This document shows, in pieces, positions 1 to 64,000 of a stretch of 64,000 nucleotides of DNA (its first letter is position 1; every line of letters starts with the position of its first letter). Below the pieces are notes generated by a model, which did no database searches, had not been told where the DNA came from, and saw only the letters and a program-made list of their open reading frames with translations. The stretch covers positions 1,422 to 65,421 of the forward strand of contig JAJZIH010000011.1 of NCBI GenBank assembly GCA_021810635.1, in the 5' to 3' direction. Both the position numbers and the translations under genes were made by a program. Source of the stretch: Pseudomonadota bacterium (GTDB lineage: Bacteria; Pseudomonadota; Gammaproteobacteria; JAKAQQ01).

Positions 1-80
1 CACCCGGTTTCGGGCGCAGATTGCAAAGGGCCCCAACCGTGGGCGGATCCGCATGCGGGTCGTCCCCTGCATCGGCCCGG

Positions 81-115
81 CCTGAATAATCCGGCGCAAT
101 GGGGGATAATTCAGG
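81..115. promoter_or_regulatory. Imperfect inverted repeat CCTGAATAAT-N15-ATAATTCAGG upstream of the SDR/ETF operon; candidate operator
   Basis: Read directly: 81-90 cctgaataat and 106-115 ataattcagg are reverse complements with one mismatch. The repeat lies about 40 bp upstream of the ATG at 155. Confidence 0.3.
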
Positions 116-154
116 AACCGGTCCGTTCGGATCGATGAGGGGAGTCTCTGAGCC

Positions 155-922
155 ATGCGATTCGAAAAGATCACGGCCGTGGTGAGTGGAGGTGCATCCG
201 GACTGGGACGTGCCGTGGCCGACCGCGTGCTGGAGGCGGGTGGGCGGGTGACCCTCCTGGATGTGGCGCGGGAGGCTGGCGAGCGTTTCGCCTCCGAGGT
301 TCCGGGGCGGGTGCTCTTCGTCCCGACGGACGTGCGCGAGGGAGCCCAGGTGGATGCGGCACTGGTCCGTGCTCGGGAGTTTCTCGGGCGGATCGATCTG
401 GCCGTTGCCTGTGCTGGCGTGATCGGTGCGGGACGGGTGCTGGGACGGGAGGGGCCGATGCCCTCGGAAGCGTTCCAGCGGACGATCGGCATCAATCTCG
501 TCGGTACCTTCCATCTGGTCCGGGCGGCGGCCGGCCTCATGCAGGCGCAGGATCCGAACGGAGAGGGGGAGCGGGGCGTCTGCGTGCTGACGGCTTCGGT
601 GGCGGCCTTTGAGGGTCAGATCGGCCAGGCGGCCTATTCGGCCTCGAAAGGAGGGGTGGTTGGCATGACGCTGCCCTTGGCCCGCGAGTTGGCCCGGTTG
701 GGCATCCGGGTCGTGACCATTGCTCCCGGCATTTTCGAGACCCCCATGGTTGGCGGGATGACTCCGGAGCTCCAGGCCTCGCTCGCCGCCCAGATCCCTT
801 TCCCGCCGCGGCTCGGCCGGGCCTCCGAATACGCCGACTTGGTCCGCGCCATCGTCGAAAATCCCATGCTGAACGGCACCACGATCCGGTTGGACGGCGC
901 CGTCCGCATGCAGCCCAAGTGA
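155..922 (+). CDS. Short-chain dehydrogenase/reductase, 3-hydroxyacyl-CoA (3-hydroxy-2-methylbutyryl-CoA) dehydrogenase type-2-like
   Basis: N-terminal Rossmann motif VSGGASGLG and the catalytic YSASK motif. Length of 255 aa and overall similarity to HSD17B10-type SDRs. Operon context with ETF/ETF-QO. Confidence 0.8.
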   Translation: MRFEKITAVVSGGASGLGRAVADRVLEAGGRVTLLDVAREAGERFASEVPGRVLFVPTDVREGAQVDAALVRAREFLGRIDLAVACAGVIGAGRVLGREGPMPSEAFQRTIGINLVGTFHLVRAAAGLMQAQDPNGEGERGVCVLTASVAAFEGQIGQAAYSASKGGVVGMTLPLARELARLGIRVVTIAPGIFETPMVGGMTPELQASLAAQIPFPPRLGRASEYADLVRAIVENPMLNGTTIRLDGAVRMQPK

Positions 923-937
923 TCCGGCCGGGATCTC

Positions 938-2536
938 GTGACCGAAGCTGACCGCCTCCGCTACGATGTGCTCGTCATCGGTGCGGGCCCGGCGGGCCTG
1001 GCCTGTGCACTCACGCTCAAGCGCGAGAAGCCCGAGCTTTCGGTCGCCGTGCTCGAAAAGGCGGCAAGCCTGGGTGCCCATAGCCTGTCGGGTGCCGTGA
1101 TCGAGCCCGCCTGGGTCGACCGCCTCCTGCCCGGCTGGCGCGACGATCCGCTCGACATCCAAGTGCCGGTTTCCCGCGACCGTTTCGCCTGGCTCAGCCA
1201 TGGCCGCGCCTTCCGGCTTCCCACCCCGCCCCAGATGCACAACGCCGGCAACTGGATCGTCTCGCTCGGTGCGCTCGTGCGACGGCTTGGCGCGGCGGCC
1301 GAGAGCGCCGGTGTCGAAATCTTTCCCGGCTTTGCCGCCACCCAGCCCCTCTGGGACCGGGCGGGAGCTCTTGCGGGGGTCCGCGTGGGCGATCTCGGGC
1401 GGACCCGCGAGGGAGCCCCGGGACCGAACTTCTCCCCGGGAGTCGAGGTCCGGGCCGGTGTCACCGTCCTCGCCGAGGGCTGCCGCGGCAGTCTTTCCCG
1501 GACGCTCATCCGCCATTTCGGGCTCGATCAGGGGAAAAGCCCGCAGACCTACGCGCTCGGTCTCAAGGAACTCTGGCAACTGCCGCCCGGCCGGACCGTT
1601 CCCGGATCCGTCCTCCATACCGTGGGCTGGCCGCTTCCCACCGACCTCTACGGGGGCGGGTTCGTCTATCACCTGGACCGGGACCGGCTCGCGATCGGAT
1701 TCGTTGTGGGACTCGATTACGAAGATCCGGATTTCTCCCCCTTCGAGGCCTTCCAGCAGTTCAAGCACCATCCGGGTCTCGTGGGCCTCTTCGAAGGCGG
1801 CGAGATCCTGTCCGCCGGGGCCCGGACCCTCATCGAGGGCGGCTATCCGGCGCTCCCCACACTCGAGATGCCGGGAGGACTCCTCGTGGGCGATGCCGCC
1901 GGAACCCTGAACGTTCCCAAGATCAAGGGGGTCCACATGGCGTTGGGCTCGGGAATCCGGGCGGCCTTGCATCTCATCCAAAACGGCGGCCCCGAGGGCT
2001 TCGACCAAAACTTCCGGCACTCGGAGGCGGGCCGGGAACTTTGGCGGGTCCGCAACATCCGGCCGGGATTCCGGGCGGGACTCTGGGTTGGGCTCGCCAA
2101 TGCCGCCGTCGAGACCGTGACGGGGGGACGGGTGCCCTGGACGCTCACGAATGCCGACGACTGGCGGAGTCTCAAGCCGCGCGGTCCGGTCCCCCGCCCG
2201 CACCGCCGCTACCGGACCCGGATCCTGCCTCCGGCCGACCGCCTCGCCTTCGTCGACCTGGCCGCGCTCCACCATGAGGAAAACCAGCCGGTCCACTTGC
2301 AGGTCGCCGATCCCGCGCTCTGCGTGAGCCAATGCAGTGCCCGTTTCGGAAATCCCTGTACCCGGTTCTGTCCGGCCGGCGTCTACGAGATCGTGACCGA
2401 CGCCGGCGGATCGCGCCTCCAGATCAATGCCGCGAACTGCGTCCACTGCAAGGCCTGCGACATCAAGGATCCGTACGAACTCATCACCTGGGTCCCGCCC
2501 GAGGGAGGGTCGGGGCCGAACTACGCCAACCTCTGA
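938..2536 (+). CDS. Electron transfer flavoprotein-ubiquinone oxidoreductase (ETF-QO)
   Basis: GTG start. FAD motif VIGAGPAGLACA. C-terminal 4Fe-4S cysteine cluster (CSARFGNPCTRFCPAGVYE...CVHCKACDIKDP), typical of ETF-QO. 532 aa. Confidence 0.9.
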   Translation: MTEADRLRYDVLVIGAGPAGLACALTLKREKPELSVAVLEKAASLGAHSLSGAVIEPAWVDRLLPGWRDDPLDIQVPVSRDRFAWLSHGRAFRLPTPPQMHNAGNWIVSLGALVRRLGAAAESAGVEIFPGFAATQPLWDRAGALAGVRVGDLGRTREGAPGPNFSPGVEVRAGVTVLAEGCRGSLSRTLIRHFGLDQGKSPQTYALGLKELWQLPPGRTVPGSVLHTVGWPLPTDLYGGGFVYHLDRDRLAIGFVVGLDYEDPDFSPFEAFQQFKHHPGLVGLFEGGEILSAGARTLIEGGYPALPTLEMPGGLLVGDAAGTLNVPKIKGVHMALGSGIRAALHLIQNGGPEGFDQNFRHSEAGRELWRVRNIRPGFRAGLWVGLANAAVETVTGGRVPWTLTNADDWRSLKPRGPVPRPHRRYRTRILPPADRLAFVDLAALHHEENQPVHLQVADPALCVSQCSARFGNPCTRFCPAGVYEIVTDAGGSRLQINAANCVHCKACDIKDPYELITWVPPEGGSGPNYANL

Positions 2537-2544
2537 GGAATGCC

Positions 2545-3297
2545 ATGGCCCCCATGAAGATCCTGGTCGCTGCCAAGCGAGTGGTCGACTACAGCGTGCG
2601 CGTCCGCCTCACCCCCGACCGGACGGGCATTGCGAGTGACGGCGTCAAGATGTCGGTCAATCCCTTCGATGAGATCGCCCTCGAGGAAGCGCTCCGCATC
2701 CGTGAGCGGGGAGAGGCCACCCAAGTCGTGGTCGCAACGGTGGGTCCGCCCGAGGCCGAGTCCCAGATCCGGAGCCTCTTGGCCATGGGAGCTGACCGGG
2801 GCATCCACGTCGAGACCGGCCGGGAGACCGCCCCGCTCGAGGTGGCCCATGTCCTGTTTCGCCTGGTCCAGGAAATCGGACCGGGACTGGTCATCCTGGG
2901 CAAGCAGGCGATCGACGACGATTGCGGCCAGACCGGTCCCATGCTGGCGGCACTCTGGGACCGCCCCCAGGCCACGTATGTTTCGAAGCTCACGCTCTCG
3001 GAGGGCCGGGTGCAGGCGGTCCGCGAGGTGGATCACGGACTGGAAACCGTGGAACTCGTCCTGCCCGCCGTGATCACGACCGACCTCAGGCTCAATACCC
3101 CCCGTTTCATCAAGATGCCCGACATCATGAAGGCCCGCCAGAAGCCGCTCGAAAAACGACCGTTCGACGGCTTCGGGCTCGACCTCCCGCGCCTGACGGT
3201 GGAAGCCTATCTGCCGCCGCCCGAGCGCGAGGCGGGCCTCCGTCTCGAGTCGGTGGCGGAACTCGTGACTCGTCTCCACGATCGGGGGGTGCTCTGA
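2545..3297 (+). CDS. etfB: Electron transfer flavoprotein beta subunit
   Basis: MAPMKILVAAKRVVDYSVRVRL...VKMSVNPFDEIALEEA is the canonical EtfB N-terminus. This is an internal in-frame start of the 2332..3297 ORF. The upstream extension overlaps ETF-QO and looks non-coding. Confidence 0.9.
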   Translation: MAPMKILVAAKRVVDYSVRVRLTPDRTGIASDGVKMSVNPFDEIALEEALRIRERGEATQVVVATVGPPEAESQIRSLLAMGADRGIHVETGRETAPLEVAHVLFRLVQEIGPGLVILGKQAIDDDCGQTGPMLAALWDRPQATYVSKLTLSEGRVQAVREVDHGLETVELVLPAVITTDLRLNTPRFIKMPDIMKARQKPLEKRPFDGFGLDLPRLTVEAYLPPPEREAGLRLESVAELVTRLHDRGVL

Positions 3298-4271
3298 TGG
3301 ACGCGACCCTGGTCATGGCCGAGGCGCAAGAGGGAACGGTGCCCCTCGCCGAGGCGACGCTCAAGACGCTGGCCGTCGCCCGGAAGATCGGGGCCGGTCC
3401 ACTCGACATCGCCTGGACTGGCACGAGCCTGGATCCCCTGCTCGGCCAGGCGCGGACCCTGGCCGGCATCCGGCGGCACCTCGTCTTCGATGACCCGCGC
3501 CTCACGCACCCCACAGCCGACGTCATGGCCGCCCTCGTCGGGGATCTCGTCAGGGATTACAGCCACGTCCTCATGCCGGGAACCAGTTTCGGCCGTGATG
3601 TCCTGCCGCGTCTCGCGGGCCGCGTGGGCGCGCCCGCCGTCAGCGATGTGCTCGAGGTGCTCGATCCGAGACGCTTCAAGCGTGGCCTCTATGCCGGCAA
3701 CGTCCACGCGGTCGTCCGCGTCCCGGACGGAGTGCCGGTTCTGCTCACGGTCCGCCTGGCCTCCTGGCGACCCGTCACTGCCGAGAAAGAGGCCCAGCCA
3801 GCCGGGATCGAGAAGCGGGAGGTGCCCGCTGACCTCCCCACGGAGGCCCGGTTCGTGGGGCTCGAACGCGACGCCAGCGCGCGGCCCGATCTTCAGTCGG
3901 CGCGGCGGGTGGTCTCCGGAGGGCGATCGTTTGGCAGCCGCGAGAACTTCGCCCTGCTCGAGGGGCTGGCCGACCGTCTCAACGCCGCCATCGGTGCCTC
4001 GCGGGCGGCCGTCGATGCGGGCTATGCGCCGAACGACCTCCAGGTGGGCCAGACCGGCAAGATCATCGCCCCCGAGCTTTACATGGCCTTTGGCATTTCG
4101 GGAGCGATCCAGCACCTGACCGGCATCCGCGATGCCGGAACCATCGTGGCCGTGAACAAGGATCCCGAGGCTCCGATCTTCAAGGTGGCCGATTTCGGGC
4201 TCGTGGGCGATCTCTTCGAGGTGATCCCGGCCCTTCTGGCCGAGCTCGAACGGCAGGGGATCGCTCGTTGA
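3297..4271 (+). CDS. etfA: Electron transfer flavoprotein alpha subunit
   Basis: The ATG overlaps the etfB TGA (ATGA-type coupling). C-terminal FAD-binding signature ELYMAFGISGAIQHLTGI...AVNKDPEAPIF. Confidence 0.9.
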   Translation: MDATLVMAEAQEGTVPLAEATLKTLAVARKIGAGPLDIAWTGTSLDPLLGQARTLAGIRRHLVFDDPRLTHPTADVMAALVGDLVRDYSHVLMPGTSFGRDVLPRLAGRVGAPAVSDVLEVLDPRRFKRGLYAGNVHAVVRVPDGVPVLLTVRLASWRPVTAEKEAQPAGIEKREVPADLPTEARFVGLERDASARPDLQSARRVVSGGRSFGSRENFALLEGLADRLNAAIGASRAAVDAGYAPNDLQVGQTGKIIAPELYMAFGISGAIQHLTGIRDAGTIVAVNKDPEAPIFKVADFGLVGDLFEVIPALLAELERQGIAR

Positions 4272-6202
4272 GCGAAATCCTGTGGAGCCCGGGGCCGGCC
4301 GAGCGGGCCCGAAGCGCGCTCGCCCGTTTCCAGAAAAACCTGAACCGGCGTGGCGAAGCCGTCGGGGACGACTACGGCACCCTCTGGCAATGGTCGATCG
4401 ATCATCCGGAACGCTTCTGGCCGGCGGTGGCGGACTTTTTCCGGGTCCGGTTCGAAGGCCGGGCCCAAGCCGTCCTCGGGGGACCCATGCCCGAGACCCG
4501 CTGGTTTGAGGGGGTGCGGCTCAACTATGCACGGCACCTGGTCGAGACGCCGCGCCCCGGAGGACTGGCGCTCATCTTCCGCAACGAGGAGGGGGCGCGG
4601 AGCACGCTGACCGATGGCGGGCTCCGGGACGCCGTGGCCGCCCTCGCCTCCGATTTCAGGGCCGCCGGGGTCGGGCCGGGCGACCGGGTGGCCGCCTACC
4701 TTCCGAATCATCCGGCGGCGCTCGTGACGATGCTCGCCTCCTCGAGCCTCGGCGCGGTGTTCACGAGCGCTTCACCCGATTTCGGCGTCGACGGGGTCCT
4801 GGACCGCTTTGGCCAGGTGGCCCCCAAGGTCCTGGTGGCCGTCGACGGTTACCCCTATGCCGGGGTGCGCTATGACGTCCGGGGACGGGTCCGGTCCATC
4901 GCCGCGCGCCTGCCCACGCTGGTCCGCACGGTCGTGGTGCCGTACCTCATGGCGGGGGCCGATCTTTCGGGGCTTCCCAACGCCGTCGCCTATCCCGATC
5001 TCCTGAAACGATCGCCCGGAACTCTCCCGTACGCCGATCTCCCCTTCGACCACCCTCTCTATATCCTCTATTCCTCCGGGACGACCGGCCAACCCAAGTG
5101 CATGATCCACCGGCAGGGAGGAGTGCTCCTCCAGCATCTCAAGGAAGTGGGGCTTCATACCGACGTGGGGGCGGGCGATCGCCTGTTCTATTTCACGACC
5201 ACGGGCTGGATGATGTGGAACTGGATGGCGAGCGCCCTCGCCCTCGGTGCGACCCTTCTGCTCTATGACGGCTCCCCCGTCCATCCCCGCACGGACGCCC
5301 TTCTCGACCTGATCGACGAGGAGGAGATCGGAACCTTCGGGACGAGTGCCCGTTTCCTCCGGACCCTGGAAAAAAGCCGCGTGAAACGTCGTGCCGATGG
5401 GGATCTGGCTCGTCTCCGGACGATTCTTTCGACGGGATCTCCGCTCCTCGCCGACCAGTTCGACTATGTCTACCGCGATCTCAAGCCGGATGTCCGGCTG
5501 AACTCGATCTCCGGCGGGACCGATATCGTCTCCTGCTTCGTCCTGGGAACCCCGACGCTGCCCATCCGCCGTGGCGAGATCCAGTGCCGCGGACTCGGCA
5601 TGGCGGTCGAGGTTGACGACCCCTCGGGCCGCCCCGTCGTGGGCGAACGGGGCGAGCTCGTCTGCACGCGTCCGTTCCCGACCCTCCCGCTCGGGTTCTG
5701 GAACGATCCGGAGGGGGAGCGCTACCGGGCCGCCTATTTCGCGCGCTTTCCCGGCATCTGGTGCCATGGGGATTTTGCCGCGCTCACCGCCCAGGGAGGA
5801 GTGGTCATTTACGGTCGCTCCGACACCGTCCTCAATCCCGGCGGCGTGCGCATCGGCACTGCCGAAATCTACCGGCAGGTCGAGGCGTTCGACGAGATTG
5901 CGGAAGCCGTGGTCGTGGGAGAACCCGACGGGGAAGGTTCCGAACGGATCCTGTTGTTCGTCGTCCTCAGGCCGGGTGCCGCCCTCGACGAGGAGCTTGC
6001 GCGGCGCATCCGCGAGCGGATCCGCTCTGCGCTCACGTCCCGGCACGTGCCGGCCCGCATCCTGGCCGTTCCGGACATCCCCCGAACGAGGAGCGGAAAG
6101 ATCAGCGAGATGGCCGTGCGCCAAGTGGTTTGCGGGGAGGAGGTGACCAACACGGGTGCGTTGGCCAACCCGGAATCCCTCGAGGCCTTCCGCAACCGGT
6201 AG
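4268..6202 (+). CDS. Acetoacetyl-CoA synthetase (acetoacetate-CoA ligase)
   Basis: TTG start overlapping the etfA stop. AMP-binding motif YILYSSGTTGQPKCM. C-terminal PRTRSGKISE. Length of 644 aa and an LW.P N-terminus typical of AACS. Confidence 0.85.
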   Translation: MSEILWSPGPAERARSALARFQKNLNRRGEAVGDDYGTLWQWSIDHPERFWPAVADFFRVRFEGRAQAVLGGPMPETRWFEGVRLNYARHLVETPRPGGLALIFRNEEGARSTLTDGGLRDAVAALASDFRAAGVGPGDRVAAYLPNHPAALVTMLASSSLGAVFTSASPDFGVDGVLDRFGQVAPKVLVAVDGYPYAGVRYDVRGRVRSIAARLPTLVRTVVVPYLMAGADLSGLPNAVAYPDLLKRSPGTLPYADLPFDHPLYILYSSGTTGQPKCMIHRQGGVLLQHLKEVGLHTDVGAGDRLFYFTTTGWMMWNWMASALALGATLLLYDGSPVHPRTDALLDLIDEEEIGTFGTSARFLRTLEKSRVKRRADGDLARLRTILSTGSPLLADQFDYVYRDLKPDVRLNSISGGTDIVSCFVLGTPTLPIRRGEIQCRGLGMAVEVDDPSGRPVVGERGELVCTRPFPTLPLGFWNDPEGERYRAAYFARFPGIWCHGDFAALTAQGGVVIYGRSDTVLNPGGVRIGTAEIYRQVEAFDEIAEAVVVGEPDGEGSERILLFVVLRPGAALDEELARRIRERIRSALTSRHVPARILAVPDIPRTRSGKISEMAVRQVVCGEEVTNTGALANPESLEAFRNR

Positions 6203-6208
6203 CGCGCC

Positions 6209-6235
6209 CCGGATCTGGACGACGGATCCGGTTTT
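6209..6235 (+). terminator. Putative rho-independent terminator after the acetoacetyl-CoA synthetase gene
   Basis: Stem CCGGATC (6209-6215) / GATCCGG (6225-6231) with a 9-nt loop, followed by TTTT (6232-6235). It begins 7 nt after the stop codon. Confidence 0.5.
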
Positions 6236-6301
6236 CCGGACGCTCGCGGGAGGGCCAGCAATCACCGGATCCCGCCTGACGGTCAGTTGGGCCTGAAACC
6301 T

Positions 6302-8377
6302 TCAATGCGCAACTTTCGTTTTCCGAGGTGGCCGGGTCACGGCGAAAGGAGACGACCGCCGGGGGTGGGGGGAGGCGGTTGTCCGGGTTTTCCCCGAAGG
6401 GGGTTTCCGGGCGGAGCGGATTTTCGCCGCCAGCGCATGGATGTCCGGGCCCAGCCGGCCCATCCAGTTCATGGATTTGAGCAGGGCGAGATCGCGGCGG
6501 GCGGCTTTCACGTTGCCCATGGCGAGATCGATCGAAGCCAGGTTGATCCGGTACTGGGGAACCCCGGGGTTGAGGTGGGCGGCCTCGGCATTGAGCCGGC
6601 GGATCGGGGCCAGGGGCAGGTGGTCATCGAACCTCCAGTTGCCGTCCAGGACGAGCAGGTTCCCTTTGATGAAGGGGAGCCGGTCGATTCGCGGACTGTC
6701 GAGTGCGGCCTGGAACAGGGCCTTCATCCAGGGAGGGGGGAGATGACAGTGGTGGTTGGTTTCGCAGATGACGATCCCCTGGAGCGCTTCGAGGTCGCTC
6801 ACCGTGAGCACCCGGGACCGGAGTTTCGCCTCCATCGTGGAAAACCAGCGGGCTTCGGTCGGGTGCCCGGTTTCCTGGCTCAGGATCACCTTGGCGGCAT
6901 CGGGCAGGAGATCGGCGTTGGGCAGCCGGCCCGCCCGGTCGAGGGCGACCACGGCGGCCGGATAGAGCTTGGCATCGCCACCGATCGTGAGGTCGCTCAG
7001 TTCCTCTCCGAGGAAATAGGCCGCTCTCGGCGAATGCGGGTGGAATACCGCCTGGTCGATCGCCAGGGTGATGTTGTTGCGCCAAGCCCAGGCCCACTGG
7101 GCGGTCACGGAAGCGTAGAAGGCAATCAGCAGGACGGACACGGCCCTCCGTGCGATTCGGTGACGGCCGCGCGGTGCGGCCAGAAGGAGCAGCGAGAAGA
7201 CGACGAGGACGAGCCCCCAGTCCGCCAGGTAGTTGCGCTGCTCGAAGACGAGCTCGAGGGGGAAGATCGTCGATTCCATGAGCTGGCCGGCAAAGAACCA
7301 GCCGATGCCGAGGGCGGCGAGCGGGTTTTTCCGGCGCAGGAGAAAGGCCAGGACGAGCAGGAGCGCGAGAGCGAGGGCGGACAAGAAGGTCGAGGGCGGG
7401 GTGAGCCAGCCCGAGGATGGGGTCAGGTGGTGAAAAACCGTAAAGTCGGCCAGCGAGGGCAGAAGCGCCCAACCGATATAGTGGAGAACCACGCGGTTTT
7501 CGCTGAGCAGCCGCTCTGCGAGGGTGAAGGGCCGGCCGGCATAGCTCAAAAGACCGGTTTCGTACGTCCAGGCGAGTCCGGCGAGTCCGGGCAGGACGAG
7601 GAAGCCGAGATAGAAGAAGAGGATCCCCCGGCTCGTTCGCCCCGACGGGTCCTTGAAACGAAACAGCAGGGCCTCGAGGAGGAGGGTATAGACGGGAAGC
7701 AGGGCGCCGGATTCCTTGGACAGGGTCGCGAGCACGAGGAAGGCGGCAAAACCGGCGACCAGTCGCCCCCCGCCGCCGCCGCGTTCGAGCTGGCGTTCGC
7801 GGGCGCTGATGTAGAACCAGGCGCCTGCAATCGTGAAAGCAGCTGCCAGGGCCGCTTCGCGCTGGACGACATAGAGCACGGAGGTGAGGTTGAGCGGCAG
7901 GAGGAGCCAGGCGGCCACCACGGCCAGAGCCGTGTAGTCGATCTCGCAATCCGTCCAGTCGGTGGACCAGCGCCTCCGTCCGATTCTGAGGAGCTTCCGG
8001 GTGAATCCGAGCAGCAGGAGCCCGTTGACGAGCTCGAGTGCGAGGTTGGTGATCTTGAAGGAAAGGGGCCCCTGTCCGAAAAACGTCCGGTCGAGCGCAA
8101 AGGTGAGCATGCTGATCGGACGGCGAAGCGGCCCGGCATCGAAGGAGAAAGCCGCATGCATGACCGCCCCGTAACTCCAGGGGTGGATGAAAAGTGCCGG
8201 GTTCTGGACGATGTTCGTGAGGTCGTCCAGAACCCAGCCGCCGGAAAGTCCCGGCGCGTAGACCAGAGCCGTAAGACCGAAGGCCAGAAACGCGAGGATT
8301 CCCCAGAGATGGCGGCGGATGGCCACGGTCCAGAGGCGGGCTCCCCCGGCAACGGTCGGGACGGAGGGCCGTCTCAC
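6302..8377 (-). CDS. Polytopic GT-C type (PMT/TMTC-like) glycosyltransferase-family membrane protein with C-terminal TPR region
   Basis: 691 aa with about 10 or more hydrophobic segments. An acidic loop motif, GGWVLDDLTNIV, follows TM1, as in PMT/TMTC-type GT-C enzymes. The soluble C-terminal ~250 aa have TPR-like helical repeats. The GTG start overlaps the stop of the upstream methyltransferase gene (GTGA). Confidence 0.6.
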   Translation of the reverse strand: MRRPSVPTVAGGARLWTVAIRRHLWGILAFLAFGLTALVYAPGLSGGWVLDDLTNIVQNPALFIHPWSYGAVMHAAFSFDAGPLRRPISMLTFALDRTFFGQGPLSFKITNLALELVNGLLLLGFTRKLLRIGRRRWSTDWTDCEIDYTALAVVAAWLLLPLNLTSVLYVVQREAALAAAFTIAGAWFYISARERQLERGGGGGRLVAGFAAFLVLATLSKESGALLPVYTLLLEALLFRFKDPSGRTSRGILFFYLGFLVLPGLAGLAWTYETGLLSYAGRPFTLAERLLSENRVVLHYIGWALLPSLADFTVFHHLTPSSGWLTPPSTFLSALALALLLVLAFLLRRKNPLAALGIGWFFAGQLMESTIFPLELVFEQRNYLADWGLVLVVFSLLLLAAPRGRHRIARRAVSVLLIAFYASVTAQWAWAWRNNITLAIDQAVFHPHSPRAAYFLGEELSDLTIGGDAKLYPAAVVALDRAGRLPNADLLPDAAKVILSQETGHPTEARWFSTMEAKLRSRVLTVSDLEALQGIVICETNHHCHLPPPWMKALFQAALDSPRIDRLPFIKGNLLVLDGNWRFDDHLPLAPIRRLNAEAAHLNPGVPQYRINLASIDLAMGNVKAARRDLALLKSMNWMGRLGPDIHALAAKIRSARKPPSGKTRTTASPHPRRSSPFAVTRPPRKTKVAH

Positions 8378-8997
8378 GGTTCCGGGCTTCGGTCGGGGTT
8401 GTGGACGAGATGCGGCACGAGGGCGGGGGTCGACCGGCGAAAACTCTCGAAATCCGGCCCGAAACGCTCAGCCAAGAGTTTCTCCTCTCCGGTGATTTTG
8501 AGCCAGAGGGCGGCCAGGATCAGGAGCCAGAGTGCAATCCAGCGCGGCGGGAGCCCCAGCGCGATCACGGTCCCGGCCAGGGCCAGAAGCAGGCCCGTGT
8601 AGATGGGGTGGCGGACCATCCGGTAGGGCCCCTTCCGCACGAGTTCGTGTCCGCTCCGGAGGACGGCCATCCCGCTCCAGTTCCGGTTGAGCGCGATGCG
8701 GGCCCAGATCGAGAAAGCAAAGCCGGTGGCAGAGACGAGAAGGCCGGGGAGGGCGAGGGCGTGAGGAAGGAGCGGGCGATCCCACCAGCCGAGGACCGGG
8801 CGGAGGTTCCAGATGAGGACTGCTGGAATCGCGAGGAGGAGCACGGACAAGCGGGTGGTGCGCCACTCGCGCCGCTCGACCGGCCGCCGTTTGATGCCTG
8901 CGGTCCAGACGGCGGCGGCGAGCCAGACGGTGGCCCAGAGGAGCCACAAAAAACCGACAAGCCACGAGACCGGGTGTGCGGAAAAGGCGTGGAACAT
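8374..8997 (-). CDS. Isoprenylcysteine carboxyl / phospholipid methyltransferase (ICMT/PEMT) family membrane protein
   Basis: Multi-TM protein carrying the ...GPYRMVRHPIYTGLLLALAGTVIALG... family signature. The internal start MFHAF (8997) was chosen. The 67-aa upstream extension to 9198 is Arg/Gly/Pro-rich, runs across the pilin terminator and overlaps the pilin stop. Confidence 0.65.
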   Translation of the reverse strand: MFHAFSAHPVSWLVGFLWLLWATVWLAAAVWTAGIKRRPVERREWRTTRLSVLLLAIPAVLIWNLRPVLGWWDRPLLPHALALPGLLVSATGFAFSIWARIALNRNWSGMAVLRSGHELVRKGPYRMVRHPIYTGLLLALAGTVIALGLPPRWIALWLLILAALWLKITGEEKLLAERFGPDFESFRRSTPALVPHLVHNPDRSPEP

Positions 8998-9125
8998 GGC
9001 GCTCCCTCGGGTTTCCGTCATTGTAACGAATCCGGTCCGGGTCTCGGGCGGGGCAGGCCCACCCGATCGGACGATTTCACCGAAAGGACACGATCCGGAC
9101 CCCGCCGCCCCGGGGAGTCCTGGCC

Positions 9126-9151
9126 AAAAAAAGCCCCGCTTGCGCGGGGCT
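9126..9151 (-). terminator. Rho-independent terminator of the downstream pilin gene
   Basis: On the minus strand: perfect 8-bp stem AGCCCCGC/GCGGGGCT with a 4-nt loop, followed directly by a run of 7 T. It lies about 30 nt after the pilin stop codon. Confidence 0.8.
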
Positions 9152-9182
9152 AGATTTCTTCCAGAGGAGATCCGATCGATGG

Positions 9183-9647
9183 TCAGGTGCCTGTGCAACT
9201 CCTCGGCATCAGCGACTGGGAGATGGTGGTGCTGCTGCAGGTCCAGATCATCGGGGCACCCGGGGAGGCCATGCTCATGATGAACTGGACGCTGTTGCCT
9301 GCGAGTCCCGCATTGACGCCGGTAGTCTTGAAAGCCGCAGTGATCGTGCAGCCGCCGAGAGAAGATGCTGTGCCGGCGTCATCCACCGACGCGACGTATT
9401 TTCCAACGATCAAATCGGCTGCCGGAAAACCGGTCGTCGTGCCGCTGATCGGGCAGGTGTCGTTCTGCATGTAATAGTTCGCGACCGGAATCTTCTGGCC
9501 GCTGATCAGCGAAATCGCCTCCGTGAACTGGGCTTTCGCAATGTAGTTCTCATAGGCCGGGATCGCAATGGCGGCCAAGATGCCGATGATCGCGACCACG
9601 ATCATGAGTTCGATCAGGGTGAACCCCTTTTGACGATTCGTTTTCAT
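9183..9647 (-). CDS. pilA: Type IVa major pilin (prepilin)
   Basis: Class III leader and N-methylation site [33 protein letters not shown]-terminal disulfide loop [19 protein letters not shown] Shine-Dalgarno about 10 nt upstream of the ATG at 9647. Confidence 0.9.
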
Positions 9648-9736
9648 AGCTTGATACCTCGTAGATGAACGATGGACTGGTTCCTCGTCGCGGCCCCAAG
9701 CCATTACGCGAAGGAAGTTCCGCAATAGGTAGACCT

Positions 9737-9751
9737 GCAGGATGCATGCCA
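9737..9751 (-). promoter_or_regulatory. Sigma54 (-24/-12) promoter of the downstream pilin gene
   Basis: The minus strand reads TGGCATGCATCCTGC (GG-N10-GC; consensus TGGCAC-N5-TTGC), about 90 nt upstream of the ATG. PilR-dependent pilin genes classically use sigma54. Confidence 0.65.
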
Positions 9752-9839
9752 GACTGGATCCCCATTCCTTCCGGGCCGCCGAATCCAGCCCGAACGCGGA
9801 TCCCGTGAAGGGTCGATCGTCCAGGTCCCGGATCTAAAG

Positions 9840-9895
9840 TGACACTTAGTGTCAGTAGGTGACATTTTTCGTCACTTGCTGACCCAAATTGTCAG
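9840..9895. promoter_or_regulatory. Three phased palindromic sites TGAC-N7-GTCA; candidate PilR enhancer (UAS)
   Basis: Sites at 9840-9854 TGACacttagtGTCA, 9860-9874 TGACatttttcGTCA and 9880-9894 TGACccaaattGTCA. Centres are at 9847/9867/9887, exactly 20 bp apart. They lie 90-145 bp upstream of the sigma54 promoter at 9737-9751. Each contains TGTC/GACA cores as reported for P. aeruginosa PilR sites. Confidence 0.55.
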
Positions 9896-10332
9896 GAACC
9901 ATTGCATGACTGGGGGAGGAGGGTCGGATCGATGGTCGAGCTGCTGCAGATCCACCGGATCGCCCCGCCAAAGCCTGTGGATTTGGGCGCGAGGCTGAGC
10001 GTTTTCCCGGACAGCCCGGGCACGACTCCGTGAGTTTTGAAGACCGCCTGGATGACCCCGTCCTTGACCCCGACTTGGGCCACATAACGGCCGGCCAGGC
10101 TGGCCGGCTCCGGAATTCCGTTCTCGCCCGAGGTGATGCCGACGAAACTGCCGTTGCTCCACCAGAGCGAGGCGATCGTCGGCTTGAGGCCGCCCGCGAT
10201 CGAAAGCGCTTCCGTCGCCTCCGCCCGGGCGATGTCGCTTTCGTAGGCCGGGATCGCGATGGTCGCGAGAACTCCCACGATCAGGATCACGATCATGAGT
10301 TCGATCAGGGTGAATCCGCGGTTTGGGCGCAT
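9892..10332 (-). CDS. Type IVa pilin paralogue (prepilin)
   Basis: Leader [31 protein letters not shown]-terminal disulfide loop [15 protein letters not shown]. 146 aa. Confidence 0.9.
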
Positions 10333-10371
10333 GGTGACTTCGGAATTCCGGCCAACTCATCAACCAATCCT

Positions 10372-10386
10372 GCAGGTTTGATGCCA
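10372..10386 (-). promoter_or_regulatory. Sigma54 (-24/-12) promoter of the upstream pilin paralogue
   Basis: The minus strand reads TGGCATCAAACCTGC (GG-N10-GC), about 40 nt upstream of the ATG at 10332. It shares TGGCAT-N4-CCTGCAGG with the promoter at 9737-9751. Confidence 0.6.
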
Positions 10387-10442
10387 GTTCCTCCAGGCGA
10401 CCTGTCTATAATGGGGCCCTTAAGCTCTAGGACCTCTCCCCG

Positions 10443-12167
10443 ATGATGGATCCGATCCCCGAACACTACGTCTCCCCCGAGGGAAGGGCCCGGCTCATGG
10501 AGGAGATCCGGAAGAGCCGGGCCCCCTCGTGGGTTCTCACGCGACGGCAGCTCTGCGATCTCGAGCTCCTCCTGAGCGGCGCCTTCCATCCCCTCGCGGG
10601 TTTCCTCGACGAGGCCGACTACGCGAAGGTGGTGGCCGTGGGCCGGCTCGCCGACGGGGCGCTCTGGCCCCTGCCGGTCACGCTCGATGTGCCGGACCGC
10701 CTGGCCGAGCGGCTGGATCGCGGGAGTCTCCTCGAGCTTTGTGATCCGGAAGGGATTCCGCTGGCTGCTCTCGAGGTGACCGGGCAGTACCGGCCCGACC
10801 GCCGGGCGGAAGCGCGGGCGGTTTTCGGCAGCGAGGATCCGGTCCATCCAGGGGTCCGCCACCTCCTCGAGGCCACTCATCCGGTCTATGTCGCGGGCCG
10901 TCTTGCGGGGCTCACCCCGCCTCCCCATTACGATTTCCAGGCCCTGAGGCTCACTCCGAACGAACTCCGGGCGCGCTTCAGGGCCCTGGGCTGGCGGCGG
11001 GTCATCGCCTTCCAGACGAGGAATCCCCTCCACCGGGCCCATGTCGAACTCACCTTCCGCGCCGCTCGCGAACGGGAGGCCAATCTCCTGATCCACCCGT
11101 CGGTCGGACTGACCCGGCCCGGCGATGTCGATGTCTATACCCGGGTCCGCTGTTACCAGAAGGTCCTCAGGCACTACCCGGCGGCGACGACCCTGCTGGC
11201 GCTCCTGCCGCTGGCCATGCGCATGGGAGGCCCGCGCGAGGTCCTCTTGCACATGATCATCCGGAAAAACTGCGGGGCCAGCGACTTCATCGTGGGCCGG
11301 GATCACGCCGGGCCCGGACGCGACCGCGCGGGCCACCCGTTTTATCCGCCCGGTGCCGCCCGCGAGGCCGCCCTGGCCCATGCCGATGAAATCGGAATCG
11401 GGGTCGTGACGTTTGACGAGATGGTCTATGCCCCAAGACGCGGTCAGTACCTGCCGGTGGACGAACTGGCGCCCGGCGAGGAATCGTTGACCCTGTCCGG
11501 CACCGAACTCCGGCGCCGACTGGCCCTGGGACTCGAGATCCCGGAATGGTTTTCCTTTCCCGAGGTCCTGGGCGAACTCCGGAAAAGCCAGCCGCCGCTC
11601 GCCCGGCGCGGGCTCACCGTCTTCCTCACCGGATTTTCCGGAGCCGGGAAATCGACGATTGCCCATGCGCTGGCCGAGAAAATGCTCGAGGAGGGGGGAC
11701 GGTCCGTGACCCTTCTGGATGGCGATCCCGTGCGGCGGACGCTTTCCAGCGAACTCGGGTTTTCCCGGGAACATCGCGATCTCCACATCCGCCGCCTCGG
11801 TTTCGTGGCCTCCGAAATCAGCAAGAGCGGGGGATGCGCGATTTGCGCGCCCATCGCGCCCTACGCCCGGACCCGCGAGGAGGTCCGCGAACTGGTGGAA
11901 TCCAAGGGCGGCGGGTTTGTCGAGATCTACATTTCGACCCCGCTCGAGGTCTGCGAGGGACGTGACCGCAAGGGACTCTATGCACGGGCCCGGGCCGGAT
12001 TGATTGCCGACTTTACCGGAATCAGCGATCCCTACGAGGTCCCGACCGCCCCGGATCTCGCGATCGACACGACGGATTTGACCCCGGAGGAGGCCTGCCA
12101 GAAGATCATGCTCAAACTCGAGCATCTGGGCTATATCGGGGGCGGGGGCACCTCCCCGAAATCGTAG
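10443..12167 (+). CDS. Bifunctional sulfate adenylyltransferase (ATP sulfurylase) / adenylylsulfate kinase
   Basis: N-terminal Sat domain with the QTRNPLHRAH and GRDHAG motifs. C-terminal APS kinase domain with P-loop GFSGAGKST. Confidence 0.9.
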   Translation: MMDPIPEHYVSPEGRARLMEEIRKSRAPSWVLTRRQLCDLELLLSGAFHPLAGFLDEADYAKVVAVGRLADGALWPLPVTLDVPDRLAERLDRGSLLELCDPEGIPLAALEVTGQYRPDRRAEARAVFGSEDPVHPGVRHLLEATHPVYVAGRLAGLTPPPHYDFQALRLTPNELRARFRALGWRRVIAFQTRNPLHRAHVELTFRAAREREANLLIHPSVGLTRPGDVDVYTRVRCYQKVLRHYPAATTLLALLPLAMRMGGPREVLLHMIIRKNCGASDFIVGRDHAGPGRDRAGHPFYPPGAAREAALAHADEIGIGVVTFDEMVYAPRRGQYLPVDELAPGEESLTLSGTELRRRLALGLEIPEWFSFPEVLGELRKSQPPLARRGLTVFLTGFSGAGKSTIAHALAEKMLEEGGRSVTLLDGDPVRRTLSSELGFSREHRDLHIRRLGFVASEISKSGGCAICAPIAPYARTREEVRELVESKGGGFVEIYISTPLEVCEGRDRKGLYARARAGLIADFTGISDPYEVPTAPDLAIDTTDLTPEEACQKIMLKLEHLGYIGGGGTSPKS

Positions 12168-12205
12168 TCAAACACCCCGGCACCCCCCCTTTGCTAGAAT
12201 AAGCC

Positions 12206-13600
12206 ATGACGTCTATGCGGAGCCGGCAGCCGAAACGGGTGTACATCGAGACGCAGGGATGCCAGATGAACGTCTATGATTCGGGCCAGATGCTCGAAAT
12301 CCTGCGCGAAGCTTCGGGTTACCTTGCGGCCGACCGGGCCGAGGAAGCCGATCTGCTCGTGCTCAATACCTGTTCCGTCCGGGAAAAGGCCTTCGACAAG
12401 GCGTTGTCCAGGCTGGGCCGCTGGCGGCAGCTCAAGGCGGATCGGCCCGACCTCCGGATTGCGGTGGGCGGCTGTGTCGCGAGCCAGGAAGGTCGGCATC
12501 TTTTGGCCCGCGCCCCGTTTGTCGACGTGGTTTTCGGCCCCCAGACCCTGCAGCGCCTGCCGGCGCTTTTGGACGAACGGGAAACCACGGGACGGGCGCA
12601 GGTGGATATCCGCTTCCCCGCCATCGAGAAGTTCGACGCCCTGCCGCCCCCGCAGCGGACGGGACCGTGCGCCTTCGTGTCGATCATGGAAGGCTGCAGC
12701 AAGTATTGCAGTTTCTGCATTGTCCCCTATACCCGGGGAGAAGAGGCGAACCGGCCTTTTGCCGACATTCTGGCCGAGGTCTGGACGCTGGCGGAATCCG
12801 GGGTGCGCGAGGTCACCTTCCTCGGACAGAACGTGAACGCCTACCAGGCCGAGTGGGGAGGGGAGCTGCGCGACCTGGCCGATCTCATCCGGTACACGGC
12901 GGCCATCGAGTCCATCCAGCGCATCCGCTTCACCACCTCCCACCCGATCGAGTTCGGCGACCGCCTGATCCGAACCTTCCGGGAGGAACCCAAACTGGCC
13001 CCCCATCTGCATCTGCCCGTCCAGAGCGGTTCCGACCGGATCCTCACGGCCATGAGACGCGGTTACACGACCTTGGAGTACCGCTCCAAAGCCAGACGCC
13101 TGCGCGAGGCGCGGCCCGACCTCGCGCTCACGACGGATCTCATCGTGGGATTCCCGGGCGAGACGGAAAGCGATTTCGAGGCGACTTGCGACCTCGTCCG
13201 GGACCTGGGCTTCGACCAGTCCTTCCTCTTTCTCTATAGCCCGCGACCCGGCACTCCGGCCGCCGCGCTGCCGGATCCGGTACCGGAGGCGGTCCGGCAC
13301 GAGCGGTTCGGCCGCCTCAAGGCGTTGCTCGACCGCCAGGCCCTGGACTTCAGCCGCCAGCGGGTCGGCGAGACCGTCTCCGTCCTCGTGGAACGGAGGG
13401 GGGAGTCGGATCCCATAGCCCTCTCCGGACGCTCTGGAACCAACCATTGGGTCCATTTCACGGGGCCCTCCGATCTCGTGGGGACGATGACCAGGGTCGA
13501 GGTGACCCAGGGACTCCCCAACTGTCTCAAGGGGCGGTGGGTTGGCACCGAACCCGTGCGCCCGCGCGGCCATGACCGAATCCGGCAACCGGCGGCTTAA
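12206..13600 (+). CDS. miaB: tRNA-i6A37 methylthiotransferase MiaB
   Basis: VYIETQGCQMNVYDS N-terminal cluster and radical-SAM motif CSKYCSFCIVP. Conserved synteny with ybeZ-ybeY-corC-lnt. Confidence 0.9.
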   Translation: MTSMRSRQPKRVYIETQGCQMNVYDSGQMLEILREASGYLAADRAEEADLLVLNTCSVREKAFDKALSRLGRWRQLKADRPDLRIAVGGCVASQEGRHLLARAPFVDVVFGPQTLQRLPALLDERETTGRAQVDIRFPAIEKFDALPPPQRTGPCAFVSIMEGCSKYCSFCIVPYTRGEEANRPFADILAEVWTLAESGVREVTFLGQNVNAYQAEWGGELRDLADLIRYTAAIESIQRIRFTTSHPIEFGDRLIRTFREEPKLAPHLHLPVQSGSDRILTAMRRGYTTLEYRSKARRLREARPDLALTTDLIVGFPGETESDFEATCDLVRDLGFDQSFLFLYSPRPGTPAAALPDPVPEAVRHERFGRLKALLDRQALDFSRQRVGETVSVLVERRGESDPIALSGRSGTNHWVHFTGPSDLVGTMTRVEVTQGLPNCLKGRWVGTEPVRPRGHDRIRQPAA

Positions 13601-13613
13601 CCCCGGCCGCCGG

Positions 13614-14570
13614 ATGGCCGGCACCGAGGTGGTCCTCGAACCTCCGGACAACGACCGGCTGGCCCGGCTGTGCGGTCCCCTGGACGGCCACTTGCGCCAG
13701 ATTGAGGCCGAACTCGGGGTCGAGATCAAAAACCGGGGGAACCGGTTCCGTCTTTTGGGCGAGGCCCAGGCCGTGGAAGCCGCAGGTCGCCTCCTGCGCG
13801 GGCTCTACGCGCGCGAGGAGGACGAACCGTTCGAAGCCCACCGGATCGAGGAGGCGCTGGAGTCCGTCGAAAGCGGTCCGCGCGCGGACCGGGAGGAGGG
13901 ACGGCCGGTGCGGGCCGGCACCGGCCGGCTGAACGTCGAGCCCCATGGGCGACACCAGGCGGAGTACCTGTGGCTGATCCGCCGCCACGATCTCACGTTC
14001 GGAGTCGGGCCGGCCGGAACCGGCAAGACCTATCTGGCGGTCGCGGAGGGGGCAGGGTTTCTCGAACGGGGTGCGTGCGAACGGCTGGTCCTGGTTCGAC
14101 CCGCGGTCGAGGCGGGGGAACGGCTGGGCTTCCTCCCCGGGGACCTGAGCCAGAAGATCGATCCCTACCTCAAGCCCATCTACGACGCGCTCCACGAGTT
14201 TCTGGGCTACGAAAAGGTCATGCGGTACCTCGAACGGGGCGTGATCGAAATTGCCCCGCTGGCCTACATGCGGGGGCGGACGCTCAACCGGTCCTACATC
14301 CTGCTCGACGAGGCGCAGAACACGACGGTCGAGCAGATGAAAATGTTCCTGACCCGGATCGGTTTCGGTTCCAGGGCGGTCGTGACCGGCGATCTCACCC
14401 AGATCGATCTGCCCCGCCCCGACCGGTCGGGTCTGCCCCACGCGCTCCGGATTCTCGAAAACCTGTCCGAAGTGGGCGTGGTCCGGTTCGACCGGCGGGA
14501 CGTGCGCCGTCACCCGCTCGTCAAGCGCATCATCCAGGCCTACGAGGACTCCGGGCCGGGAGAGCATTGA
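13614..14570 (+). CDS. ybeZ: PhoH-like ATPase YbeZ
   Basis: P-loop GPAGTGKTYLAV. The start at MAGTEVVLEPPDNDRLARLCGP aligns with the E. coli YbeZ N-terminus (recalled). Earlier in-frame starts would overlap miaB. Confidence 0.85.
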   Translation: MAGTEVVLEPPDNDRLARLCGPLDGHLRQIEAELGVEIKNRGNRFRLLGEAQAVEAAGRLLRGLYAREEDEPFEAHRIEEALESVESGPRADREEGRPVRAGTGRLNVEPHGRHQAEYLWLIRRHDLTFGVGPAGTGKTYLAVAEGAGFLERGACERLVLVRPAVEAGERLGFLPGDLSQKIDPYLKPIYDALHEFLGYEKVMRYLERGVIEIAPLAYMRGRTLNRSYILLDEAQNTTVEQMKMFLTRIGFGSRAVVTGDLTQIDLPRPDRSGLPHALRILENLSEVGVVRFDRRDVRRHPLVKRIIQAYEDSGPGEH

Positions 14571-15043
14571 TGCGGGTCGAAGTGAGTTATGGGCTTGCCC
14601 GTCGCGGGTTGCCGGCGCCACTCGCGTTCGGGTGCTGGATCGACCGGACCGGTCGCATCCTCGACGTGGACGGCGTGGTGAGCATTCGCGTGGCGGGAGC
14701 GGTGGAAGGCGCGGCGCTGAACCGGCGGTTCCGCCACCTTAGTGGGCCCACCAATGTCCTGTCGTTTCCGGCCGCCCCCCCCGGCCGTGGGGAACGGTTC
14801 TGGGGCGACATCGTCCTCTGTGGGCCGGTCGTCACGGCGGAGGCCAAGAGCTTCGGCCGCCCCCCCCGCCATCATTTCGCCCACCTCACCGTGCACGGCT
14901 TCCTGCATCTTTTGGGCTACGATCACGAACGCCCGGAATCCCGCCGCCTGATGGAAACCCTCGAAATCCGCCTGCTCGGCGGCTTGGGGATCCCCGATCC
15001 CTACGAAGAGCGGCCACCCGGCCGTTGTTCGGGAAGCCGGTGA
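14570..15043 (+). CDS. ybeY: rRNA maturation endoribonuclease YbeY
   Basis: Zinc motif HGFLHLLGYDH. The ATG overlaps the ybeZ TGA. Confidence 0.9.
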   Translation: MRVEVSYGLARRGLPAPLAFGCWIDRTGRILDVDGVVSIRVAGAVEGAALNRRFRHLSGPTNVLSFPAAPPGRGERFWGDIVLCGPVVTAEAKSFGRPPRHHFAHLTVHGFLHLLGYDHERPESRRLMETLEIRLLGGLGIPDPYEERPPGRCSGSR

Positions 15044-15918
15044 AGTCCGTGGACGAACCACCGACCGCGTCCTCCCCCGGCTGGATCGAACGGCTGGGGC
15101 AGATGCTCGGGCGCGAGGTGCGCGACCGCGAGGCCTTCCTCGAGGTGGTCGAAGAGGCCTTCGCGAACGGGGTCCTGGACCAGGATGCCCGCGACATGCT
15201 CATGGGCGTGCTCAAGGTCAGCGAACGCCGGGTCAGCGAGGTCATGATCCCGCACGGACAGATGATCGTGATCCAGGAAACGGAATCCATGGGCCAGGTG
15301 CTGGCCACCGTGGTCGGATCCGGGCACTCGCGGTTCCCGGTGATCGGCGAGAGCCGGGACCAGGTCGTGGGACTTCTGCTCGCGAAGGATCTTTTGGCGC
15401 ACTATGAGCAGCGGTCCCGCCATTTCAGCCTGCGGGACCACCTCCGGCCCATGCTGTTCGTGCCCGAAACCAAGGCGTTGAACCTCCTGCTCCGTGAGTT
15501 TCGCAGCACGCGCAACCACATGGCGGTGGTCATCGACGAGTTTGGCGGAGTGGCCGGACTCGTGACGCTCGAGGACGTGCTCGAGGAAATCGTGGGCGAG
15601 ATCCGGGACGAGTACGACCTCGAGACGGAAGGCAACATTCTCGAGCACAGCCGTCAGCGCTATACCGTCCGTGGGCTCACGGGTCTGCCGGAGTTCAACC
15701 GGCATTTCAGGACCACCCTGCCGGAGGATGAGTTCGACACGATTGGCGGGTTCCTGGTCGACCAGTGGGGGCGGGTGCCCGGACGGGGGGAAACGCTCGA
15801 GACCGCCTCTCTCCATTTCCGGGTGCTCCGGGCCGACCGGCGCCGCATCCAGCTGCTCGAGGTCCGGCGTCCGAAGCCCCGCCCGCCGGTCGCTCCCACG
15901 GATTCCCCCCCGGCATGA
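15040..15918 (+). CDS. corC: CBS-domain Mg/Co efflux-associated protein CorC (YbeX)
   Basis: CBS pair plus the CorC_HlyC C-terminal domain (HMAVVIDEFGGVAGLVTLEDVLEEIVGEI). A GTG at 15040 overlaps the ybeY TGA. An alternative TTG start is at 15025. Confidence 0.85.
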   Translation: MKSVDEPPTASSPGWIERLGQMLGREVRDREAFLEVVEEAFANGVLDQDARDMLMGVLKVSERRVSEVMIPHGQMIVIQETESMGQVLATVVGSGHSRFPVIGESRDQVVGLLLAKDLLAHYEQRSRHFSLRDHLRPMLFVPETKALNLLLREFRSTRNHMAVVIDEFGGVAGLVTLEDVLEEIVGEIRDEYDLETEGNILEHSRQRYTVRGLTGLPEFNRHFRTTLPEDEFDTIGGFLVDQWGRVPGRGETLETASLHFRVLRADRRRIQLLEVRRPKPRPPVAPTDSPPA

Positions 15919-17474
15919 ACCGGGGAGTCCGGTTGTGGCAGGCCCCGCTCGTCCGCTCCGGGCTCGCCCTGGCCGCGGGAGCGCTCCTCGTTCTGGCCTT
16001 CGCGCCCTTCGATCAGTGGGAACTGGGCTTTCTGGCCCCGGCCCTCCTGTTCCTGGTCTGGGAGGGGGCTCCCCCGCCGCGGGCGGCCCTTTTCGGTCTC
16101 TGCTTCGGAATCGGTCTGTTCGGCTTCGGCATCGACTGGATCGTCCACAGCATCGCGGTGGTCGGGCATGAACCCCCACTCCTCGCCTGGGGTCTGGTTT
16201 CTTCCCTGACTCTCGCGTGTGCCGTCTTCACCGCGGGGGTCGGCTGGGCGGCCGCCCGTCTCGCCCCCCGTCCCGGGTTTTCGCGCTATGCGCTCGTCCT
16301 GCCCGCCCTCTGGGTTCTGGCCGAATGGGTGCGGGGCTGGATCCTGACCGGATTTCCCTGGCTCGATTTGGGCTACAGCGCAGTGGGTCAGGTCCTGGCC
16401 CAGGGCTATGCCCCGGTCCTGGGAACGCTCGGCGTGAGTTTCGTCCTGGCCCTGACCGCAGGCCTGATCGTGGCCTCCGTCCGCCTGCCGGCCCCGGCCC
16501 ATCGCTGGGGGGCGCTGGCTTTGCTGAGCGCGGTCTGGCTCCTGTCCCCGGCCCTTTCGGCGATTCACTGGATCCGGCCGGATGGACCCCCGATTACGGT
16601 GAGCGTGGTCCAGGGCGACATTCCGCAACGGATGAAGTTCCGCCCGGGTGCCTGGCGGTCCGGACTCGCCCGGTACGAGGCCATGAGCCGGATGCTCTGG
16701 CATCCGGGACGGGTGGTGGTCTGGCCCGAGTCGGCCGTCTCCACCTGGTACGAGGAGGCGATTCGCCCGCTCCGGAGACTTCGACGCCGGATCCGGGCGC
16801 ACGGCGCCACGCTCATGACGGGGATTTTCCACTATGACTTCCGGAACGGCGGCCGCTACAACGCCGCCGTCCGGATCGGATCCGGGCCGGTCCGCTTTTA
16901 CGACAAGCACCACCTGGTCCCGTACGGCGAATACTTTCCGGTGCCGGCGTTCGTTCGTGCCTGGCTCCGTGACTGGAAGCTGCCCCACTCGAGTTTCACG
17001 AAGGGGCCCGCCGTGCAGCCGCCCTTCCGGGTGGACGGAAGGTGGGCTGGAATCTCGATCTGTTATGAGGATGCCTTCGGACGCGACATCCGGCGTGCCC
17101 TGCCGAAGGCCAACTGGCTGGTCAACGTGAGTGATGATGCCTGGTTCGGACGGACCATCGGGCCCGACCAGCAGTTTCAGATGGCCCGGATGCGCGCTCT
17201 CGAAACCGGGCGGCCGCTCGTGCGGGCCGACAATACGGCCATTTCCGGCCTGATCGATGCACGGGGCCGTCTCATCGGCCAGCTACCGCCCTTCCTGCCG
17301 CTCGTCCTGACCGGATCCGTCCAGCCGGAGGCCGGGCTTACGCCCTATGACCGATGGGGGGATCGGCCGATCGTGATTCTGGCTGGTGTGCTTTTGTGGG
17401 TGGGGGCGTTTTGGGGAACCGGGCGCAGGCGCCCGCAGGATCCTCGCCACAGGCCCGGCGGGGATGCTTTATGA
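15915..17474 (+). CDS. lnt: Apolipoprotein N-acyltransferase
   Basis: N-terminal polytopic region followed by a CN-hydrolase domain (VVWPESA...ICYEDAF). The ATG overlaps the corC TGA. Conserved synteny. Confidence 0.9.
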   Translation: MNRGVRLWQAPLVRSGLALAAGALLVLAFAPFDQWELGFLAPALLFLVWEGAPPPRAALFGLCFGIGLFGFGIDWIVHSIAVVGHEPPLLAWGLVSSLTLACAVFTAGVGWAAARLAPRPGFSRYALVLPALWVLAEWVRGWILTGFPWLDLGYSAVGQVLAQGYAPVLGTLGVSFVLALTAGLIVASVRLPAPAHRWGALALLSAVWLLSPALSAIHWIRPDGPPITVSVVQGDIPQRMKFRPGAWRSGLARYEAMSRMLWHPGRVVVWPESAVSTWYEEAIRPLRRLRRRIRAHGATLMTGIFHYDFRNGGRYNAAVRIGSGPVRFYDKHHLVPYGEYFPVPAFVRAWLRDWKLPHSSFTKGPAVQPPFRVDGRWAGISICYEDAFGRDIRRALPKANWLVNVSDDAWFGRTIGPDQQFQMARMRALETGRPLVRADNTAISGLIDARGRLIGQLPPFLPLVLTGSVQPEAGLTPYDRWGDRPIVILAGVLLWVGAFWGTGRRRPQDPRHRPGGDAL

Positions 17475-17535
17475 TCACGGATCCCGGCCCGGACCCGCGC
17501 CTCCAGGGCGCGTCCGCATCCTGGCAGAAGGCGTG

Positions 17536-20010
17536 ATGAACGAAAACCGATACGATCCCGAGACCGTCGAGGCCTGGGCACAGTCGCGCTGGCTTGAGGA
17601 GGGGATTTTCGAGATCGACGAGGGCGATCCCCGCCCTCCGTATTACGTCCTGTCCATGTTTCCCTATCCGAGCGGACGGCTGCACATGGGGCATGTCCGC
17701 AACTATACGATCGGGGATGTCATGGCCCGCTACCGGCGCATGAACGGGTTTGCCGTCCTGCAGCCGATGGGTTTCGATGCGTTCGGGCTGCCGGCGGAGA
17801 ATGCGGCCATCCAGAACCGGACCTCTCCCGCCCGCTGGACCGAAAGCAACATCGCCACCATGCGGATTCAGCTCAACCGCCTGGGCTTCGGGTATGACTG
17901 GCGGCGCGAAATCGTGACCTGTCGCCCGGACTATTACCGGTGGGAGCAGTGGCTCTTCACCGAGTTGTACCGCCGGGGACTGGCCTACCGCGAGAAGGCC
18001 TGGGTCAACTGGGACCCGGTGGACCAGACGGTGCTGGCCAACGAGCAGGTCATCGACGGACGCGGTTGGCGTTCCGGGGCACCGGTCGTGCGGCGTGAGG
18101 TGGCGCAATGGTTCATCCGGATCACGGCGTACGCCGAAGAGCTCCTCACGGGTCTCGAATCCCTGACCGGCTGGCCGGAGGAGGTGCGCCAGATGCAGCG
18201 CAACTGGATCGGCCGCTCCCCCGGACTCGAAATCGACTTCGAGAGAATGGACGGGGCCGGATCCATCCGGGTGTTCACGACCCGGGCGGACACGATTTTC
18301 GGGGCGACCTATCTGGCCCTCGCTCCCGAGCACCCCGTGGTGCGGGAGACGGCTGGGCGGGATCGGGCTCTCGCTGATTTCGTGCGGACGATGCAGCAAC
18401 GGGAGATGCGCGAGGCCGCCGTGGAGGTCGCCGACCGGCGGGGGATGCCGCTGCCGCTTTTGGTGAGGCATCCGCTGACCGGCGAGGCCTTGCCCGTGTG
18501 GACCGCGAGTTTCGTTCTGGCGAGCTACGGGACCGGCGCCATCATGGCGGTTCCGGCCCATGACGCGCGCGACCACGAGTTCGCCCTCCGCTATGGCTTG
18601 CCGATCCGCCCGGTCATCCGCCCACCCGGAGCCGAAAGACCGGAGACCCAGGTGCGGGCCCTGACCGAGGAGGGGGTGGTCTTCGCTTCCGGCGGGCTCG
18701 ATGGGCTGACGAGTGCCGAGGCCCGGGAGCGCGTCCGGGAGTGGCTGGAGGGACGGGGGGTCGCACGCGCCGTGGTGCGGTACCGGCTGCGGGACTGGGG
18801 GGTCTCGCGCCAGCGCTACTGGGGCTGTCCGATCCCCATGGTGCACTGTGCCGTCTGCGGAACGGTGCCGGTGCCGGCCTCGGCCCTGCCCGTGCGTTTG
18901 CCGGAGGACGTGGAGTTTTCCGGCGTGAGTTCGCCGCTCACGCGGGATGCGCGCTTCCTGAATACCCCCTGCCCGAACTGCCGACGCCCGGCCCAGCGCG
19001 AGACCGATACCTTCGACACCTTCATGGAATCATCCTGGTATTACGCCCGCTATGCCGCCTACGACTGCCGGGAGGCCATCCTGGATGAGCGGGTCCATCA
19101 CTGGCTGCCGGTCAGCCAGTACGTGGGGGGGGTCGAGCACGCGGTCCTGCACCTGCTCTACGCCCGGTTTTTTCACAAGCTGCTTCGCGATCTCGGCTGG
19201 GTCCAGGGTGACGAGCCCTTTGCGCGGCTGCTCAGCCAGGGGATGGTCCTCAAGGATGGGGTCAAAATGTCGAAGTCGAAAGGCAACGTGGTGGACCCCG
19301 AGGCGATCATCGCGCGGTACGGGGCGGATACGGCCCGGTTCTTCATGATGTTTGCCGCGCCTCCGGACCAGTCGCTCGAATGGTCGGAACAGGGGGTCGA
19401 GGGAGCCGAACGTTACCTGAAGCGCCTGTGGCGCCTGGTCGGCGAGTCGGCGGAAAAGCGTGCGGCCCCTCCGCTCGATCCGGCTGCCCTGTCCGCCGAA
19501 GGCCGCCGGTTATGGCGGAGCCTCCATGGGACGATTGCCGGGGTCAGCCACGATTATGGGGTCCGGGAAACCTTCAATACGGCCATGGCCAAACTCATGG
19601 AGCTGACCCATGCCGCAAGCCGGTTCGAACCCGCGGGCCGGATGGACCGGGTGCTCTACGGCCAGGTCTTGGAGACCCTCCTCGTGCTGCTGCATCCCGT
19701 GGCACCGCATGTCACGGAGGCGCTTTGGACCCGGTTGGGTGGAGCCGGGCTCCTCGCGCTTCACCCCTGGCCCGTGGCGGATCCCCAGGCCCTCGAGAAG
19801 GAGCAATGGGATCTCGTGGTCCAGGTGAACGGGCGGCGGCGGGGAACCGTGTCGGTGGGACGTGACGAGCCCGAATCCGAAATCCGCTCCCGCATCCTGG
19901 CCGACGCCGGTCTGGCCCGTCATATCGATCCGGATGCCGTCGAGCGCTGGGTGATGGTGCGCGGGCGGCTCGTGAACGTGGTGTTGCGCAAGGATCCGGC
20001 CTCCCCGTGA
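17536..20010 (+). CDS. leuS: Leucyl-tRNA synthetase
   Basis: HIGH-type motif (PYPSGRLHMGH) and KMSKS motif. The start MNENRYDP matches the usual LeuS N-terminus. Confidence 0.95.
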   Translation: MNENRYDPETVEAWAQSRWLEEGIFEIDEGDPRPPYYVLSMFPYPSGRLHMGHVRNYTIGDVMARYRRMNGFAVLQPMGFDAFGLPAENAAIQNRTSPARWTESNIATMRIQLNRLGFGYDWRREIVTCRPDYYRWEQWLFTELYRRGLAYREKAWVNWDPVDQTVLANEQVIDGRGWRSGAPVVRREVAQWFIRITAYAEELLTGLESLTGWPEEVRQMQRNWIGRSPGLEIDFERMDGAGSIRVFTTRADTIFGATYLALAPEHPVVRETAGRDRALADFVRTMQQREMREAAVEVADRRGMPLPLLVRHPLTGEALPVWTASFVLASYGTGAIMAVPAHDARDHEFALRYGLPIRPVIRPPGAERPETQVRALTEEGVVFASGGLDGLTSAEARERVREWLEGRGVARAVVRYRLRDWGVSRQRYWGCPIPMVHCAVCGTVPVPASALPVRLPEDVEFSGVSSPLTRDARFLNTPCPNCRRPAQRETDTFDTFMESSWYYARYAAYDCREAILDERVHHWLPVSQYVGGVEHAVLHLLYARFFHKLLRDLGWVQGDEPFARLLSQGMVLKDGVKMSKSKGNVVDPEAIIARYGADTARFFMMFAAPPDQSLEWSEQGVEGAERYLKRLWRLVGESAEKRAAPPLDPAALSAEGRRLWRSLHGTIAGVSHDYGVRETFNTAMAKLMELTHAASRFEPAGRMDRVLYGQVLETLLVLLHPVAPHVTEALWTRLGGAGLLALHPWPVADPQALEKEQWDLVVQVNGRRRGTVSVGRDEPESEIRSRILADAGLARHIDPDAVERWVMVRGRLVNVVLRKDPASP

Positions 20011-20540
20011 ACCGGCGGCGAGGTCTCGTGATCGCTCTCGCGCTCGGCTTGTCCGGCTGCGGGTTCAGCTTGGGAATGCGCCTGCACCTGCCCCGCGGAA
20101 TGAACCCCCTGGCCGTGGTCGTTCCGAATCCCAACGGGCATCTGGCCCTGGCGCTCAGAGAACGGCTCGAGCGTTCGGGAATCACCGTGGTGACCGTCCG
20201 GAAGCCCCATCCGGCGACACTCGTCATCCGGAAGGCCTTCATGCGCTCGCGGATCCTCGCGGTTAACGGCCAGGGCGAACCCGCCGAATACCTGATGAGC
20301 TACCACGTCCGCTTTACTCTGCTCAAGGGCAACCGGACCGTCCTACCCCCGACCACCGTGCGCATCCGGCAGACCTACTTTTATCTGCCCCTGGCCACGC
20401 TGGCCATGACCTCCCAAGCCTACAACCTCACCCGTTCGCTGGAAGCGAAGGCGGCCCGCCTGATCCTCCTGCGCCTTTCGGCCCCGCATCTCCTCCGGCC
20501 CCCCCCCTCCACCCCAAAGCCGCCCGGCCCGCACCCGTGA
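20007..20540 (+). CDS. lptE: LPS-assembly lipoprotein LptE
   Basis: Lipoprotein signal with lipobox LSGC. Its position between leuS and holA is conserved. The GTG overlaps the leuS TGA. Confidence 0.75.
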   Translation: MNRRRGLVIALALGLSGCGFSLGMRLHLPRGMNPLAVVVPNPNGHLALALRERLERSGITVVTVRKPHPATLVIRKAFMRSRILAVNGQGEPAEYLMSYHVRFTLLKGNRTVLPPTTVRIRQTYFYLPLATLAMTSQAYNLTRSLEAKAARLILLRLSAPHLLRPPPSTPKPPGPHP

Positions 20541-21514
20541 AACACACGCCCCGGCAGCTCGAATCGTTCGACCGCTTCGGCGAGAGCCCGTTCTGGCTCA
20601 TCGCCGGCGCTGAACCGGTCCTGGTCGGGGAGACGTGGCGCTGGATCCGGGACCGGATGGAGCGGATGGGCCCTTTCGAACGCCGGATCTTCCGGCCCGA
20701 ACGCGTCCTCGATCCGGCGTTTTTCGACGACTATCGGACGCCCTCGCTTTTTTCGGAGCGGCGGCTTTTCGAACTGCATCTGCCGGGCCCGTCCCTGTCG
20801 GCGGCCGGGGCATCCGGACTCGGGGATCTTCTGGAGCACGCGGTGCCGTCCACCTGGCTGGCCGTCCACGTGCCCAGCCTGGACCGCACGGTCCGCCAGG
20901 GAGCGTTTTACGGACGTTTCGTCTCCCGGGCCCAGGTGGTGGAATGCTGGCCGCCGGATACAGCCCGCTGGGGGACGGAGGTGGAACGACGGGCCCGCGT
21001 GCACGGCGTGGTTTTCGACGCCGACGGCCGGGAGCTTCTGGCTTCGCTGACCGAGGGCAACCTGCTCGGCCTCGAAGCCGCGCTCGAGATCCTCGAGCTT
21101 AACGAACCGGATCGCCCCGTGACGGGAGCCCAGGTGGCTTCCGTTCTCGGGGCCTCTTCCCATTACGGACCCTTTGATCTCGCCGAGGCCGCCTTGAACG
21201 GGAACCCCGGTCAGGTGTTCGAACGGATGCAGGCGATCTTTGGGGCGGCGGCGGAATGGCCACTCGTGCTGGGCACGCTGGTTCACGAAATCCGTGCGGT
21301 GCTGACTTCCCCGGGACCACAGGCGCCGGCCCGTAAACAGGTTGTGTACGAGAAGGCGCGTCGCCGGGGCCGGGCGTTTTGGTACCGAAGGCTGGAGGAA
21401 GCGGCGCGGGTCGATCTCGTGGTCAAGGGCCGCCAGCCCGGCCGCCCCGGCGATGCGCTCCTGACCCTGGCCCTGCACATGAGCGGGGTGCGCGGGATCG
21501 GGGAGCGGACGTGA
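20537..21514 (+). CDS. holA: DNA polymerase III delta subunit
   Basis: Size of 325 aa and conserved position lptE-holA-nadD. N-terminal LIAGAEPVLV-type delta signature. Confidence 0.75.
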   Translation: MKHTPRQLESFDRFGESPFWLIAGAEPVLVGETWRWIRDRMERMGPFERRIFRPERVLDPAFFDDYRTPSLFSERRLFELHLPGPSLSAAGASGLGDLLEHAVPSTWLAVHVPSLDRTVRQGAFYGRFVSRAQVVECWPPDTARWGTEVERRARVHGVVFDADGRELLASLTEGNLLGLEAALEILELNEPDRPVTGAQVASVLGASSHYGPFDLAEAALNGNPGQVFERMQAIFGAAAEWPLVLGTLVHEIRAVLTSPGPQAPARKQVVYEKARRRGRAFWYRRLEEAARVDLVVKGRQPGRPGDALLTLALHMSGVRGIGERT

Positions 21515-22152
21515 AGCACGTCGGCCTCTTCGGCGGCTCATTCGATCCCGTGCACGTCGGCCATCTGCGGGCGGCGCTCGAGGCCGCGGAACACGTGGGC
21601 CTGGACGAGCTGCGCTTCGTTCCCTGTGCCGTCTCGCCCGGGAAACCCCGGCCACACGCGTCCGGCAGTCTCCGGCGGGAATGGCTTCGCCAAGCGATCG
21701 GAGATCGGCCGGGCTGGCAGGTGGACGACCGGGAATTGCGCCGGGGGGGCGTGAGCTATACGGTCGAGACCCTGGCCGAAATCCGGGAGACCGAGCCGGA
21801 CGCGCGCCTGTACTGGATGGTCGGCTCGGATGCCTTTTGCGGGCTGCATGGGTGGCGGGAGGCGGATCGCCTGGGCCGGCTCGCGCACTGGATCGTCCTT
21901 CTCAGGCCCGGGTTCGAAGACCGCCTCCCCCCCCCACAGGCACCCGACTGGTGCCGGAGCGGGACGACGGACGATCCGGCAAAACTGAGGCGGGATCCGG
22001 CCGGAGGCGTCCTTTATCTGCCGGTCACTCCGCTCGGCATCTCCGCCACGGCGGTCCGCGCCCGGATCCGCCGGGGACAGCGCCTCGATTACCTCGTTCC
22101 CGAACCGATCCGGGGCACCCTCGAGCGGGCGGATTGCTATGACCCGCCCTAA
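21511..22152 (+). CDS. nadD: Nicotinate-nucleotide adenylyltransferase
   Basis: The GTG start overlaps the holA TGA. Motif GLFGGSFDPVHVGH (HxGH). Confidence 0.9.
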   Translation: MKHVGLFGGSFDPVHVGHLRAALEAAEHVGLDELRFVPCAVSPGKPRPHASGSLRREWLRQAIGDRPGWQVDDRELRRGGVSYTVETLAEIRETEPDARLYWMVGSDAFCGLHGWREADRLGRLAHWIVLLRPGFEDRLPPPQAPDWCRSGTTDDPAKLRRDPAGGVLYLPVTPLGISATAVRARIRRGQRLDYLVPEPIRGTLERADCYDPP

Positions 22153-22477
22153 AACCTCCTGGCCCCCGGATCCGTGGCTGGACTCGCTCGAGCAGGTCAT
22201 CCGGGACCACCACGGATACGAAATCGTGCGGCTGGATGTCCGGGGACTCACAACCTTGGCCGACCACTTCGTGATCGCGAGCGGAACTTCGGATCGCCAG
22301 CTCCGGACCCTCGCCGCACGGGTCCGCGAGGCGGCCCAGGGGGCTGGGCGACCCATTGTCGGCAGCGAAGGGGAACCCACCGGCGGCTGGGTTCTGGTCG
22401 ATCTCGACGACGTGATCGTCCATCTCATGCTGCCCGATCTCAGGCGGTTCTACCAACTCGAAAAACTGTGGAGCTAG
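22139..22477 (+). CDS. rsfS: Ribosomal silencing factor RsfS
   Basis: DHFVIASGTS...WVLVDLDDVIVHLM...YQLEKLWS. The C-terminus matches the native E. coli RsfS end (ELEKLWS, recalled). Confidence 0.9.
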   Translation: MTRPKTSWPPDPWLDSLEQVIRDHHGYEIVRLDVRGLTTLADHFVIASGTSDRQLRTLAARVREAAQGAGRPIVGSEGEPTGGWVLVDLDDVIVHLMLPDLRRFYQLEKLWS

Positions 22478-23607
22478 TAGAGAGACCCACCAAAGTATTT
22501 ACACTTCAATCCGGATCCCGCACATTTCGGCCAGACCCCACTCGTCAACCCCGGAGGGCGCCATGGCCGACAAGACCCAGAGGACTCCATTGGTTCTGAA
22601 CGATCGGGAAAGACAGAAGATCCAGGGCATTGCCCAATCCCGCACGGCCCTGCTCCGGGACGTGCAACGGGCGAAGATTCTTTTGGCCTATGCCGACCGC
22701 GTTTCGCTGTCCAGCATTGCGATGCCAACCGGAACGACCCGTCCCACGGTGTACAAGTGCATCGACAAAGCCTTGTCCATGGGCTGGGAGGCGGGACTCA
22801 GGGACCTTTTTCACCGTCCGAAAGAACCGACAATGACTCCGGAAGCCAAGGCCTGGGCGGTCTCTTTGGGGGCTTGCAGCCGAGCTCTGGACCCACCAGG
22901 CCCTGGCCCACTACATCCGGACCCATTCCACGGGGGGGAAGCGGGCCACCCGTCCCTGTCCCGGCCGGGTGGCCAAGTGCACCGTCCAGAGGATTCTGGA
23001 CGAACAGGAACTGAAACCCCATCAGGTCCGGTATTACCTTGAACGCTGCGGTCCGGAGTTCGACCGGAAGATGCGGGAGGTTCTCATGGTCTACCGCGAG
23101 GTGTCCCTCGCCCCACCCGGAGGAGATCGGGAGGTCTACACCGTGAGCGTCGACGAGAAGCCGGGGGTCCAGGCCCCGGGAGTCACGGCTCCCGATCGGT
23201 CTCCGGTCCCCGGAACACATCCGGCCGTTTCCCGGGACCCTGAAGATGTCCGGATGGGAACGCTTTCCATTCTGGCCGCCCTGGATCTCCATGACGGCCA
23301 AGTCATCGCCCAGGTCCACGAGCGCCACCGGAGCCGGGAGTTCGTCGAACTCTTGAAGGAACTGGATCGCCATTATCCTCCGGAAGCCCAGATCCGGGTG
23401 ATCCTGGACAACCGCTCCGCCCATGTCTCCCAGGAGACCCGGGCCTTTCTTCGCCCTATCCGGGCGGGCAGCCTGGCGGAGCTCAAGGAACGGATTCTTG
23501 AAGGGGTTCAGGAGATCAACGAGAACCCCGTCGTTCGCCGCTGGAAAATTCCGAAGCCATCGAATCGGATGCTAAAGTGCAACTATTTTAGTGGGTCTTT
23601 CTACGAG
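22474..23607 (+). mobile_element. IS630-family insertion sequence, copy 1 (defective)
   Basis: Imperfect terminal inverted repeats CTAGTAGAGAGACCCACCAAAGTATTTACACTT / CTCGTAGAAAGACCCACTAAAATAGTTGCACTT (right end reverse-complemented). Encodes IS630-type HTH and DDE segments. Boundaries are good to within a few nt. Confidence 0.8.
22563..23607 (+). pseudogene. IS630-family transposase, disrupted by frame changes and an internal deletion
   Basis: Homologous segments alternate between two frames: AKAWAVSLG (A), ELWTHQALAHYIRTHS (B), EAGHPSLSR (A), VAKCTVQRILDE...DEKPGVQA...ILDNRSAHVSQETRAFL (B). The stretch normally between AFL and LRxIR (HGSWLN..E, bearing the catalytic Glu) is missing. There is no stop codon before the IS end. 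Confidence 0.7.
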
Positions 23608-23658
23608 TCTCACCGCCGCCCGCGCCCCGCGAGAGGCCTTTTCATTAACCAACCTCCC

Positions 23659-24087
23659 TCAGCCCGGCACTGCGGGTGCCACCACTTGCTTCGATAGCGC
23701 CTGAAAGTTAACCGTTGGCAATAGATATGGCCCCCAGGGACCTCGACTAGTCACTATCAGTACCATTTCGCGCGCGGCTGAGTAGAGAATTGAGGTCCCA
23801 TTAATACGGAGAAGTTTCTCTTTGTCAGGGTTTGACGGCTCCAAAACGGAAAACTGTCCGACCACCTGGAATGCCACATCATAAGGAAGCGTTCCGGCCC
23901 CGTCAGGCGCCCGTAGGCTACTGATCTCGAGGGTCACACGGTACTTACTCTCAACGCCCTCCACAGGTTCCAGTCCCGCCTGAATTTGCACATTGACCCT
24001 CGGCGCAAGCGACTCCAGTTTGTGCTCGAAATTCGTTTCGACACGCAATTTGGAGAAGACATATTGGTCAAGTTGTAGTAGACCCAT
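23659..24087 (-). CDS. SecB-like chaperone (TAC-type)
   Basis: 142 aa. YRVTLEIS...FQVVGQFSV...NGTSILYSAAREMVLIVTSRGPWGPYLLPTVNFQAL parallels the E. coli SecB core ...YEVVLRVTV...QQGGIFSI...[35 protein letters not shown] (recalled). It starts 7 nt after the antitoxin stop. Confidence 0.75.
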   Translation of the reverse strand: MGLLQLDQYVFSKLRVETNFEHKLESLAPRVNVQIQAGLEPVEGVESKYRVTLEISSLRAPDGAGTLPYDVAFQVVGQFSVLEPSNPDKEKLLRINGTSILYSAAREMVLIVTSRGPWGPYLLPTVNFQALSKQVVAPAVPG

Positions 24088-24094
24088 AAAGAAA

Positions 24095-24625
24095 TTAACC
24101 GTTCAGGACGTTTGGTAGATCATTAAGGTTAGTTGTCTCCATGCGTACATTTTGATTTCGTTTCGGAAATGGAACAATGGAGGCGTGCTGCGGCGTAGAA
24201 ATAGTTGCCTCAATCATGATCTCCTTCTGCCAGTTCCCCATTTCACTACCCACTAAACGCTCGAGTGTCAGCAACTCTTCACTAAAACTCGCCGCTTCTA
24301 GGCCCTGCGGAGTTTTGTCGGCGATCTCAGTAAAGAACTTGGTAAATGGCACCAATTTCACCAATAGAGCGACGTCGAATGCGTTCGCCAACTCTGTGAG
24401 GGTTTTTACGCTCAGGCGCCCATAATCAGGGTCCTCTAGTCGGGACACGGCGTTCTGCCCCTTCCTGAGCCTCCGACCCAGCTCTTCCTGGGTCCAGTGG
24501 CGCTGTTCTCGGAGCGCGCGAATCTGATAAGCAATGCCGGTAGTGACCTCTGCGGTCACATACGCGTCTCGATATTTTTTGCTTTGAAATTTTGCCAACA
24601 GCTTGTCTCTAAAAGACCCAATCAT
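24095..24625 (-). CDS. XRE-family HTH antitoxin (HigA-like) with long C-terminal extension
   Basis: HTH core IRALREQRHWTQEELGRRLRKGQNAVSRLEDPDYGRLSVKTLTELANAFDVALLVKL, resembling M. tuberculosis HigA1. A tail of about 75-80 aa follows the HTH. GGAGGGAG Shine-Dalgarno upstream. It overlaps the toxin gene by 17 nt. Confidence 0.8.
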   Translation of the reverse strand: MIGSFRDKLLAKFQSKKYRDAYVTAEVTTGIAYQIRALREQRHWTQEELGRRLRKGQNAVSRLEDPDYGRLSVKTLTELANAFDVALLVKLVPFTKFFTEIADKTPQGLEAASFSEELLTLERLVGSEMGNWQKEIMIEATISTPQHASIVPFPKRNQNVRMETTNLNDLPNVLNG

Positions 24626-25013
24626 TGGCGCTCCCTCCGGTCGGGTTAGGTTGAGTTCGGTGTGCGTTTAATGCAGACATGTATTTCAGCGCAGATGCGC
24701 AAGCACTTGGCGGTTGGAGTTGGTCACCTCTCTCAATAGCCCCAACCAATAACGTAAATTGATTCGGCCCCGGTCCAAAAAAGCCTAATGGCCGATATTG
24801 TATCTTCTTCGCTTTGAAGCGTATCTCACCGAGACCAGCACATGGTCCATGCAAAAGACTGAAATGAGGCCTCGACCACCCATTCCGGGGCTGCTGTTTC
24901 AAATACAACAATCTGGCATCAAAAACAGCTCTCACGTCTTCGCCCAGGTTGTCGTACCAGTTCTTAAAAGAACTCTCACCATTGGCGGCCACGTAATACT
25001 TAATGATCCACAT
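24609..25013 (-). CDS. HigB/Gp49-like RelE-superfamily toxin
   Basis: 134 aa. MWIIKYYVAANGESSFKNWYDNL...LGEIRFKAKKIQYRPLGFFGPGPNQFTLLVGAIERG fits the Gp49/HigB pattern (W..F...G.. / ELR....YR.L.FF......LL..F.K). It is the first gene of the three-gene operon. Confidence 0.7.
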   Translation of the reverse strand: MWIIKYYVAANGESSFKNWYDNLGEDVRAVFDARLLYLKQQPRNGWSRPHFSLLHGPCAGLGEIRFKAKKIQYRPLGFFGPGPNQFTLLVGAIERGDQLQPPSACASALKYMSALNAHRTQPNPTGGSANDWVF

Positions 25014-25034
25014 TGTATATCATAATCTTGTGAT

Positions 25035-25049
25035 ACGGCAAAGTGCCGT
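25035..25049. promoter_or_regulatory. Palindrome ACGGCA-N3-TGCCGT upstream of the toxin gene; candidate antitoxin operator
   Basis: Perfect 6-bp arms, 22-36 nt upstream of the toxin ATG (25013), next to AT-rich TATGATATA sequence. Confidence 0.3.
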
Positions 25050-25169
25050 CCGTCGGAGGAGGTTGGGGCGCGTACACCTAATCAGCAGAGAGATCAGAAG
25101 CCCTGTCTGCCTGGCGCTAAACAGGCGTGACCCAGCATAAATGTTTCTGATGCCTGCTTCAACCGGGTT

Positions 25170-26303
25170 CTAGTAGAGAGACCCACCAAAGTATTTACAC
25201 TTCAATCCGGATCCCGCACATTTCGGCCAGACCCCACTCGTCAACCCCGGAGGGCGCCATGGCCGACAAGACCCAGAGGACTCCATTGGTTCTGAACGAT
25301 CGGGAAAGACAGAAGATCCAGGGCATTGCCCAATCCCGCACGGCCCTGCTCCGGGACGTGCAACGGGCGAAGATTCTTTTGGCCTATGCCGACCGCGTTT
25401 CGCTGTCCAGCATTGCGATGCCAACCGGAACGACCCGTCCCACGGTGTACAAGTGCATCGACAAAGCCTTGTCCATGGGCTGGGAGGCGGGACTCAGGGA
25501 CCTTTTTCACCGTCCGAAAGAACCGACAATGACTCCGGAAGCCAAGGCCTGGGCGGTCTCTTTGGGGGCTTGCAGCCGAGCTCTGGACCCACCAGGCCCT
25601 GGCCCACTACATCCGGACCCATTCCACGGGGGGGAAGCGGGCCACCCGTCCCTGTCCCGGCCGGGTGGCCAAGTGCACCGTCCAGAGGATTCTGGACGAA
25701 CAGGAACTGAAACCCCATCAGGTCCGGTATTACCTTGAACGCTGCGGTCCGGAGTTCGACCGGAAGATGCGGGAGGTTCTCATGGTCTACCGCGAGGTGT
25801 CCCTCGCCCCACCCGGAGGAGATCGGGAGGTCTACACCGTGAGCGTCGACGAGAAGCCGGGGGTCCAGGCCCCGGGAGTCACGGCTCCCGATCGGTCTCC
25901 GGTCCCCGGAACACATCCGGCCGTTTCCCGGGACCCTGAAGATGTCCGGATGGGAACGCTTTCCATTCTGGCCGCCCTGGATCTCCATGACGGCCAAGTC
26001 ATCGCCCAGGTCCACGAGCGCCACCGGAGCCGGGAGTTCGTCGAACTCTTGAAGGAACTGGATCGCCATTATCCTCCGGAAGCCCAGATCCGGGTGATCC
26101 TGGACAACCGCTCCGCCCATGTCTCCCAGGAGACCCGGGCCTTTCTTCGCCCTATCCGGGCGGGCAGCCTGGCGGAGCTCAAGGAACGGATTCTTGAAGG
26201 GGTTCAGGAGATCAACGAGAACCCCGTCGTTCGCCGCTGGAAAATTCCGAAGCCATCGAATCGGATGCTAAAGTGCAACTATTTTAGTGGGTCTTTCTAC
26301 GAG
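25170..26303 (+). mobile_element. IS630-family insertion sequence, copy 2 (defective, identical to copy 1)
   Basis: Offset of exactly 2,696 bp from copy 1. All six-frame ORFs within it are identical to those of copy 1. Confidence 0.8.
25259..26303 (+). pseudogene. IS630-family transposase pseudogene (same lesions as copy 1)
   Basis: Translations are identical to copy 1. The reading frame runs out of the element into flanking DNA (25665..26477 ORF). Confidence 0.7.
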
Positions 26304-26304
26304 A

Positions 26305-26332
26305 CCGGGTCGGCCAGAGGAATCCGACCCGG
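26305..26332. repeat. Perfect 9-bp-stem hairpin immediately right of IS copy 2
   Basis: CCGGGTCGG (26305-26313), a 10-nt loop, then CCGACCCGG (26324-26332). No T tract follows. Confidence 0.4.
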
Positions 26333-26476
26333 CCGCTGGATGAGTCCGTCCCCGTTCCCGGCCGCCGGGGAGGGACGTTCGGCTGGGGGCCTCGCCCAGT
26401 GTGCGACAATCTCCCGGTCAGCCGGTCTGAAAGCGGATCCGGCATTTTTGGTTTCCCGAGCGAGAGCCTTGGACTA

Positions 26477-29400
26477 ATGGACTCAACGCCTGTGCGCCCC
26501 CGCCGCCTCTGGGTTCGTGTTCCGGCGGGACTCGTGGCCGTGCTGGTCATCGGGGCGGCGGCCGGGGTGGGCCTGTTTCGCCTGGCCGCCCTGACCGTCC
26601 CGGCGTACCGTCACGAGGTCGAGCAGTGGGCTTCCCGCACCGTCGGCGTGCCGTTGACGATCCGCGGCATCGAAGCGCGCTGGAGCGGCTTGGGCCCCGA
26701 ACTCGTTCTGGATTCCGTGGTCTTGAAGGCTCCGCACCGCCGGACCCCCCTGGCCGGGGCCAGCCAGATCGTGGTGCATCTGTCGATTCCGGTCATGATC
26801 GAGAACGGACGGTTGCTGCCGAGCGGCGTGACCATCCGCGGACTCCGTTTGACGGTCCGGCAAAACGCGGCCGGGCACTGGCAGATGCCCTGGGCGAAGC
26901 CCGGCGAACCCCATTCCTTTCCGTTTGCGACGCTCCTCGCGGTCAGTGCGCACGATGCCCGCCTGCAGTTCCGTGACGCCGTGATCCGGCTGATTCCGTC
27001 CGCCACCCGCCCACCGACCCTTCTTCAAGTCTCCCGCTTCCGGATTGCGGTCCGGGCCGACCAGTACCGCATGATGCTCAGCATGCGGGCTGAGCCCCAT
27101 CTGGTCCGGATGCTTGACCTCCGGGTGCGAGCGCAGGGCTCCCGAACGGACCCCGGTCTCTGGCACTGGCGCGTCCGGGGCGAGGTTCTGGATCTCGCCC
27201 CGGCGGCCCTGGTCCCGCTGGGCCTGGTCCTGCCGGTCCAGGGACTGGACGGGAGCCGGTTGTCGGTCACGCTGGCAGGCGCGGGAATGGGGCGACACCC
27301 CGCCCGCCTCCATGGATCATTGACGGCAATGTGGCCCGACCGGGGCTCCCGGCCAGGCCCCCTTCATCCGGGTCGGGTCCGAATCCAGGGGGGATTCCGG
27401 GTCAACTGGATCAAAAGGCGGGCCGTTCTGTCCCCGATCGTCGTGGCGCGGCCCGGGCATCCGGCCCGTCGCGAGGACCTCGAGATCGGCTGGTCTGGGG
27501 CCGTGGGGGGCCGGGTGGGCTACCGGATCGGGGCCCAGCGGTTTTTCCTGGGCACGCTCTTGCCGTTCGTGCCGTTGGCCGGACCGTCCACCGCACTCCG
27601 CCCGATGGCGAACCTCTTGGGCCGCTTGCGCCCCACTGGCCGGGTGGTCGGGCTGGATGTCCGCCTCGGGCTCACCCCGAACGGATGGGACGTACGTTCG
27701 GCCACGGGACGGTTTGAACGGGTGGGCTGGTCGGCCTGGAGAGGCTGGCCCGGATTCGGGGGATTTTCAGGACATTTCGCCGCGACGGGCCGAAACGGAT
27801 CCGTCTTCCTCAGGCCTTCGACCGTCACGTTCCGCGATCCCGGGATCTTCAGCCGGCCGATCACCCTCACCTGGGGAGGGACCGTACTGTCGTATGAGGC
27901 CCGTCCCAAGGGCCTTTTGGCCCTCACCCCGACCTGGATCCGCTCCCCTGGGTTCGCGGTCGCGGTTCACCAGGCGACCCTCCGTCTGCCGTCCGGAGTC
28001 GGCCGGTCCCCGACAATCCGGCTGGATGCCCGTCTCCGGAACGGCCGCGTGCCGCTCATGGCCGGGGACATCCCCTACGGAATCTTCGGGCCGGGGCTGC
28101 GCCGATGGCTCCACCGGGCGTTGGTCGCGGGCTGGATCCCCGAGGCCCACCTGGTCCTCGACGGGAAACTTTCGGACTTCCCGTTTTCGCATGGGGGCGG
28201 GCGGTTCGAGGTCCGCTTCGCCCTCCGGAAGGCGGAGGTGCATATCGCCTCCGGCTGGCCCGATCTCGTGGTCGATCGGGCAGAGGGGGTTTTCGCCGGA
28301 CCGGGGTTCTCCGTGCGGATCGCGACCGGGATGGAAGCCGGTTTCCCGCTGGCCGGATCCGGCCTCGTGATTCCACACCTCAAGCGGGGCGTCTTGCATA
28401 TCCGGGGCGCCTTTGCGGGCCAGGCCGCAACCCTTGAAAGCTATCTCGATTCGACGCCCCTGTCACGACGCTGGAACGGACTGTTCACCGCTCTCGATCT
28501 CACCGGCCCGCTCGCGGCTTCGGTCCGGATCCGCCTCCCGGTCCATGCACTGGACCGGCCGACGATCCGGGGGCACGTCCGGTTTATCCGGGATCGCTTC
28601 CGCTTTCGGCCCTGGCCCCTCGTGCTCCATCGTCTCAAAGGAGACGTCACCTTCGACAACCTGGCCGTGACGGCTCCGACCCTGACCGCCCGGCTCAATG
28701 GGCACCGACTCACTTTCAATGCGTGGAGGAAGCGGAAGGAAACCCATCTCCAGATGGTGGGAGCCCTGGATGTGGCGAAGCTTGGGTTGCCCGCCCCCTT
28801 GGCCCGGCTCGTTCAAGGGGCTTCCGACTGGCAAGCCGAGCTCGCCTATGCCCCCGCGCATCTGACCGGCCGGCTGCGGTTCAAGGTTCTGACCCACCTC
28901 GTGGGCACGCGCCTCCTTCTGCCAGCTCCGCTGGCCAAGGCCGCCGCCCGGTCCATGACCCTGGATTTGACCGGCGCGCTGGTGCAGGGGGACTCGCGTT
29001 TCCGCATCGCGGGGACCTGGAAGTCGATCGGTTGGATGGGAGTCCGGGGGCGGTTCGTCGATGGCCGGCCGGTCCTGTCCGCCGGCCGGATCGATTTTGG
29101 AGGCCGTCTTGCACCCCTTCCGGCCCACGGGATTCTGGTCACGGGGGGTGTTGGGGAGACCGATCTGTCCGGATGGTGGCGCCTGTACCGGCAGATCCGG
29201 CTTCCAGGGTCGGGCTCTCCCTCCGTCCGGATCAAGGACTTGCATCTCGCCCGCCTGACCGGCTGGGGACAGAAGCTCGGCCCTCTCCTCCTGTCGGTCG
29301 CGGCGGCAACCCGGACCGGGTTTCATTTCCAGGTGGACGGGACGGATCTCGCCGGGACCGGCTTTTTTCCGCCCGCCGGCAGCCACCGCCCGGTCCAGCT

Positions 29401-30322
29401 GCACTTCAGCCGTTTTGAAATCGCGCCACTCGTCCACCTGGCGGGATCCGGCACGAGTCATCTCACGCCGGAGGTCCTGCCGGCCCTGGACTGGTCCAGC
29501 ACGCAAACCCGTTACGGGCGGATTGTGCTCGGCAACGTCATTTTTGACTGGACCCATCCTTCCCCCCACGCTCTCCGCTGTTCCCATGTCGCCCTGGTTT
29601 CGCCCGATCTCCGGATCACCGGGGGCGGGCAATGGGTCTGGAATCGTTCGGGATCCCGCGTTGACCTCAACGCCAAGGTCACGAGCCCGAAGGTCGGTTC
29701 GGCCTTCCGCCAGCTTGACATCAAGCGGATCCTGACGGGTCAGCAGGCCGGGGTTGCCCTGAACCTGGACTGGCGGGGAACTCCCTGGCACCCCGACCGG
29801 ACTTCGCTTGGGGGCACCATCCGGTTTTCCGTCCGGGATGGCCGGGTCCTCGCCATCAAGCCCGGTGGTGCCGGACGCTTCCTCGCGCTCCTCAGTCTGA
29901 ATGCATTGCCGCGCCGGCTCGGCCTGGACTTCAGCGACGTCTTCTCCCGCGGGCTCAGCTATGACCGCCTGCAGGGGATGTTCACCATCCGGCGAGGAGT
30001 GGCCGTGACCCATGACGCCACGCTTTTCGGTTCCTCGATTGCCATCTGGCTCACCGGAAAAACCGATCTCGCCAAACGGAGTTATGATCAGGTGGCACTC
30101 GTCATCCCCCATGTGGGATCCACCCTGCCGATCGCGGGGGCCATTTTCGGTGGCCCGATCGGGGGGGGGATCCTCCTCGCGCTGTCCCGGATCTTCCGGG
30201 GAGTGATCGAAAGCATGAGCGAAACCTACTATCACGTCACGGGACCCTGGCGGGACCCGCGCGTCCACCGGATCAGCGCGGCCCGGGCGCGGGCGCTCGG
30301 CTTCGTGAAGAAGCCCGGGTAG
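26477..30322 (+). CDS. yhdP: YhdP-family (AsmA-like, DUF3971) large envelope protein
   Basis: 1,281 aa. One N-terminal TM segment (LVAVLVIGAAAGVGLF), then a long beta-rich body. C-terminal YYHVTGPWRDPRV signature typical of YhdP. The internal start MDSTPV was chosen. Confidence 0.8.
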   Translation: MDSTPVRPRRLWVRVPAGLVAVLVIGAAAGVGLFRLAALTVPAYRHEVEQWASRTVGVPLTIRGIEARWSGLGPELVLDSVVLKAPHRRTPLAGASQIVVHLSIPVMIENGRLLPSGVTIRGLRLTVRQNAAGHWQMPWAKPGEPHSFPFATLLAVSAHDARLQFRDAVIRLIPSATRPPTLLQVSRFRIAVRADQYRMMLSMRAEPHLVRMLDLRVRAQGSRTDPGLWHWRVRGEVLDLAPAALVPLGLVLPVQGLDGSRLSVTLAGAGMGRHPARLHGSLTAMWPDRGSRPGPLHPGRVRIQGGFRVNWIKRRAVLSPIVVARPGHPARREDLEIGWSGAVGGRVGYRIGAQRFFLGTLLPFVPLAGPSTALRPMANLLGRLRPTGRVVGLDVRLGLTPNGWDVRSATGRFERVGWSAWRGWPGFGGFSGHFAATGRNGSVFLRPSTVTFRDPGIFSRPITLTWGGTVLSYEARPKGLLALTPTWIRSPGFAVAVHQATLRLPSGVGRSPTIRLDARLRNGRVPLMAGDIPYGIFGPGLRRWLHRALVAGWIPEAHLVLDGKLSDFPFSHGGGRFEVRFALRKAEVHIASGWPDLVVDRAEGVFAGPGFSVRIATGMEAGFPLAGSGLVIPHLKRGVLHIRGAFAGQAATLESYLDSTPLSRRWNGLFTALDLTGPLAASVRIRLPVHALDRPTIRGHVRFIRDRFRFRPWPLVLHRLKGDVTFDNLAVTAPTLTARLNGHRLTFNAWRKRKETHLQMVGALDVAKLGLPAPLARLVQGASDWQAELAYAPAHLTGRLRFKVLTHLVGTRLLLPAPLAKAAARSMTLDLTGALVQGDSRFRIAGTWKSIGWMGVRGRFVDGRPVLSAGRIDFGGRLAPLPAHGILVTGGVGETDLSGWWRLYRQIRLPGSGSPSVRIKDLHLARLTGWGQKLGPLLLSVAAATRTGFHFQVDGTDLAGTGFFPPAGSHRPVQLHFSRFEIAPLVHLAGSGTSHLTPEVLPALDWSSTQTRYGRIVLGNVIFDWTHPSPHALRCSHVALVSPDLRITGGGQWVWNRSGSRVDLNAKVTSPKVGSAFRQLDIKRILTGQQAGVALNLDWRGTPWHPDRTSLGGTIRFSVRDGRVLAIKPGGAGRFLALLSLNALPRRLGLDFSDVFSRGLSYDRLQGMFTIRRGVAVTHDATLFGSSIAIWLTGKTDLAKRSYDQVALVIPHVGSTLPIAGAIFGGPIGGGILLALSRIFRGVIESMSETYYHVTGPWRDPRVHRISAARARALGFVKKPG

Positions 30323-30327
30323 AGGCC

Positions 30328-30696
30328 GTGCCCATCTTGCGGCGATCCGGCGGATTGGTACTGGCCTTGGCCTTGGCCGTGGGGGAAGCGGGCCTGCCGG
30401 TTGCGGCCCACGTCCGGGAACGGTTCCCCTTCCCCCGATCCCAGTGGGTGGGGGTGCGCCGCGCCCGCCGGGTGATCCGCTGGCCCGCGGTCCGAAAGGC
30501 CGTCGACGCGTGGATCGAGGCGCCGCAGGATCGGCTGGTGCTGGCCTATCCGGTCGGTCCGGGTGGCCGGTTATGGGCCGTCCAGCTGGCGGACTGGCTG
30601 GTTGCGCTGGGGGTGCCCCGGACCCATCTCCGGCTGCGTCCGCGCGCCACCTTCCACCGCAACCGGCTCTGGATCGAACTCGAACCCCCGTCGTGA
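30328..30696 (+). CDS. Hypothetical exported protein
   Basis: GTG start with a signal-like N-terminus (LVLALALAVGEAG). Its stop overlaps the GTG of the next gene (GTGA). No family recognised. Confidence 0.4.
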   Translation: MPILRRSGGLVLALALAVGEAGLPVAAHVRERFPFPRSQWVGVRRARRVIRWPAVRKAVDAWIEAPQDRLVLAYPVGPGGRLWAVQLADWLVALGVPRTHLRLRPRATFHRNRLWIELEPPS

Positions 30697-31556
30697 AAGT
30701 CCTCCTCGCAGCCATCCAGATGAGAAGTGGCCGTACCGTTGCCGCCAATCTCGAGCAGGCGGACCGTCTCCTCGCGGAGGCGCGACGGCGGCGGGCCGAA
30801 CTGGCCCTCCTGCCCGAAAATTTCGCGCTGATGGCCCAATCCGACCCGGAGCGGTGGGAAGCCGCCGAACGGGGCGGCCGGGGCCCGGTCCAGGACTACC
30901 TGTCACAAACCGCGCGACGCCTCGGGATCGCCCTGATCGGCGGGACGCTTCCGATCCGGTCCGGAACCCGCGTCTATGCGGCCAGCCTGGCCTTCGACGC
31001 CCACGGACGGGTGATCGGGCGCTACGACAAAATGCACCTGTTCGACGTGGATCTGGGCCCCGGCGAGCGGTACCGGGAATCGGCCGGAACCCGTCCGGGC
31101 AACGGCCCGCAGGTCGTCCGGCTTGCCGGGATTCCGGTCGGCCTTTCGGTTTGTTATGACGTCCGATTCCCCGAACTGTATCGTTGCCTCGTCGCGGACG
31201 GGGCCCGGCTTCTCACGGTTCCTGCGGCGTTTACGGTTCCCACAGGCAGGGCCCACTGGACGACCCTGTTGCGTGCGCGGGCCATCGAGAACCAGTGCTA
31301 TGTTCTCGCTGCGGCGCAGTCCGGGCGTCACGAAGGGGGGCGCAGGACCTACGGGCACAGCTGCCTCATCGATCCCTGGGGTCGTCTCGTGGCGGAACGA
31401 CAGGCCCCCGGGCCCGGGATCGTGCTGGGCCACTACGATTCGGGATGCCTGGAGCAGATTCGTGGCCGTCTGCCGGCCCTGCGGCACCGACGCATCCACC
31501 CGGCCGGAACGGGTCCGGGGCTCTCTCGCCACCAAGGGAATCGGGCCGGCCGGTAA
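30693..31556 (+). CDS. Carbon-nitrogen hydrolase (nitrilase superfamily, Nit/YafV-like amidase)
   Basis: Catalytic triad contexts LPENF (E), YDKMHLFD (K) and LSVCYDVRFPE (C). 287 aa from the GTG at 30693. Confidence 0.85.
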   Translation: MKVLLAAIQMRSGRTVAANLEQADRLLAEARRRRAELALLPENFALMAQSDPERWEAAERGGRGPVQDYLSQTARRLGIALIGGTLPIRSGTRVYAASLAFDAHGRVIGRYDKMHLFDVDLGPGERYRESAGTRPGNGPQVVRLAGIPVGLSVCYDVRFPELYRCLVADGARLLTVPAAFTVPTGRAHWTTLLRARAIENQCYVLAAAQSGRHEGGRRTYGHSCLIDPWGRLVAERQAPGPGIVLGHYDSGCLEQIRGRLPALRHRRIHPAGTGPGLSRHQGNRAGR

Positions 31557-31579
31557 GGGATTCCGGCCGGGACCGGGGT

Positions 31580-34500
31580 TCAGGAACCGGCGAGATTGCG
31601 CAGGCTGTGGACGGCGATCGACAGCATCGCGTAGTCGTGGGTTGCATGCGCCCGCATATCCTCCCCGAGCTTCCGGTAATGACCGAGACTCTCGGTGGCG
31701 CCTTGGGACCAGTGCGCGAAGGCCGTCTCGAACGACTGCTCTCCGGCCGGTCCGAGGATTTGGGTGGTGAGGCGCCGGTGCTCCCCGTACAGGTTCTCGC
31801 GGAGGCTGATGCGCGCTTCGGCCTGCCAGAAATCCTGGACCGTGAGTTTTTCGATGGCCTGATCCAGCCAGTCCAACGACAGGGCCTGCCCGATTCGGAA
31901 GTAGAACGAAGCGACGCGGGGGAGGGGTTGCGCCAAGTTTTCGGTCATCGAGACGAGATCGAAGACCGGGTAGAGGGATGACCGGATGGTCAGCTGTTGG
32001 GCCAAGGGCTCCGGCAGTCCGGCCTCGGTGAGCCCGCGGACCCGGGCATCATGGGATTTGCGGAGGGGTTCCGGCAGGCAGTCCAGGAGATGGGTCTCGA
32101 AGGCCGCGACCCCCGGGGCCAAGGTGGCAATCAGGCCGCTCACGTTCAGCGGCCGGGGCCCGTTCAGCAGGAGCCAGCGGGTCAGGTGCCGCAACAGGCG
32201 GACGTTGGCGGTGAACGCCTCCAGGCTCAGGGCCGGCGGGACGGATGCCGGGAGGGCTTCGAGCTCCCGACAGACGGCCTCGGTTCCGGTGACGGTCTGG
32301 CTCACGACGAAGGCACGCACGATCTCGGCCGAGGTCGCCCCGATCTCCTCCTGAAGACGGGTGGCGAAGGTCGGTCCCATGTGGTTCACGAGGTGATTCG
32401 TGATTTCGGTGGTGATGATGTTCCGGGCCAGCGGGTGGCGCCGCATGAAGGGGGTGTAGCGCTTGCGGAGGGCGGAGGGAAAGTAGCGTTCGATCTCGAG
32501 TGAAAGGGTCGGATCCTGGTGGATATCGGAATCCTGGAGATCATGGGCGAGGGCGATCTTGCCGTAGGCCAGGAGGACGGCCAGTTCGGGACGGGTCAGG
32601 CCGCGCTGCAGGTTCCGGCGCTGGGCCAGGACGGCGCTCGGGGGCAGCCCCTCGAGCGCCGGGTTGAGCAGATGACGCTGTTCGAGCTTCCTGACCAGGT
32701 AACGGTGTTCGTCCAGCCGCTGCGGTGCGGTGAACTCGAGGACCGACAGCGCCTGGGCCTGGTCGTAGTTGTGGCGGAGCACATGTTCCGCAATGTCGTT
32801 CGTCATGTCGTGCAGAAGCCGTTCGCGGTGGCGGACAATCGCCCGGCGCTCCTCGGCGGCCACGTTGAGCAGGATCTTGATGTTGACCTCGTGATCGGAG
32901 GTGTCGACTCCAGCCGAGTTGTCGATGAAGTCGGTATTGATCCGGCCGCCGTTCAGGGCATATTCGACACGACCGAGCTGGGTGAATCCCAGGTTGCCGC
33001 CTTCGGCCACCACGCGGGCGCGAATTTCGTGCCCGTTCAGGCGCAGGGCATCGTTGCTGCGGTCGCCGACATCGGCTTGGGTTTCCGTCTGGGCCTTGAC
33101 GTACGTGCCGATGCCGCCATTCCAAAGCAGATCGACGGGGGCGGCCAGAAGCGTGCGGATCAGTTCGGTCGGCGTCACGGAAGCCGCCTCGGTCCCCAGC
33201 ACGGACCGGGCCTCGGGGCTCAGCCGGATCGACTTGGCGCTGCGCGGATAGATGCCGCCGCCGGGGGACAAAAGGTCGCTGCGGTAATCGGTCCAGCTCG
33301 AACGGGGCATGTCGAACAGCCGCTGGCGTTCCTCGAAACTGGTGCGTGGGTCGGGATGGGGATCGATGAAGATATGCTGGTGGTTGAAGGCCCCGATCAG
33401 CTTGAGGTGCGGGGACCGGAGCATGCCGTTCCCGAAGACGTCCCCGGAGAGGTCGCCGATGCCGACGACGGTCACCGGCTCGCGGTCGGGATCGACGCCG
33501 AGTTCCCGGAAGTGGCGCCGGACCGATTCCCATACGCCGCGGGCCGTGATGGCCATCTTCTTGTGGTCATAGCCGATCGAGCCGCCGGAGGCAAAGGCAT
33601 CGCCCAGCCAGAAGTGGAAGTCGGAAGCGATGGCATTGGCCAGATCGGAGAAGGTGGCGGTTCCCTTGTCGGCCGCCACGACCAGGTAGGGGTCGTCCTC
33701 GTCGTAGCGGACCACCCGCTTGGGGGGTTGGACCTGTCCGGAGACGATGTTGTCGGTCAGGGTCAAAAGCCCCTGGATGAAGGTCCGGTAACAGCGCCGG
33801 GCTTCCTCGATGAGGCGGTCGCGGTTGCCGTCCTTGGGCGGTTGTTTGACGTAGAAGCCGCCCTTGGCGCCCACCGGAACGATGACCGTGTTCTTGACCA
33901 TCTGGGCCTTCATCAGGCCCAGCACCTCGGTTCGGAAATCCTCGCTCCGGTCCGACCAGCGGATCCCGCCGCGGGCGATCCGCCCGCCCCGCAGGTGGAT
34001 GCCTTCCACCTGGGGCGCGTAGACGAAGATCTCGTAGAGCGGGCGGGGCAGCGGCAGGTCCGGAACCCGGCTGGAGTCCAGCTTGTAGCTCAAAAAGCGG
34101 TAGCCCTCCGGATCCCGCAAGGGGCGCTGGAAAAAGCTGGTGCGCACCATCGCACCGAGCACGCCGAGGTAGGCGCGCAGGATCCGGTCGTCGTCGCTCG
34201 ATTCCACGCTCTCGAGCTCCGTCCGGAGGGTTTCGAGGCAGGCCTGGGCTTCCGATTCTCGGGTTGCGGAATCCCGGAAGGGATCGAAGCGCACATGGAA
34301 CCAGCGGACGAGGAGCCGGGTGATGGCGAAATGACTGGCCAGGGCGCGGGACATATTGGCCGGCGTAAAAGGGATTCCGGTCTGGATGAGGTATTTGCAG
34401 ATGCTCCGCAGGAGCATGATTTCCCGCCAGGACAATTCGGCGTCGATGGCCAGGCGGTTGAAGTCGTCGTTGGCCGCAAGGCCCGTCCAGATGGCGAGGA

Positions 34501-36466
34501 ACAGTTCTTCGAGGGCCTCGCGCCGTTCCAGCGCCCGGTCGGTCGAACCGGGCAACTCGAGTTCGAAATCGTGGATCCAGATGCGGCCGATCCCGGGAAC
34601 CGGGACCTCGTAGGGTCGTTCCGAGACGACCCGGAAGCCCGTACTTTCCAGGATCGGCAACGTGTCGGAAATGGCCAGCGACTGGTCCAGCCTGAAAATC
34701 TTGAGCCGGAGCGAGCAGGAGCTCGCGTGCTTGGGGCGGTACAGGGAAAGCCGGAGGGCCTGAGCCGGTTTGAGCTGCTCGATTTCGAGGAGGTCGTAGA
34801 CCGCAGCCTGGGGTTTGACGTCATCCCGGTAGACTTCGGGGAAACTGTCCCGGTAGCGGTCAAAAAGCGGCAGGCCGCGTTCTTCCCCCAGCCGGTCGGC
34901 GAGGGCGAGCCGGAGCTTCTCGTTCCAGCTCCGGCTCGCATCCTGAATTTCCAGTTCGAGGGTGGCGAGATGCTTGGGGGACAGTCGTCCCGTCTCGGTA
35001 TGCACGGTGGCGTGCAGGCGGGCCAGGACCGAGTCGGAGATCCAGAGGTCGGATTCGATCGAGTGGCCGTGGAGCCCTTTCACCAGGATCTTTTCGATGG
35101 ATTCACGTGCCCGTGCGGTGTAATTTTCCCGGGGCAGGTAAATGAGGCAGCTGAGATAGCGGCCGAACACGTCGGGCCTGAGAAACAGTCGGGTGAGATG
35201 GCGTTCCTGCAGCCTCAGGACCCCGAACGTGAGCTCGACCAGCTGGTCGATCGAGGCCTCGAGCAGTTCGCTGAGCGGCAAGGTGTCGAAGATGATCCGC
35301 AGATGGCGCCCGGCGTGGGATTCGGGGGCGAGTCCCGATTGCCGGAGGACGGCCTCCCGCTTGAGGCGCACCACCGGGATTTCCTGGGGTGGGCATTTGA
35401 ACACCAGGGGGCTGAATAGTCCGAGGATCCGGTCCTCCCCCACGACCCGGCCCCGGGCATCGAAGCGCCGGAGGCCGATATAGTCGATGGGGCCGGACCG
35501 GTGGACGGTCGAATGAGCATTGGTCTTCGTGATGATGAGCAGTTCCTGGGAGAGGGCCTTTTCGTTCGCGCGTTGGGCGAGGGCCTTGGGTTCCGGTGGG
35601 TGGTCGGCCCGGGTGCGCAGGATGCCCAGTCCGGTCTCCCGTTCGGGGGCCAGACGAAGCTCGTCGCCGTCGTGATGGAGTGCGTAGCGCCGGTAGCCCA
35701 GAAAGGTAAACCAGTCCTGCGTCAGCCACTCCAGAAAGTCGCGGGCCTCCTCGACCTCCCGTTCCGGAAGAAAAGCCTTCCACCGGATGATGTCCTCGCC
35801 GAGGAGGGTCACGCGGTCCCGCAGGGCGGCGCTGTCCTCGAAAACCCGCAGGACGTCCGAAAGATTGTCGCGGATGCGTTTTTCCAGGCGGGCCAGCCGT
35901 TCCGTCCCCTGGATGCGGTCGAAGACCGTGAGGATCCAGGATTCACGGGAGCCCGGCGCCTCCCCGTCGAGGCCGCCGATCCGGTCCAGCCGATGCTCTC
36001 CGTTGCGGTCGGCGACAAAGACCGGATGGACGGTGAGATGCAACCCGAGTCCTTCCTGCCGGCCGGCCAGTGTCAGGGAATCGACAAGGAAGGGCATGTC
36101 ATCATTGACGGTGAGGGCGACCGTATAGGCCTGGCTGGCGTGACGGCGGACCGGCAGGTTGACGAGGCGGAGCGCCGTCTCGCCGGGATGGCGCGTGAGG
36201 CCAAGCTGCCAGTGCTCCAGGAACAGGCTCACCCAGTCTTCCAGGCTGAAGAGATCGAGATCGTCTGGAGTGACCGTCTGAAAATAAAGGCCGAGGACAC
36301 GCCGGAGGTCTTCCAGTGGACCTTCAGGCGTGAATTTCTTTTCAATGGCGTTGGCGAGGCGGGTCAGAAAGACCTGGGGAGTGGAAACGAGATGGTGGTT
36401 GCGCATGAAGGTTGGCAAAAGGGCCCGGATCCGGCCACTGTTGTGCAATTTTAGCGGCTTTGCCAT
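31580..36466 (-). CDS. gdhB: NAD-specific glutamate dehydrogenase, large (about 180 kDa) class
   Basis: 1,628 aa. Catalytic core [40 protein letters not shown] is characteristic of Bac_GDH. Confidence 0.9.
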   Translation of the reverse strand: [1628 protein letters not shown]

Positions 36467-36592
36467 CCTCGTGCTGGCACGGCGCGGAGACCCCGCCCCG
36501 CCGCCGGACGAATAAGGCCGTGCTCTGCCCGATTTCGGAATCCCCCCGGTCCCGCGTCCGGTTTAGGATTCGGTCGATCCCAATAGGAAAGG

Positions 36593-37171
36593 TTGGTCAT
36601 GAGTGTTCCCGAGCACGGGGATCCGGTGGGGCGATCGGATGGCCTCCAGATGATCCTGGACTTCGAATCCGGGCCGGCGCCCGCGCGGGGAGCCCCCGCG
36701 CGGGCAGACAGCAATCCGCCCGGTCCGGATGCACGGGAAGAAGCCCTTCTCGGTGCGGCCCTGGGTATTCTCGAACGCCGGTTCCGCCGGGCCGGAGCAG
36801 CCTTGGATTCCCCCCGGCAAAGCGCCGAGTATTTCCGGATGAAACTCGCCCACCTGAGCCGGGAGGTCTTTGCGGTCGCCTATCTGGACCACCATTACCG
36901 GGTGCTCGCCACCGAGATTCCCTTCGCCGGCACCCTCAGCCAGTGCGTGGTCCATCCCCGTGAAGTCATCCGGCAGGGACTCGGATACAACGCCGCCGCC
37001 ATCCTCTGCGCCCATAACCATCCCTCGGGACTGGCTGAAGCGTCGCAGGCCGATCGCCAGCTGACCCAAAAGCTCAAGGAAGCCCTTGCCCTGGTCGACA
37101 TCCGGCTGCTCGACCACTTTGTGATTGGCGGGACGCAATGGGTCAGCTTCGCGGACCAGGGCTGGCTTTAG
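36593..37171 (+). CDS. radC: RadC-family JAB/MPN domain protein
   Basis: JAMM motif ILCAHNHPSG and a C-terminal DH.I pattern. 192 aa. Confidence 0.85.
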   Translation: MVMSVPEHGDPVGRSDGLQMILDFESGPAPARGAPARADSNPPGPDAREEALLGAALGILERRFRRAGAALDSPRQSAEYFRMKLAHLSREVFAVAYLDHHYRVLATEIPFAGTLSQCVVHPREVIRQGLGYNAAAILCAHNHPSGLAEASQADRQLTQKLKEALALVDIRLLDHFVIGGTQWVSFADQGWL

Positions 37172-40100
37172 GGGAGGGCCGCGGGCTTTTGGGAGGGCGG
37201 GTTGAACGGGCCACGCCCACGGGTTTCGCTGGGGGGTGCGGCCTCGAGGAGTGCATCCAGTGCCTCCTCGTATTCCCGCATGTGCGCGAGAACCTGTTTT
37301 TCGAGCGATCGGGCTGGCCGATCGTCCCGGGCGGCGGCCGCCAGGCGGTGCAGCCGCGTGTGGAGCTCCTCATGGCAGAGGCGGAGTTTCCGCTGTCGCG
37401 CCGAGCGGAGGCCGCCGGGCCAGGGGGTCAGGCTACAGCTCGAGCACGAAAGGGCGGGCAAGAGGGAACGGCGGATCTCGGGGGAAGCCTGGAGGGCTTC
37501 ATCGACCTGTCCCCGCAGCCATCGGTGATAGACCCCGTTCAGCCGTAAGGGGAGGAGACGGGCGTCGCTGGCGCGGGCGAGTGATCGGGCCAGCCCGGCC
37601 GGCAGGGTCCAGCGCCGGCTCCACTCGATGAAGGCCTGGTTGTGGAGCGGTGGACTGATGAGGGACCCCTGCGCCTGGTATCCGCCCAGGGCGTGAAACA
37701 AGACAGCCAGGTCCTCCCGTTCGATGTCGACGGCGGTCACTTCGAAGTGCCCGATCTCTCCGCTGCGGACCGCGCCGGCGACCAGACTCAGGGCCCGGGG
37801 ATCCTCGCGGAGGCGGAGAATCAGCGAGCGGTCGACCTTGATTCCCTGGGCGTGGATCCAGTCGATCTTTCCCAGTGCCACGGGCCAGGCGCCGAAATTG
37901 TCGAAGGTGATCCGGATGCCCTTCCGGTTCAGGTTTTCGGTGAGGGACGGCAACCGGTCCCAGTCCGGCAGCAGGGGACTCGGCTTGAGCTCGAGAACGA
38001 GACGGTCGGCATGGGCCCCGTGCCGGGTGTACCAGTTCCGGAGGTCCGATTCAAAGGACGGGGAGAGGAGGTAGCGCAGGTTGGTGTTCAAGCTGACCGG
38101 GATCGTGAAACCCGCCCGTTCCAGGATCTCGAGCTCAAGACCGACGGCGTCCAGCAGGTAGCGCCCGGTCTGGGGGACGAGATCCGGGTCGGTCTCGATC
38201 AGGTTCAGCCATTCGGTTTGATCCTCGGACGTCGGGCTGAATCCAGGCCACCGGGCGCAGGCTTCGGCAGAGACCAGGTGGCCGTCCCGGAGGTCGATCA
38301 CGGGTTGCAGGTCAAGACGGAGATCGCCGCGAGCCAGAGCCTGCTGAAATCGATTCCGGATCTCCATTTGCTGTTCCAGCCGTTTTTCGAAGTCCTCTTT
38401 GAACAGGGCCCAGGCATTCCGGCCGCGGGATTTGGCGCGGTAGAGGGCGAGATCCGCGTGTCGCAGGAGAGTCTGGGGGGGTTGGTGATCCTGGGGATAG
38501 ATGGTCAGTCCGAGGCTCACGGTCGTGTGCAGCGACTGCTCCTGGTAGGTCACGGGGCCGGCGAGCTCCGAACGGAGGTGTTCCAGGATACCGGTCATCG
38601 CGACCTCCGTTTCCAGCCCGGCCAAGATCAGCCCGAACTCGTCGCCGGCCAGCCGGGCGACGGTACTCTGATCGTTCAGGAGGGTCTCCATGCGGTGGGC
38701 CTGGGTGGCCAGCAGGAGGTCGCCTGCCTCGTGTCCGAACCGGTCGTTGACCTCCTTGAAGTGGTCGATGTCGAGAATGGCGATACCGACCAGGGACCGG
38801 TTCCGTTCGGACTGCCGGAGCGCGCCATCGAGCCGGTCGAAAAACAGATTCCGGTTGGGCAGTCCGGTCAGACTGTCCATCAGGGCCATCTGCTTGAGTT
38901 CGTTCTCGCGCTCATGCTCCACCAGCGCCAGCGTGATGGCATCCGTGAATTGTTTGCACAGCTCGATCAGCGCATCCGACTTGAAAAAACCGTCCTCGTT
39001 CGAAAGCAGCACAAGCGCGGCGAAGGCCTGGCCCCGGAACAGGATGGGGAAAACGCCGATTTCCCGAATTCCCGCCTCCTGGAAGATGCCCTCGAAGCGG
39101 GGTGGCAGTCCCGGAGAGTGGGAACGGCGAACCAGGATAGGGGTCCGCCCGGAGGTGGCCTCGGTGACGAGTTGCCGGCAGAACGGCCGGAGGAAATCGC
39201 ACGGGAAATCCCCGGAGACTCCGGAAAAAAACCGGGTGGGCACAAGAGCCGCCACCGTGGGGTCGGTCTGTCCGGTGCCGGCAGGATCCGGTGCCGGCAC
39301 GATCGCATTGCCTGCGGCACCGTTGACCCGGCCCAGGATCCGGCCGACCTCCTGGTACAGGAGGCGCGGGTCGGGATGTCGGGCGACCAGGCGGTGCAGT
39401 TCGGATAGGGCCCGGAAAAGATTTTCAAAGTGATCGAGTTGGATTTTTTCGTAGGAATGATTGAGGGCCGTTCCCACCATGTCGGCCACCCGTTCCAGCA
39501 GACCGTTCAGTTCGTCGTCGAAGAAATCGGGGACGAGCGCGCCCACTCCGAGCACGCCGTGACACTCTCCATTGATCAGGAGGGGGAACCCGGCGATCGA
39601 GGCGACCGAATCCCGTTCTGCATCGGACAGCCAGATCGTGGACTTTTCGTTGAGGTTGTTCACGATGACGGGACGGCAGGTATGGAAAATGGTGCCTGTG
39701 ACGCCGCGACCCTCGGGACGGGCCGGATCGACCATCACCGGAACGTTTCGGATGCGGTCGCTGGCCGGTCCGGAAAAGGCCTCGATCCGGACCGCATGGG
39801 TCAGTGGGTCCAGCAGGGTGATGTAGACAACGGCGATCTCACCGGCATTGCTGGTCAGTTCACAGGTTTTCTGCAGGAGGGGGGAAAGCGGCGGGTCCGT
39901 GGCCAGATAGTGGCCGAACTCTCCCAAGGCGGAGTAGAAGCGTTCCACCCGGAAGAGTTTTTGACGCTGAAAGTCCTCTTCGATCGCCAGGTTGAGTCCA
40001 CTCGCGATGCCGGCCAGGTGGGAGACCAGGGAAGCGTCAAAACAACCGGTTTTGAAAGCGAAGAGGATGAGGGTTCCCCACGGTTGCCGTCCTTCCCGGC

Positions 40101-41424
40101 TCCGGTAGAGGGGAAAGCCGGCAGCCGCTTTCAGGGCATGGATCCGGAGGCGCTCGTGCCAGTAGGCGAGCCGGGATTCCTCTTCGAGCCGGTTGACGAT
40201 GACGGGCTTCCCGGCGGTGTAGACGAGCCCGCTCAGTCCGTAGTCCGGGTGGGTGGGATCCAGGCTGAAATCAAGATCCTTGAGGAAACCCTTCGCGCGG
40301 CCGGCGGCCGTGAGGATGTGGGGCCCTTTGGAAAGACTGGGGGTCTCCACGATATAACACAGGCCGAGTCCCAGAAACTCGGTGAGGATGCGGCAGACAT
40401 TCTCGCAAAGCTCGTGCAGCGGAACGTGCCGGGCAGCGATTTCGTTGATGGCGTGGCCGGCCCGGTAGGCCCTGAGCAGCCGCTGGAGGGAGAGCTGCTG
40501 GGTGAGCGTCTCGAGCCGGTTGGAGACGGCCAGAACGAGCTCCTCGTAAGGATGGATGACCGGCTCCGTGAAGAAGCCGGGTTCCCTCGCATAAACCGCA
40601 AAAACACCGATGGTGAGTCCCTGGATCCGGATGGGGATGGCGACGGAGCTGGCCAGGCCGTGACGGGCCGCATTTTCTTTCCAGGGCTTGAACAGGGGGT
40701 CCTCGCGGGCGACCTGGATGACTTGGATTTGCCCGGTGCGGAAGGACAGTGCCATGGGTCCGTGGCCTTCGGGTCGATCCGGATCGATGCGCACCTGGAT
40801 CTCGTCGAGGTAGTTCGAGGCTGGTCCGGCCCATCCGGCGATCTCCAGGGACCGGGTGGGTTCGGCAAGCAGACTGCACCAGGCCAGCGCCGGGCCCAGC
40901 TGGGTGACCGCGATTTCGCAGAGCTCCTGCAGGCTCTGCGCGACCCGGGAAGCGGAGTGCTCGAGCAGGGACTGGATCGCCGATCCCGCCTCCGTCAGCG
41001 GGAGCTGCAGTTCCGGCCGGTTGGCTCCGATGGCCGAGGCCAGCATCCAGTTCAGGATGGATTCGTGATGGACCGTGCCCGGTCCGGGAAGATCGGAACC
41101 GGACAGATGGCCCAGCAGGCGTTTCAGGACCAGGTGGTTCTGGAGGGCCGCAGACGGCGTGGTGCGGCCCGTTGGTGCTTCGGGCCCGTCGGCCGATTCC
41201 ACGGACTTCCGCCAGTCGGTGGGGGAGGCCGCCGCGATCAGGCGGGGCCACTCCAGGCGGCGGAAGGCCTGGAGCAGCGAAAAAGGAATTCCTGGATCGC
41301 GGTCGGGGATGGACAAGCGGGCGAGATGGGACTTGAAGTCGGTCCACTCATCCTGGGTCGGAACCGGGATCTGGAACGAATGCGGCTCTGCACGCAGGCG
41401 GTCGCTGCCGTCAGAATTCACCAC
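37168..41424 (-). CDS. Multi-GAF sensor protein with GGDEF (AGDEF) and degenerate EAL domains plus a CZB-like C-terminal domain
   Basis: Repeated GAF-like units (e.g. DPDRPEGHGPMALSFRTGQIQVI, DPARPEGRGVTGTIFHTCRPVIV). GGDEF domain with RLAGDEFGLIL. EAL-like domain with EACARW, LELKPS and FDNFG replacing EALLRW, LEITE and DDFG. The C-terminus has H-R-W...C-S-L-T-P-W...H-E-E-L-H, resembling the chemoreceptor zinc-binding motif. Confidence 0.8.
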   Translation of the reverse strand: MVNSDGSDRLRAEPHSFQIPVPTQDEWTDFKSHLARLSIPDRDPGIPFSLLQAFRRLEWPRLIAAASPTDWRKSVESADGPEAPTGRTTPSAALQNHLVLKRLLGHLSGSDLPGPGTVHHESILNWMLASAIGANRPELQLPLTEAGSAIQSLLEHSASRVAQSLQELCEIAVTQLGPALAWCSLLAEPTRSLEIAGWAGPASNYLDEIQVRIDPDRPEGHGPMALSFRTGQIQVIQVAREDPLFKPWKENAARHGLASSVAIPIRIQGLTIGVFAVYAREPGFFTEPVIHPYEELVLAVSNRLETLTQQLSLQRLLRAYRAGHAINEIAARHVPLHELCENVCRILTEFLGLGLCYIVETPSLSKGPHILTAAGRAKGFLKDLDFSLDPTHPDYGLSGLVYTAGKPVIVNRLEEESRLAYWHERLRIHALKAAAGFPLYRSREGRQPWGTLILFAFKTGCFDASLVSHLAGIASGLNLAIEEDFQRQKLFRVERFYSALGEFGHYLATDPPLSPLLQKTCELTSNAGEIAVVYITLLDPLTHAVRIEAFSGPASDRIRNVPVMVDPARPEGRGVTGTIFHTCRPVIVNNLNEKSTIWLSDAERDSVASIAGFPLLINGECHGVLGVGALVPDFFDDELNGLLERVADMVGTALNHSYEKIQLDHFENLFRALSELHRLVARHPDPRLLYQEVGRILGRVNGAAGNAIVPAPDPAGTGQTDPTVAALVPTRFFSGVSGDFPCDFLRPFCRQLVTEATSGRTPILVRRSHSPGLPPRFEGIFQEAGIREIGVFPILFRGQAFAALVLLSNEDGFFKSDALIELCKQFTDAITLALVEHERENELKQMALMDSLTGLPNRNLFFDRLDGALRQSERNRSLVGIAILDIDHFKEVNDRFGHEAGDLLLATQAHRMETLLNDQSTVARLAGDEFGLILAGLETEVAMTGILEHLRSELAGPVTYQEQSLHTTVSLGLTIYPQDHQPPQTLLRHADLALYRAKSRGRNAWALFKEDFEKRLEQQMEIRNRFQQALARGDLRLDLQPVIDLRDGHLVSAEACARWPGFSPTSEDQTEWLNLIETDPDLVPQTGRYLLDAVGLELEILERAGFTIPVSLNTNLRYLLSPSFESDLRNWYTRHGAHADRLVLELKPSPLLPDWDRLPSLTENLNRKGIRITFDNFGAWPVALGKIDWIHAQGIKVDRSLILRLREDPRALSLVAGAVRSGEIGHFEVTAVDIEREDLAVLFHALGGYQAQGSLISPPLHNQAFIEWSRRWTLPAGLARSLARASDARLLPLRLNGVYHRWLRGQVDEALQASPEIRRSLLPALSCSSCSLTPWPGGLRSARQRKLRLCHEELHTRLHRLAAAARDDRPARSLEKQVLAHMREYEEALDALLEAAPPSETRGRGPFNPPSQKPAALP

Positions 41425-41614
41425 GGCCGCACCACGTTACGGATCCTCTTATCCCGTTGGCCATCGACTGCTCCGGTCTTCGGCTTTCCGCCCCAACGTT
41501 CTCATCATACCCTTAAAAACAGGGGTTCCGGCACCTTCTGTCTAGGCTTCGGCACCGCCCCCCCCGCGCCTCCCCTCTTCCGTCCGACCGGGTGACGGAA
41601 TCGGAGCGGTCGGA

Positions 41615-42820
41615 TCAGCCGGGTTCGGCGAGGTCATCGATCAGAACCCGGAGAAAGCGGCAGGCATCGCCCCCGGTCACGCAGCGATGATCGAAAGTGA
41701 GCGAGAGTGGAAGCCTCCGGTGTGTCGCGATCCCGCCCATGACGGCGACCACGTCGTGGCATAACCGGCCGACCCCGAGGATGGCCACCATCGGTGGGAC
41801 AATGACCGGGGTCGCATAGCGGCCCGCGATCATGCCGAAGTTGGATAGCGTCAACGTGGGGTTCGCCATCTCGCCCGGCTCCAGGGCACGGGCCTGGGTT
41901 TTTTTCTTGACCCGCTCGAGTTCCCGGCGGATCTCCACTGGTCCGGCCCGGCCGATGTCGCGGAGCACCGGGACGATGAGCCCGTCCGGCGTGTCGACGG
42001 CGAGACCGAGGTCCAGGTGTCCGTGCAGGGTGCGTTCCAGAGTCTCCCCATTGAACCACGCATTGAGCGTCGGCTGGGCCGCGCACGCCCGCGTCACGGC
42101 ACGAATGACCCGAGCCGTGATGTCCTGACGTCCCGGCCAAGCCTGGAGGTCGGCGTCATCGAAGAGGGTCGTGGCCGCGACCTGGTCTCGGGCCAGGGAC
42201 ATGGTCTGCGCCATGATCCGCCGGGTTCCCCGCAGGGTTTCGGTCCGCGAGGCCCGGGGCGCGGGCGGAACGTGCGGAGGGGTCGGGGGCGAAGCCTCCG
42301 CCGGATGGGCCTCGAGGTCCGCCAGCGTGGTCTCCCCATGGCGGCCGCTCGCAGCAACTCGCCTGAGGTCAATGCCGAGCTCGCGGGCCCGGCGCCGCAC
42401 CTTGGGGAGGGCCTTGACGGGGCTCTTCCCGGCCGGCCGTTTGCGGATGATGGCCTGCTCGTCGACCACGGAGTCGGTGGCTGGCATGTGTCCGACCACG
42501 CTGCCCGGATCAGCCCGGGGAGAGTCGGGGATTCCCTCCGGAGCCGGCTTGGCGGAGGCGGCCGAAGCGGTCGGCGGGTCGGCATCGGCCCCTTCGAAAT
42601 CAACGAGCGGCGCATGGGTGGGGATGATGTCTCCGGGTTTCCCGTGGAGAGCCTGGATGCGGCCACTCCACGGCGTGGGGACGTCGACCACGGCCTTGGC
42701 CGTCTCCATCGCGACCAGCGGCTGGTCGGTGGTAACCACATCGCCGATCTTGACGTGCCACTCGACGATTTCGGCCTCCGTGAGTCCTTCACCGAGATCC
42801 GGGAGATGAAAGGTTTTCAT
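41615..42820 (-). CDS. Dihydrolipoamide acyltransferase (E2) of a 2-oxoacid (probably branched-chain) dehydrogenase complex
   Basis: N-terminal lipoyl domain (VAMETAKAVVDVP), a peripheral subunit-binding domain, and a C-terminal catalytic DHR motif (LSLTFDHRCVTG). Confidence 0.85.
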   Translation of the reverse strand: MKTFHLPDLGEGLTEAEIVEWHVKIGDVVTTDQPLVAMETAKAVVDVPTPWSGRIQALHGKPGDIIPTHAPLVDFEGADADPPTASAASAKPAPEGIPDSPRADPGSVVGHMPATDSVVDEQAIIRKRPAGKSPVKALPKVRRRARELGIDLRRVAASGRHGETTLADLEAHPAEASPPTPPHVPPAPRASRTETLRGTRRIMAQTMSLARDQVAATTLFDDADLQAWPGRQDITARVIRAVTRACAAQPTLNAWFNGETLERTLHGHLDLGLAVDTPDGLIVPVLRDIGRAGPVEIRRELERVKKKTQARALEPGEMANPTLTLSNFGMIAGRYATPVIVPPMVAILGVGRLCHDVVAVMGGIATHRRLPLSLTFDHRCVTGGDACRFLRVLIDDLAEPG

Positions 42821-43797
42821 GGTTCGAGCACCTGGTGGGCGGCCCGGCGGATCCGGTCGATCGAGGGCATGAAGTCATGCTCTAGCTTGAAAAACGGGGT
42901 GACCACATCGTAGCCCGTGACCCGGATGATCGGAGCCTCGAGCTCGTAGAGTGCCCGTTCGGCGATTTCGGCGGCGATCTCCGCCCCGAGCCCCGCCGTG
43001 CGGGGGGCCTCGTGGACAATGACCAGTCGGCCGGTCCGTCCCACGGACTCGAGGATCGTTTCATAGTCGATCGGACTCAGGGTGCCGAGATCAATGACTT
43101 CGGCGGAAACCTGTTCGTTTTCGGCGAGCCATCGCGCCGTCTCGAGGGTCTCGTGCAGCATGGCACCCCAGCTGACCAGAGTGAGATCGCCCCCCTCCCT
43201 GAGCACGAAACAGGTGTCGAGCGGCAGAGGCTGGCCGTTGTCCGGGACCTCCTGCTTGTTGAGCCGGTAGAGGCGGGTCGGTTCGAAAAACACGACCGGA
43301 TCCGGATCCTGGATGGCGGCGAGGAGCAGGCCGTAGGCCCGGGTCGGCGAGGAGGGCATGACCACCCGGATCCCGGGCATATGGGCAAACAGGGATTCGT
43401 TGCTTTCGGAATGATGTTCGGGTGCGTGAATGCCGGCGCCGCTCGGCGCACGCAGGACCATCGGAACCGACAGCCGTCCGCGGGTTCGGGTGCGCAGGCG
43501 ACCGGCATGGTTGATCATCTGGTCGATCGTGGGGTAAATAAATCCCGAAAACTGGATTTCCGCAACGGGCCGCATGCCCATGGCAGCCATTCCGATGGCC
43601 AGACCGGCAATCATCGATTCCGCAAGCGGGGTGTCCAGGACGCGGGCGGGGCCAAACCGCTCCTGGAGCCCGGCAGTCGCACGGAATACGCCTCCATTCA
43701 CTCCGATATCCTCTCCCAGGAGGACCACCCGGGGATCGTCGGCCAGCGCTCTCGCCAGGGCCAGATTCACCGCTTCGACGAGCGTGACCTTAGCCAC
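42817..43797 (-). CDS. 2-oxoacid dehydrogenase E1 component beta subunit
   Basis: GTG start giving VAKVTLVEAVNLALARALADDPRVVLLGEDIG, the canonical E1-beta N-terminus. The long upstream ORF extension overlaps E1-alpha and is rejected. Confidence 0.85.
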   Translation of the reverse strand: MAKVTLVEAVNLALARALADDPRVVLLGEDIGVNGGVFRATAGLQERFGPARVLDTPLAESMIAGLAIGMAAMGMRPVAEIQFSGFIYPTIDQMINHAGRLRTRTRGRLSVPMVLRAPSGAGIHAPEHHSESNESLFAHMPGIRVVMPSSPTRAYGLLLAAIQDPDPVVFFEPTRLYRLNKQEVPDNGQPLPLDTCFVLREGGDLTLVSWGAMLHETLETARWLAENEQVSAEVIDLGTLSPIDYETILESVGRTGRLVIVHEAPRTAGLGAEIAAEIAERALYELEAPIIRVTGYDVVTPFFKLEHDFMPSIDRIRRAAHQVLEP

Positions 43798-44872
43798 GGG
43801 CAGGTCCCTCGGCGAGCGCCGCCTCACGTTGAGCCCGGAGCGATTCGGGGAGTTCGGCGAAGGTGTAGTCGAACATGTCGGAGCAGGCCGGGCGACCATA
43901 GGCCTGATAGGACTGGACGGCCACATCGACCTGGCGCTGGCAGTCCTGGACGAGAGCCTCCTCGTCCTGGTCACTCCAGAGCTGGCGGGCGACGAGCAGG
44001 CGCCTGAGCCGGCCGATGGGTTCCTTTTTCTGCGCGTCCTCGACCTCCGTCGCGGACCGATAGCGCCGCGCATCGTCCGCCGTCGTGTGGTCCGACAACC
44101 GGTAGGTCAGGGCTTCGATCACGCTGGCACCGCCGCCGCCACGGGCTTTCTCCAGCGCTTCCGACACCGCCTCGTGAACCGCGAGCACGTCGTTGCCGTC
44201 GACCTGGAGGCCGGGCAGTCCTGCGGCGATGGCCTTCTGGGCCAGGGTCTCGCAGGCGGTCTGTGCCTTGAGGGGGACGGAAATCGCCCATTGATTGTTG
44301 GCAATCACGAAAACCGCGGGCAACTGGTAGACACCCGCCGCATTCAGGGATTCGTAAAAATCCCCCTGGGAGGTGCCGCCGTCCCCGATCACGGTCACCG
44401 CCACCCGCTTCTCCCCGCGCAGCTTGAAGGCCAGGGCGGCGCCGGCGGCATGCAGGGTCTGCGTGGCGATCGGGACCGCCCAGGGAAAATCGAGCGGCTG
44501 GTCCCGGAAGGTGGTTCCCCGTTCATCTCCCCCCCAGAACGCCAGGATCTCCTCCATGTGGACGCCCCGCCAGAGCTGGGTTCCATATTCCCGGTACATG
44601 GGAAAAAAGACGTCCTCCGGAGCCATCGCGGCGCCGATGGCGACATGGGTGGCCTCATGTCCCAGGCAGGAGGCATAGGTCCCGAGTTGCCCCGTCCGCT
44701 GGAGGGCGATGGCCTTGCTGTCGAAAATCCTGACCAGGACCATCATGCGATACAGTCGCTTGAGGAGGTCCGGATCCGAAGCGATGGCGGGTGGAGTGCC
44801 CGTGAGCCGTCCTTCCGGGGTGAGGTACGAGCGGTACTTGATTTCGAATCGGGCGGTGGTCGTGACGGACAA
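43790..44872 (-). CDS. 2-oxoacid dehydrogenase E1 component alpha subunit (TPP-dependent)
   Basis: TPP motif GDGGTSQGDFYESLN. 360 aa. TTG start as given by the ORF track. Confidence 0.8.
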   Translation of the reverse strand: MSVTTTARFEIKYRSYLTPEGRLTGTPPAIASDPDLLKRLYRMMVLVRIFDSKAIALQRTGQLGTYASCLGHEATHVAIGAAMAPEDVFFPMYREYGTQLWRGVHMEEILAFWGGDERGTTFRDQPLDFPWAVPIATQTLHAAGAALAFKLRGEKRVAVTVIGDGGTSQGDFYESLNAAGVYQLPAVFVIANNQWAISVPLKAQTACETLAQKAIAAGLPGLQVDGNDVLAVHEAVSEALEKARGGGGASVIEALTYRLSDHTTADDARRYRSATEVEDAQKKEPIGRLRRLLVARQLWSDQDEEALVQDCQRQVDVAVQSYQAYGRPACSDMFDYTFAELPESLRAQREAALAEGPARG

Positions 44873-44996
44873 TGCGGCTCTCCGGCAGGCGGACGCCGCT
44901 CATTATAAGTCGAAGGGGAATGGGCCGCCCCCGGTTTGACCGGGGTGGACGGGGGTGGCCGTCCGGTTGCGGTAGCATGGAAGAGGGGGTGCATCC

Positions 44997-45848
44997 ATGG
45001 CGAAACAGGCTCCACGTGATTCCGGCCGGGGCGCGGCACGGCCCGCCGCCGGCTATCCCGAGTATCTCGCACTCGAACGCCTGCTCGGTCTTCAGGTTCT
45101 CCGTTCCGGCCACGAAGGCAGCGACGAGCTCCTGTTCATCCTGGTGCACCAGATTTCCGAGCTTTGGTTCAAGCTGGTCCTTCATGAATTGGATCAGGCC
45201 GGCGGGGATTTCGATCGCGACCGGCTTCCGCAGGCCTGCAAGCGCCTGTCCCGGTGCGAGGTCGCGTTCGAGCAGCTGGCCGGGATCTGGCAGATGCTTG
45301 AGACGATGACCCCGAGCGATTACCGTGCCTTTCGACACGCGCTCGGGCAGGCATCCGGCTCGCAGTCGTTCCAGTTCAAAGCCATCGAGTACGCGCTGGG
45401 GTATCGCGAGTCGGAATCTCCAAACGGGCAGGCCCCGCCGCCAGGACCGGGGCAGGATCTCCTGGCCCGCTGGCGGGCCCGTCCGGGTGTCTACGAGCGG
45501 TTCCTCGCCGCCCTGGCCCGGGCGGGGTACGACCTGCCGGCGGATGGACCCCAACGGACACCGGCGGGTGACGACCCGCGCATCCGGGCGATTCTGGCCA
45601 GGGTCTACCGGAATCCCGAACGCCACTGGGTCGTCTACGAGACCGCGGAAAAATTCATGGATGTCGAGGAGGCCATCCAGCGGTGGCGGTTTCGGCATGT
45701 GCGCGCGGTCGAACGCACGATCGGGGATCTGCCGGGCACCGGTGGCACGAGCGGGGTCGGGTTTCTGACGGCTACGCTCAACCGCCGGTTTTTCCCGGAA
45801 ATCCGGGCCGTTCGATCGGATCTCTATGGGGATGGTGACGGGGAGTGA
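44997..45848 (+). CDS. kynA: Tryptophan 2,3-dioxygenase
   Basis: DELLFILVHQISELWFKL and SGSQSFQFKAIE motifs typical of bacterial TDO. 283 aa. Confidence 0.85.
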   Translation: MAKQAPRDSGRGAARPAAGYPEYLALERLLGLQVLRSGHEGSDELLFILVHQISELWFKLVLHELDQAGGDFDRDRLPQACKRLSRCEVAFEQLAGIWQMLETMTPSDYRAFRHALGQASGSQSFQFKAIEYALGYRESESPNGQAPPPGPGQDLLARWRARPGVYERFLAALARAGYDLPADGPQRTPAGDDPRIRAILARVYRNPERHWVVYETAEKFMDVEEAIQRWRFRHVRAVERTIGDLPGTGGTSGVGFLTATLNRRFFPEIRAVRSDLYGDGDGE

Positions 45849-45886
45849 GGCGGGGCCGCTATAATGGGTTCGGGTTCCATGACGAG

Positions 45887-46945
45887 ATGCCCATGACCTT
45901 GAAACGCGATAATCCGCTGGGAACCGACGGTTTCGAGTTTGTCGAATTCGCCGCCGCCGATCCGGAACCCTTGCGCCGCCTTTTCGAAGCCCTGGGTTTC
46001 GTGGCCACCGCCCGCCATCGCCGTCTCCGGATCACCCGTTACCAGCAAGGAGATGCCAACCTGCTCCTCAACGAGGAGCCCTCCGGGTTCGCCGGCACTT
46101 TTGCGAAAACCCACGGGCCGGGGGCCTGTGGATTCGCCATTCGCATCCGTGATGCGCGTCAGGCCGCCGCCCGGGCGGTGGGGCGGGGTGCCCGGCCAGT
46201 CCCTCCGTCTCCGGACTACGCCATGGAGGTGCCGGTCGTCGAGGGCGTGGGCGGTTCCCTGTTGTATCTGGTCGAGCGTTACGGATCGGACCGTGCCTAC
46301 GAAGCGGACTATGAACCCCTCGCCGTTGACGCAGACCGGATCCGGGGCCGCGGGATTCTCGCCATCGACCATCTCACCCACAACGTGGAACGGGGTCAGA
46401 TGGATGTCTGGGCGTCCTTCTACGAGCGGATCTTCAAATTCCATGAAGCGCATTATTTCGACATCAAGGGCGTGAAGACCGGACTCCTCTCGCGCGCCAT
46501 GACCAGTCCGGACGGCCGGGTCCGCATTCCCATCAACGAATCGGCCGACGACCAGTCCCAGATCGCCGAATTCATCCGGGATTACCATGGGCCCGGCATC
46601 CAGCATATCGCGCTCGGAACGGAGGACATCTACCGGACGGTGGAGGCTCTGCGCCAGGCCGGCGTCCGTTTTCTGGATACGTCTTCGACCTACTACGAAA
46701 TGGTGCCGGAGCGGATTCCCAACCACGGCGAGGACCTGAAACGCCTGGAGGCGGACCGGTTGCTGATTGATGCCGATCCCGAGGATCAGGGAAAGATCCT
46801 GCTCCAGATCTTTACCGAGCCCGTCATTGGTCCCATCTTCTTCGAGGTGATCCAGCGCAAGGGCAACGAGGGTTTCGGGGAGGGTAACTTCCGTGCCCTG
46901 TTCCTGGCCATGGAGCGTGACCAGGAACGACGCGGGCGGCTTTGA
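45887..46945 (+). CDS. hppD: 4-hydroxyphenylpyruvate dioxygenase
   Basis: Collinear with Pseudomonas HPPD: GFEFVEFAA..., IDHLTHNV, GIQHIALGT, and C-terminal FFEVIQRKGNEGFGEGNFRALF. Confidence 0.9.
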   Translation: MPMTLKRDNPLGTDGFEFVEFAAADPEPLRRLFEALGFVATARHRRLRITRYQQGDANLLLNEEPSGFAGTFAKTHGPGACGFAIRIRDARQAAARAVGRGARPVPPSPDYAMEVPVVEGVGGSLLYLVERYGSDRAYEADYEPLAVDADRIRGRGILAIDHLTHNVERGQMDVWASFYERIFKFHEAHYFDIKGVKTGLLSRAMTSPDGRVRIPINESADDQSQIAEFIRDYHGPGIQHIALGTEDIYRTVEALRQAGVRFLDTSSTYYEMVPERIPNHGEDLKRLEADRLLIDADPEDQGKILLQIFTEPVIGPIFFEVIQRKGNEGFGEGNFRALFLAMERDQERRGRL

Positions 46946-46956
46946 AGGAGACCTCC

Positions 46957-48081
46957 ATGCCCCAGTCGAACGCACCCGTCTGGATGGAAGGGGAAACGTC
47001 CCGGCAGGCCCATACGGATCTCCCGGATGGCAGCTTCGAGCGTGAACTCGGCCGCGAGGGATTTTATGGACCCGTGAGCCACATGTACCACCGGCACCCC
47101 CCGACCGGCTGGTCCGGTTTCGAAGGGCCGTTGCGTCCGCGTGCGTTCGACGGCACCCGGATCGTCCAGACGCCCGCCTCCCCCATGGAGGCGGATGTCC
47201 TGTTCGGCAACCCGGCGCTCCTGTTCCGCTACTGGAAGACGGACCGTACGATGGACCATCTCGTGCGCAACAGCGATGGGGATGAACTCCTGTTCGTGCA
47301 TGAGGGGGCCCTGGAGTGGTTCTGCGATTACGGCCGTCTGGCCCTCGTGGCCGGCGATTACGTCTTGGTTCCCCGGGGCACGCTCTGGCGCTTCGAGACG
47401 GTGCGACCGGTCACCCTCCTCCTGATCGAGGCCACCAATTGTTCCCTGCACCTGCCGGACCGGGGGCTTCTCGGGCCGACTGCACTCTACGATCCGGCCG
47501 TGCTCGACCATCCCCGCATCGATGAAGTCTTTCGCCGCCAGCAGACGGAAGACCCGTGGACGGTCATTGTGAAGAAACGCCACCAGTTGTCCAAGATTCA
47601 CTATCCCTTCAATCCCCTCGATGCGCTCGGCTGGCATGGAACCAATGCGCCCCTCAGGCTCAACTGGCGGGACATCCGGCCCATCATGAGCCATCGCTAC
47701 CATGTTCCGCCCTCCGCCCACACCACGTTTGTTTCCGAACGCTTCGTGGTCTGCACCTTCGTGCCACGCCCCTTCGAGACCGACCCCAAGGCCATCAAAG
47801 TGCCTTTCTTCCACAGCAACGAAGACTACGACGAGATCATTTTCTACCATGCCGGCGAGTTCTTCTCACGGGATAACATTCATCCCGGAATGATGACGCT
47901 GCATCCTTCCGGAGTGACCCACGGCCCGCATCCCAAGGCCCTCAAGAACATTTACGAGCCCAAGACGGCGGGAACCAACGAGGTTGCGGTCAATGTGGAT
48001 ACGCGCGATCCACTGGAAGTGGGAGAGGCGGCCCGGGCCATCGAATGGCCGGAATATGCCGGTTCGTGGAAAGCACCCTGA
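46957..48081 (+). CDS. hmgA: Homogentisate 1,2-dioxygenase family protein (short form)
   Basis: Cupin core with FHSNEDYDEIIFYHAG...LHPSGVTHGPHP. AAGGAG Shine-Dalgarno 7 nt upstream of the ATG at 46957. Pathway context between hppD and the FAH gene. Confidence 0.7.
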   Translation: MPQSNAPVWMEGETSRQAHTDLPDGSFERELGREGFYGPVSHMYHRHPPTGWSGFEGPLRPRAFDGTRIVQTPASPMEADVLFGNPALLFRYWKTDRTMDHLVRNSDGDELLFVHEGALEWFCDYGRLALVAGDYVLVPRGTLWRFETVRPVTLLLIEATNCSLHLPDRGLLGPTALYDPAVLDHPRIDEVFRRQQTEDPWTVIVKKRHQLSKIHYPFNPLDALGWHGTNAPLRLNWRDIRPIMSHRYHVPPSAHTTFVSERFVVCTFVPRPFETDPKAIKVPFFHSNEDYDEIIFYHAGEFFSRDNIHPGMMTLHPSGVTHGPHPKALKNIYEPKTAGTNEVAVNVDTRDPLEVGEAARAIEWPEYAGSWKAP

Positions 48082-48111
48082 GCCCATGGGCGCTGCCGGC
48101 CGGAACCATCC

Positions 48112-49089
48112 TTGAAACTGGCGAGCCTCGCGGGTGACGGACGCGATGGAATGCTCGCCGTCGTTTCGGGTGACCTGACGCGGATCCGCCGCGTCCCGGA
48201 GATCGCCCCCTCCCTCCGCCAGGCGCTCGAACAATGGACCCGGGTCGAACCCGCTCTCCTCCGCGTGGCGGCGGACCTCGAACGGGGCAGGGGCCCGGAC
48301 GAACCGTTCCCGTGGACCCAGGCGTGCGCCTGTCTGCCCCGTGCCTTCCAGTTTGTGGACGGCAGCGCCTACCTGGCGCATGTCGAGCGGGTACGACGGG
48401 CCCGCGGAGTGGAGATGCCGCCCAGCTTCAGGGTTGACCCCCTGATGTACCAGGCGGTCAGCGACCGCTTCCTCGGTCCCCAGGAGCCGGTTCCGGTCGC
48501 CGACGAATCCTTTGGGATTGATCTCGAAGCCGAGGTCGGCGTGATCGTCGATGACGTCCCGATGGGTGTCCGGCCGACGGCCGCGGAATCGCACATCCGG
48601 TTGATCACCCTGATCAACGATCTTTCGCTGCGCCACCTCATCCCTGGCGAACTGGCCAAGGGATTCGGCTTCCTGCAGGGCAAACCCCTCTCCTCGCTGG
48701 CGGCGCTCGCGGTGACCCCGGACGAGTTCGGCCCCGACTGGCGGGAGGCGCGGGTCCACGGCCCGCTGTGTTCCACAGTCAACGGCGTCCGGCTTGGCGA
48801 TCCCGATGCCGGGGTCGACATGCAGTTCGGTTTTGACGAACTCGTCGCCCATGCCGCCCGGACCCGGCCGCTCGGGGCGGGGACGCTCGTGGGTTCGGGA
48901 ACCGTGGCGAACCAGGACCCGGAACGGGGTTGTTCGTGCCTGGCGGAACGCCGGGTCCTCGAAGTTCTGTCCGGAGGGGAACCGCGAACGCCCTTCCTGC
49001 GTTTTGGAGACCGGATCCGCATCGAAATGCTCGACCGTGGGGGGCGTTCGATTTTCGGTGCCATCGAGCAGACCATCGTCCGTGGCTGA
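48112..49089 (+). CDS. Fumarylacetoacetate hydrolase family protein
   Basis: TTG start. The N-terminus (M)KLASLAGDGRDGMLAVVSGDL is typical of FAH-family enzymes. Pathway context. Confidence 0.75.
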   Translation: MKLASLAGDGRDGMLAVVSGDLTRIRRVPEIAPSLRQALEQWTRVEPALLRVAADLERGRGPDEPFPWTQACACLPRAFQFVDGSAYLAHVERVRRARGVEMPPSFRVDPLMYQAVSDRFLGPQEPVPVADESFGIDLEAEVGVIVDDVPMGVRPTAAESHIRLITLINDLSLRHLIPGELAKGFGFLQGKPLSSLAALAVTPDEFGPDWREARVHGPLCSTVNGVRLGDPDAGVDMQFGFDELVAHAARTRPLGAGTLVGSGTVANQDPERGCSCLAERRVLEVLSGGEPRTPFLRFGDRIRIEMLDRGGRSIFGAIEQTIVRG

Positions 49090-49096
49090 TGCCGGC

Positions 49097-49741
49097 ATGG
49101 AACTCTACGGTTACTTCCGCAGTTCGGCGGCCTGGCGGGTTCGCATCGGGCTCCATTACAAGCAGCTGACCGCCATCCCGCGGAGCGTGCACCTGCTTCG
49201 CTCCGGCGGTGAGCAGCATGCGCGAGCCTACCTTGAGCTCAACCCGCAGGGGCTGGTGCCGACCCTGGTCGACGGTGGACGGGTCTTGACCCAGTCGCTG
49301 GCGATCCTCGAGTATCTTGAGGAGACCCGCCCCATCCCGCCCCTCTTGCCCCAGGATGCCACCGCTCGCGCATCCATCCGGAGCTGGGCCCTGGCCATCG
49401 CCTGTGACATTCATCCGCTCAATAACTTGCGGGTTCTGCAGTATCTCGAGCGGGAGCTCGGCCAGCCCGAGGCCGCGCGCCGTACCTGGTACCGCCACTG
49501 GGTCATCCGCGGGCTTGAGGCGCTCGAGTCCGAGATCGCACGGACCCGTCCGGACGATTCCTTCTGCTGGGGCGAGACCCCGACCCTGGCCGACGTTTGC
49601 CTGGTTCCGCAGTTGTATAACGCCAGGCGCTACGGGGTCGACCTCGCGCCGTATCCGCGCCTGGTCCGGGCGGAACAGGCGTGTTTCGCGCACGATGCGT
49701 TTGCCCTGACCGCCCCTGAACGGCAACCCGATGCCTCCTAG
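49097..49741 (+). CDS. maiA: Maleylacetoacetate isomerase (zeta-class GST)
   Basis: MELYGYFRSSAAWRVRIGL...LNPQGLVPTL...SLAILEYLEE is the canonical MaiA N-terminal domain. Confidence 0.9.
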   Translation: MELYGYFRSSAAWRVRIGLHYKQLTAIPRSVHLLRSGGEQHARAYLELNPQGLVPTLVDGGRVLTQSLAILEYLEETRPIPPLLPQDATARASIRSWALAIACDIHPLNNLRVLQYLERELGQPEAARRTWYRHWVIRGLEALESEIARTRPDDSFCWGETPTLADVCLVPQLYNARRYGVDLAPYPRLVRAEQACFAHDAFALTAPERQPDAS

Positions 49742-52195
49742 GTGCCCCCGATGACTCCCCTCTGGTCGTTCGCCGGATTCTGGATCGTGCTTGCGTTGGG
49801 CGGGGCGGTCTGTGCCCTCTACTGGGGATGGTCACGCTGGCTTTGGGGGACCGGGCTCACGCTCCTTCTGTTCGGGGCCACGATCTTCTGGACAACCACT
49901 TGGTTGAACCTGCTCGTGATCTGGATCCTCATCCTGGCGTTCCTGCTCGCGGTCAACCGGCCGGAATTCCGGCGCTGGATCGTGATGGATCGTCTCTATC
50001 GCCATTACCGCCATCGTGCCGCCCCACCCGAGTCGAGCCCGCGGCCGCAGGTGGAACCCACGCTCGGGTGGTTTACTGGCTTTGTCACCGACCGCCTGCG
50101 GTTCACCCGGGCCGTGCAGCCGGTTTCGCCCCCGGCTCCGGACGATCCCGAACGGATCTGGCTCGAGTCTTTCCCCGCGAGACTGGAAGCCTGTCTTCGG
50201 TCCCTGCCGACGCAGGATCGCATCGCCCGAAGCGGTGGCTGGTCCGGTACCTTTTCCGAACTGGATCTCTGGCGGCTTGCGCTTCCTGCGGAGGGGAATG
50301 GCGCCGTGATTTCGATGGCCGGCCGGAGCCGGGTACTGGCGCAGCTCGCGGCACGGGAACCGGCCTGGGCCCTTTTGGCCGCCCGGACCGTCTTTTCAGG
50401 CAGTTATGAGTTGCTGGCCCTTTTGGCCGACCAGCCATCCGTGCCGCCCATCCTGCACCGGTTGGCGACGGGCCGGAGCGTGGCCGCGTTGGTTGACTGG
50501 ACGCCTGCGGAGCAGGCCTTGAGGCCTGGAGAAGGCGTGGTGGAGAGAGCGCGCTCCGGTGAGCGGGACAACGTGGTGGGGATCCGGCTCGAGGGGGAGC
50601 AGTGGGGAACCTGGATGGCCGAGGGGATCGATCTCGTTCTGCTCGCCTTTCGCCTGTCCGACCCGCAGCACCTTCTGGATGACCGGGGTGACCGTCCGCG
50701 GGTGGCCATTGCGCTCATGGATCGCGAGAATCCCTCCCTGGACTGGCATCTCATGGCTCGGCGGGGAGGACTTGAGGCCTATCGGCTGAGGGTGGTTTCA
50801 ACCTTCCTGCCCTGGGATCAGGTTCTCGTGGTTCAGGGGGAAGCGTTCAGCCGGGATCCGGTCGAGTCCGTCCGCCGCTTTTTCAGGGACCGCATGGAAC
50901 TCAACCGCCGGGCCATGGCGCTGGGGGTGGCCCAGGCCTTTCTCGACGAAGCGAGCCGCTGGACGACCTTTCTCGAGGCGGGATCGCGATCGGTGGCCCC
51001 GCCTCGCCCGGCGGATCTATCGGCCGGGGTGGAGATGGTCTGGGCACTCGATCAACGCATCCACGCGGAGCTCACCCACTGGCAGGAGCCGTTCGGCCGG
51101 CCGGTGGAGCTGACCGTTTTCGATCCGGATGACGAACCCGATCTGCTTTCCCGCCTGTCCCATCGGCAGGCCGGCATTCTGGGTGCACCGGGTCTCGCCG
51201 GACCCTTCGGTCGCCTGACGGAGGAACGGGTCCGTCTGATCCTCTGGATTGAGGCCGGGCTCTTTTTCGGAACCGGCCAACGGGATGAGCGAGACCCCAG
51301 CGGGCTGCTCGCCATGCTGCACGGCGTGGCCGTGAAGGAGCGGCTGGCCCTTCGAAAGCCGGTTGCCCGCGAGGGCGAGGCCCAGTTCGACCGTCTGATG
51401 ACCCAGCATGTGGGTCGACTGCTGCATCACGCGACCCGGGCTTCGGTCAGGACCCTGTTCCCGCTCGTGCTGCCTCTGAGAACCGGTCAGCGGGACAAAA
51501 CCGGCCGCGAGGCGGCGCGTCGCCTGGCCCGTGCCTCCTCGACCTTTTCCTTTCTCCTGGACGCTTATTATCTGACCAGCGACGGTTTGGTGGGGGGGCG
51601 GGAGGGAAAGCTGGCCGACTTGGCGAGCCAGGTGCTGTCCGAAGCGTTCTTCGCGGGCCTGTCCCTTGAGACCTGGCGGCAACGGCCGCCGGATGATCCC
51701 CTGCGCCGGGTGCAGTCCATCGCCCTGGAACGATCCCTGGGACGGATGGAGGAGGCCATCGACCGGTTCCGAACCGAGTTTCCACCCGGCCACCTGCGCC
51801 TGTGGGTTCACTGGGTCCTGTTGAGGAGATTGCGCCACCGCTCGGGTCTCCGGGATGACGGGACGGATCTGGCCGACCTCGTCCGCTTTCCCGGGGCCGC
51901 GCGCAACGCCTTGCTGTATCTCCGTCCGCGAACCGAGGACGATCCCTCGGGATCCGGCCTGGGGCTTTTCGAAAAACTGGCGGCGATTGTGGCCATTGTT
52001 GCGCGGCTCCGGACCGCCGTCGAGCAGGGGTTGATTGCGGGGGCGACCTCACGGGAGATCCTCTCCCAGGCGGTGGCCCGAGGTCTCATCAGCGCGCCGG
52101 AAAGCGAGGAAGTCGAAGCCGCCTGGACGGGATTCCGGACATGGCTTGAAAGCGGGAGCATCGCCTCGGGGACTTCGTCGCTCCCGATGGGTTGA
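49742..52195 (+). CDS. FadE-like (acyl-CoA dehydrogenase with DUF1974 tail) membrane-anchored protein, highly diverged
   Basis: 817 aa versus 814 aa for E. coli FadE, with the same N-terminal hydrophobic segments. Collinear islands include LLAFRLSDPQHLL vs LAFKLSDPEKLL, and RLARASSTFSFLLD...ADLASQVLSEAFF...RFRTEFP vs RLSANLALLSD...GDILSQLYLASAV...LLQNFP (E. coli recalled from memory). Confidence 0.45.
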   Translation: MPPMTPLWSFAGFWIVLALGGAVCALYWGWSRWLWGTGLTLLLFGATIFWTTTWLNLLVIWILILAFLLAVNRPEFRRWIVMDRLYRHYRHRAAPPESSPRPQVEPTLGWFTGFVTDRLRFTRAVQPVSPPAPDDPERIWLESFPARLEACLRSLPTQDRIARSGGWSGTFSELDLWRLALPAEGNGAVISMAGRSRVLAQLAAREPAWALLAARTVFSGSYELLALLADQPSVPPILHRLATGRSVAALVDWTPAEQALRPGEGVVERARSGERDNVVGIRLEGEQWGTWMAEGIDLVLLAFRLSDPQHLLDDRGDRPRVAIALMDRENPSLDWHLMARRGGLEAYRLRVVSTFLPWDQVLVVQGEAFSRDPVESVRRFFRDRMELNRRAMALGVAQAFLDEASRWTTFLEAGSRSVAPPRPADLSAGVEMVWALDQRIHAELTHWQEPFGRPVELTVFDPDDEPDLLSRLSHRQAGILGAPGLAGPFGRLTEERVRLILWIEAGLFFGTGQRDERDPSGLLAMLHGVAVKERLALRKPVAREGEAQFDRLMTQHVGRLLHHATRASVRTLFPLVLPLRTGQRDKTGREAARRLARASSTFSFLLDAYYLTSDGLVGGREGKLADLASQVLSEAFFAGLSLETWRQRPPDDPLRRVQSIALERSLGRMEEAIDRFRTEFPPGHLRLWVHWVLLRRLRHRSGLRDDGTDLADLVRFPGAARNALLYLRPRTEDDPSGSGLGLFEKLAAIVAIVARLRTAVEQGLIAGATSREILSQAVARGLISAPESEEVEAAWTGFRTWLESGSIASGTSSLPMG

Positions 52196-52277
52196 TGGTT
52201 CGGGGGGCCAGGGGAAAGGGAACCCCCTCGAATCGACACTCCCGGGCGAGTCCCAAACCGGGTTAAGCCCGATCCGG

Positions 52278-53606
52278 TTAATCGATGCCGAGTTTCTTGA
52301 GCCGATAGCGGAACTGCCTGAAACTGATGCCGAGATGGTGCGCGGTCGCGGTTTTATTGCCCCCGTTTTCCCGCAGGGCCTGGAGGATCCGGTCCTTCTC
52401 GAGTTCTTTGAGGTAGACCGGGAGGGGATGCAGGTGGGTCCGTTCAGGGACCGGGATTCTCTCCGATTTCCTCAGGTGAATGTCGCCACCGTGGATGACT
52501 TCTCCTTCACAGAGGGTGAGCGCCCGTTCGAGGATGTTCTCGAGCTCGCGGATGTTGCCCGGGTAATCGTAGGCCTGAAGTCGTGACAGGGCATCCGGCG
52601 CCAAGGTGACGGTCCGGTCCAGGGTCAGGCGCGAGACCAGTGCGGGAGCGATCTGCCCGATATCTCCCAGTCGTTCCCTGAGCGGTGGGACGGACATTTC
52701 GATCACGACCAGCCGATAATACAGGTCCTCGCGGAACCGACCCTGCGCAACCGCCTCCTGCAGGTTGCGGTGCGAGGCCGAAATGATCCTGACATCCACC
52801 GGGATCTCCTGGGACATTCCGAGGGGACGGATGGTTTTTTCCTGGATGAAGCGCAGGAGCTTGACCTGCATCGCGAGGGGAAGTTCTGACACCTCGTCAA
52901 GGAACAAACTGCCGCCCTCTGCACTGCGGATGAGCCCCGGCTGATCGGAAACCGCACCCGTGAAGGCCCCTCGTTTGTATCCGAAGAGTTCACTTTCGAG
53001 CAGCTCGCCCGGAATGGCTCCACAGTTGATCGGAACGAAGGGTCGGTCGTGGCGGGGCCCGTTGGCATGGATGAGTCGGCTGACCAGTTCCTTGCCGGTT
53101 CCGGTTTCACCATAGATGTGGACCGGGGCTTGGCTGCGGGCGACCCGCATGATCAGCGCGCGGAGTTCCCGGATGGTCGGATGTTCTCCGATCAGTTGAT
53201 TGCCGGCCGGGGGTTGCCCGCGGGCCATGCGGATGGCACTGGCGACGAGTTGCCGGAGAACCGTGAGATCGACCGGCTTGGTCAGAAAGTCGAAGGCCCC
53301 CAACTTGAGGGCACGGACGGCGACCTCGATGCTGGCATGGGCCGTGAGGACCGCCACACTGGTGTCCGGTGTGTTCTGGGTGATCCATTCGACGAGATCC
53401 AGGCCGTTTCCGTCAGGTAGCTTGAGATCGAGAAGACAGAACGCATACGGTTTCTGGCGCAGCTCTTGGCGAGCGCCTTCCAGAGTGCCGGCGCCGACAC
53501 TCTCGATGCCCATCCGCTTGAGGGTGAGCCCGATCAGTTCAACCAGATCGGGTTCATCATCGACAATCAGGATCCGGGGGGGGGTTGCGGGATCGTGTCG
53601 GTTCAT
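52278..53606 (-). CDS. pilR: Sigma54-dependent response regulator PilR
   Basis: REC domain ILIVDDEPDLVEL...LDLKLPDGNGLDLV...GAFDFLTKPVDL closely parallels P. aeruginosa PilR. AAA+ sigma54-interaction domain (GETGTGKE, GAFTGA). C-terminal Fis-type HTH. Coupled to pilS. Confidence 0.8.
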   Translation of the reverse strand: MNRHDPATPPRILIVDDEPDLVELIGLTLKRMGIESVGAGTLEGARQELRQKPYAFCLLDLKLPDGNGLDLVEWITQNTPDTSVAVLTAHASIEVAVRALKLGAFDFLTKPVDLTVLRQLVASAIRMARGQPPAGNQLIGEHPTIRELRALIMRVARSQAPVHIYGETGTGKELVSRLIHANGPRHDRPFVPINCGAIPGELLESELFGYKRGAFTGAVSDQPGLIRSAEGGSLFLDEVSELPLAMQVKLLRFIQEKTIRPLGMSQEIPVDVRIISASHRNLQEAVAQGRFREDLYYRLVVIEMSVPPLRERLGDIGQIAPALVSRLTLDRTVTLAPDALSRLQAYDYPGNIRELENILERALTLCEGEVIHGGDIHLRKSERIPVPERTHLHPLPVYLKELEKDRILQALRENGGNKTATAHHLGISFRQFRYRLKKLGID

Positions 53607-55273
53607 GAGGCGTGTGCCGTGGGCTGGGAAGCTGGGAAGAGAATATAGAACTCGCTTCCGCCGCTTTTCCGGCTCCGGTGATGCAGGCTCAGTCCGTTCA
53701 AGGTGCAGAGTTCGCGTGCGATGAAGAGTCCGAGCCCGGTCCCCTGCGGGGCGGTGCTGTAGAAGGGATCATAAATCCGTTCGAGCAGGTTTTCCGGGAT
53801 TCCCGGGCCCCGGTCCAGAACACCCAGGAGCACGGTGCCTCCTCGGCGTAGCCGGTCCAGCCGGAACAGGACCACGGCTCGGTCGGGGTGGGTGGGAGGC
53901 GCTCCGTGGGTAAAGGCATTTTCGGCCAGGTTCCAGACGATCTGGTGCAGCAAATCCGGGCTCATGCGGGCTTCCAGCGGGTTTTGGAACCGGATCGCCC
54001 GGATCCGGTCGGAGGGTAGGGTGATCCCGTGACGGCTCGCGAATTCCTCCATGAACCCCCGGAGCCAACTGCCCAACTCCAGGGGCTGAGCCGGGCGGGT
54101 GGCCGGACGCGACAGGGTCAGGATGTTGCCGATGACCTGATTGAGCCGTTCGACCTGGTCGAGGGTGATCTGGTTGAGACGTTTGTCCTCGGGGTCGAGA
54201 GACGGGGATTCATGGAGCAACTGGGCGGCATGGCGGATGGCCGACAGTGGGTTTCGGATCTCGTGGGCAATGGCGGCGGTGAGTCGGCCCATGGACTGCA
54301 GCTTGAGTTCATGCATCTTGGCATCGAGCTGGCTCAGGTCCTCGAGAGTCAGGATATAGCCCTGCTGTCCGATCGGTCGCAGGTCCGGCAGCGCCGACCG
54401 GCCGGTCGGCGTCACGATGGGTGAGAGCGCCCGGGGCCGCTCCTGGGCCTGGTTTCTCAGGAAGCGGAGCAGGTTGAGGACATGGGGCGTGGGATCCGAA
54501 CCGGGTTGGCTGAGCAGTTGTGCGGCGGCCGCATTGAAGAACCGGATGCGGTCATCCCGGTCGAAGATCACGACCCCGGTTGGCATGCGCTGAACCAGGT
54601 AGGCGTTGAGTTCGGACAGGTTGTCGAGATCCAGTTTTTGGCGAACCAGGATCCTTTCGGTGATCCGGACCCGGTTGGACAGGGAGTAGAGGATCAACGT
54701 GATCAAAAAAAACAGGATGGAAAACAGGGCGGCATGGAGCAGGGGGCTGGTCCCGGCACCCGCCAGCCACTTGTCGAAGCCACGCGCCAGCAGGAAAAAA
54801 CTGGTGAGCGACACCAGGGTGAGGCTCCCCTCGAGACTCAGGATGGACGCTGCAACTCCCAGCGGGATCATGAAAAGATTGCTGGTGAGCAGCCAGGCTG
54901 CTCCGAGGTGGCTTTGGGCCAATGCGGCAATGAACAGCAGGTCCCCGACCAGCCCAACGAGGGGTTCCCAAATCCGCAGGCGTTGGGGCAGGCCGAGCGT
55001 CAATCCCAGGAGCAGGAGACCCCAGAGCAGGTATCCGGCCGCCTCCCACTGAAGCTGTCGGGCGGCTTCCGCGGCCAGCGGCAACCACGGGGGGTGTTCG
55101 GTCGCGGCGAGAAGGAGCAGGAGCCCAAGCGCCAGCCGGTAGCCTGTGAGGATCCGCAGGAGACGACGGGTGCGCTCGGGATCGGAACTTGCGTTCCACG
55201 CCTTCTGGCGTGGGATGGCTGCACTGGATTCGCCGGGGATCGCAAGAGGGGGGGGCGGTGGGTGAACGGACAT
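53603..55273 (-). CDS. pilS: Sensor histidine kinase PilS
   Basis: About six N-terminal TM helices, a PAS-like linker, an H-box AAIAHEIRNPLSAI, and a HATPase domain (GTGLGLFIAREL). The internal start MSVHPP was chosen. The stop overlaps the pilR start. Confidence 0.75.
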   Translation of the reverse strand: MSVHPPPPPLAIPGESSAAIPRQKAWNASSDPERTRRLLRILTGYRLALGLLLLLAATEHPPWLPLAAEAARQLQWEAAGYLLWGLLLLGLTLGLPQRLRIWEPLVGLVGDLLFIAALAQSHLGAAWLLTSNLFMIPLGVAASILSLEGSLTLVSLTSFFLLARGFDKWLAGAGTSPLLHAALFSILFFLITLILYSLSNRVRITERILVRQKLDLDNLSELNAYLVQRMPTGVVIFDRDDRIRFFNAAAAQLLSQPGSDPTPHVLNLLRFLRNQAQERPRALSPIVTPTGRSALPDLRPIGQQGYILTLEDLSQLDAKMHELKLQSMGRLTAAIAHEIRNPLSAIRHAAQLLHESPSLDPEDKRLNQITLDQVERLNQVIGNILTLSRPATRPAQPLELGSWLRGFMEEFASRHGITLPSDRIRAIRFQNPLEARMSPDLLHQIVWNLAENAFTHGAPPTHPDRAVVLFRLDRLRRGGTVLLGVLDRGPGIPENLLERIYDPFYSTAPQGTGLGLFIARELCTLNGLSLHHRSRKSGGSEFYILFPASQPTAHAS

Positions 55274-55538
55274 TCGTACACCGGGTCGGGCAACGGAGAT
55301 GATCATACACACTCCCTGGGGGGGGACGCCTGGGAGGATGGCCGTGAATTTCCGGCAGCCAAACCGCAAATCGGCGAAAATAGACCGTGAGCCGGTTCCC
55401 CGAGTATCGTGACGCCCGGATACCGGAACCTGCAAGACCGGCAGTCCGAGGGTGAAAGGGGGTCAGGCATGCGACAGGGCGAGCTCAGTTGGGGCCGGTC
55501 CCTTCATTCACCTGTCTCGATACGAGCGAGGGGTTTTC

Positions 55539-56708
55539 ATGAACCTGCACGAGTACCAGGCCAAAGAAATCTTTTCCCGTTTTGGCATCCCGGTCCCGTC
55601 CGGTGCCGTCGCCCGGACGCCGTCAGAGGCCAGTCGGGTGGCGAAGCGGCTGGGTGGTGCGGCCTGGGTGGTCAAGGCCCAGATCCATGCCGGAGGCCGG
55701 GGCAAGGCCGGAGGGGTTGAGCTGTGCCGGTCGCCCGATGGGGTGGGGGAGGTGGCCGGACGGCTGATCGGACATCGCCTGAGAACCCACCAAACAGGGC
55801 CTGACGGGTTGCCCGTTCAGGCCGTCTGGGTGGAACAGGCTTCCGACATCGGGCGTGAACTGTATCTCAGCCTGGTCGTTGACCGGGCACGCGAATGTTT
55901 GAGTTTCATTGCGTCCTCCGAAGGGGGAATGGAGATCGAAACGGTGGCTTCGACCCATCCGGAACGGATCGTGACGGTTCCCCTGCTCCCCGATCCCGGG
56001 GTCCCGGCCTATGTGGCGCGCGTCCTGGGGAGGGGCCTCCGGATGGAGGCGCCGCAGGCGACGGCGTTCTCGTCCCTCTTGGCCGCTCTGGAACAATGCA
56101 TGCGGGCGACCGATGCGTCACTCATCGAGATCAACCCGCTGATCGTGACTCGTGGCGGGGAACTTCTGGCTTTGGACGCCAAGGTGAACCTGGATGACAA
56201 CGCACTGGCCCGGCATGCGGACCTGGCTGCGCTGGACGATGCGAGCCAGCGGGATCCGGCTGAGAACGAGGCGGCCCGTGCCGGACTCAATTACGTGGCC
56301 CTGGACGGTGAGATTGCGTGCATGGTCAATGGTGCGGGGCTGGCCATGGCGACCATGGACCTGATCCAGCTCAAGGGCGGGCGGCCCGCCAACTTCCTCG
56401 ATGTTGGAGGAGACGCGACGGCGGAGCGGGTGACCGAGGCGTTCCGGATTTTCCGGACCAATCCCCGGGTCCGGTCGGTTTTTGTCAATATTTTCGGTGG
56501 GATCGTGCGCTGTGATCTGATTGCCGACGGGATTATCGCGGCGTTCAAGGAAGTGGCTCCGCGGGTGCCCGTGATTGTCCAACTGGAGGGAACCCGGGCC
56601 GAGGAAGGGCGGCGGATGTTTGCGGAGAGCCGGTTGCCGATCGAGGCGGTGTCCGGGCTGGCCCTCGCAGCAGAACGGGCGGTCCGTGCCGCCGGGGAGG
56701 CCGCATGA
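55539..56708 (+). CDS. sucC: Succinyl-CoA synthetase beta subunit
   Basis: [20 protein letters not shown] is the canonical N-terminus. 389 aa. Confidence 0.95.
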
Positions 56709-57583
56709 GCGTGCTCGTCGATCGCGAAACCCGCGTGATCTGCCAGGGGTTTACCGGCCGCCAGGGGACCTTTCATTGCGAACAGGCCATCCAGTATGGA
56801 ACCTGCCTCGTGGGCGGTGTGACGCCCGGGCGGGGCGGGACCCGTCATCTGGACCGACCCGTGTTTGATACGGTGCGCGATGCCGTTGCCGGGACGGAGG
56901 CTCACGCGAGCCTCATTTTCGTGCCGGCCACCGGTGCGGCGGATGCCATCCTCGAAGCCGCGGATGCCGGGATCCGGCTCATTGTCTGCATCACGGAGCA
57001 CATTCCAGTACTCGACATGATGCGGGTCAAAACCGCCCTCCGGAACCGGCCGGAAACCCGGCTGATCGGCCCGAACTGTCCGGGCATCATCACCCCGGAC
57101 GGATGCAAGATGGGCATCATGCCCGGATCGATCCACCGGCGGGGAAGAATCGGGATCGTCTCCCGCTCCGGCACCCTGACCTATGTCGCCGTGCACCAGA
57201 CGACGGAAGCCGGTCTGGGACAGTCGACCTGCATTGGGATCGGCGGTGATCCCATTCACGGGATCGGATTCATCGACTGTCTGGCCCTGTTCGAAGCCGA
57301 TCCCGAGACCGAGGGCATTGTCCTCGTGGGTGAGATCGGCGGGAACGACGAGGAAAAGGCGGCGGCCTACATCCGGGATCACGTCACCAAGCCGGTGGTC
57401 GCCTATGTCGCGGGAGTCACCGCTCCGCCCGGGAAGCGCATGGGACATGCGGGTGCCATCATTTCGGGAGGAGCCGGAACGGCCGCCGAAAAGTACCGGG
57501 CCTTCGAGGAGGCCTTCGTCACGGTCGTCCATTCCCCGGCCGACATGGGACAGGCGATGAGTGATCGGCTGAAGCGCCACTAA
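56705..57583 (+). CDS. sucD: Succinyl-CoA synthetase alpha subunit
   Basis: [14 protein letters not shown]...SRSGTLTY...MGHAGAII (catalytic His loop). Confidence 0.95.
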
Positions 57584-57608
57584 ATCCCTTTCGCTGGATC
57601 CACGAACG

Positions 57609-59285
57609 ATGCGCGGACTGCCCTGGCCGATCGTCCTGGCCCAGATCAATCCCCGTGTGGGGGATATCGACGGCAATGTCACGTCCATTCTCGATGCGGC
57701 CCGCGCGGCCCAGGCGGGGCGCCAGGCATGGCTCACGGTCTTTCCGGAACTGGTGCTCTCTGGATATCCGCCGCGCGATCTCCTGTTTCACCCGGACTTC
57801 CGCAGCCAGGTGGAGGCGGGTCTGTCCCGTCTCGTGGCCGCCTGGGCGGGTCCGCCGATTGTGGTCGGTCACCCGCATTACGACCGGTCCCGGATTTACA
57901 ACGCGGCCTCCGTCATTGCCGGGGGGCGCGTTGTCGCCCGCGCATTCAAGCAGTGCCTGCCGAACTACGGGGTGTTTGACGAAAAGCGGTACTTTACGCC
58001 GGGGACGCAGACGGTGGTCTGGGACCATGACGGAACGCGCATCGCGTTGCTGGTTTGCGAGGATCTGTGGGAGCCCGGACCGGCGGCGGGGGGACGGGCG
58101 CAGGGAGCGGAACTCCTGGTCGGCATCAGCGCCTCGCCCTTCTGCATCGGAAAGGCCGTTGAACGCGAACGGGTGTTCGCCGCCCGGGTCCGGGAAACCG
58201 GGATTCCCCTCGTCTGCACCAATCTCGTGGGGGGGCAGGATGAACTCGTGTTCGACGGGGCCTCGCTCGCCCTGACCCCGGGTGCCGGGGTCGTGGCCCG
58301 GGCTCCGGCCTGCGTCGCCGGGCTGTGGCCGGTGCCGGTCGTGGACCGGGCGGGCGCCATCCGGCCCGATTCTCCGGATCTGGAAGCAGTCCCGGAAGTG
58401 GCCGAATCGGTCTATCCCGCACTCCGGTTGGCTGTGGCGGATTATGTCCACAAGAACGGGTTTGGCGGCGTTCTCATCGGACTGTCCGGCGGTATCGACT
58501 CATCGCTGACCGCGGCCATTGCGGTGGATGCCTTGGGGGCCCATGCGGTTCGGGGCGTGCTCATGCCGTCACGCCACACTTCGGCACTCTCGCGTACGGC
58601 GGCACTCGCCGAGGCGCGCTCGCTCGGGATCCCGACCGTTGAATTGCCCATTGAACCGGTTCTCGCGGCGTTCCGGAAAGCACTCGGGCCGGCGGATCTG
58701 ACAGCCCACCGATCGGTGGTCGAGGAAAATCTCCAGGCCCGGATCCGCGGTGTTCTGCTCATGGCGCTGTCCAACGCGGAGGGCCGCATCGTTCTCGCGA
58801 CCGGGAACAAGAGTGAGTTGGCCACGGGATACGCGACACTCTACGGTGACATGGCGGGAGGATTCGCGCCGCTGGCGGATGTGCCGAAGACCCTGGTCTT
58901 CGACCTGGCGCGCTACCGGAACCGGATCTCCCCGGTCATCCCCGAGGCCGTTCTGGAACGCGAACCGACGGCCGAGCTGCGCGAGGGGCAGAGGGACCGG
59001 GACACCCTGCCGCCCTACGAGGTTCTGGATCCCATCCTGAGTGCGTTCGTTGAGGCCGATTGCCCCTTCGTGGAGATGGCCGGCTCCCTGGGCAGTGCCG
59101 GAACCGTCCGGGACGTGCTCCGGCGGGTTGCCGCGAGCGAGTACAAAAGGCGCCAGGCGGCCCTGGGGGTCAAAATCACCTCCCGTGCCTTCGGAATCGA
59201 GCGCCGCTACCCGGTGACCTCGGGGTTTGATGCCGCCTCGGGTGCCGGAGAACGGAAGGCGGAGGACCGGGAGTCAGGAGCGTGA
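57609..59285 (+). CDS. nadE: Glutamine-dependent NAD+ synthetase
   Basis: N-terminal CN-hydrolase domain (FPELVLSGY, LVCEDLW) plus a C-terminal synthetase domain with SGGIDSS. Confidence 0.9.
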   Translation: MRGLPWPIVLAQINPRVGDIDGNVTSILDAARAAQAGRQAWLTVFPELVLSGYPPRDLLFHPDFRSQVEAGLSRLVAAWAGPPIVVGHPHYDRSRIYNAASVIAGGRVVARAFKQCLPNYGVFDEKRYFTPGTQTVVWDHDGTRIALLVCEDLWEPGPAAGGRAQGAELLVGISASPFCIGKAVERERVFAARVRETGIPLVCTNLVGGQDELVFDGASLALTPGAGVVARAPACVAGLWPVPVVDRAGAIRPDSPDLEAVPEVAESVYPALRLAVADYVHKNGFGGVLIGLSGGIDSSLTAAIAVDALGAHAVRGVLMPSRHTSALSRTAALAEARSLGIPTVELPIEPVLAAFRKALGPADLTAHRSVVEENLQARIRGVLLMALSNAEGRIVLATGNKSELATGYATLYGDMAGGFAPLADVPKTLVFDLARYRNRISPVIPEAVLEREPTAELREGQRDRDTLPPYEVLDPILSAFVEADCPFVEMAGSLGSAGTVRDVLRRVAASEYKRRQAALGVKITSRAFGIERRYPVTSGFDAASGAGERKAEDRESGA

Positions 59286-60026
59286 ATGGGCACTGCGCTC
59301 GGCCTTGAGGAGCGCTTCTGCCTGGTGCGCAAGCACCGGTTCTCCGAGGTGCCGGTAGTCCCGGATCAGGATCCTGAGTGCATCGTGCACCGCGGGAGTC
59401 ATCCCGAGCTTCCGGACGATGTCGGCCGCACGGTTGGCGGATGCGACGAATGCACCCTTCTCCAGCAGGAAACGCGCGATGTAGAGATCGTGTTTTGCGA
59501 TCCGGTTGCGGATCCGGGCCATCTCGTACCGGCCGTAGAGCGAATAGGGAGAGGAGGGATAGTGGTCCAGGAGTTTCTTGTAATCGTCGAATGCAGTCCT
59601 CAACCGCCGGATGTTTCTCTTGGCGGGATCGACGCCAAACAGCCGGTCGACGAAGTTGAGATCGATCTGGGACTCGGAGACGGCCACCATGAAGTAGGCG
59701 TAGGGAGCGTCCGGGCTCTTGGGATGTTCCTGGATGAAACGGCGTGCCGAGTTGGCGGCCTCGTGGTCGTGGCCCGCCATGAAGTGGGTGTAGATCAGGT
59801 AGAGAGCCGCCTCGCGGGCGTAGTGCTTGAACGGGTAGTCGGCCTTGAGACTGCGGAAGTAGGCTTCGGCGACCTTGTAGTTGGCGGCCTCCAGAGCACG
59901 CCGGCCATGGCCGTAGAGGGAGGCGGCGTTGGGGCGGCTGTGATGGGTGGGCGTGCCTGCACAACCGGCCAGAACCAGGGCCGCAAGGGCCGGGGCGGCG
60001 GCGAAAAACAGACGACGGTGACTCAT
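59274..60026 (-). CDS. bamD: Outer membrane protein assembly factor BamD
   Basis: Lipoprotein signal with lipobox LAGC. TPR-like body (YKVAEAYFRSL...YAYFMVAVS). Divergent from rluD as in E. coli. Confidence 0.85.
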   Translation of the reverse strand: MSHRRLFFAAAPALAALVLAGCAGTPTHHSRPNAASLYGHGRRALEAANYKVAEAYFRSLKADYPFKHYAREAALYLIYTHFMAGHDHEAANSARRFIQEHPKSPDAPYAYFMVAVSESQIDLNFVDRLFGVDPAKRNIRRLRTAFDDYKKLLDHYPSSPYSLYGRYEMARIRNRIAKHDLYIARFLLEKGAFVASANRAADIVRKLGMTPAVHDALRILIRDYRHLGEPVLAHQAEALLKAERSAHSRS

Positions 60027-61050
60027 GGACGGTGAGGGATCCGGGTGCGGCGGGAAGGCGGCAAGTATAACGCGGAAGAACCCCGCTCCGGAAATCCCGC
60101 CCCCGCCGGTCTTGGTTCCGGCTCCGTGTGCCGGGCGGCGGCTGGACCAGGTCCTGGTCGAACTGTACCCTGAATTTTCGCGCAGCCGTCTCGCGGATCT
60201 GGCCCGCGGGGGACGGGTCCGCCTGTCCGGACAGGCGGCCCTTCCCGGTCGCAGGGTGAAGGCCGGCGAGAGTCTTGAGGTCGATTTCCGAACGATCTCC
60301 TCCTCCCCGGTCGGTCCGGAACCCATGGGGCTGGTCGTGGTCGGGGAGGACTCTGACCTCATCGTGGTCGACAAACCGGCCGGACTGGTGGTGCATCCCG
60401 GAGCCGGCCATCCCGGCGGGACCCTGCTCAATGGGCTCCTGTCCCGTTATCCGGAGCTTGCGGGGGTTCCCCGGAGTGGCCTCGTGCATCGTCTGGACAA
60501 GGATACGAGCGGACTCCTCGTGATTGCCCGCAATGAATCCGCCCATGCCGCCCTGACCCGGGCCATCGCCGCCCGTGAGGTCCGCCGGGAGTATTGGGCA
60601 CTGGTGCTGGGCGAGCCCACGGCGGGGCGGAGAATTGAGGCTCCTCTGGGGCGGGATCGCCGGAACCGGCTGCGACGGGCGGTCGTGCCGTCCGGGAAGA
60701 CGGCCGATACCACCTTCCGGGTCCGGGAGCGTTTCACGGGAGCCTGCCTGATCGAAGCCTCCCTGGGAACGGGGCGCACCCACCAGATCCGGGTCCATCT
60801 TGCCCATATCGGCCATCCCCTGGTTGGCGATGCGCTCTACGGAGGTCGATCGCGCAGCGCGCGTGGCATGAGTGCCGAGGTGCGTACCGCCGTCCGGAGT
60901 TTCCCCCGCCAGGCCCTTCATGCCCGGGCATTGGCATTTGCGCATCCGCGGACGGGTGAGCCGTGCGAGTGGCAGGCCCCCCTGCCGCCGGATCTGGCGG
61001 GATTGCTCGAGGTGATGCGGGCCGCGGAAGCCCGCGGGCGCGATGGGTAG
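60025..61050 (+). CDS. rluD: 23S rRNA pseudouridine synthase RluD
   Basis: S4 domain (RLDQVLVELYPEFSRSRL) and catalytic motif HRLDKDTSGLLV. The true start may lie a little downstream of 60025. Confidence 0.85.
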   Translation: MDGEGSGCGGKAASITRKNPAPEIPPPPVLVPAPCAGRRLDQVLVELYPEFSRSRLADLARGGRVRLSGQAALPGRRVKAGESLEVDFRTISSSPVGPEPMGLVVVGEDSDLIVVDKPAGLVVHPGAGHPGGTLLNGLLSRYPELAGVPRSGLVHRLDKDTSGLLVIARNESAHAALTRAIAAREVRREYWALVLGEPTAGRRIEAPLGRDRRNRLRRAVVPSGKTADTTFRVRERFTGACLIEASLGTGRTHQIRVHLAHIGHPLVGDALYGGRSRSARGMSAEVRTAVRSFPRQALHARALAFAHPRTGEPCEWQAPLPPDLAGLLEVMRAAEARGRDG

Positions 61051-61089
61051 TTCCTTTCGCGTTTTGTCCCGGACGGGGGGGGAGGGTGC

Positions 61090-61881
61090 ATGACGGGTGC
61101 CCGGACCGGTTACCGGTGGCGGCGCTTGCAGTCGCTGCTTTTCATCGAGCCGGCCTGGCCGGCCCCGGCCCCGGTGCGTGCCTGGGTGACCACCCGTCCG
61201 GGTGGTGTCAGCACCGGGCCCCATGCGGCGCTCAATCTGGCCACCCATGTGGGGGATGATCCCGGTGCGGTCGTGCGGAACCGGGAGCGGCTGGCGTCCG
61301 CCCTGTCGCTGCCGTCCGAACCGATCTGGCTCACACAGGTTCATGGATCCCACGTGCTCGACGGCCCGGAGCCGGCCCGATCCTTCGCCGACGAGCCGGC
61401 CGATGCCGCCACCACGGTCGAGCGGGGAGTGGTGCTCGCCGTGCTCACGGCGGATTGCCTGCCGGTTTTCTTCGCGGATCGGGCCGGACGGCGCGTGGCG
61501 GTTGCGCATGCGGGCTGGCGGGGCCTCGCGCAGGGCGTTCTCGAAGCGACCCTGGAGGCGATGGCGTTCGACCCCGCCGAGCTGGTGGCCTGGATCGGAC
61601 CGGGGATCGAGGGGGACTGCTACGAAACCGGACCGGCCGTGCGGGAGGCATTTGCGGATCCGGAAGACCGGGAATTCTTCCTGCCGTCGGGACGCCCGGG
61701 GCATTTTGGGGTGGATCTGGCGGCTCTCGCCTGCGCCCGCCTCAAGCGGCGAGGTGTCGGCTGGGTCGGACGCTGTCCGCTCGGGACCGGCGGGCATCCC
61801 GAACTGTTTTACTCCTACCGCCGAGACGGGGAGACCGGCCGCATGGCGAGCCTCATTTATCTCGATCCCGGGCAGCCGTGA
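61090..61881 (+). CDS. pgeF: YfiH/PgeF laccase-domain protein (peptidoglycan editing factor)
   Basis: TTRPGGVS...LNLATHVGD...QVHG...ADC.PV...HAGWRG motifs. Conserved rluD-pgeF synteny. Confidence 0.85.
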   Translation: MTGARTGYRWRRLQSLLFIEPAWPAPAPVRAWVTTRPGGVSTGPHAALNLATHVGDDPGAVVRNRERLASALSLPSEPIWLTQVHGSHVLDGPEPARSFADEPADAATTVERGVVLAVLTADCLPVFFADRAGRRVAVAHAGWRGLAQGVLEATLEAMAFDPAELVAWIGPGIEGDCYETGPAVREAFADPEDREFFLPSGRPGHFGVDLAALACARLKRRGVGWVGRCPLGTGGHPELFYSYRRDGETGRMASLIYLDPGQP

Positions 61882-62401
61882 GCGGCGTGGGGGAGCCGGG
61901 GGATTTCTGCCACAGCCGCCTGAGCAGTCGCGAGAAGAGCACATAGACGGCGGGGGCGAAGAGCAGGCTCGTCACCGTCCATCCGAGGAGCCCCTCGAGA
62001 AGATAGACCCAGAACTGTCCCAGGGCATGGATCCACCCGGCCTGAAACCAGGACAGGATTTCGTGGCGGGAAAGCGTGAGCGGATTGCCGCTCACCAGCC
62101 AGTGCCCCAACTCGATGAAGGGCAGCAAAAAGAGGATCTCGAGCGGATAGACCGCATAGTTCACGATCTGGATCAGCGCCAGGTTGAGCCCCAATCCGAG
62201 CGCGATTGCGGTGCAAAGAAGCGTGGTGGTCCCGATCGCCGGATTGATTCCGACGAAGGCACCGCAGACCAGAGTCAGGGCAATCCGTTCCGGGGTCAGA
62301 CCCTGGAGCAGAAGTTCATGGATCTTGCGGGTGGTTTGCCGGAGCGGATTTTTCACGGGCAGAAAGGCGCTGCCGCGACCCGCCGGCGATGGATCCCACA
62401 C
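61853..62401 (-). CDS. DUF2062-like small polytopic membrane protein
   Basis: LTPERIALTLVCGAFVGINPAIGTTTLLC followed by further TM helices. GTG start. Confidence 0.5.
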   Translation of the reverse strand: MWDPSPAGRGSAFLPVKNPLRQTTRKIHELLLQGLTPERIALTLVCGAFVGINPAIGTTTLLCTAIALGLGLNLALIQIVNYAVYPLEILFLLPFIELGHWLVSGNPLTLSRHEILSWFQAGWIHALGQFWVYLLEGLLGWTVTSLLFAPAVYVLFSRLLRRLWQKSPGSPTPLTAARDRDK

Positions 62402-62465
62402 GGTCTCCGATGATCCGCCCCGGGCGGATCCGGAGCCTCGCTTCCGGACGAAGGGACGGCGCGCT

Positions 62466-62888
62466 TCACGGCGTCGGCCTGAGAGACGATTCGAGACGGG
62501 CCCGGGTTTCTTCGAGGAGATCCGGACGGCGGACGGCGACGAACACGGTATCGTCGCCGGCCAGTGAGCCGGCCACGCCCTCCAGCTTGAGCTGGTCGAT
62601 TTTAAGTCCCAGGGCCTGTGCGAATCCCGGCGCGGTGCGGATCACGAGGAGGTTGGGAGGAGACAGTTCCACCTCGAAGGGGAGGGGATTGGTATTGCGC
62701 AGCGGCTCGAAATGGGCATAGCGGCCACGGACCTTGCGGATGGAGAGCCGGGCCAACCGCCGCGACAGCGTGGGCTGGGTCAGGCTGATCCCGTGTTCTT
62801 GCAGGCGGGCCCGTATGGTTTCCTGGTCCGGGATCGTCTCTTCCATGACCAAGGCAAGGAGGACTTCGTCTGTTTTTTCGCTGATCAT
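62466..62888 (-). CDS. argR: Arginine repressor
   Basis: Winged-helix region QETIRARLQEHGISLTQPTLSRRLARLSIRKV and C-terminal oligomerisation motif GSLAGDDTVFV. Divergent from argD across an AT-rich region with ARG-box-like repeats. Confidence 0.85.
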   Translation of the reverse strand: MISEKTDEVLLALVMEETIPDQETIRARLQEHGISLTQPTLSRRLARLSIRKVRGRYAHFEPLRNTNPLPFEVELSPPNLLVIRTAPGFAQALGLKIDQLKLEGVAGSLAGDDTVFVAVRRPDLLEETRARLESSLRPTP

Positions 62889-63031
62889 GAATGAATTTTA
62901 CATTAGATGAATATCAGAAGGCAAAATATTGAGATATAGCGAATCTAAATCCTAGGGAAATAAGCTTGACATATCGATATTGAATGAATATTATAGGGTC
63001 TTGACCCATTTTTATGTGAATAATATTATGC
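62887..63031. promoter_or_regulatory. AT-rich argR/argD control region with three ARG-box-like TGAAT(G/A)AAT-rich repeats
   Basis: TGAATGAATTTTACATT (62888), TGAATGAATATTATAG (62981) and TGAATAATATTATG (63016). The E. coli ARG-box consensus is TNTGAATWWWWATTCANW. Confidence 0.5.
62966..62994 (+). promoter_or_regulatory. Sigma70-type promoter for argD (TTGACA-N17-TATTAT)
   Basis: TTGACA at 62966-62971, a 17-nt spacer, then TATTAT at 62989-62994. The spacer and -10 element overlap the second ARG-box-like repeat. Confidence 0.5.
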
Positions 63032-64000
63032 CTTCCGATTTATCCCCGCATTTGCTGGGACAGGGGCCGCTCTGGCCGATCGAAATCGTCCGGGGCCGCA
63101 ACGACCGGGTTTGGGATGCCGCCGGCCGGATGTTCTATGACTTCTATGGGGGTCATGCCGTGGCCCTCACGGGCCATGCCCACCCCCATATCCGGAAGGC
63201 CATCGGGCGGGAGATGCGGAAGCTCATTTTTTACTCCACCTCCACCCGACTGGAGGTCCGGGAGCGGGCCGCAGCCGCTCTCGCCGCGCGTCTCCCGTCC
63301 CGCCTCGGGCAGGTGTTTTTCAGCAACTCTGGAGCGGAAGCCAACGACAATGCCCTGAAGATTGCGCTCAAGGTGACGGGAAGAGGGCGTCTCATCGCGT
63401 TCCGGGGTTCTTTCCACGGACGGACCGCGCTCACCCTCTCGGTGACCGACGATGCCCGGCTCAATGCACCCTTTGCCCGATTTGCCCCGCAGGTCGACTG
63501 GCTCCCGTTCGCCGGTGACGCCGGATGGGATCGGGTCGATTTTCGTGAGTCCGCCGCCGTGATCCTGGAACCCATCCAGTCGATGGGAGGGGTCCATGTC
63601 GCCCCGGACGCCTGGCTCGGGGAACTCATCCAGCGCGCCCATGCGGCCGGGTGCCTCGTCATTTTTGACGAAATCCAGACCGGGCTCGGGAGAACGGGCA
63701 CTTGGTTCTGCGCCGGCGCGCCCGGACTCGCTCCGGACCTCGTGACCATGGCCAAGGGGCTGGCCTCCGGGATCCCGGTTGCCGCGACGGCCGTCACCCC
63801 GGAGATTGCCTCGGCACTGGACCCCCACGATCTCGGCAGCACCTTCGGGGGGGGGCCGGTTGCCATGGCGGCCCTGCTTGCGACCTTCGAGGTGCTGGAG
63901 CGGGAAAACTGTCTCTCCGCGGTCCGGCAGCTCAGCCAGAAACTGGTGACCGCCATCAACCGGCTGCCCGGGTGCACCGCGCTGGGACGCGGGTTTCTCC
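63028..64000 (+). CDS. argD: Acetylornithine aminotransferase (class III PLP aminotransferase), 3' end outside the window
   Basis: Own translation gives MPSDLSPHLLGQGPLWPIEIVRGRNDRVWDAAGRMFYDFYGGHAV...SNSGAEANDNALKIA...FDEIQTGLGRTG...TMAKGLASG (PLP Lys). The frame stays open to the window end. It is absent from the ORF track because it has no stop codon. Confidence 0.8.
   Translation, partial: MPSDLSPHLLGQGPLWPIEIVRGRNDRVWDAAGRMFYDFYGGHAVALTGHAHPHIRKAIGREMRKLIFYSTSTRLEVRERAAAALAARLPSRLGQVFFSNSGAEANDNALKIALKVTGRGRLIAFRGSFHGRTALTLSVTDDARLNAPFARFAPQVDWLPFAGDAGWDRVDFRESAAVILEPIQSMGGVHVAPDAWLGELIQRAHAAGCLVIFDEIQTGLGRTGTWFCAGAPGLAPDLVTMAKGLASGIPVAATAVTPEIASALDPHDLGSTFGGGPVAMAALLATFEVLERENCLSAVRQLSQKLVTAINRLPGCTALGRGFL

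Follow-up and report, generated by a model that had tools for sequence, protein, structure and literature searches.

In the 64,000-nucleotide stretch of gammaproteobacterial DNA analysed here (the window), the genes rsfS and yhdP are parted by an IS-TAC-IS block, in which two directly repeated copies of one insertion sequence enclose a toxin-antitoxin-chaperone (TAC) operon. With a probability of roughly 0.7, we take this block to be a non-autonomous composite transposon of the IS630 family (Tc1/mariner-like, cut-and-paste). Two copies of the same IS surround unrelated cargo, the cargo ends where the inner IS ends lie, and the unit is absent from the corresponding empty site. Such an architecture had been proposed in a sequence-only reading of this DNA, and it is borne out by the orientation and family of the two copies, the foreign character of the cargo and the lack of the unit at the same site in three congeners. 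The element is a worn-out composite transposon, real but fairly ordinary, and does not overturn current understanding.

The repeats at 22474-23607 and 25170-26303 lie on the same strand at an offset of 2,696 bp and agree at 1,134 of 1,134 positions (100%), the match breaking off exactly at 22474, 23607, 25170 and 26303; comparison base by base thus upholds the earlier claim of identical, direct segments, with no divergence between them. Each repeat consists of C-TA, a 1,128-bp IS and GA-G, and hence includes a split CTAG target. IS630 elements transpose by cut and paste with duplication of a TA dinucleotide, and their classical target is CTAG. All four IS junctions are located at CTAG sites. 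On the plus strand, the left half of the target of copy 1 (C-TA, 22474-22476) is followed by the IS, an IS630-family deletion derivative (22477-23604), with its left inverted repeat (IRL) at 22477-22507 and its right one (IRR) at 23574-23604, and by a right half-site at 23605-23607 that reads GA-G instead of the expected TA-G (intact relatives end ...CTAC-TA-G, and CTAG stands at this point in the IS-free homologue L031). Copy 2 repeats the pattern, with its left half-site at 25170-25172 (where the IS-free homologue L032 reads ...CAACCGGGTT-CTAG-TTGC), the same IS sequence at 25173-26300 and its right half-site, again GA-G, at 26301-26303. The placing of the ends follows intact relatives, whose flanks are C-TA-[IS]-TA-G and which share the terminal GGGTCTTTCTAC with the window IS; the termini GTAGA(G/A)AGACCCA are common to the relatives G007, L041 and L046. 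The terminal inverted repeats noticed earlier are real, matching at 27 of 34 positions with the ends as first drawn and at 25 of 31 with the corrected ones.

Both copies have TA as the target dinucleotide at their left end and GA at their right end, so that the outer ends of the unit, C-TA ... GA-G, agree in one of the two nucleotides of the target duplication. The inner junctions are alike in this because each IS copy sits in its own CTAG. When the sequence-only reading reported no target duplication at the outer ends, it had looked one step too far out, and yet the dinucleotide on the right is indeed GA, not TA; the classic proof of insertion as a unit is therefore imperfect. The presence of the same GA in both copies requires either gene conversion that extends to within 2 nt of where the homology stops or copying by some route other than transposition.

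The IS belongs, by its profile matches, to the IS630 family and is to be regarded as defective rather than autonomous. Its transposase matches Pfam DDE_3 (E=4.6e-9) and also HTH_29, and is 70-72% identical to intact 378-aa relatives; with a frame-restored variant as the query, the NCBIfam transpos_IS630 profile scores 133.6 bits against a cut-off of 100 and is covered over positions 1-246 of 299, compared with 1-299 for an intact relative. What is left of the gene lies in two plus-strand fragments. The first (22563-23042), the putative HTH DNA-binding part, is recognised by weak Pfam HTH_29/HTH_28 matches and by alignment to the intact 378-aa relatives, and its frame is lost after about codon 100. 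The second (22969-23697) covers DDE_3 profile positions 28-102 of 146 only, a core with D...D and without E; it meets no stop within the IS and continues into the cargo flank, while in copy 2 the open frame extends to 26477, crossing the start of yhdP. Compared with intact relatives, a 34-aa gap takes out the SWLNLVE region, and there are a further 8-aa gap and a frameshift.

Comparison with two metagenomic variants, L029 and L040, resolves these defects into five lesions, identical in both copies (those of copy 2 at +2,696). Four of them cluster at 22864-22964 on the plus strand: a 24-bp deletion at the 22864/22865 junction, an extra G in a G run (22868-22872), five extra G (22932-22938) and a CCGG duplication (22961-22964), the three small insertions breaking the transposase frame. 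The fifth, at 23451/23452 on the same strand (26147/26148 in copy 2), is an in-frame loss of 102 bp that lie between direct repeats of 8 bp (CCTTTCTT), and it eliminates the region of the catalytic glutamate, the third catalytic residue. The gene is thus dead in both copies, in line with the earlier claim that neither encodes an intact transposase. Programmed frameshifting as a means of joining the two fragments was rejected on the evidence of L029, from a sister strain, in which the three frame-breaking insertions are missing.

At the same cargo junction, the two variants preserve earlier stages of the right-hand IS. L040 retains both the 24-bp and the 102-bp segments; L029 has lost both, yet keeps a continuous 402-aa frame; the window copies have the same two losses plus the three insertions. 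Because these older states are found at the same cargo junction, the decay appears to have taken place in situ, and the two copies were most likely made identical afterwards by gene conversion or late copying, as had been suggested from their identity. Movement, as the sequence-only reading also held, could be driven only in trans: in the assembly of the same genome (a draft of 33 contigs, 87% complete) there is no further copy of the IS and no related helper transposase. An intact IS630-like gene on contig C1 was rejected as a helper, with 30% identity only and unrelated ends, and a scan for the 17-nt IRR end gave 9 matches in genome contigs and 17 in metagenome contigs, none of them homologous to the IS and all ascribed to chance. 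The 1.88-Mb assembly holds only the two IS copies and a single copy of the cargo. Incapable of its own movement, and with no helper visible in the genome, the element is effectively a fossil.

The site of insertion can be read from the flanking genes, both on the plus strand. rsfS (22139-22477, 112 aa; Pfam RsfS, E=4.9e-27) ends in a TAG stop (22475-22477) that consists of the TA target dinucleotide and the first base of the IS; the congeners read TGG at this position, and their ORF continues for 13 codons. On the other side, a former rsfS-yhdP spacer homologous to that of the congeners (26304-26398) leads to yhdP (26399-30322, AsmA-like, 1,307 aa; Pfam YhdP, E=9.9e-171), the ancestral neighbour of rsfS. 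In three genomes of the same genus (G001-G003), rsfS is followed directly by yhdP without the unit, which answers the earlier call for an empty site and shows relatives with no TAC at the locus. Joining the window's flanks with one CTAG restored gives alignment scores of 35, 27.5 and 28.5 against G001-G003, versus 29, 21.5 and 22.5 without it, and when CTAG is left out, the alignments to two of these genomes, G001 and G003, open a 4-nt gap at precisely this point. A join without CTAG, which would restore the rsfS frame to the congeners' stop, was rejected in view of the better pairwise alignment; its length match is a coincidence owing to a 4-nt indel downstream. Since one restored CTAG recreates the empty site, the unit is placed as having entered the TAG stop codon of rsfS, and this accounts both for an RsfS 13 residues shorter than in the congeners and for the 3.9 kb now separating the two genes. 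Within the species no empty site was found; in at least 25 samples, every contig with rsfS runs into the IS. A 7-mer, ACCGGGT, opens the spacer at 26304 and also precedes copy 2 at 25162-25168, so that it stands on either side of this copy; a shared flanking 7-mer of this kind is expected by chance at ~1e-3, and the composite reading does not explain it.

The cargo (23608-25169, 1,562 bp) contains only the TAC operon and the operon's own promoter region. At 51.5% GC, compared with 68-69% in the flanks, it is low-GC foreign DNA that ends exactly at the inner IS ends. It is absent from 40 relatives, and its DNA, compared with 400 genomes of the class, matched its own genome only. In IS-free TAC homologues, 88-90% identical at the nucleotide level, the homology ends in a CTAG at each of the inner junctions, and one of these homologues neighbours an excisionase and a P-like helicase loader. 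Three adjacent genes lie on the minus strand between the copies, in the order toxin (25013-24609), antitoxin (24625-24095) and chaperone (24087-23659). The toxin (134 aa), whose gene overlaps the antitoxin start by 17 nt, is assigned as a HigB1-like member of the RelE superfamily: its AF2 model (pLDDT 93.7) finds Mycobacterium tuberculosis HigB1 as the best Foldseek match (7nbu_Y, TM 0.62/0.68), followed by HigB2 and RelE; a profile of its family matches HigB1 at E=0.007, and 53 of 73 relatives match Pfam Gp49. The XRE-type antitoxin (176 aa; Pfam HTH_3, E=2.2e-9, with weak NCBIfam matches to antitoxin families) has its HTH at residues 35-87, followed by a tail of about 89 residues that is a candidate chaperone-addiction region. 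The SecB-like chaperone (142 aa) scores 38.4 bits with Pfam SecB (gathering score 26) and matches the PADLOC model PD-T4-9_C at E=2.8e-5; neither the chaperone nor the toxin alone gave a match when its sequence was searched directly against the PDB. Promoter-like hexamers (TTGCCG-18-TACAAT, minus strand, 25012-25049; consensus matches only) adjoin the toxin ATG and overlap a perfect palindrome, ACGGCA-CTT-TGCCGT (25035-25049), which is a candidate operator; the TAC mRNA is possibly leaderless. The operon looks intact and is probably still functional as an addiction or anti-phage module, and it may select against its own loss through recombination between the direct repeats.

The history that we favour would begin with the entry of two copies of one IS into CTAG sites flanking a HigB1-type toxin/XRE antitoxin/SecB-like chaperone operon in a donor that was foreign and probably resembled a prophage. 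IRL of copy 1 and IRR of copy 2, the outer ends, would then have served as the ends of a single transposon, and the ~3.83-kb block would have entered the CTAG that the final Ser codon of rsfS forms with the TAG stop, parting the gene from yhdP. In-place decay of the transposase would have followed, with 24 bp lost, then 102 bp together with the third catalytic residue, and then the three slippage insertions. The copies would at last have been homogenised across the 1,134-bp homology block, most simply in one gene-conversion event that also carried the T-to-G change in the right-hand target dinucleotide. The whole unit was not found at a second site in its own genome, in 40 relatives or in 400 genomes of the class, and mobility as a unit therefore rests on one event.

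That the assembler duplicated one IS copy, or stitched in a separate contig, might be feared of a fragmented and incomplete draft, the more so as short reads place identical 1.1-kb repeats poorly. Such an artefact is scarcely credible here: four different junctions are each recovered in independent megahit and Logan assemblies from many samples, with rsfS|IS-left in L047/L048 and others, IS-right|cargo and cargo|IS-left in L030 (100% identity, 8 samples) and cargo|IS|yhdP on the single contig L029, and the 1,134-bp repeat, identical to the IS, also occurs alone as a separate unitig (L039). It is very improbable, too, that the TAC operon already lay between rsfS and yhdP, and that two IS copies which never carried cargo landed independently on either side of it. 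IS630 targets CTAG, and the IS-free homologues do have CTAG at both ends of the cargo; against this, the limits of the low-GC DNA match the inner IS ends to the base and the break in the chromosome falls at the outer ones, so that a resident island would have had to begin and end at exactly those sites that were later hit. The congeners have no TAC here, and the five shared lesions exclude independent insertions of an active element unless the copies were later converted.

A more serious rival to transposition as a unit, though still a rather unlikely one, takes its cue from direct repeats themselves. Tn9, with IS1, is the classical composite transposon with direct IS repeats, and IS26 forms translocatable units; recombination between direct copies can free a circle of one IS with the cargo. 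The window block resembles these units in having its cargo between two direct copies of one IS, but the IS family and its chemistry differ, and no targeted conservative IS26-like reaction is known for IS630. On this account a solo IS entered the CTAG of rsfS, and later a 2,696-bp circle (IS and TAC), which recombination had freed from a composite or tandem array at another place, integrated by homologous recombination in the IS, with no transposition of the whole unit. A circle recombining with a resident solo IS would yield an identical final structure, and the account predicts exactly that structure and all four junctions; it is attractive given the decayed transposase, copy identity follows partly from the crossover, and L040 has the cargo-IS junction in another DNA context, absent from the window genome. 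An IS-TAC-IS block or IS-TAC circle must nonetheless have formed elsewhere, and GA at both right ends is no better explained. The contigs showed no solo-IS allele, though contigs built from short reads would not reveal one. Less likely again, and frankly speculative, is the idea that IS-TAC-IS is a self-stabilising unit of two mutually dependent functions, in which TAC would penalise frequent RecA-mediated pop-out, ongoing conversion would keep the repeats (the mutated target base included) identical, and the popped-out 2.7-kb circle of IS and TAC would act as an IS26-like translocatable unit entering any resident IS copy. Were that true, IS630-family elements would spread cargo independently of transposase after its death.

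The closest counterpart of the composite transposon favoured here is Tn630-NC1 of Nitrosomonas communis Nm2, a composite of two IS630-family copies with the type II TA pair BrnT/BrnA (Hu et al. 2024, Sci Rep, PMC11544213). Tn630-NC1 is 6.5 kb long, with 888-bp IS components, four cargo genes and TATA at its ends; its transposase genes read outwards from the transposon body, so that the copies appear, from the paper's description, to be oppositely oriented, and both are degenerated by indels, leaving the element inactive (PMC11544213). The window unit shares the two degenerate IS630-family copies, a cargo that includes a toxin-antitoxin pair and the inactivity. It differs in that its copies are direct, 1,128 bp long and identical, that the TAC operon is all it carries, that its CTAG target lies within a stop codon and that its decay can be traced in metagenome variants.

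The cargo has its own counterparts. In the M. tuberculosis TAC Rv1955-Rv1957, which comprises HigB1, HigA1 and a SecB-like chaperone (Bordes et al. 2016, PMC5105189; Guillet et al. 2019, PMC6377645; Mansour et al. 2022, PMC9098466), the gene order is the same as in the window, the antitoxin likewise has a long tail C-terminal to its XRE HTH, the toxin is the best match of the window toxin model and the chaperone corresponds to one above the Pfam SecB threshold; sequence identity is low, the toxins being 19% identical where their structures align. CmdTAC/PD-T4-9 is an anti-phage TAC in which a SecB-like chaperone controls the antitoxin and the toxin, CmdT, is an mRNA ADP-ribosyltransferase, and it shows that TAC systems are capable of phage defence (Vassallo et al. 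2022, PMC9519451; Mets et al. 2024, PMC11618068). The window chaperone matches the model of its counterpart in that system, but the window toxin has a RelE/HigB fold, so that the chaperone alone is related.

A first IS630-family composite transposon was claimed in the literature only in 2024, and the very short list of such elements gains a clean, base-resolved example. Public data suffice to recover its target and empty site, cargo relatives that lie without any IS in other DNA contexts, and a decay in three successive states. It offers a natural case of concerted evolution in dead IS copies, and its TAC module, carried as the sole cargo of a transposon, fits the view of TA and defence modules as hitch-hiking selfish DNA.

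The two IS630-like copies proved identical when compared base by base, 22474-23607 matching 25170-26303 at 1,134 of 1,134 positions and the identity breaking off on either side at precisely these positions. They lie in direct orientation, offset by 2,696 bp, with 1,562 bp between them, as the sequence-only reading, which had proposed a composite transposon of identical direct copies, would have them. The source assembly is a draft (33 contigs, 1.88 Mb; the window lies on contig C22), and a BLAST search of the whole of it with the IS and the cargo returned two IS copies and a single cargo, all of them those of the window; the 12-mers at the ends of the IS have no further occurrence there. The GC content is 61.6% in the IS, and 51.5% in the cargo compared with 68-69% in the flanks. 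An assembly artefact is very unlikely. All four junctions were recovered in independent assemblies: rsfS with the left end of the IS in L047, L048 and Logan contigs, IS-right/cargo/IS-left at 100% identity in L030 (8 samples), and cargo, IS and yhdP together on a single contig, L029. In addition, a 1,134-bp unitig (L039) is identical to the IS.

IS630 elements insert with duplication of a TA dinucleotide. One intact relative (L041) is bounded as C-TA-GTATATAGACCC...GGGTCTCTATAC-TA-G and the right end of another (L046) reads ...GGGTCTTTCTAC-TA-G; this clade therefore inserts into CTAG, with TA duplicated. The 1,134-bp repeat accordingly consists of C-TA, a 1,128-bp IS (22477-23604 on the left, 25173-26300 on the right) and GA-G. 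A target duplication had earlier been reported missing because the half-sites sit within the repeat itself; they are there, but TA is seen only on the left; on the right the dinucleotide is GA, one base off, in both copies.

In three genomes of the same genus (~79% nucleotide identity) rsfS is followed directly by yhdP, which supplies the empty sites that the sequence-only reading had proposed to look for. Joined with one CTAG, the flanks of the unit score 35, 27.5 and 28.5 against these congeners, compared with 29, 21.5 and 22.5 without it, and when CTAG is left out, the alignment to two of them (G001 and G003) shows a 4-nt gap in precisely this place. The congeners have CTGG where CTAG is inferred for the source species before insertion, so that rsfS of this species had already come to end in ...EKLWS-TAG, 13 codons before the end in its relatives, prior to the arrival of the unit. 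A nonsense change in rsfS thus produced the CTAG used by the IS, and the unit appears to have inserted into the TAG stop and to have remade it with TA from the target and G from the IS. (At 22466-22477, where RsfS ends in ...EKLWS-TAG as it does in E. coli, the three same-genus sequences L024-L026 have TGG in place of the stop codon and run on for another 13 residues.) The identical RsfS protein is encoded on contigs from at least 25 samples; every one of these contigs breaks off inside the IS, 141 nt in for megahit and 30 nt in for Logan, and no same-species empty site was seen among them.

The cargo (23608-25169) is a HigB1-type toxin-antitoxin-chaperone (TAC) module, encoding on the minus strand a toxin of 134 aa, an XRE antitoxin of 176 aa (HTH at residues 35-87, with a tail of ~89 residues) and a SecB-like protein of 142 aa that scores above the Pfam threshold. 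The toxin by itself is only weakly Gp49-like. The wider evidence is consistent with the assignment: 53 of 73 relatives have a Gp49 match, the family profile of the toxin matches HigB1 of M. tuberculosis, and its confidently predicted model (pLDDT 93.7) has HigB1 as best structural match, followed by HigB2 and RelE. The chaperone also matches a PADLOC model, that of the PD-T4-9/CmdTAC chaperone. Just upstream of the toxin, at 25012-25049 on the minus strand, a perfect palindrome (ACGGCA-CTT-TGCCGT) overlaps the -35 hexamer of a promoter-like sequence whose -10 (TACAAT) directly adjoins the toxin ATG, an arrangement suggestive of autoregulation and possibly of a leaderless TAC mRNA.

The cargo was not found in 40 relatives nor in 400 genomes of the class. 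Homologous TAC operons without any IS (88-90% nucleotide identity) are present on contigs L031 and L032, and their homology to the window ends at CTAG at both inner junctions (...GCCCTAG/TCTCACC and ...CAACCGGGTT/CTAG/TTGC); two IS630-type insertion sites therefore bound the foreign segment, and the outer IS ends bound the break in the chromosome. Such boundaries mark a unit brought in by its IS pair rather than an island already in place that was hit by two insertions. The L032 homologue (JGI 3300033990 Ga0373184_0022175, 569-4013; 88%) has a prophage or satellite context: it adjoins an XRE repressor, an excisionase-like gene and a P-like helicase loader.

Two overlapping frames in each IS copy match Pfam HTH_29 and DDE_3. 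The sister-strain contig L029 matches the window at 99.6% over 23619-27219, and its right-hand IS copy is without three small insertions, leaving a continuous 402-aa frame. This frame scores 133.6 bits with NCBIfam transpos_IS630 (cut-off 100) over profile positions 1-246 of 299 only, compared with 1-299 for an intact relative. It aligns with intact 378-aa relatives at 70-72% identity with one 8-aa and one 34-aa gap, the latter taking out FLATRPNRFVYVHTPKHGSWLNLVETLFSKMSRT, the stretch with the third acidic catalytic residue. Contig L040 retains both segments lost elsewhere and places the 102-bp deletion between 8-bp direct repeats (CCTTTCTT). Both window copies share five identical lesions and are indeed transposase-defective, as first read. 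(In L029, ENA ERZ27237345 k141_343464, the 402-aa frame, at 743-1951, has no stop inside the IS and runs across the yhdP start region; the cargo DNA shows 0/1551 differences from the window and the neighbouring yhdP region 3 SNPs in 916 bp.)

The cargo/IS junction is thus available in three states. In L040 (ENA ERZ27236962 k141_327090, 1-1539), an older, longer version of the IS with the 24-bp and 102-bp segments, both deleted segments are present, and the IS is truncated at its right-hand side, where 56%-GC DNA absent from the source genome follows; this may represent a donor lineage or a second location. In L029 both deletions have occurred and the frame is open, and in the window three more slippage insertions have been added. 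Three states at one junction indicate that the right-hand copy decayed in place.

The left-hand copy has all five lesions and the same GA half-site; either gene conversion over the whole homology block must have replaced its sequence, or it must have arisen late through copying other than by transposition. In ordinary transposition the flanking target bases stay behind, and because none are carried along, the GA common to both copies argues for conversion or recombination. We favour transposition of the unit, followed by decay and then by one full-length gene conversion, and would put this sequence as a whole at about 0.7. Its main rival, in which a circle of IS and TAC recombined with a solo IS already in place, seems rather improbable; the junction evidence consists of short-read contigs, and some solo-IS chromosomes and IS-TAC circles could coexist in the population. 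The 7-bp direct repeat ACCGGGT, which stands on both sides of copy 2 (25162-25168 and 26304-26310, offset by one base), is too long for an IS630 target duplication. A flanking match of this kind has a chance of ~1e-3 in the source genome. The left occurrence, also in L032, appears to be ancestral to the cargo lineage and the right one, homologous to the congeners' spacer, to its own; the pair is therefore treated as coincidence or target-context preference.

Apart from the window copies, no related transposase was found in the source assembly, and the decayed unit is accordingly best regarded as a fossil, movable only on arrival of a close helper. The only other IS630-like gene in the assembly (contig C1, ~118322-119452) encodes an intact transposase of 370-odd aa with an SSWLNLVE motif, but it shares only 30% identity with the IS clade of the window and its ends are unrelated, and it was rejected as a helper. 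Intact relatives that share the IRR tip occur on other contigs of the same sample series. In G005, a genome of the same family, the right end of this IS clade is matched at the very ends of contigs C38 and C20 (L008, L009), which suggests a multi-copy related IS breaking that assembly.

Tn630-NC1, put forward as the first IS630 composite transposon, is degenerate and has a toxin-antitoxin pair aboard (Hu et al. 2024, PMC11544213). The window unit is likewise degenerate and likewise carries toxin-antitoxin genes, but differs in that its copies are direct and identical, the TAC operon is its sole cargo, the CTAG it entered contains a stop codon and its decay can be followed through a series of states. 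The element is of a kind already known, and its value lies in the clarity of the reconstruction and not in a new mechanism.

Follow-up and report, generated by a model that had tools for sequence, protein, structure and literature searches.

Organization and composition of the locus

The window analysed here, a stretch of 64,000 nucleotides of gammaproteobacterial DNA, contains on its minus strand three co-oriented and tightly coupled genes for a type II toxin (134 aa), an antitoxin (176 aa) and a SecB-like chaperone (142 aa), the composition of a toxin-antitoxin-chaperone (TAC) module (Table 1). The open reading frames agreed exactly with those of a previous interpretation of this DNA from its letters alone, called here the sequence-only reading, and the finer details given there were all present: a toxin/antitoxin gene overlap of 17 nt (24609-24625), which also occurs in homologous loci, a Shine-Dalgarno sequence of the antitoxin gene (GGAGGGAG), placed 5 nt ahead of the ATG at 24625, and a gap of 7 nt from the antitoxin stop to the start of the chaperone gene. 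The chaperone gene has no Shine-Dalgarno sequence; together with the 7-nt gap, this suggests translational coupling to the antitoxin gene.

The module is AT-rich, as had been noticed before. Its GC content (23608-25169) was 51.5%, with 49-53% for the single genes, against 66.3% in the remaining window, and it formed by far the deepest GC trough of the whole window. It had also been described as the sole foreign DNA in the window. We could not maintain this, since it is flanked by two identical copies of a 1,134-bp IS630-family element, which the sequence-only reading does not mention. Rfam families and tRNAs were searched for and none was found.

Table 1. Features of the module and of its surroundings, in window coordinates
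Feature	Position	Strand	Basis
rsfS, left chromosomal flank, end gene of leuS-lptE-holA-nadD-rsfS cluster	22139..22477	+	Pfam RsfS
IS630-family element, copy L (downstream side of module)	22474..23607	+	repeat identity, IS630 transposase of L001 version
SecB-like TA-associated chaperone gene (142 aa)	23659..24087	-	ORF, Pfam SecB PF02556
Antitoxin gene, higA-like XRE-HTH (176 aa), with C-terminal extension	24095..24625	-	ORF, Pfam HTH_3
Candidate chaperone-addiction (ChAD) tail, antitoxin residues 119-176	24098..24271	-	homologue alignment
AS[IV]xPFP patch, clade-conserved, antitoxin residues 148-154	24164-24184	-	homologue alignment
Toxin gene, higB-like (134 aa), RelE/Gp49 superfamily	24609..25013	-	ORF
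Antitoxin Shine-Dalgarno GGAGGGAG, within 3' end of toxin gene	24631..24638	-	direct sequence reading
Promoter-like hexamers TTGCCG-18-TACAAT	25041-25012	-	consensus scan; abut/overlap toxin start codon
Conserved 5' control region of module	25014..25169	-	homology to upstream region of ICE-borne modules, up to IS boundary
Imperfect palindrome TATCACAAG/ATTATGATA	25018-25035		comparison of homologous upstream regions
IS630-family element, copy R (upstream side of module)	25170..26303	+	repeat identity, IS630 transposase of L001 version
yhdP-like gene (1307 aa), right chromosomal flank	26399..30322	+	Pfam YhdP E=1e-170

Toxin

The sequence-only reading had assigned the toxin to the HigB/Gp49 type. 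Judged by its own Pfam score this assignment fell short (Gp49, PF05973, 18.6 bits, under the gathering cutoff of 23.9), but it was upheld by the family and by the predicted fold: 33 of 53 aligned relatives matched Gp49 at E<=0.01 (best E=3.7e-10), and Gp49 matches are on record for the toxins of the related loci L022, L033 and L034. No model in NCBIfam or PADLOC captured the toxin, and a single-sequence search of the PDB gave nothing useful, the best match being an ATP-synthase epsilon chain at E=1.7. For the toxin as for the SecB-like protein, profiles were needed in place of single sequences to reach PDB matches.

The AF2 model of the toxin was of high predicted quality (pLDDT 92, pTM 0.87). 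When compared with the PDB by Foldseek, its best match was M. tuberculosis (Mtb) HigB1/Rv1955 (7nbu_Y, E=3.9e-4, TM 0.62/0.68), followed by V. cholerae HigB2 and RelE, and all top 23 matches were toxins of the HigB1, HigB2, RelE or YoeB type. The predicted structure thus corresponds to a RelE-like fold (antiparallel sheet flanked by helices) and supports a HigB-type toxin.

The catalytic pocket of HigB1 comprises K58, E66, R68, N73, R77, K95 and K99 (PMC9098466). Toxin residues E63, R65 and R74 aligned with E66, R68 and R77 at equal spacing, forming the same E/R/R triad, and R65 and R74 belong to the near-invariant residues of the toxin family, all of which are kept here (W19, L38, W46, L54, R65, R74, G77, A108). 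In the sequence alignment, S52 takes the place of K58 and K70 that of N73, and K95 and K99 fall in a loop with a four-residue insertion, where R95 is a candidate equivalent. K58 and K95 therefore have no clearly aligned basic counterpart. The toxin carries S52 where its closest relatives carry R, and R95 replaces the K of the family-consensus loop EKGG. Taken together, these replacements make an attenuated toxicity possible.

Antitoxin and its C-terminal tail

The antitoxin matched Pfam HTH_3 over residues 35-87 with 37.6 bits (cutoff 23), and its first ~118 residues are common to more than 180 homologues. The C-terminal extension noticed earlier does exist, but its size had to be revised: instead of about 75-80 residues after the HTH, 89 residues follow the HTH_3 match, of which ~31 (88-118) belong to the conserved family core and only ~58 (119-176) form a variable tail. 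This tail is our candidate ChAD. Its length and sequence vary among homologues; the AS[IV]xPFP motif and the C-terminal LPNV[VL]NG motif (residues 170-176, here LPNVLNG) are kept in SecB-linked relatives. The dN/dS ratio was 0.24 for the tail and 0.07 for the core, so that the tail evolves faster but is still constrained.

As in known TACs, the extension of this HigA-type antitoxin is absent from two-component homologues. No SecB gene adjoins the tail-less homologues, which measure 118 and 130 aa, and some tailed homologues are paired with a third gene that is not SecB, as at loci L022 and L024. We found no detectable similarity between the tail and known ChADs, which are known to be non-conserved (PMC5105189). 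A C-terminal Ala-Ala or Val-Ala degron of the ClpXP type, present in Mtb HigA1, CmdA and several relatives, is absent from the tail.

SecB-like chaperone

The proposal that the 142-aa protein is SecB-like held. It scored 38.4 bits with Pfam SecB (PF02556), whose cutoff is 26, and profile searches of the PDB reached H. influenzae SecB (E=5.5e-4) and E. coli SecB (E=0.044), the latter also by hhalign (E=7.6e-5); a single-sequence PDB search gave only E=0.26. The C-terminal motif on which the proposal had been built is present, and the E. coli SecB motif given for comparison agrees with the PDB sequence of SecB. These matches support a SecB fold for the protein. Its AF2 monomer model, from a 10-sequence alignment, was poor (pLDDT 43).

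The protein does not qualify as a housekeeping export SecB. It reached at most 36.2 bits with the NCBIfam secB equivalogs, whose cutoffs lie at 103-277 (143 for the best-scoring one). Of the acidic SecA-binding cluster D20/E24/E77 of E. coli SecB, E77 is replaced by A72 in the hhalign alignment, and the N-terminal region that holds D20 and E24 is not alignable. Mtb SecB-TA likewise has changes in these residues (PMC6377645).

The chaperone weakly matched the PADLOC profile PD-T4-9_C, the SecB-like component of PD-T4-9 (E=2.8e-5); we take PD-T4-9 to be the system later named CmdTAC. The only plasmid relatives of the chaperone were SecB genes linked to MqsA antitoxins, and these adjoin DISARM. 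Together with the PD-T4-9_C match, they place the chaperone in the TA-associated SecB radiation. A collection of phages contained no relative. No second secB was found within the 64-kb window by tblastn with an E. coli SecB query that was partly verified against the PDB alignment.

5' control region

The DNA ahead of the toxin gene is homologous to the region upstream of ICE-borne modules and is the putative operator and promoter region of the operon. It contains an imperfect palindrome (TATCACAAG/ATTATGATA) whose counterpart in locus L005 is perfect (TATATCACAAATTTGTGATATA). The palindrome escaped a repeat finder, which listed no inverted repeats for this region, and became visible only when homologous upstream regions were compared. 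The promoter-like hexamers TTGCCG-18-TACAAT were rejected as a promoter sufficient for translation from M1, since they overlap the start codon. A leaderless transcript from TATGAT at 25019-25024 was considered and found unsupported. We could not place a convincing promoter upstream of the toxin start codon, which itself has no Shine-Dalgarno sequence.

Flanking IS630 copies and their junctions

The two copies flanking the module are direct repeats, 100% identical over 1,134 bp, with 61.6% GC and the terminal inverted repeats GTAGAGAGACCCAC / GTAGAAAGACCCAC. Their assignment to the IS630 family relied on the intact-frame version of the transposase in locus L001, which matched NCBIfam NF033545 with 133.6 bits (cutoff 100). 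The transposase is without profile positions 247-299, about 47 residues of the catalytic domain, and in the window copies its frame is further broken by indels of +1, +5 and +4 nt relative to L001. The cargo between the copies is the three-gene TAC alone (1,562 bp), and the whole unit measures 3.8 kb. An assembly artefact as the source of the identical copies was rejected, since independent short-read contigs span all four junctions.

On the left, where the flanking cluster gave the Pfam matches RsfS, LptE, tRNA-synt_1 and CTP_transf_like, the outer IS junction lies on the GCTAG of rsfS, and the first bases of copy L provide the TAG stop of this gene. Both inner junctions sit at a CTAG of the uninterrupted homologous conjugative-element sequence, which implies that the two IS copies inserted independently into an ICE-type progenitor.

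The rsfS-IS junction was present in all seven independent metagenome contigs sampled by a lookup of identical RsfS; these contigs contained filled sites only and all broke inside the IS. Neither this lookup nor a metagenome scan of the rsfS 3' end found the empty site GGAGCTAGACCGGG, and a metagenome scan for the right end of the IS returned nothing. The locus shows one trait of a composite transposon, a cargo bracketed by two IS copies; a target-site duplication, a clean TA target duplication, the empty site and a second location of the IS-TAC-IS unit were not found.

Relatives and selection

Relatives of the complete toxin-antitoxin-chaperone triad, with chaperone identities of 48-91%, occurred in at least four contexts: beside TrwC, TrwB and integrase genes of a conjugative element, in a different gene cluster, beside a Mu-like transposase and, for a distant chaperone relative (L034), directly downstream of a cI/Cro pair in a prophage immunity region. 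The last position is the one reported for E. coli HigBAC (bioRxiv 10.1101/2024.02.24.581848). Every relative had a gap of 5-7 nt between antitoxin and chaperone genes and a chaperone gene without its own Shine-Dalgarno sequence.

The triad is under purifying selection. The dN/dS ratios ranged from 0.08 to 0.23 over the three genes (toxin 0.20-0.23, antitoxin 0.08-0.11, chaperone 0.08), and several independent metagenome samples contained all three reading frames in intact, identical form.

Discussion

The TAC interpretation of the sequence-only reading was supported, at the level of sequence and predicted structure, by the SecB domain, the predicted HigB-type fold of the toxin, the tailed XRE-HTH antitoxin and the fact that the triad travels together through mobile elements. 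We think it quite probable that the operon is a TAC of the HigB type. It is carried between rsfS and yhdP, as the cargo of a directly repeated pair of IS630-family elements.

By analogy with the Mtb TAC and E. coli HigBAC, the HigB1-like toxin would be a ribosome-dependent mRNA endonuclease. The antitoxin would neutralise it and probably repress the operon at the palindrome abutting the toxin start. Because of its tail of ~58 residues, the antitoxin would be unstable or prone to aggregation as long as the co-translated SecB-like tetramer has not bound there. Titration of the chaperone, by phage structural proteins or by a backlog of unfolded preproteins, or loss of the cassette would then free the toxin and arrest translation. 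The likely role of such a module would be phage defence of the abortive-infection type, stabilisation of its mobile carrier DNA, or both. It is from these characterised systems that we infer the toxicity, chaperone dependence, trigger and role of the module.

An ordinary HigBA pair that happens to lie beside a SecB paralogue would also give three adjacent genes. Its antitoxin would be chaperone-independent, and the SecB-like protein would serve export or act as a general holdase in the mobile element or the host. The tail, unlike characterised ChADs and without an Ala-Ala degron, would be compatible with such a pair, and Mtb SecB-TA partly substitutes for the SecB of E. coli (PMC6377645), so that dual roles do exist. 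We nevertheless consider this arrangement improbable: the short gap and the lack of an own Shine-Dalgarno sequence tie the third gene to the antitoxin in every relative, tail-less antitoxin homologues never have the third gene, the score of 36 bits is far from the housekeeping cutoffs of 103-277, the E77 contact to SecA is missing, and the annotated relatives of the chaperone are all antitoxin-linked. Even less probable appears a decaying or attenuated relic, in which an inactive toxin is hitch-hiking cargo trapped between two defective IS copies. The broken transposase frames with their missing catalytic residues, S52 and R95 in place of the R and K of the closest relatives, and the failure of metagenome scans and RsfS lookup to detect an empty site or a sign of recent movement would fit a relic; the intact reading frames, identical in several independent metagenome samples, the dN/dS ratios of 0.08-0.23 and the full set of near-invariant toxin residues would not.

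A further possibility, which we take seriously without favouring it, is that the same machinery serves mainly for addiction and not for phage defence, stabilising its carrier DNA, that is the conjugative element in relatives and the IS-IS segment here. Relatives adjoin relaxase, coupling-protein and integrase genes; the present module is flanked by direct IS repeats, between which recombination could otherwise delete it; and the rsfS-IS junction was fixed in the seven contigs sampled. On the other hand, one relative is found at the defence position next to cI in a prophage, plasmid relatives neighbour DISARM, and E. coli TACs are demonstrated anti-phage systems (bioRxiv 10.1101/2024.02.24.581848). 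Defence and addiction are, moreover, not mutually exclusive.

More speculatively, and in our view less likely than not, the 3.8-kb IS630-TAC-IS630 unit may be an anti-phage cassette that transposes and stabilises itself. Two IS insertions at CTAG sites would have captured it from a conjugative element, and it would then have moved into the chromosome at the rsfS stop codon. Its tail may use a new recognition and turnover logic, with a single conserved aromatic patch, AS[IV]xPFP, and the conserved LPNV[VL]NG C-terminus and not a degron of the Ala-Ala type. If the unit were such a transposable cassette, it would be the first TAC known as cargo of a composite transposon and the second IS630-based composite described.

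TACs couple protein-folding capacity to growth arrest and were recently shown to sense phage structural proteins, and each divergent pair of chaperone and tail is a potential new sensor specificity. The present module comes from an acid-mine-type community, where the same cassette was seen in several settings: with conjugative elements, in the immunity region of a prophage, with a Mu-like element and, here, within an IS630 pair of the chromosome. It thus illustrates on a small scale how modules for defence and addiction pass between types of mobile elements.

The module is nonetheless a real but fairly ordinary member of a well-studied family, and its mobile packaging is mildly unusual. The sequence-only reading had seen a question in chaperone specificity and crosstalk. 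Proteobacterial TACs, their coexistence with a solitary SecB, and the specificity and cross-talk of their chaperones have, however, been studied experimentally (PMC5105189, PMC4257090, bioRxiv 10.1101/2024.02.24.581848). The module opens no new question, as specificity, coexistence with housekeeping SecB and the addiction mechanism have been addressed in other TACs.

Comparison with known systems

With the housekeeping SecB of E. coli and H. influenzae, the chaperone has in common the Pfam domain and the conserved C-terminal core motif. It differs from them by failing every NCBIfam secB equivalog cutoff, by 44 N-terminal residues that cannot be aligned, by A72 in the place of E77, by the lack of a C-terminal helix or acidic tail, and by its setting in a TA operon and not in a locus of the yibN-grxC-secB-gpsA type described for Enterobacteriaceae.

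A composite transposon based on IS630, Tn630-NC1 of Nitrosomonas communis, was reported in 2024 as the first of its kind (PMC11544213). Like the present unit, it consists of two IS630-family copies with inactivating indels, between which lies a short cargo with a type II TA pair (BrnTA there). Here, the cargo is a three-gene TAC alone, the IS copies are directly oriented and no clean duplication of the TA target could be defined.

The toxins of CmdTAC/PD-T4-9 and of MqsRA-type TACs, an ADP-ribosyltransferase and MqsR, respectively, are combined with other antitoxin families, whereas the present module is of the HigBA type. Likeness to these systems lies in the chaperone, through its weak match to PD-T4-9_C and its plasmid relatives, which form pairs of MqsA and SecB.

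Counterparts of the HigB type, going by their descriptions, are HigBAC of E. coli NT1F31 and HigBA-TAC of Geobacter lovleyi, which are likewise proteobacterial HigB-HigA-SecB triads in mobile DNA. There as here, the chaperone is proposed to grip a disordered tail by its aromatic residues. Among these systems, a ChAD of 96 residues has four aromatic SLiMs ~30 residues apart; the tail described here, of ~58 residues, has W132 and a single aromatic patch that is conserved in the clade (F153). The carrier also differs from that of HigBAC, being an IS630 pair and not a prophage.

The Mtb TAC (HigB1 Rv1955 - HigA1 Rv1956 - SecB-TA Rv1957) differs from the module in several respects. The tails have no detectable sequence similarity, and the one here ends in LPNVLNG and not in a Val-Ala/Ala-Ala degron. 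The chaperone has 142 aa, against roughly 180 aa implied by the 20.4 kDa of the Mtb protein, and its sequence search misses the Mtb structure; the toxin is ~18% identical to HigB1, and the host here is a high-GC proteobacterium of an acidophile community, probably similar to Acidiferrobacter. The two modules nevertheless agree in gene order, in a toxin whose predicted fold is nearest to HigB1 with conserved E/R/R pocket residues, in an XRE-HTH antitoxin with a C-terminal extension, in a chaperone with a SecB domain whose acidic SecA-binding cluster is altered, and in their location in horizontally acquired DNA.

Results

Coordinates of the module and its flanking repeats in the window
Feature	Position	Strand	Description
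Toxin gene	24609-25013	(-)	134-aa ORF
Antitoxin gene	24095-24625	(-)	176-aa ORF
Third gene (SecB-like chaperone)	23659-24087	(-)	142-aa ORF
Left IS (rsfS side)	22474-23607		1,134 bp, directly repeated, 100% identical to right IS
Right IS (yhdP side)	25170-26303		1,134 bp, directly repeated, 100% identical to left IS

The sequence-only reading had proposed a toxin-antitoxin-chaperone (TAC) module, and its observation was confirmed. The three minus-strand ORFs lie exactly where it placed them, and the 17 nt shared by toxin and antitoxin genes, the antitoxin Shine-Dalgarno sequence (GGAGGGAG at 24631-24638, ATG 5 nt further on) and the 7 nt between antitoxin stop and third-gene start can all be read directly. 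The third gene has no Shine-Dalgarno sequence of its own, nor does the toxin start codon. The sole promoter-like hexamer pair, TTGCCG-18-TACAAT (window 25012-25041), overlaps the toxin ATG, its spacer being occupied by a conserved imperfect palindrome (25018-25035); the transcript may be leaderless or initiated elsewhere. The segment described as AT-richer indeed has 51.5% GC between the flanking repeats (23608-25169) as compared to 66.3% in the remaining window, and is by far the deepest GC trough. Milder dips from the 66% background occur at 9401-10000 (56.5%) and 62601-63400 (54.5%), the latter overlapping a 140-aa minus-strand ORF at 62466-62888.

The toxin's own Pfam Gp49 score, 18.6 bits, fell short of the threshold of 23.9. 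An exhaustive profile search yielded a family of 1,348 clusters at 50% identity, and Gp49 matches were found in 33 of 53 aligned members (best E=3.7e-10). The AF2 model was confident (pLDDT 92, pTM 0.87); its best PDB match was ribosome-bound HigB1/Rv1955 (7nbu_Y, E=3.9e-4, TM 0.62/0.68), the TAC toxin of M. tuberculosis, followed by V. cholerae HigB2, RelE and YoeB. In the profile alignment, E63, R65 and R74 fall on HigB1 E66, R68 and R77, which line the catalytic pocket and of which R68 and R77 abolish toxicity when changed to alanine (PMC9098466). R65 and R74 are near-invariant across the family. S52 lies opposite HigB1 K58, and a four-residue loop insertion carries R95; equivalents of K58/K95/K99 are uncertain.

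The antitoxin exceeded the HTH_3 cutoff, as expected from the earlier reading (residues 35-87, 37.6 bits, cutoff 23). Residues 1-118 are common to more than 180 homologues, beyond which length and sequence diverge. Tails of the SecB-linked clade retain an AS[IV]xPFP patch (F153) and a C-terminal LPNV[VL]NG. In several other relatives the last residues are -AA, similar to the ClpXP degrons in M. tuberculosis HigA1 and CmdA. Tail-less homologues (118, 130 aa) have neither an adjacent toxin nor an adjacent SecB gene. One tail-less relative, 75% identical to the antitoxin core (L019:3001-3357, P0027), is assigned to a Thermoplasmataceae archaeon MAG. Distant tailed homologues, at L024:3635-4324 (Pelagibius marinus) and L022:3512-3913, sit in loci that retain a Gp49 toxin and the 17-nt overlap, with a tightly coupled non-SecB third gene. 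The products of the latter share an N-terminal motif, LLS.F..DE..P......D.V.....RY.F...PE, had no match in a Pfam search and may represent an alternative third component alongside HigBA-like pairs.

The 142-aa protein, proposed to be SecB-like, scored 38.4 bits against Pfam SecB (PF02556, gathering cutoff 26), and the E. coli SecB motif quoted in the sequence-only reading was confirmed by alignments to SecB. All six NCBIfam housekeeping-secB equivalogs matched far under cutoff (best 36 bits vs 143). With the family profile, E-values were 5.5e-4 for H. influenzae SecB and 0.044 for E. coli SecB, and hhalign aligned residues 45-132 with the latter at E=7.6e-5. There, A72 sits opposite E77, a member of the acidic SecA-binding cluster (PMC6377645); the N-terminal part of SecB with D20/E24 remained unaligned. 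AF2 modelled the monomer poorly (pLDDT 43), so that the SecB assignment is one of sequence comparison. PADLOC gave a weak match (E=2.8e-5) to PD-T4-9_C, the SecB-like component of the PD-T4-9 anti-phage system. The lineage comprises only about ten clusters, from Acidiferrobacter/Acidithiobacillus-type metagenomes. Chaperones 82% and 66% identical (L014, L015) are assigned to a Sulfobacillus MAG; these and the archaeal assignment reflect either cross-phylum or cross-domain transfer in acid-mine communities or mis-binned mobile-element contigs. Relatives among 72,556 plasmids were only SecB genes immediately following MqsA-type antitoxins, one adjoining a DISARM system and one IS elements. The closest annotated one, on Thiodictyon plasmid pTs485 (L036, 1807-5414), forms with its MqsA-type antitoxin a pair directly upstream of DISARM drmA and downstream of an ISAs1 transposase, a defence-island setting.

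In loci whose chaperone is 66-91% identical, the triad keeps the same overlaps and either adjoins TrwC relaxase, TrwB coupling-protein and integrase genes (L003, L004, L009-L012) or lies in a different gene cluster (L005-L008). At 48-51% identity, the chaperone accompanies a Gp49 toxin and an HTH antitoxin of a different family; one such triad (L032) adjoins a Mu-like transposase. Another (L034:856-3020; 48% identity, with a short HTH antitoxin whose C-terminus is -AA) directly follows, on its downstream side, a divergent cI-like (HTH + Peptidase_S24)/Cro pair, the prophage immunity-region 'moron' slot that E. coli HigBAC occupies in a lambdoid prophage (bioRxiv 10.1101/2024.02.24.581848). Against three orthologous modules, dN/dS was 0.20-0.23 for the toxin, 0.08 for the chaperone and 0.08-0.11 for the antitoxin, whose core and tail gave 0.07 and 0.24, indicating that each gene is maintained by selection.

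By their sequence, the flanking repeats, absent from the earlier reading, are IS630-family insertion sequences encoding an HTH region and a DDE_3 domain. In L001, a metagenomic contig of the same locus, the transposase is one 402-aa ORF that reaches 133.6 bits against the NCBIfam IS630 equivalog (cutoff 100); both window copies carry identical +1, +5 and +4-nt indels relative to L001, which split the frame into 159-aa and 242/270-aa ORFs. Even the intact-frame protein is probably catalytically incomplete and the element non-autonomous, since the profile match ends at 246/299 and the catalytic domain has a gap of about 47 residues compared with plasmid IS630 transposases. The chromosomal order is leuS-lptE-holA-nadD-rsfS, IS-TAC-IS, yhdP, the end of rsfS abutting the left IS, which provides its TAG stop. 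In many proteobacteria rlmH follows rsfS; it is absent at window 22477 / 26304, where yhdP is the next gene beyond the IS-TAC-IS unit. An assembly artefact was ruled out by independent contigs: seven, from different samples, cross from rsfS into the left IS, L002 (same locus) spans 23467-25310 with both inner junctions, and L001 spans 23619-27219, linking the module across the IS to yhdP.

Discussion

Homology to the conjugative-element version covers the 156 bp preceding the toxin gene and the 51 bp following the chaperone gene, and so reaches both IS boundaries. There the uninterrupted sequence reads CAA-CTAG-AACCCGG on the upstream side and GTGAGA-CTAG-GGCAAC on the downstream side; in L009, a conjugative-element homologue, CTAG sites flank the module at about 4955-4965 and 6480-6490. 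Three IS junctions in the window lie on CTAG (22474-22477, 23604-23610, 25167-25173), including the chromosomal left one, GGAG-CTAG, the rsfS stop. The classical IS630 target is CTAG with TA duplication. The three junctions are consistent with this target preference; however, both IS right ends read CTAC-GAG, not CTAC-TAG, so no clean TA duplication is definable. The simplest reading would be one IS insertion on each side of the TAC genes in an ICE-type progenitor, after which the IS-TAC-IS unit would have moved to the chromosome. Metagenome searches found neither an empty site nor a second location of this unit.

Domains, fold, synteny and selection support the TAC interpretation. On the model of characterised TACs (PMC5105189, PMC6377645, PMC9098466, bioRxiv 10.1101/2024.02.24.581848), the toxin would be a ribosome-dependent mRNase neutralised by the antitoxin, which probably autoregulates the operon via the conserved palindrome (25018-25035). 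The tail (residues 119-176) would be bound by a SecB-like tetramer and make the antitoxin chaperone-dependent, and the toxin would be freed by competition for the chaperone or by cassette loss; toxicity, addiction and trigger are thus drawn from analogy.

TA-associated members make up about 7.5% of SecB sequences and are located in horizontally transferred regions; a solitary and a TA-linked SecB occur together in several genomes (PMC4257090). Chaperone specificity and transfer of the chaperone-addiction (ChAD) segment were tested for proteobacterial HigBA-, MqsRA- and HicAB-type TACs (PMC5105189), so that the questions of specificity and crosstalk raised by the sequence-only reading have already been addressed experimentally elsewhere. 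In E. coli, TACs act against phages and are set off when phage proteins compete for the chaperone (bioRxiv 10.1101/2024.02.24.581848). The present locus is a divergent new member with a chaperone lineage of very few clusters, and its IS630-pair carrier is mildly unusual. A 2024 paper describes its own case as the first IS630-based composite transposon, likewise with a TA pair as cargo and indel-damaged IS copies (PMC11544213).
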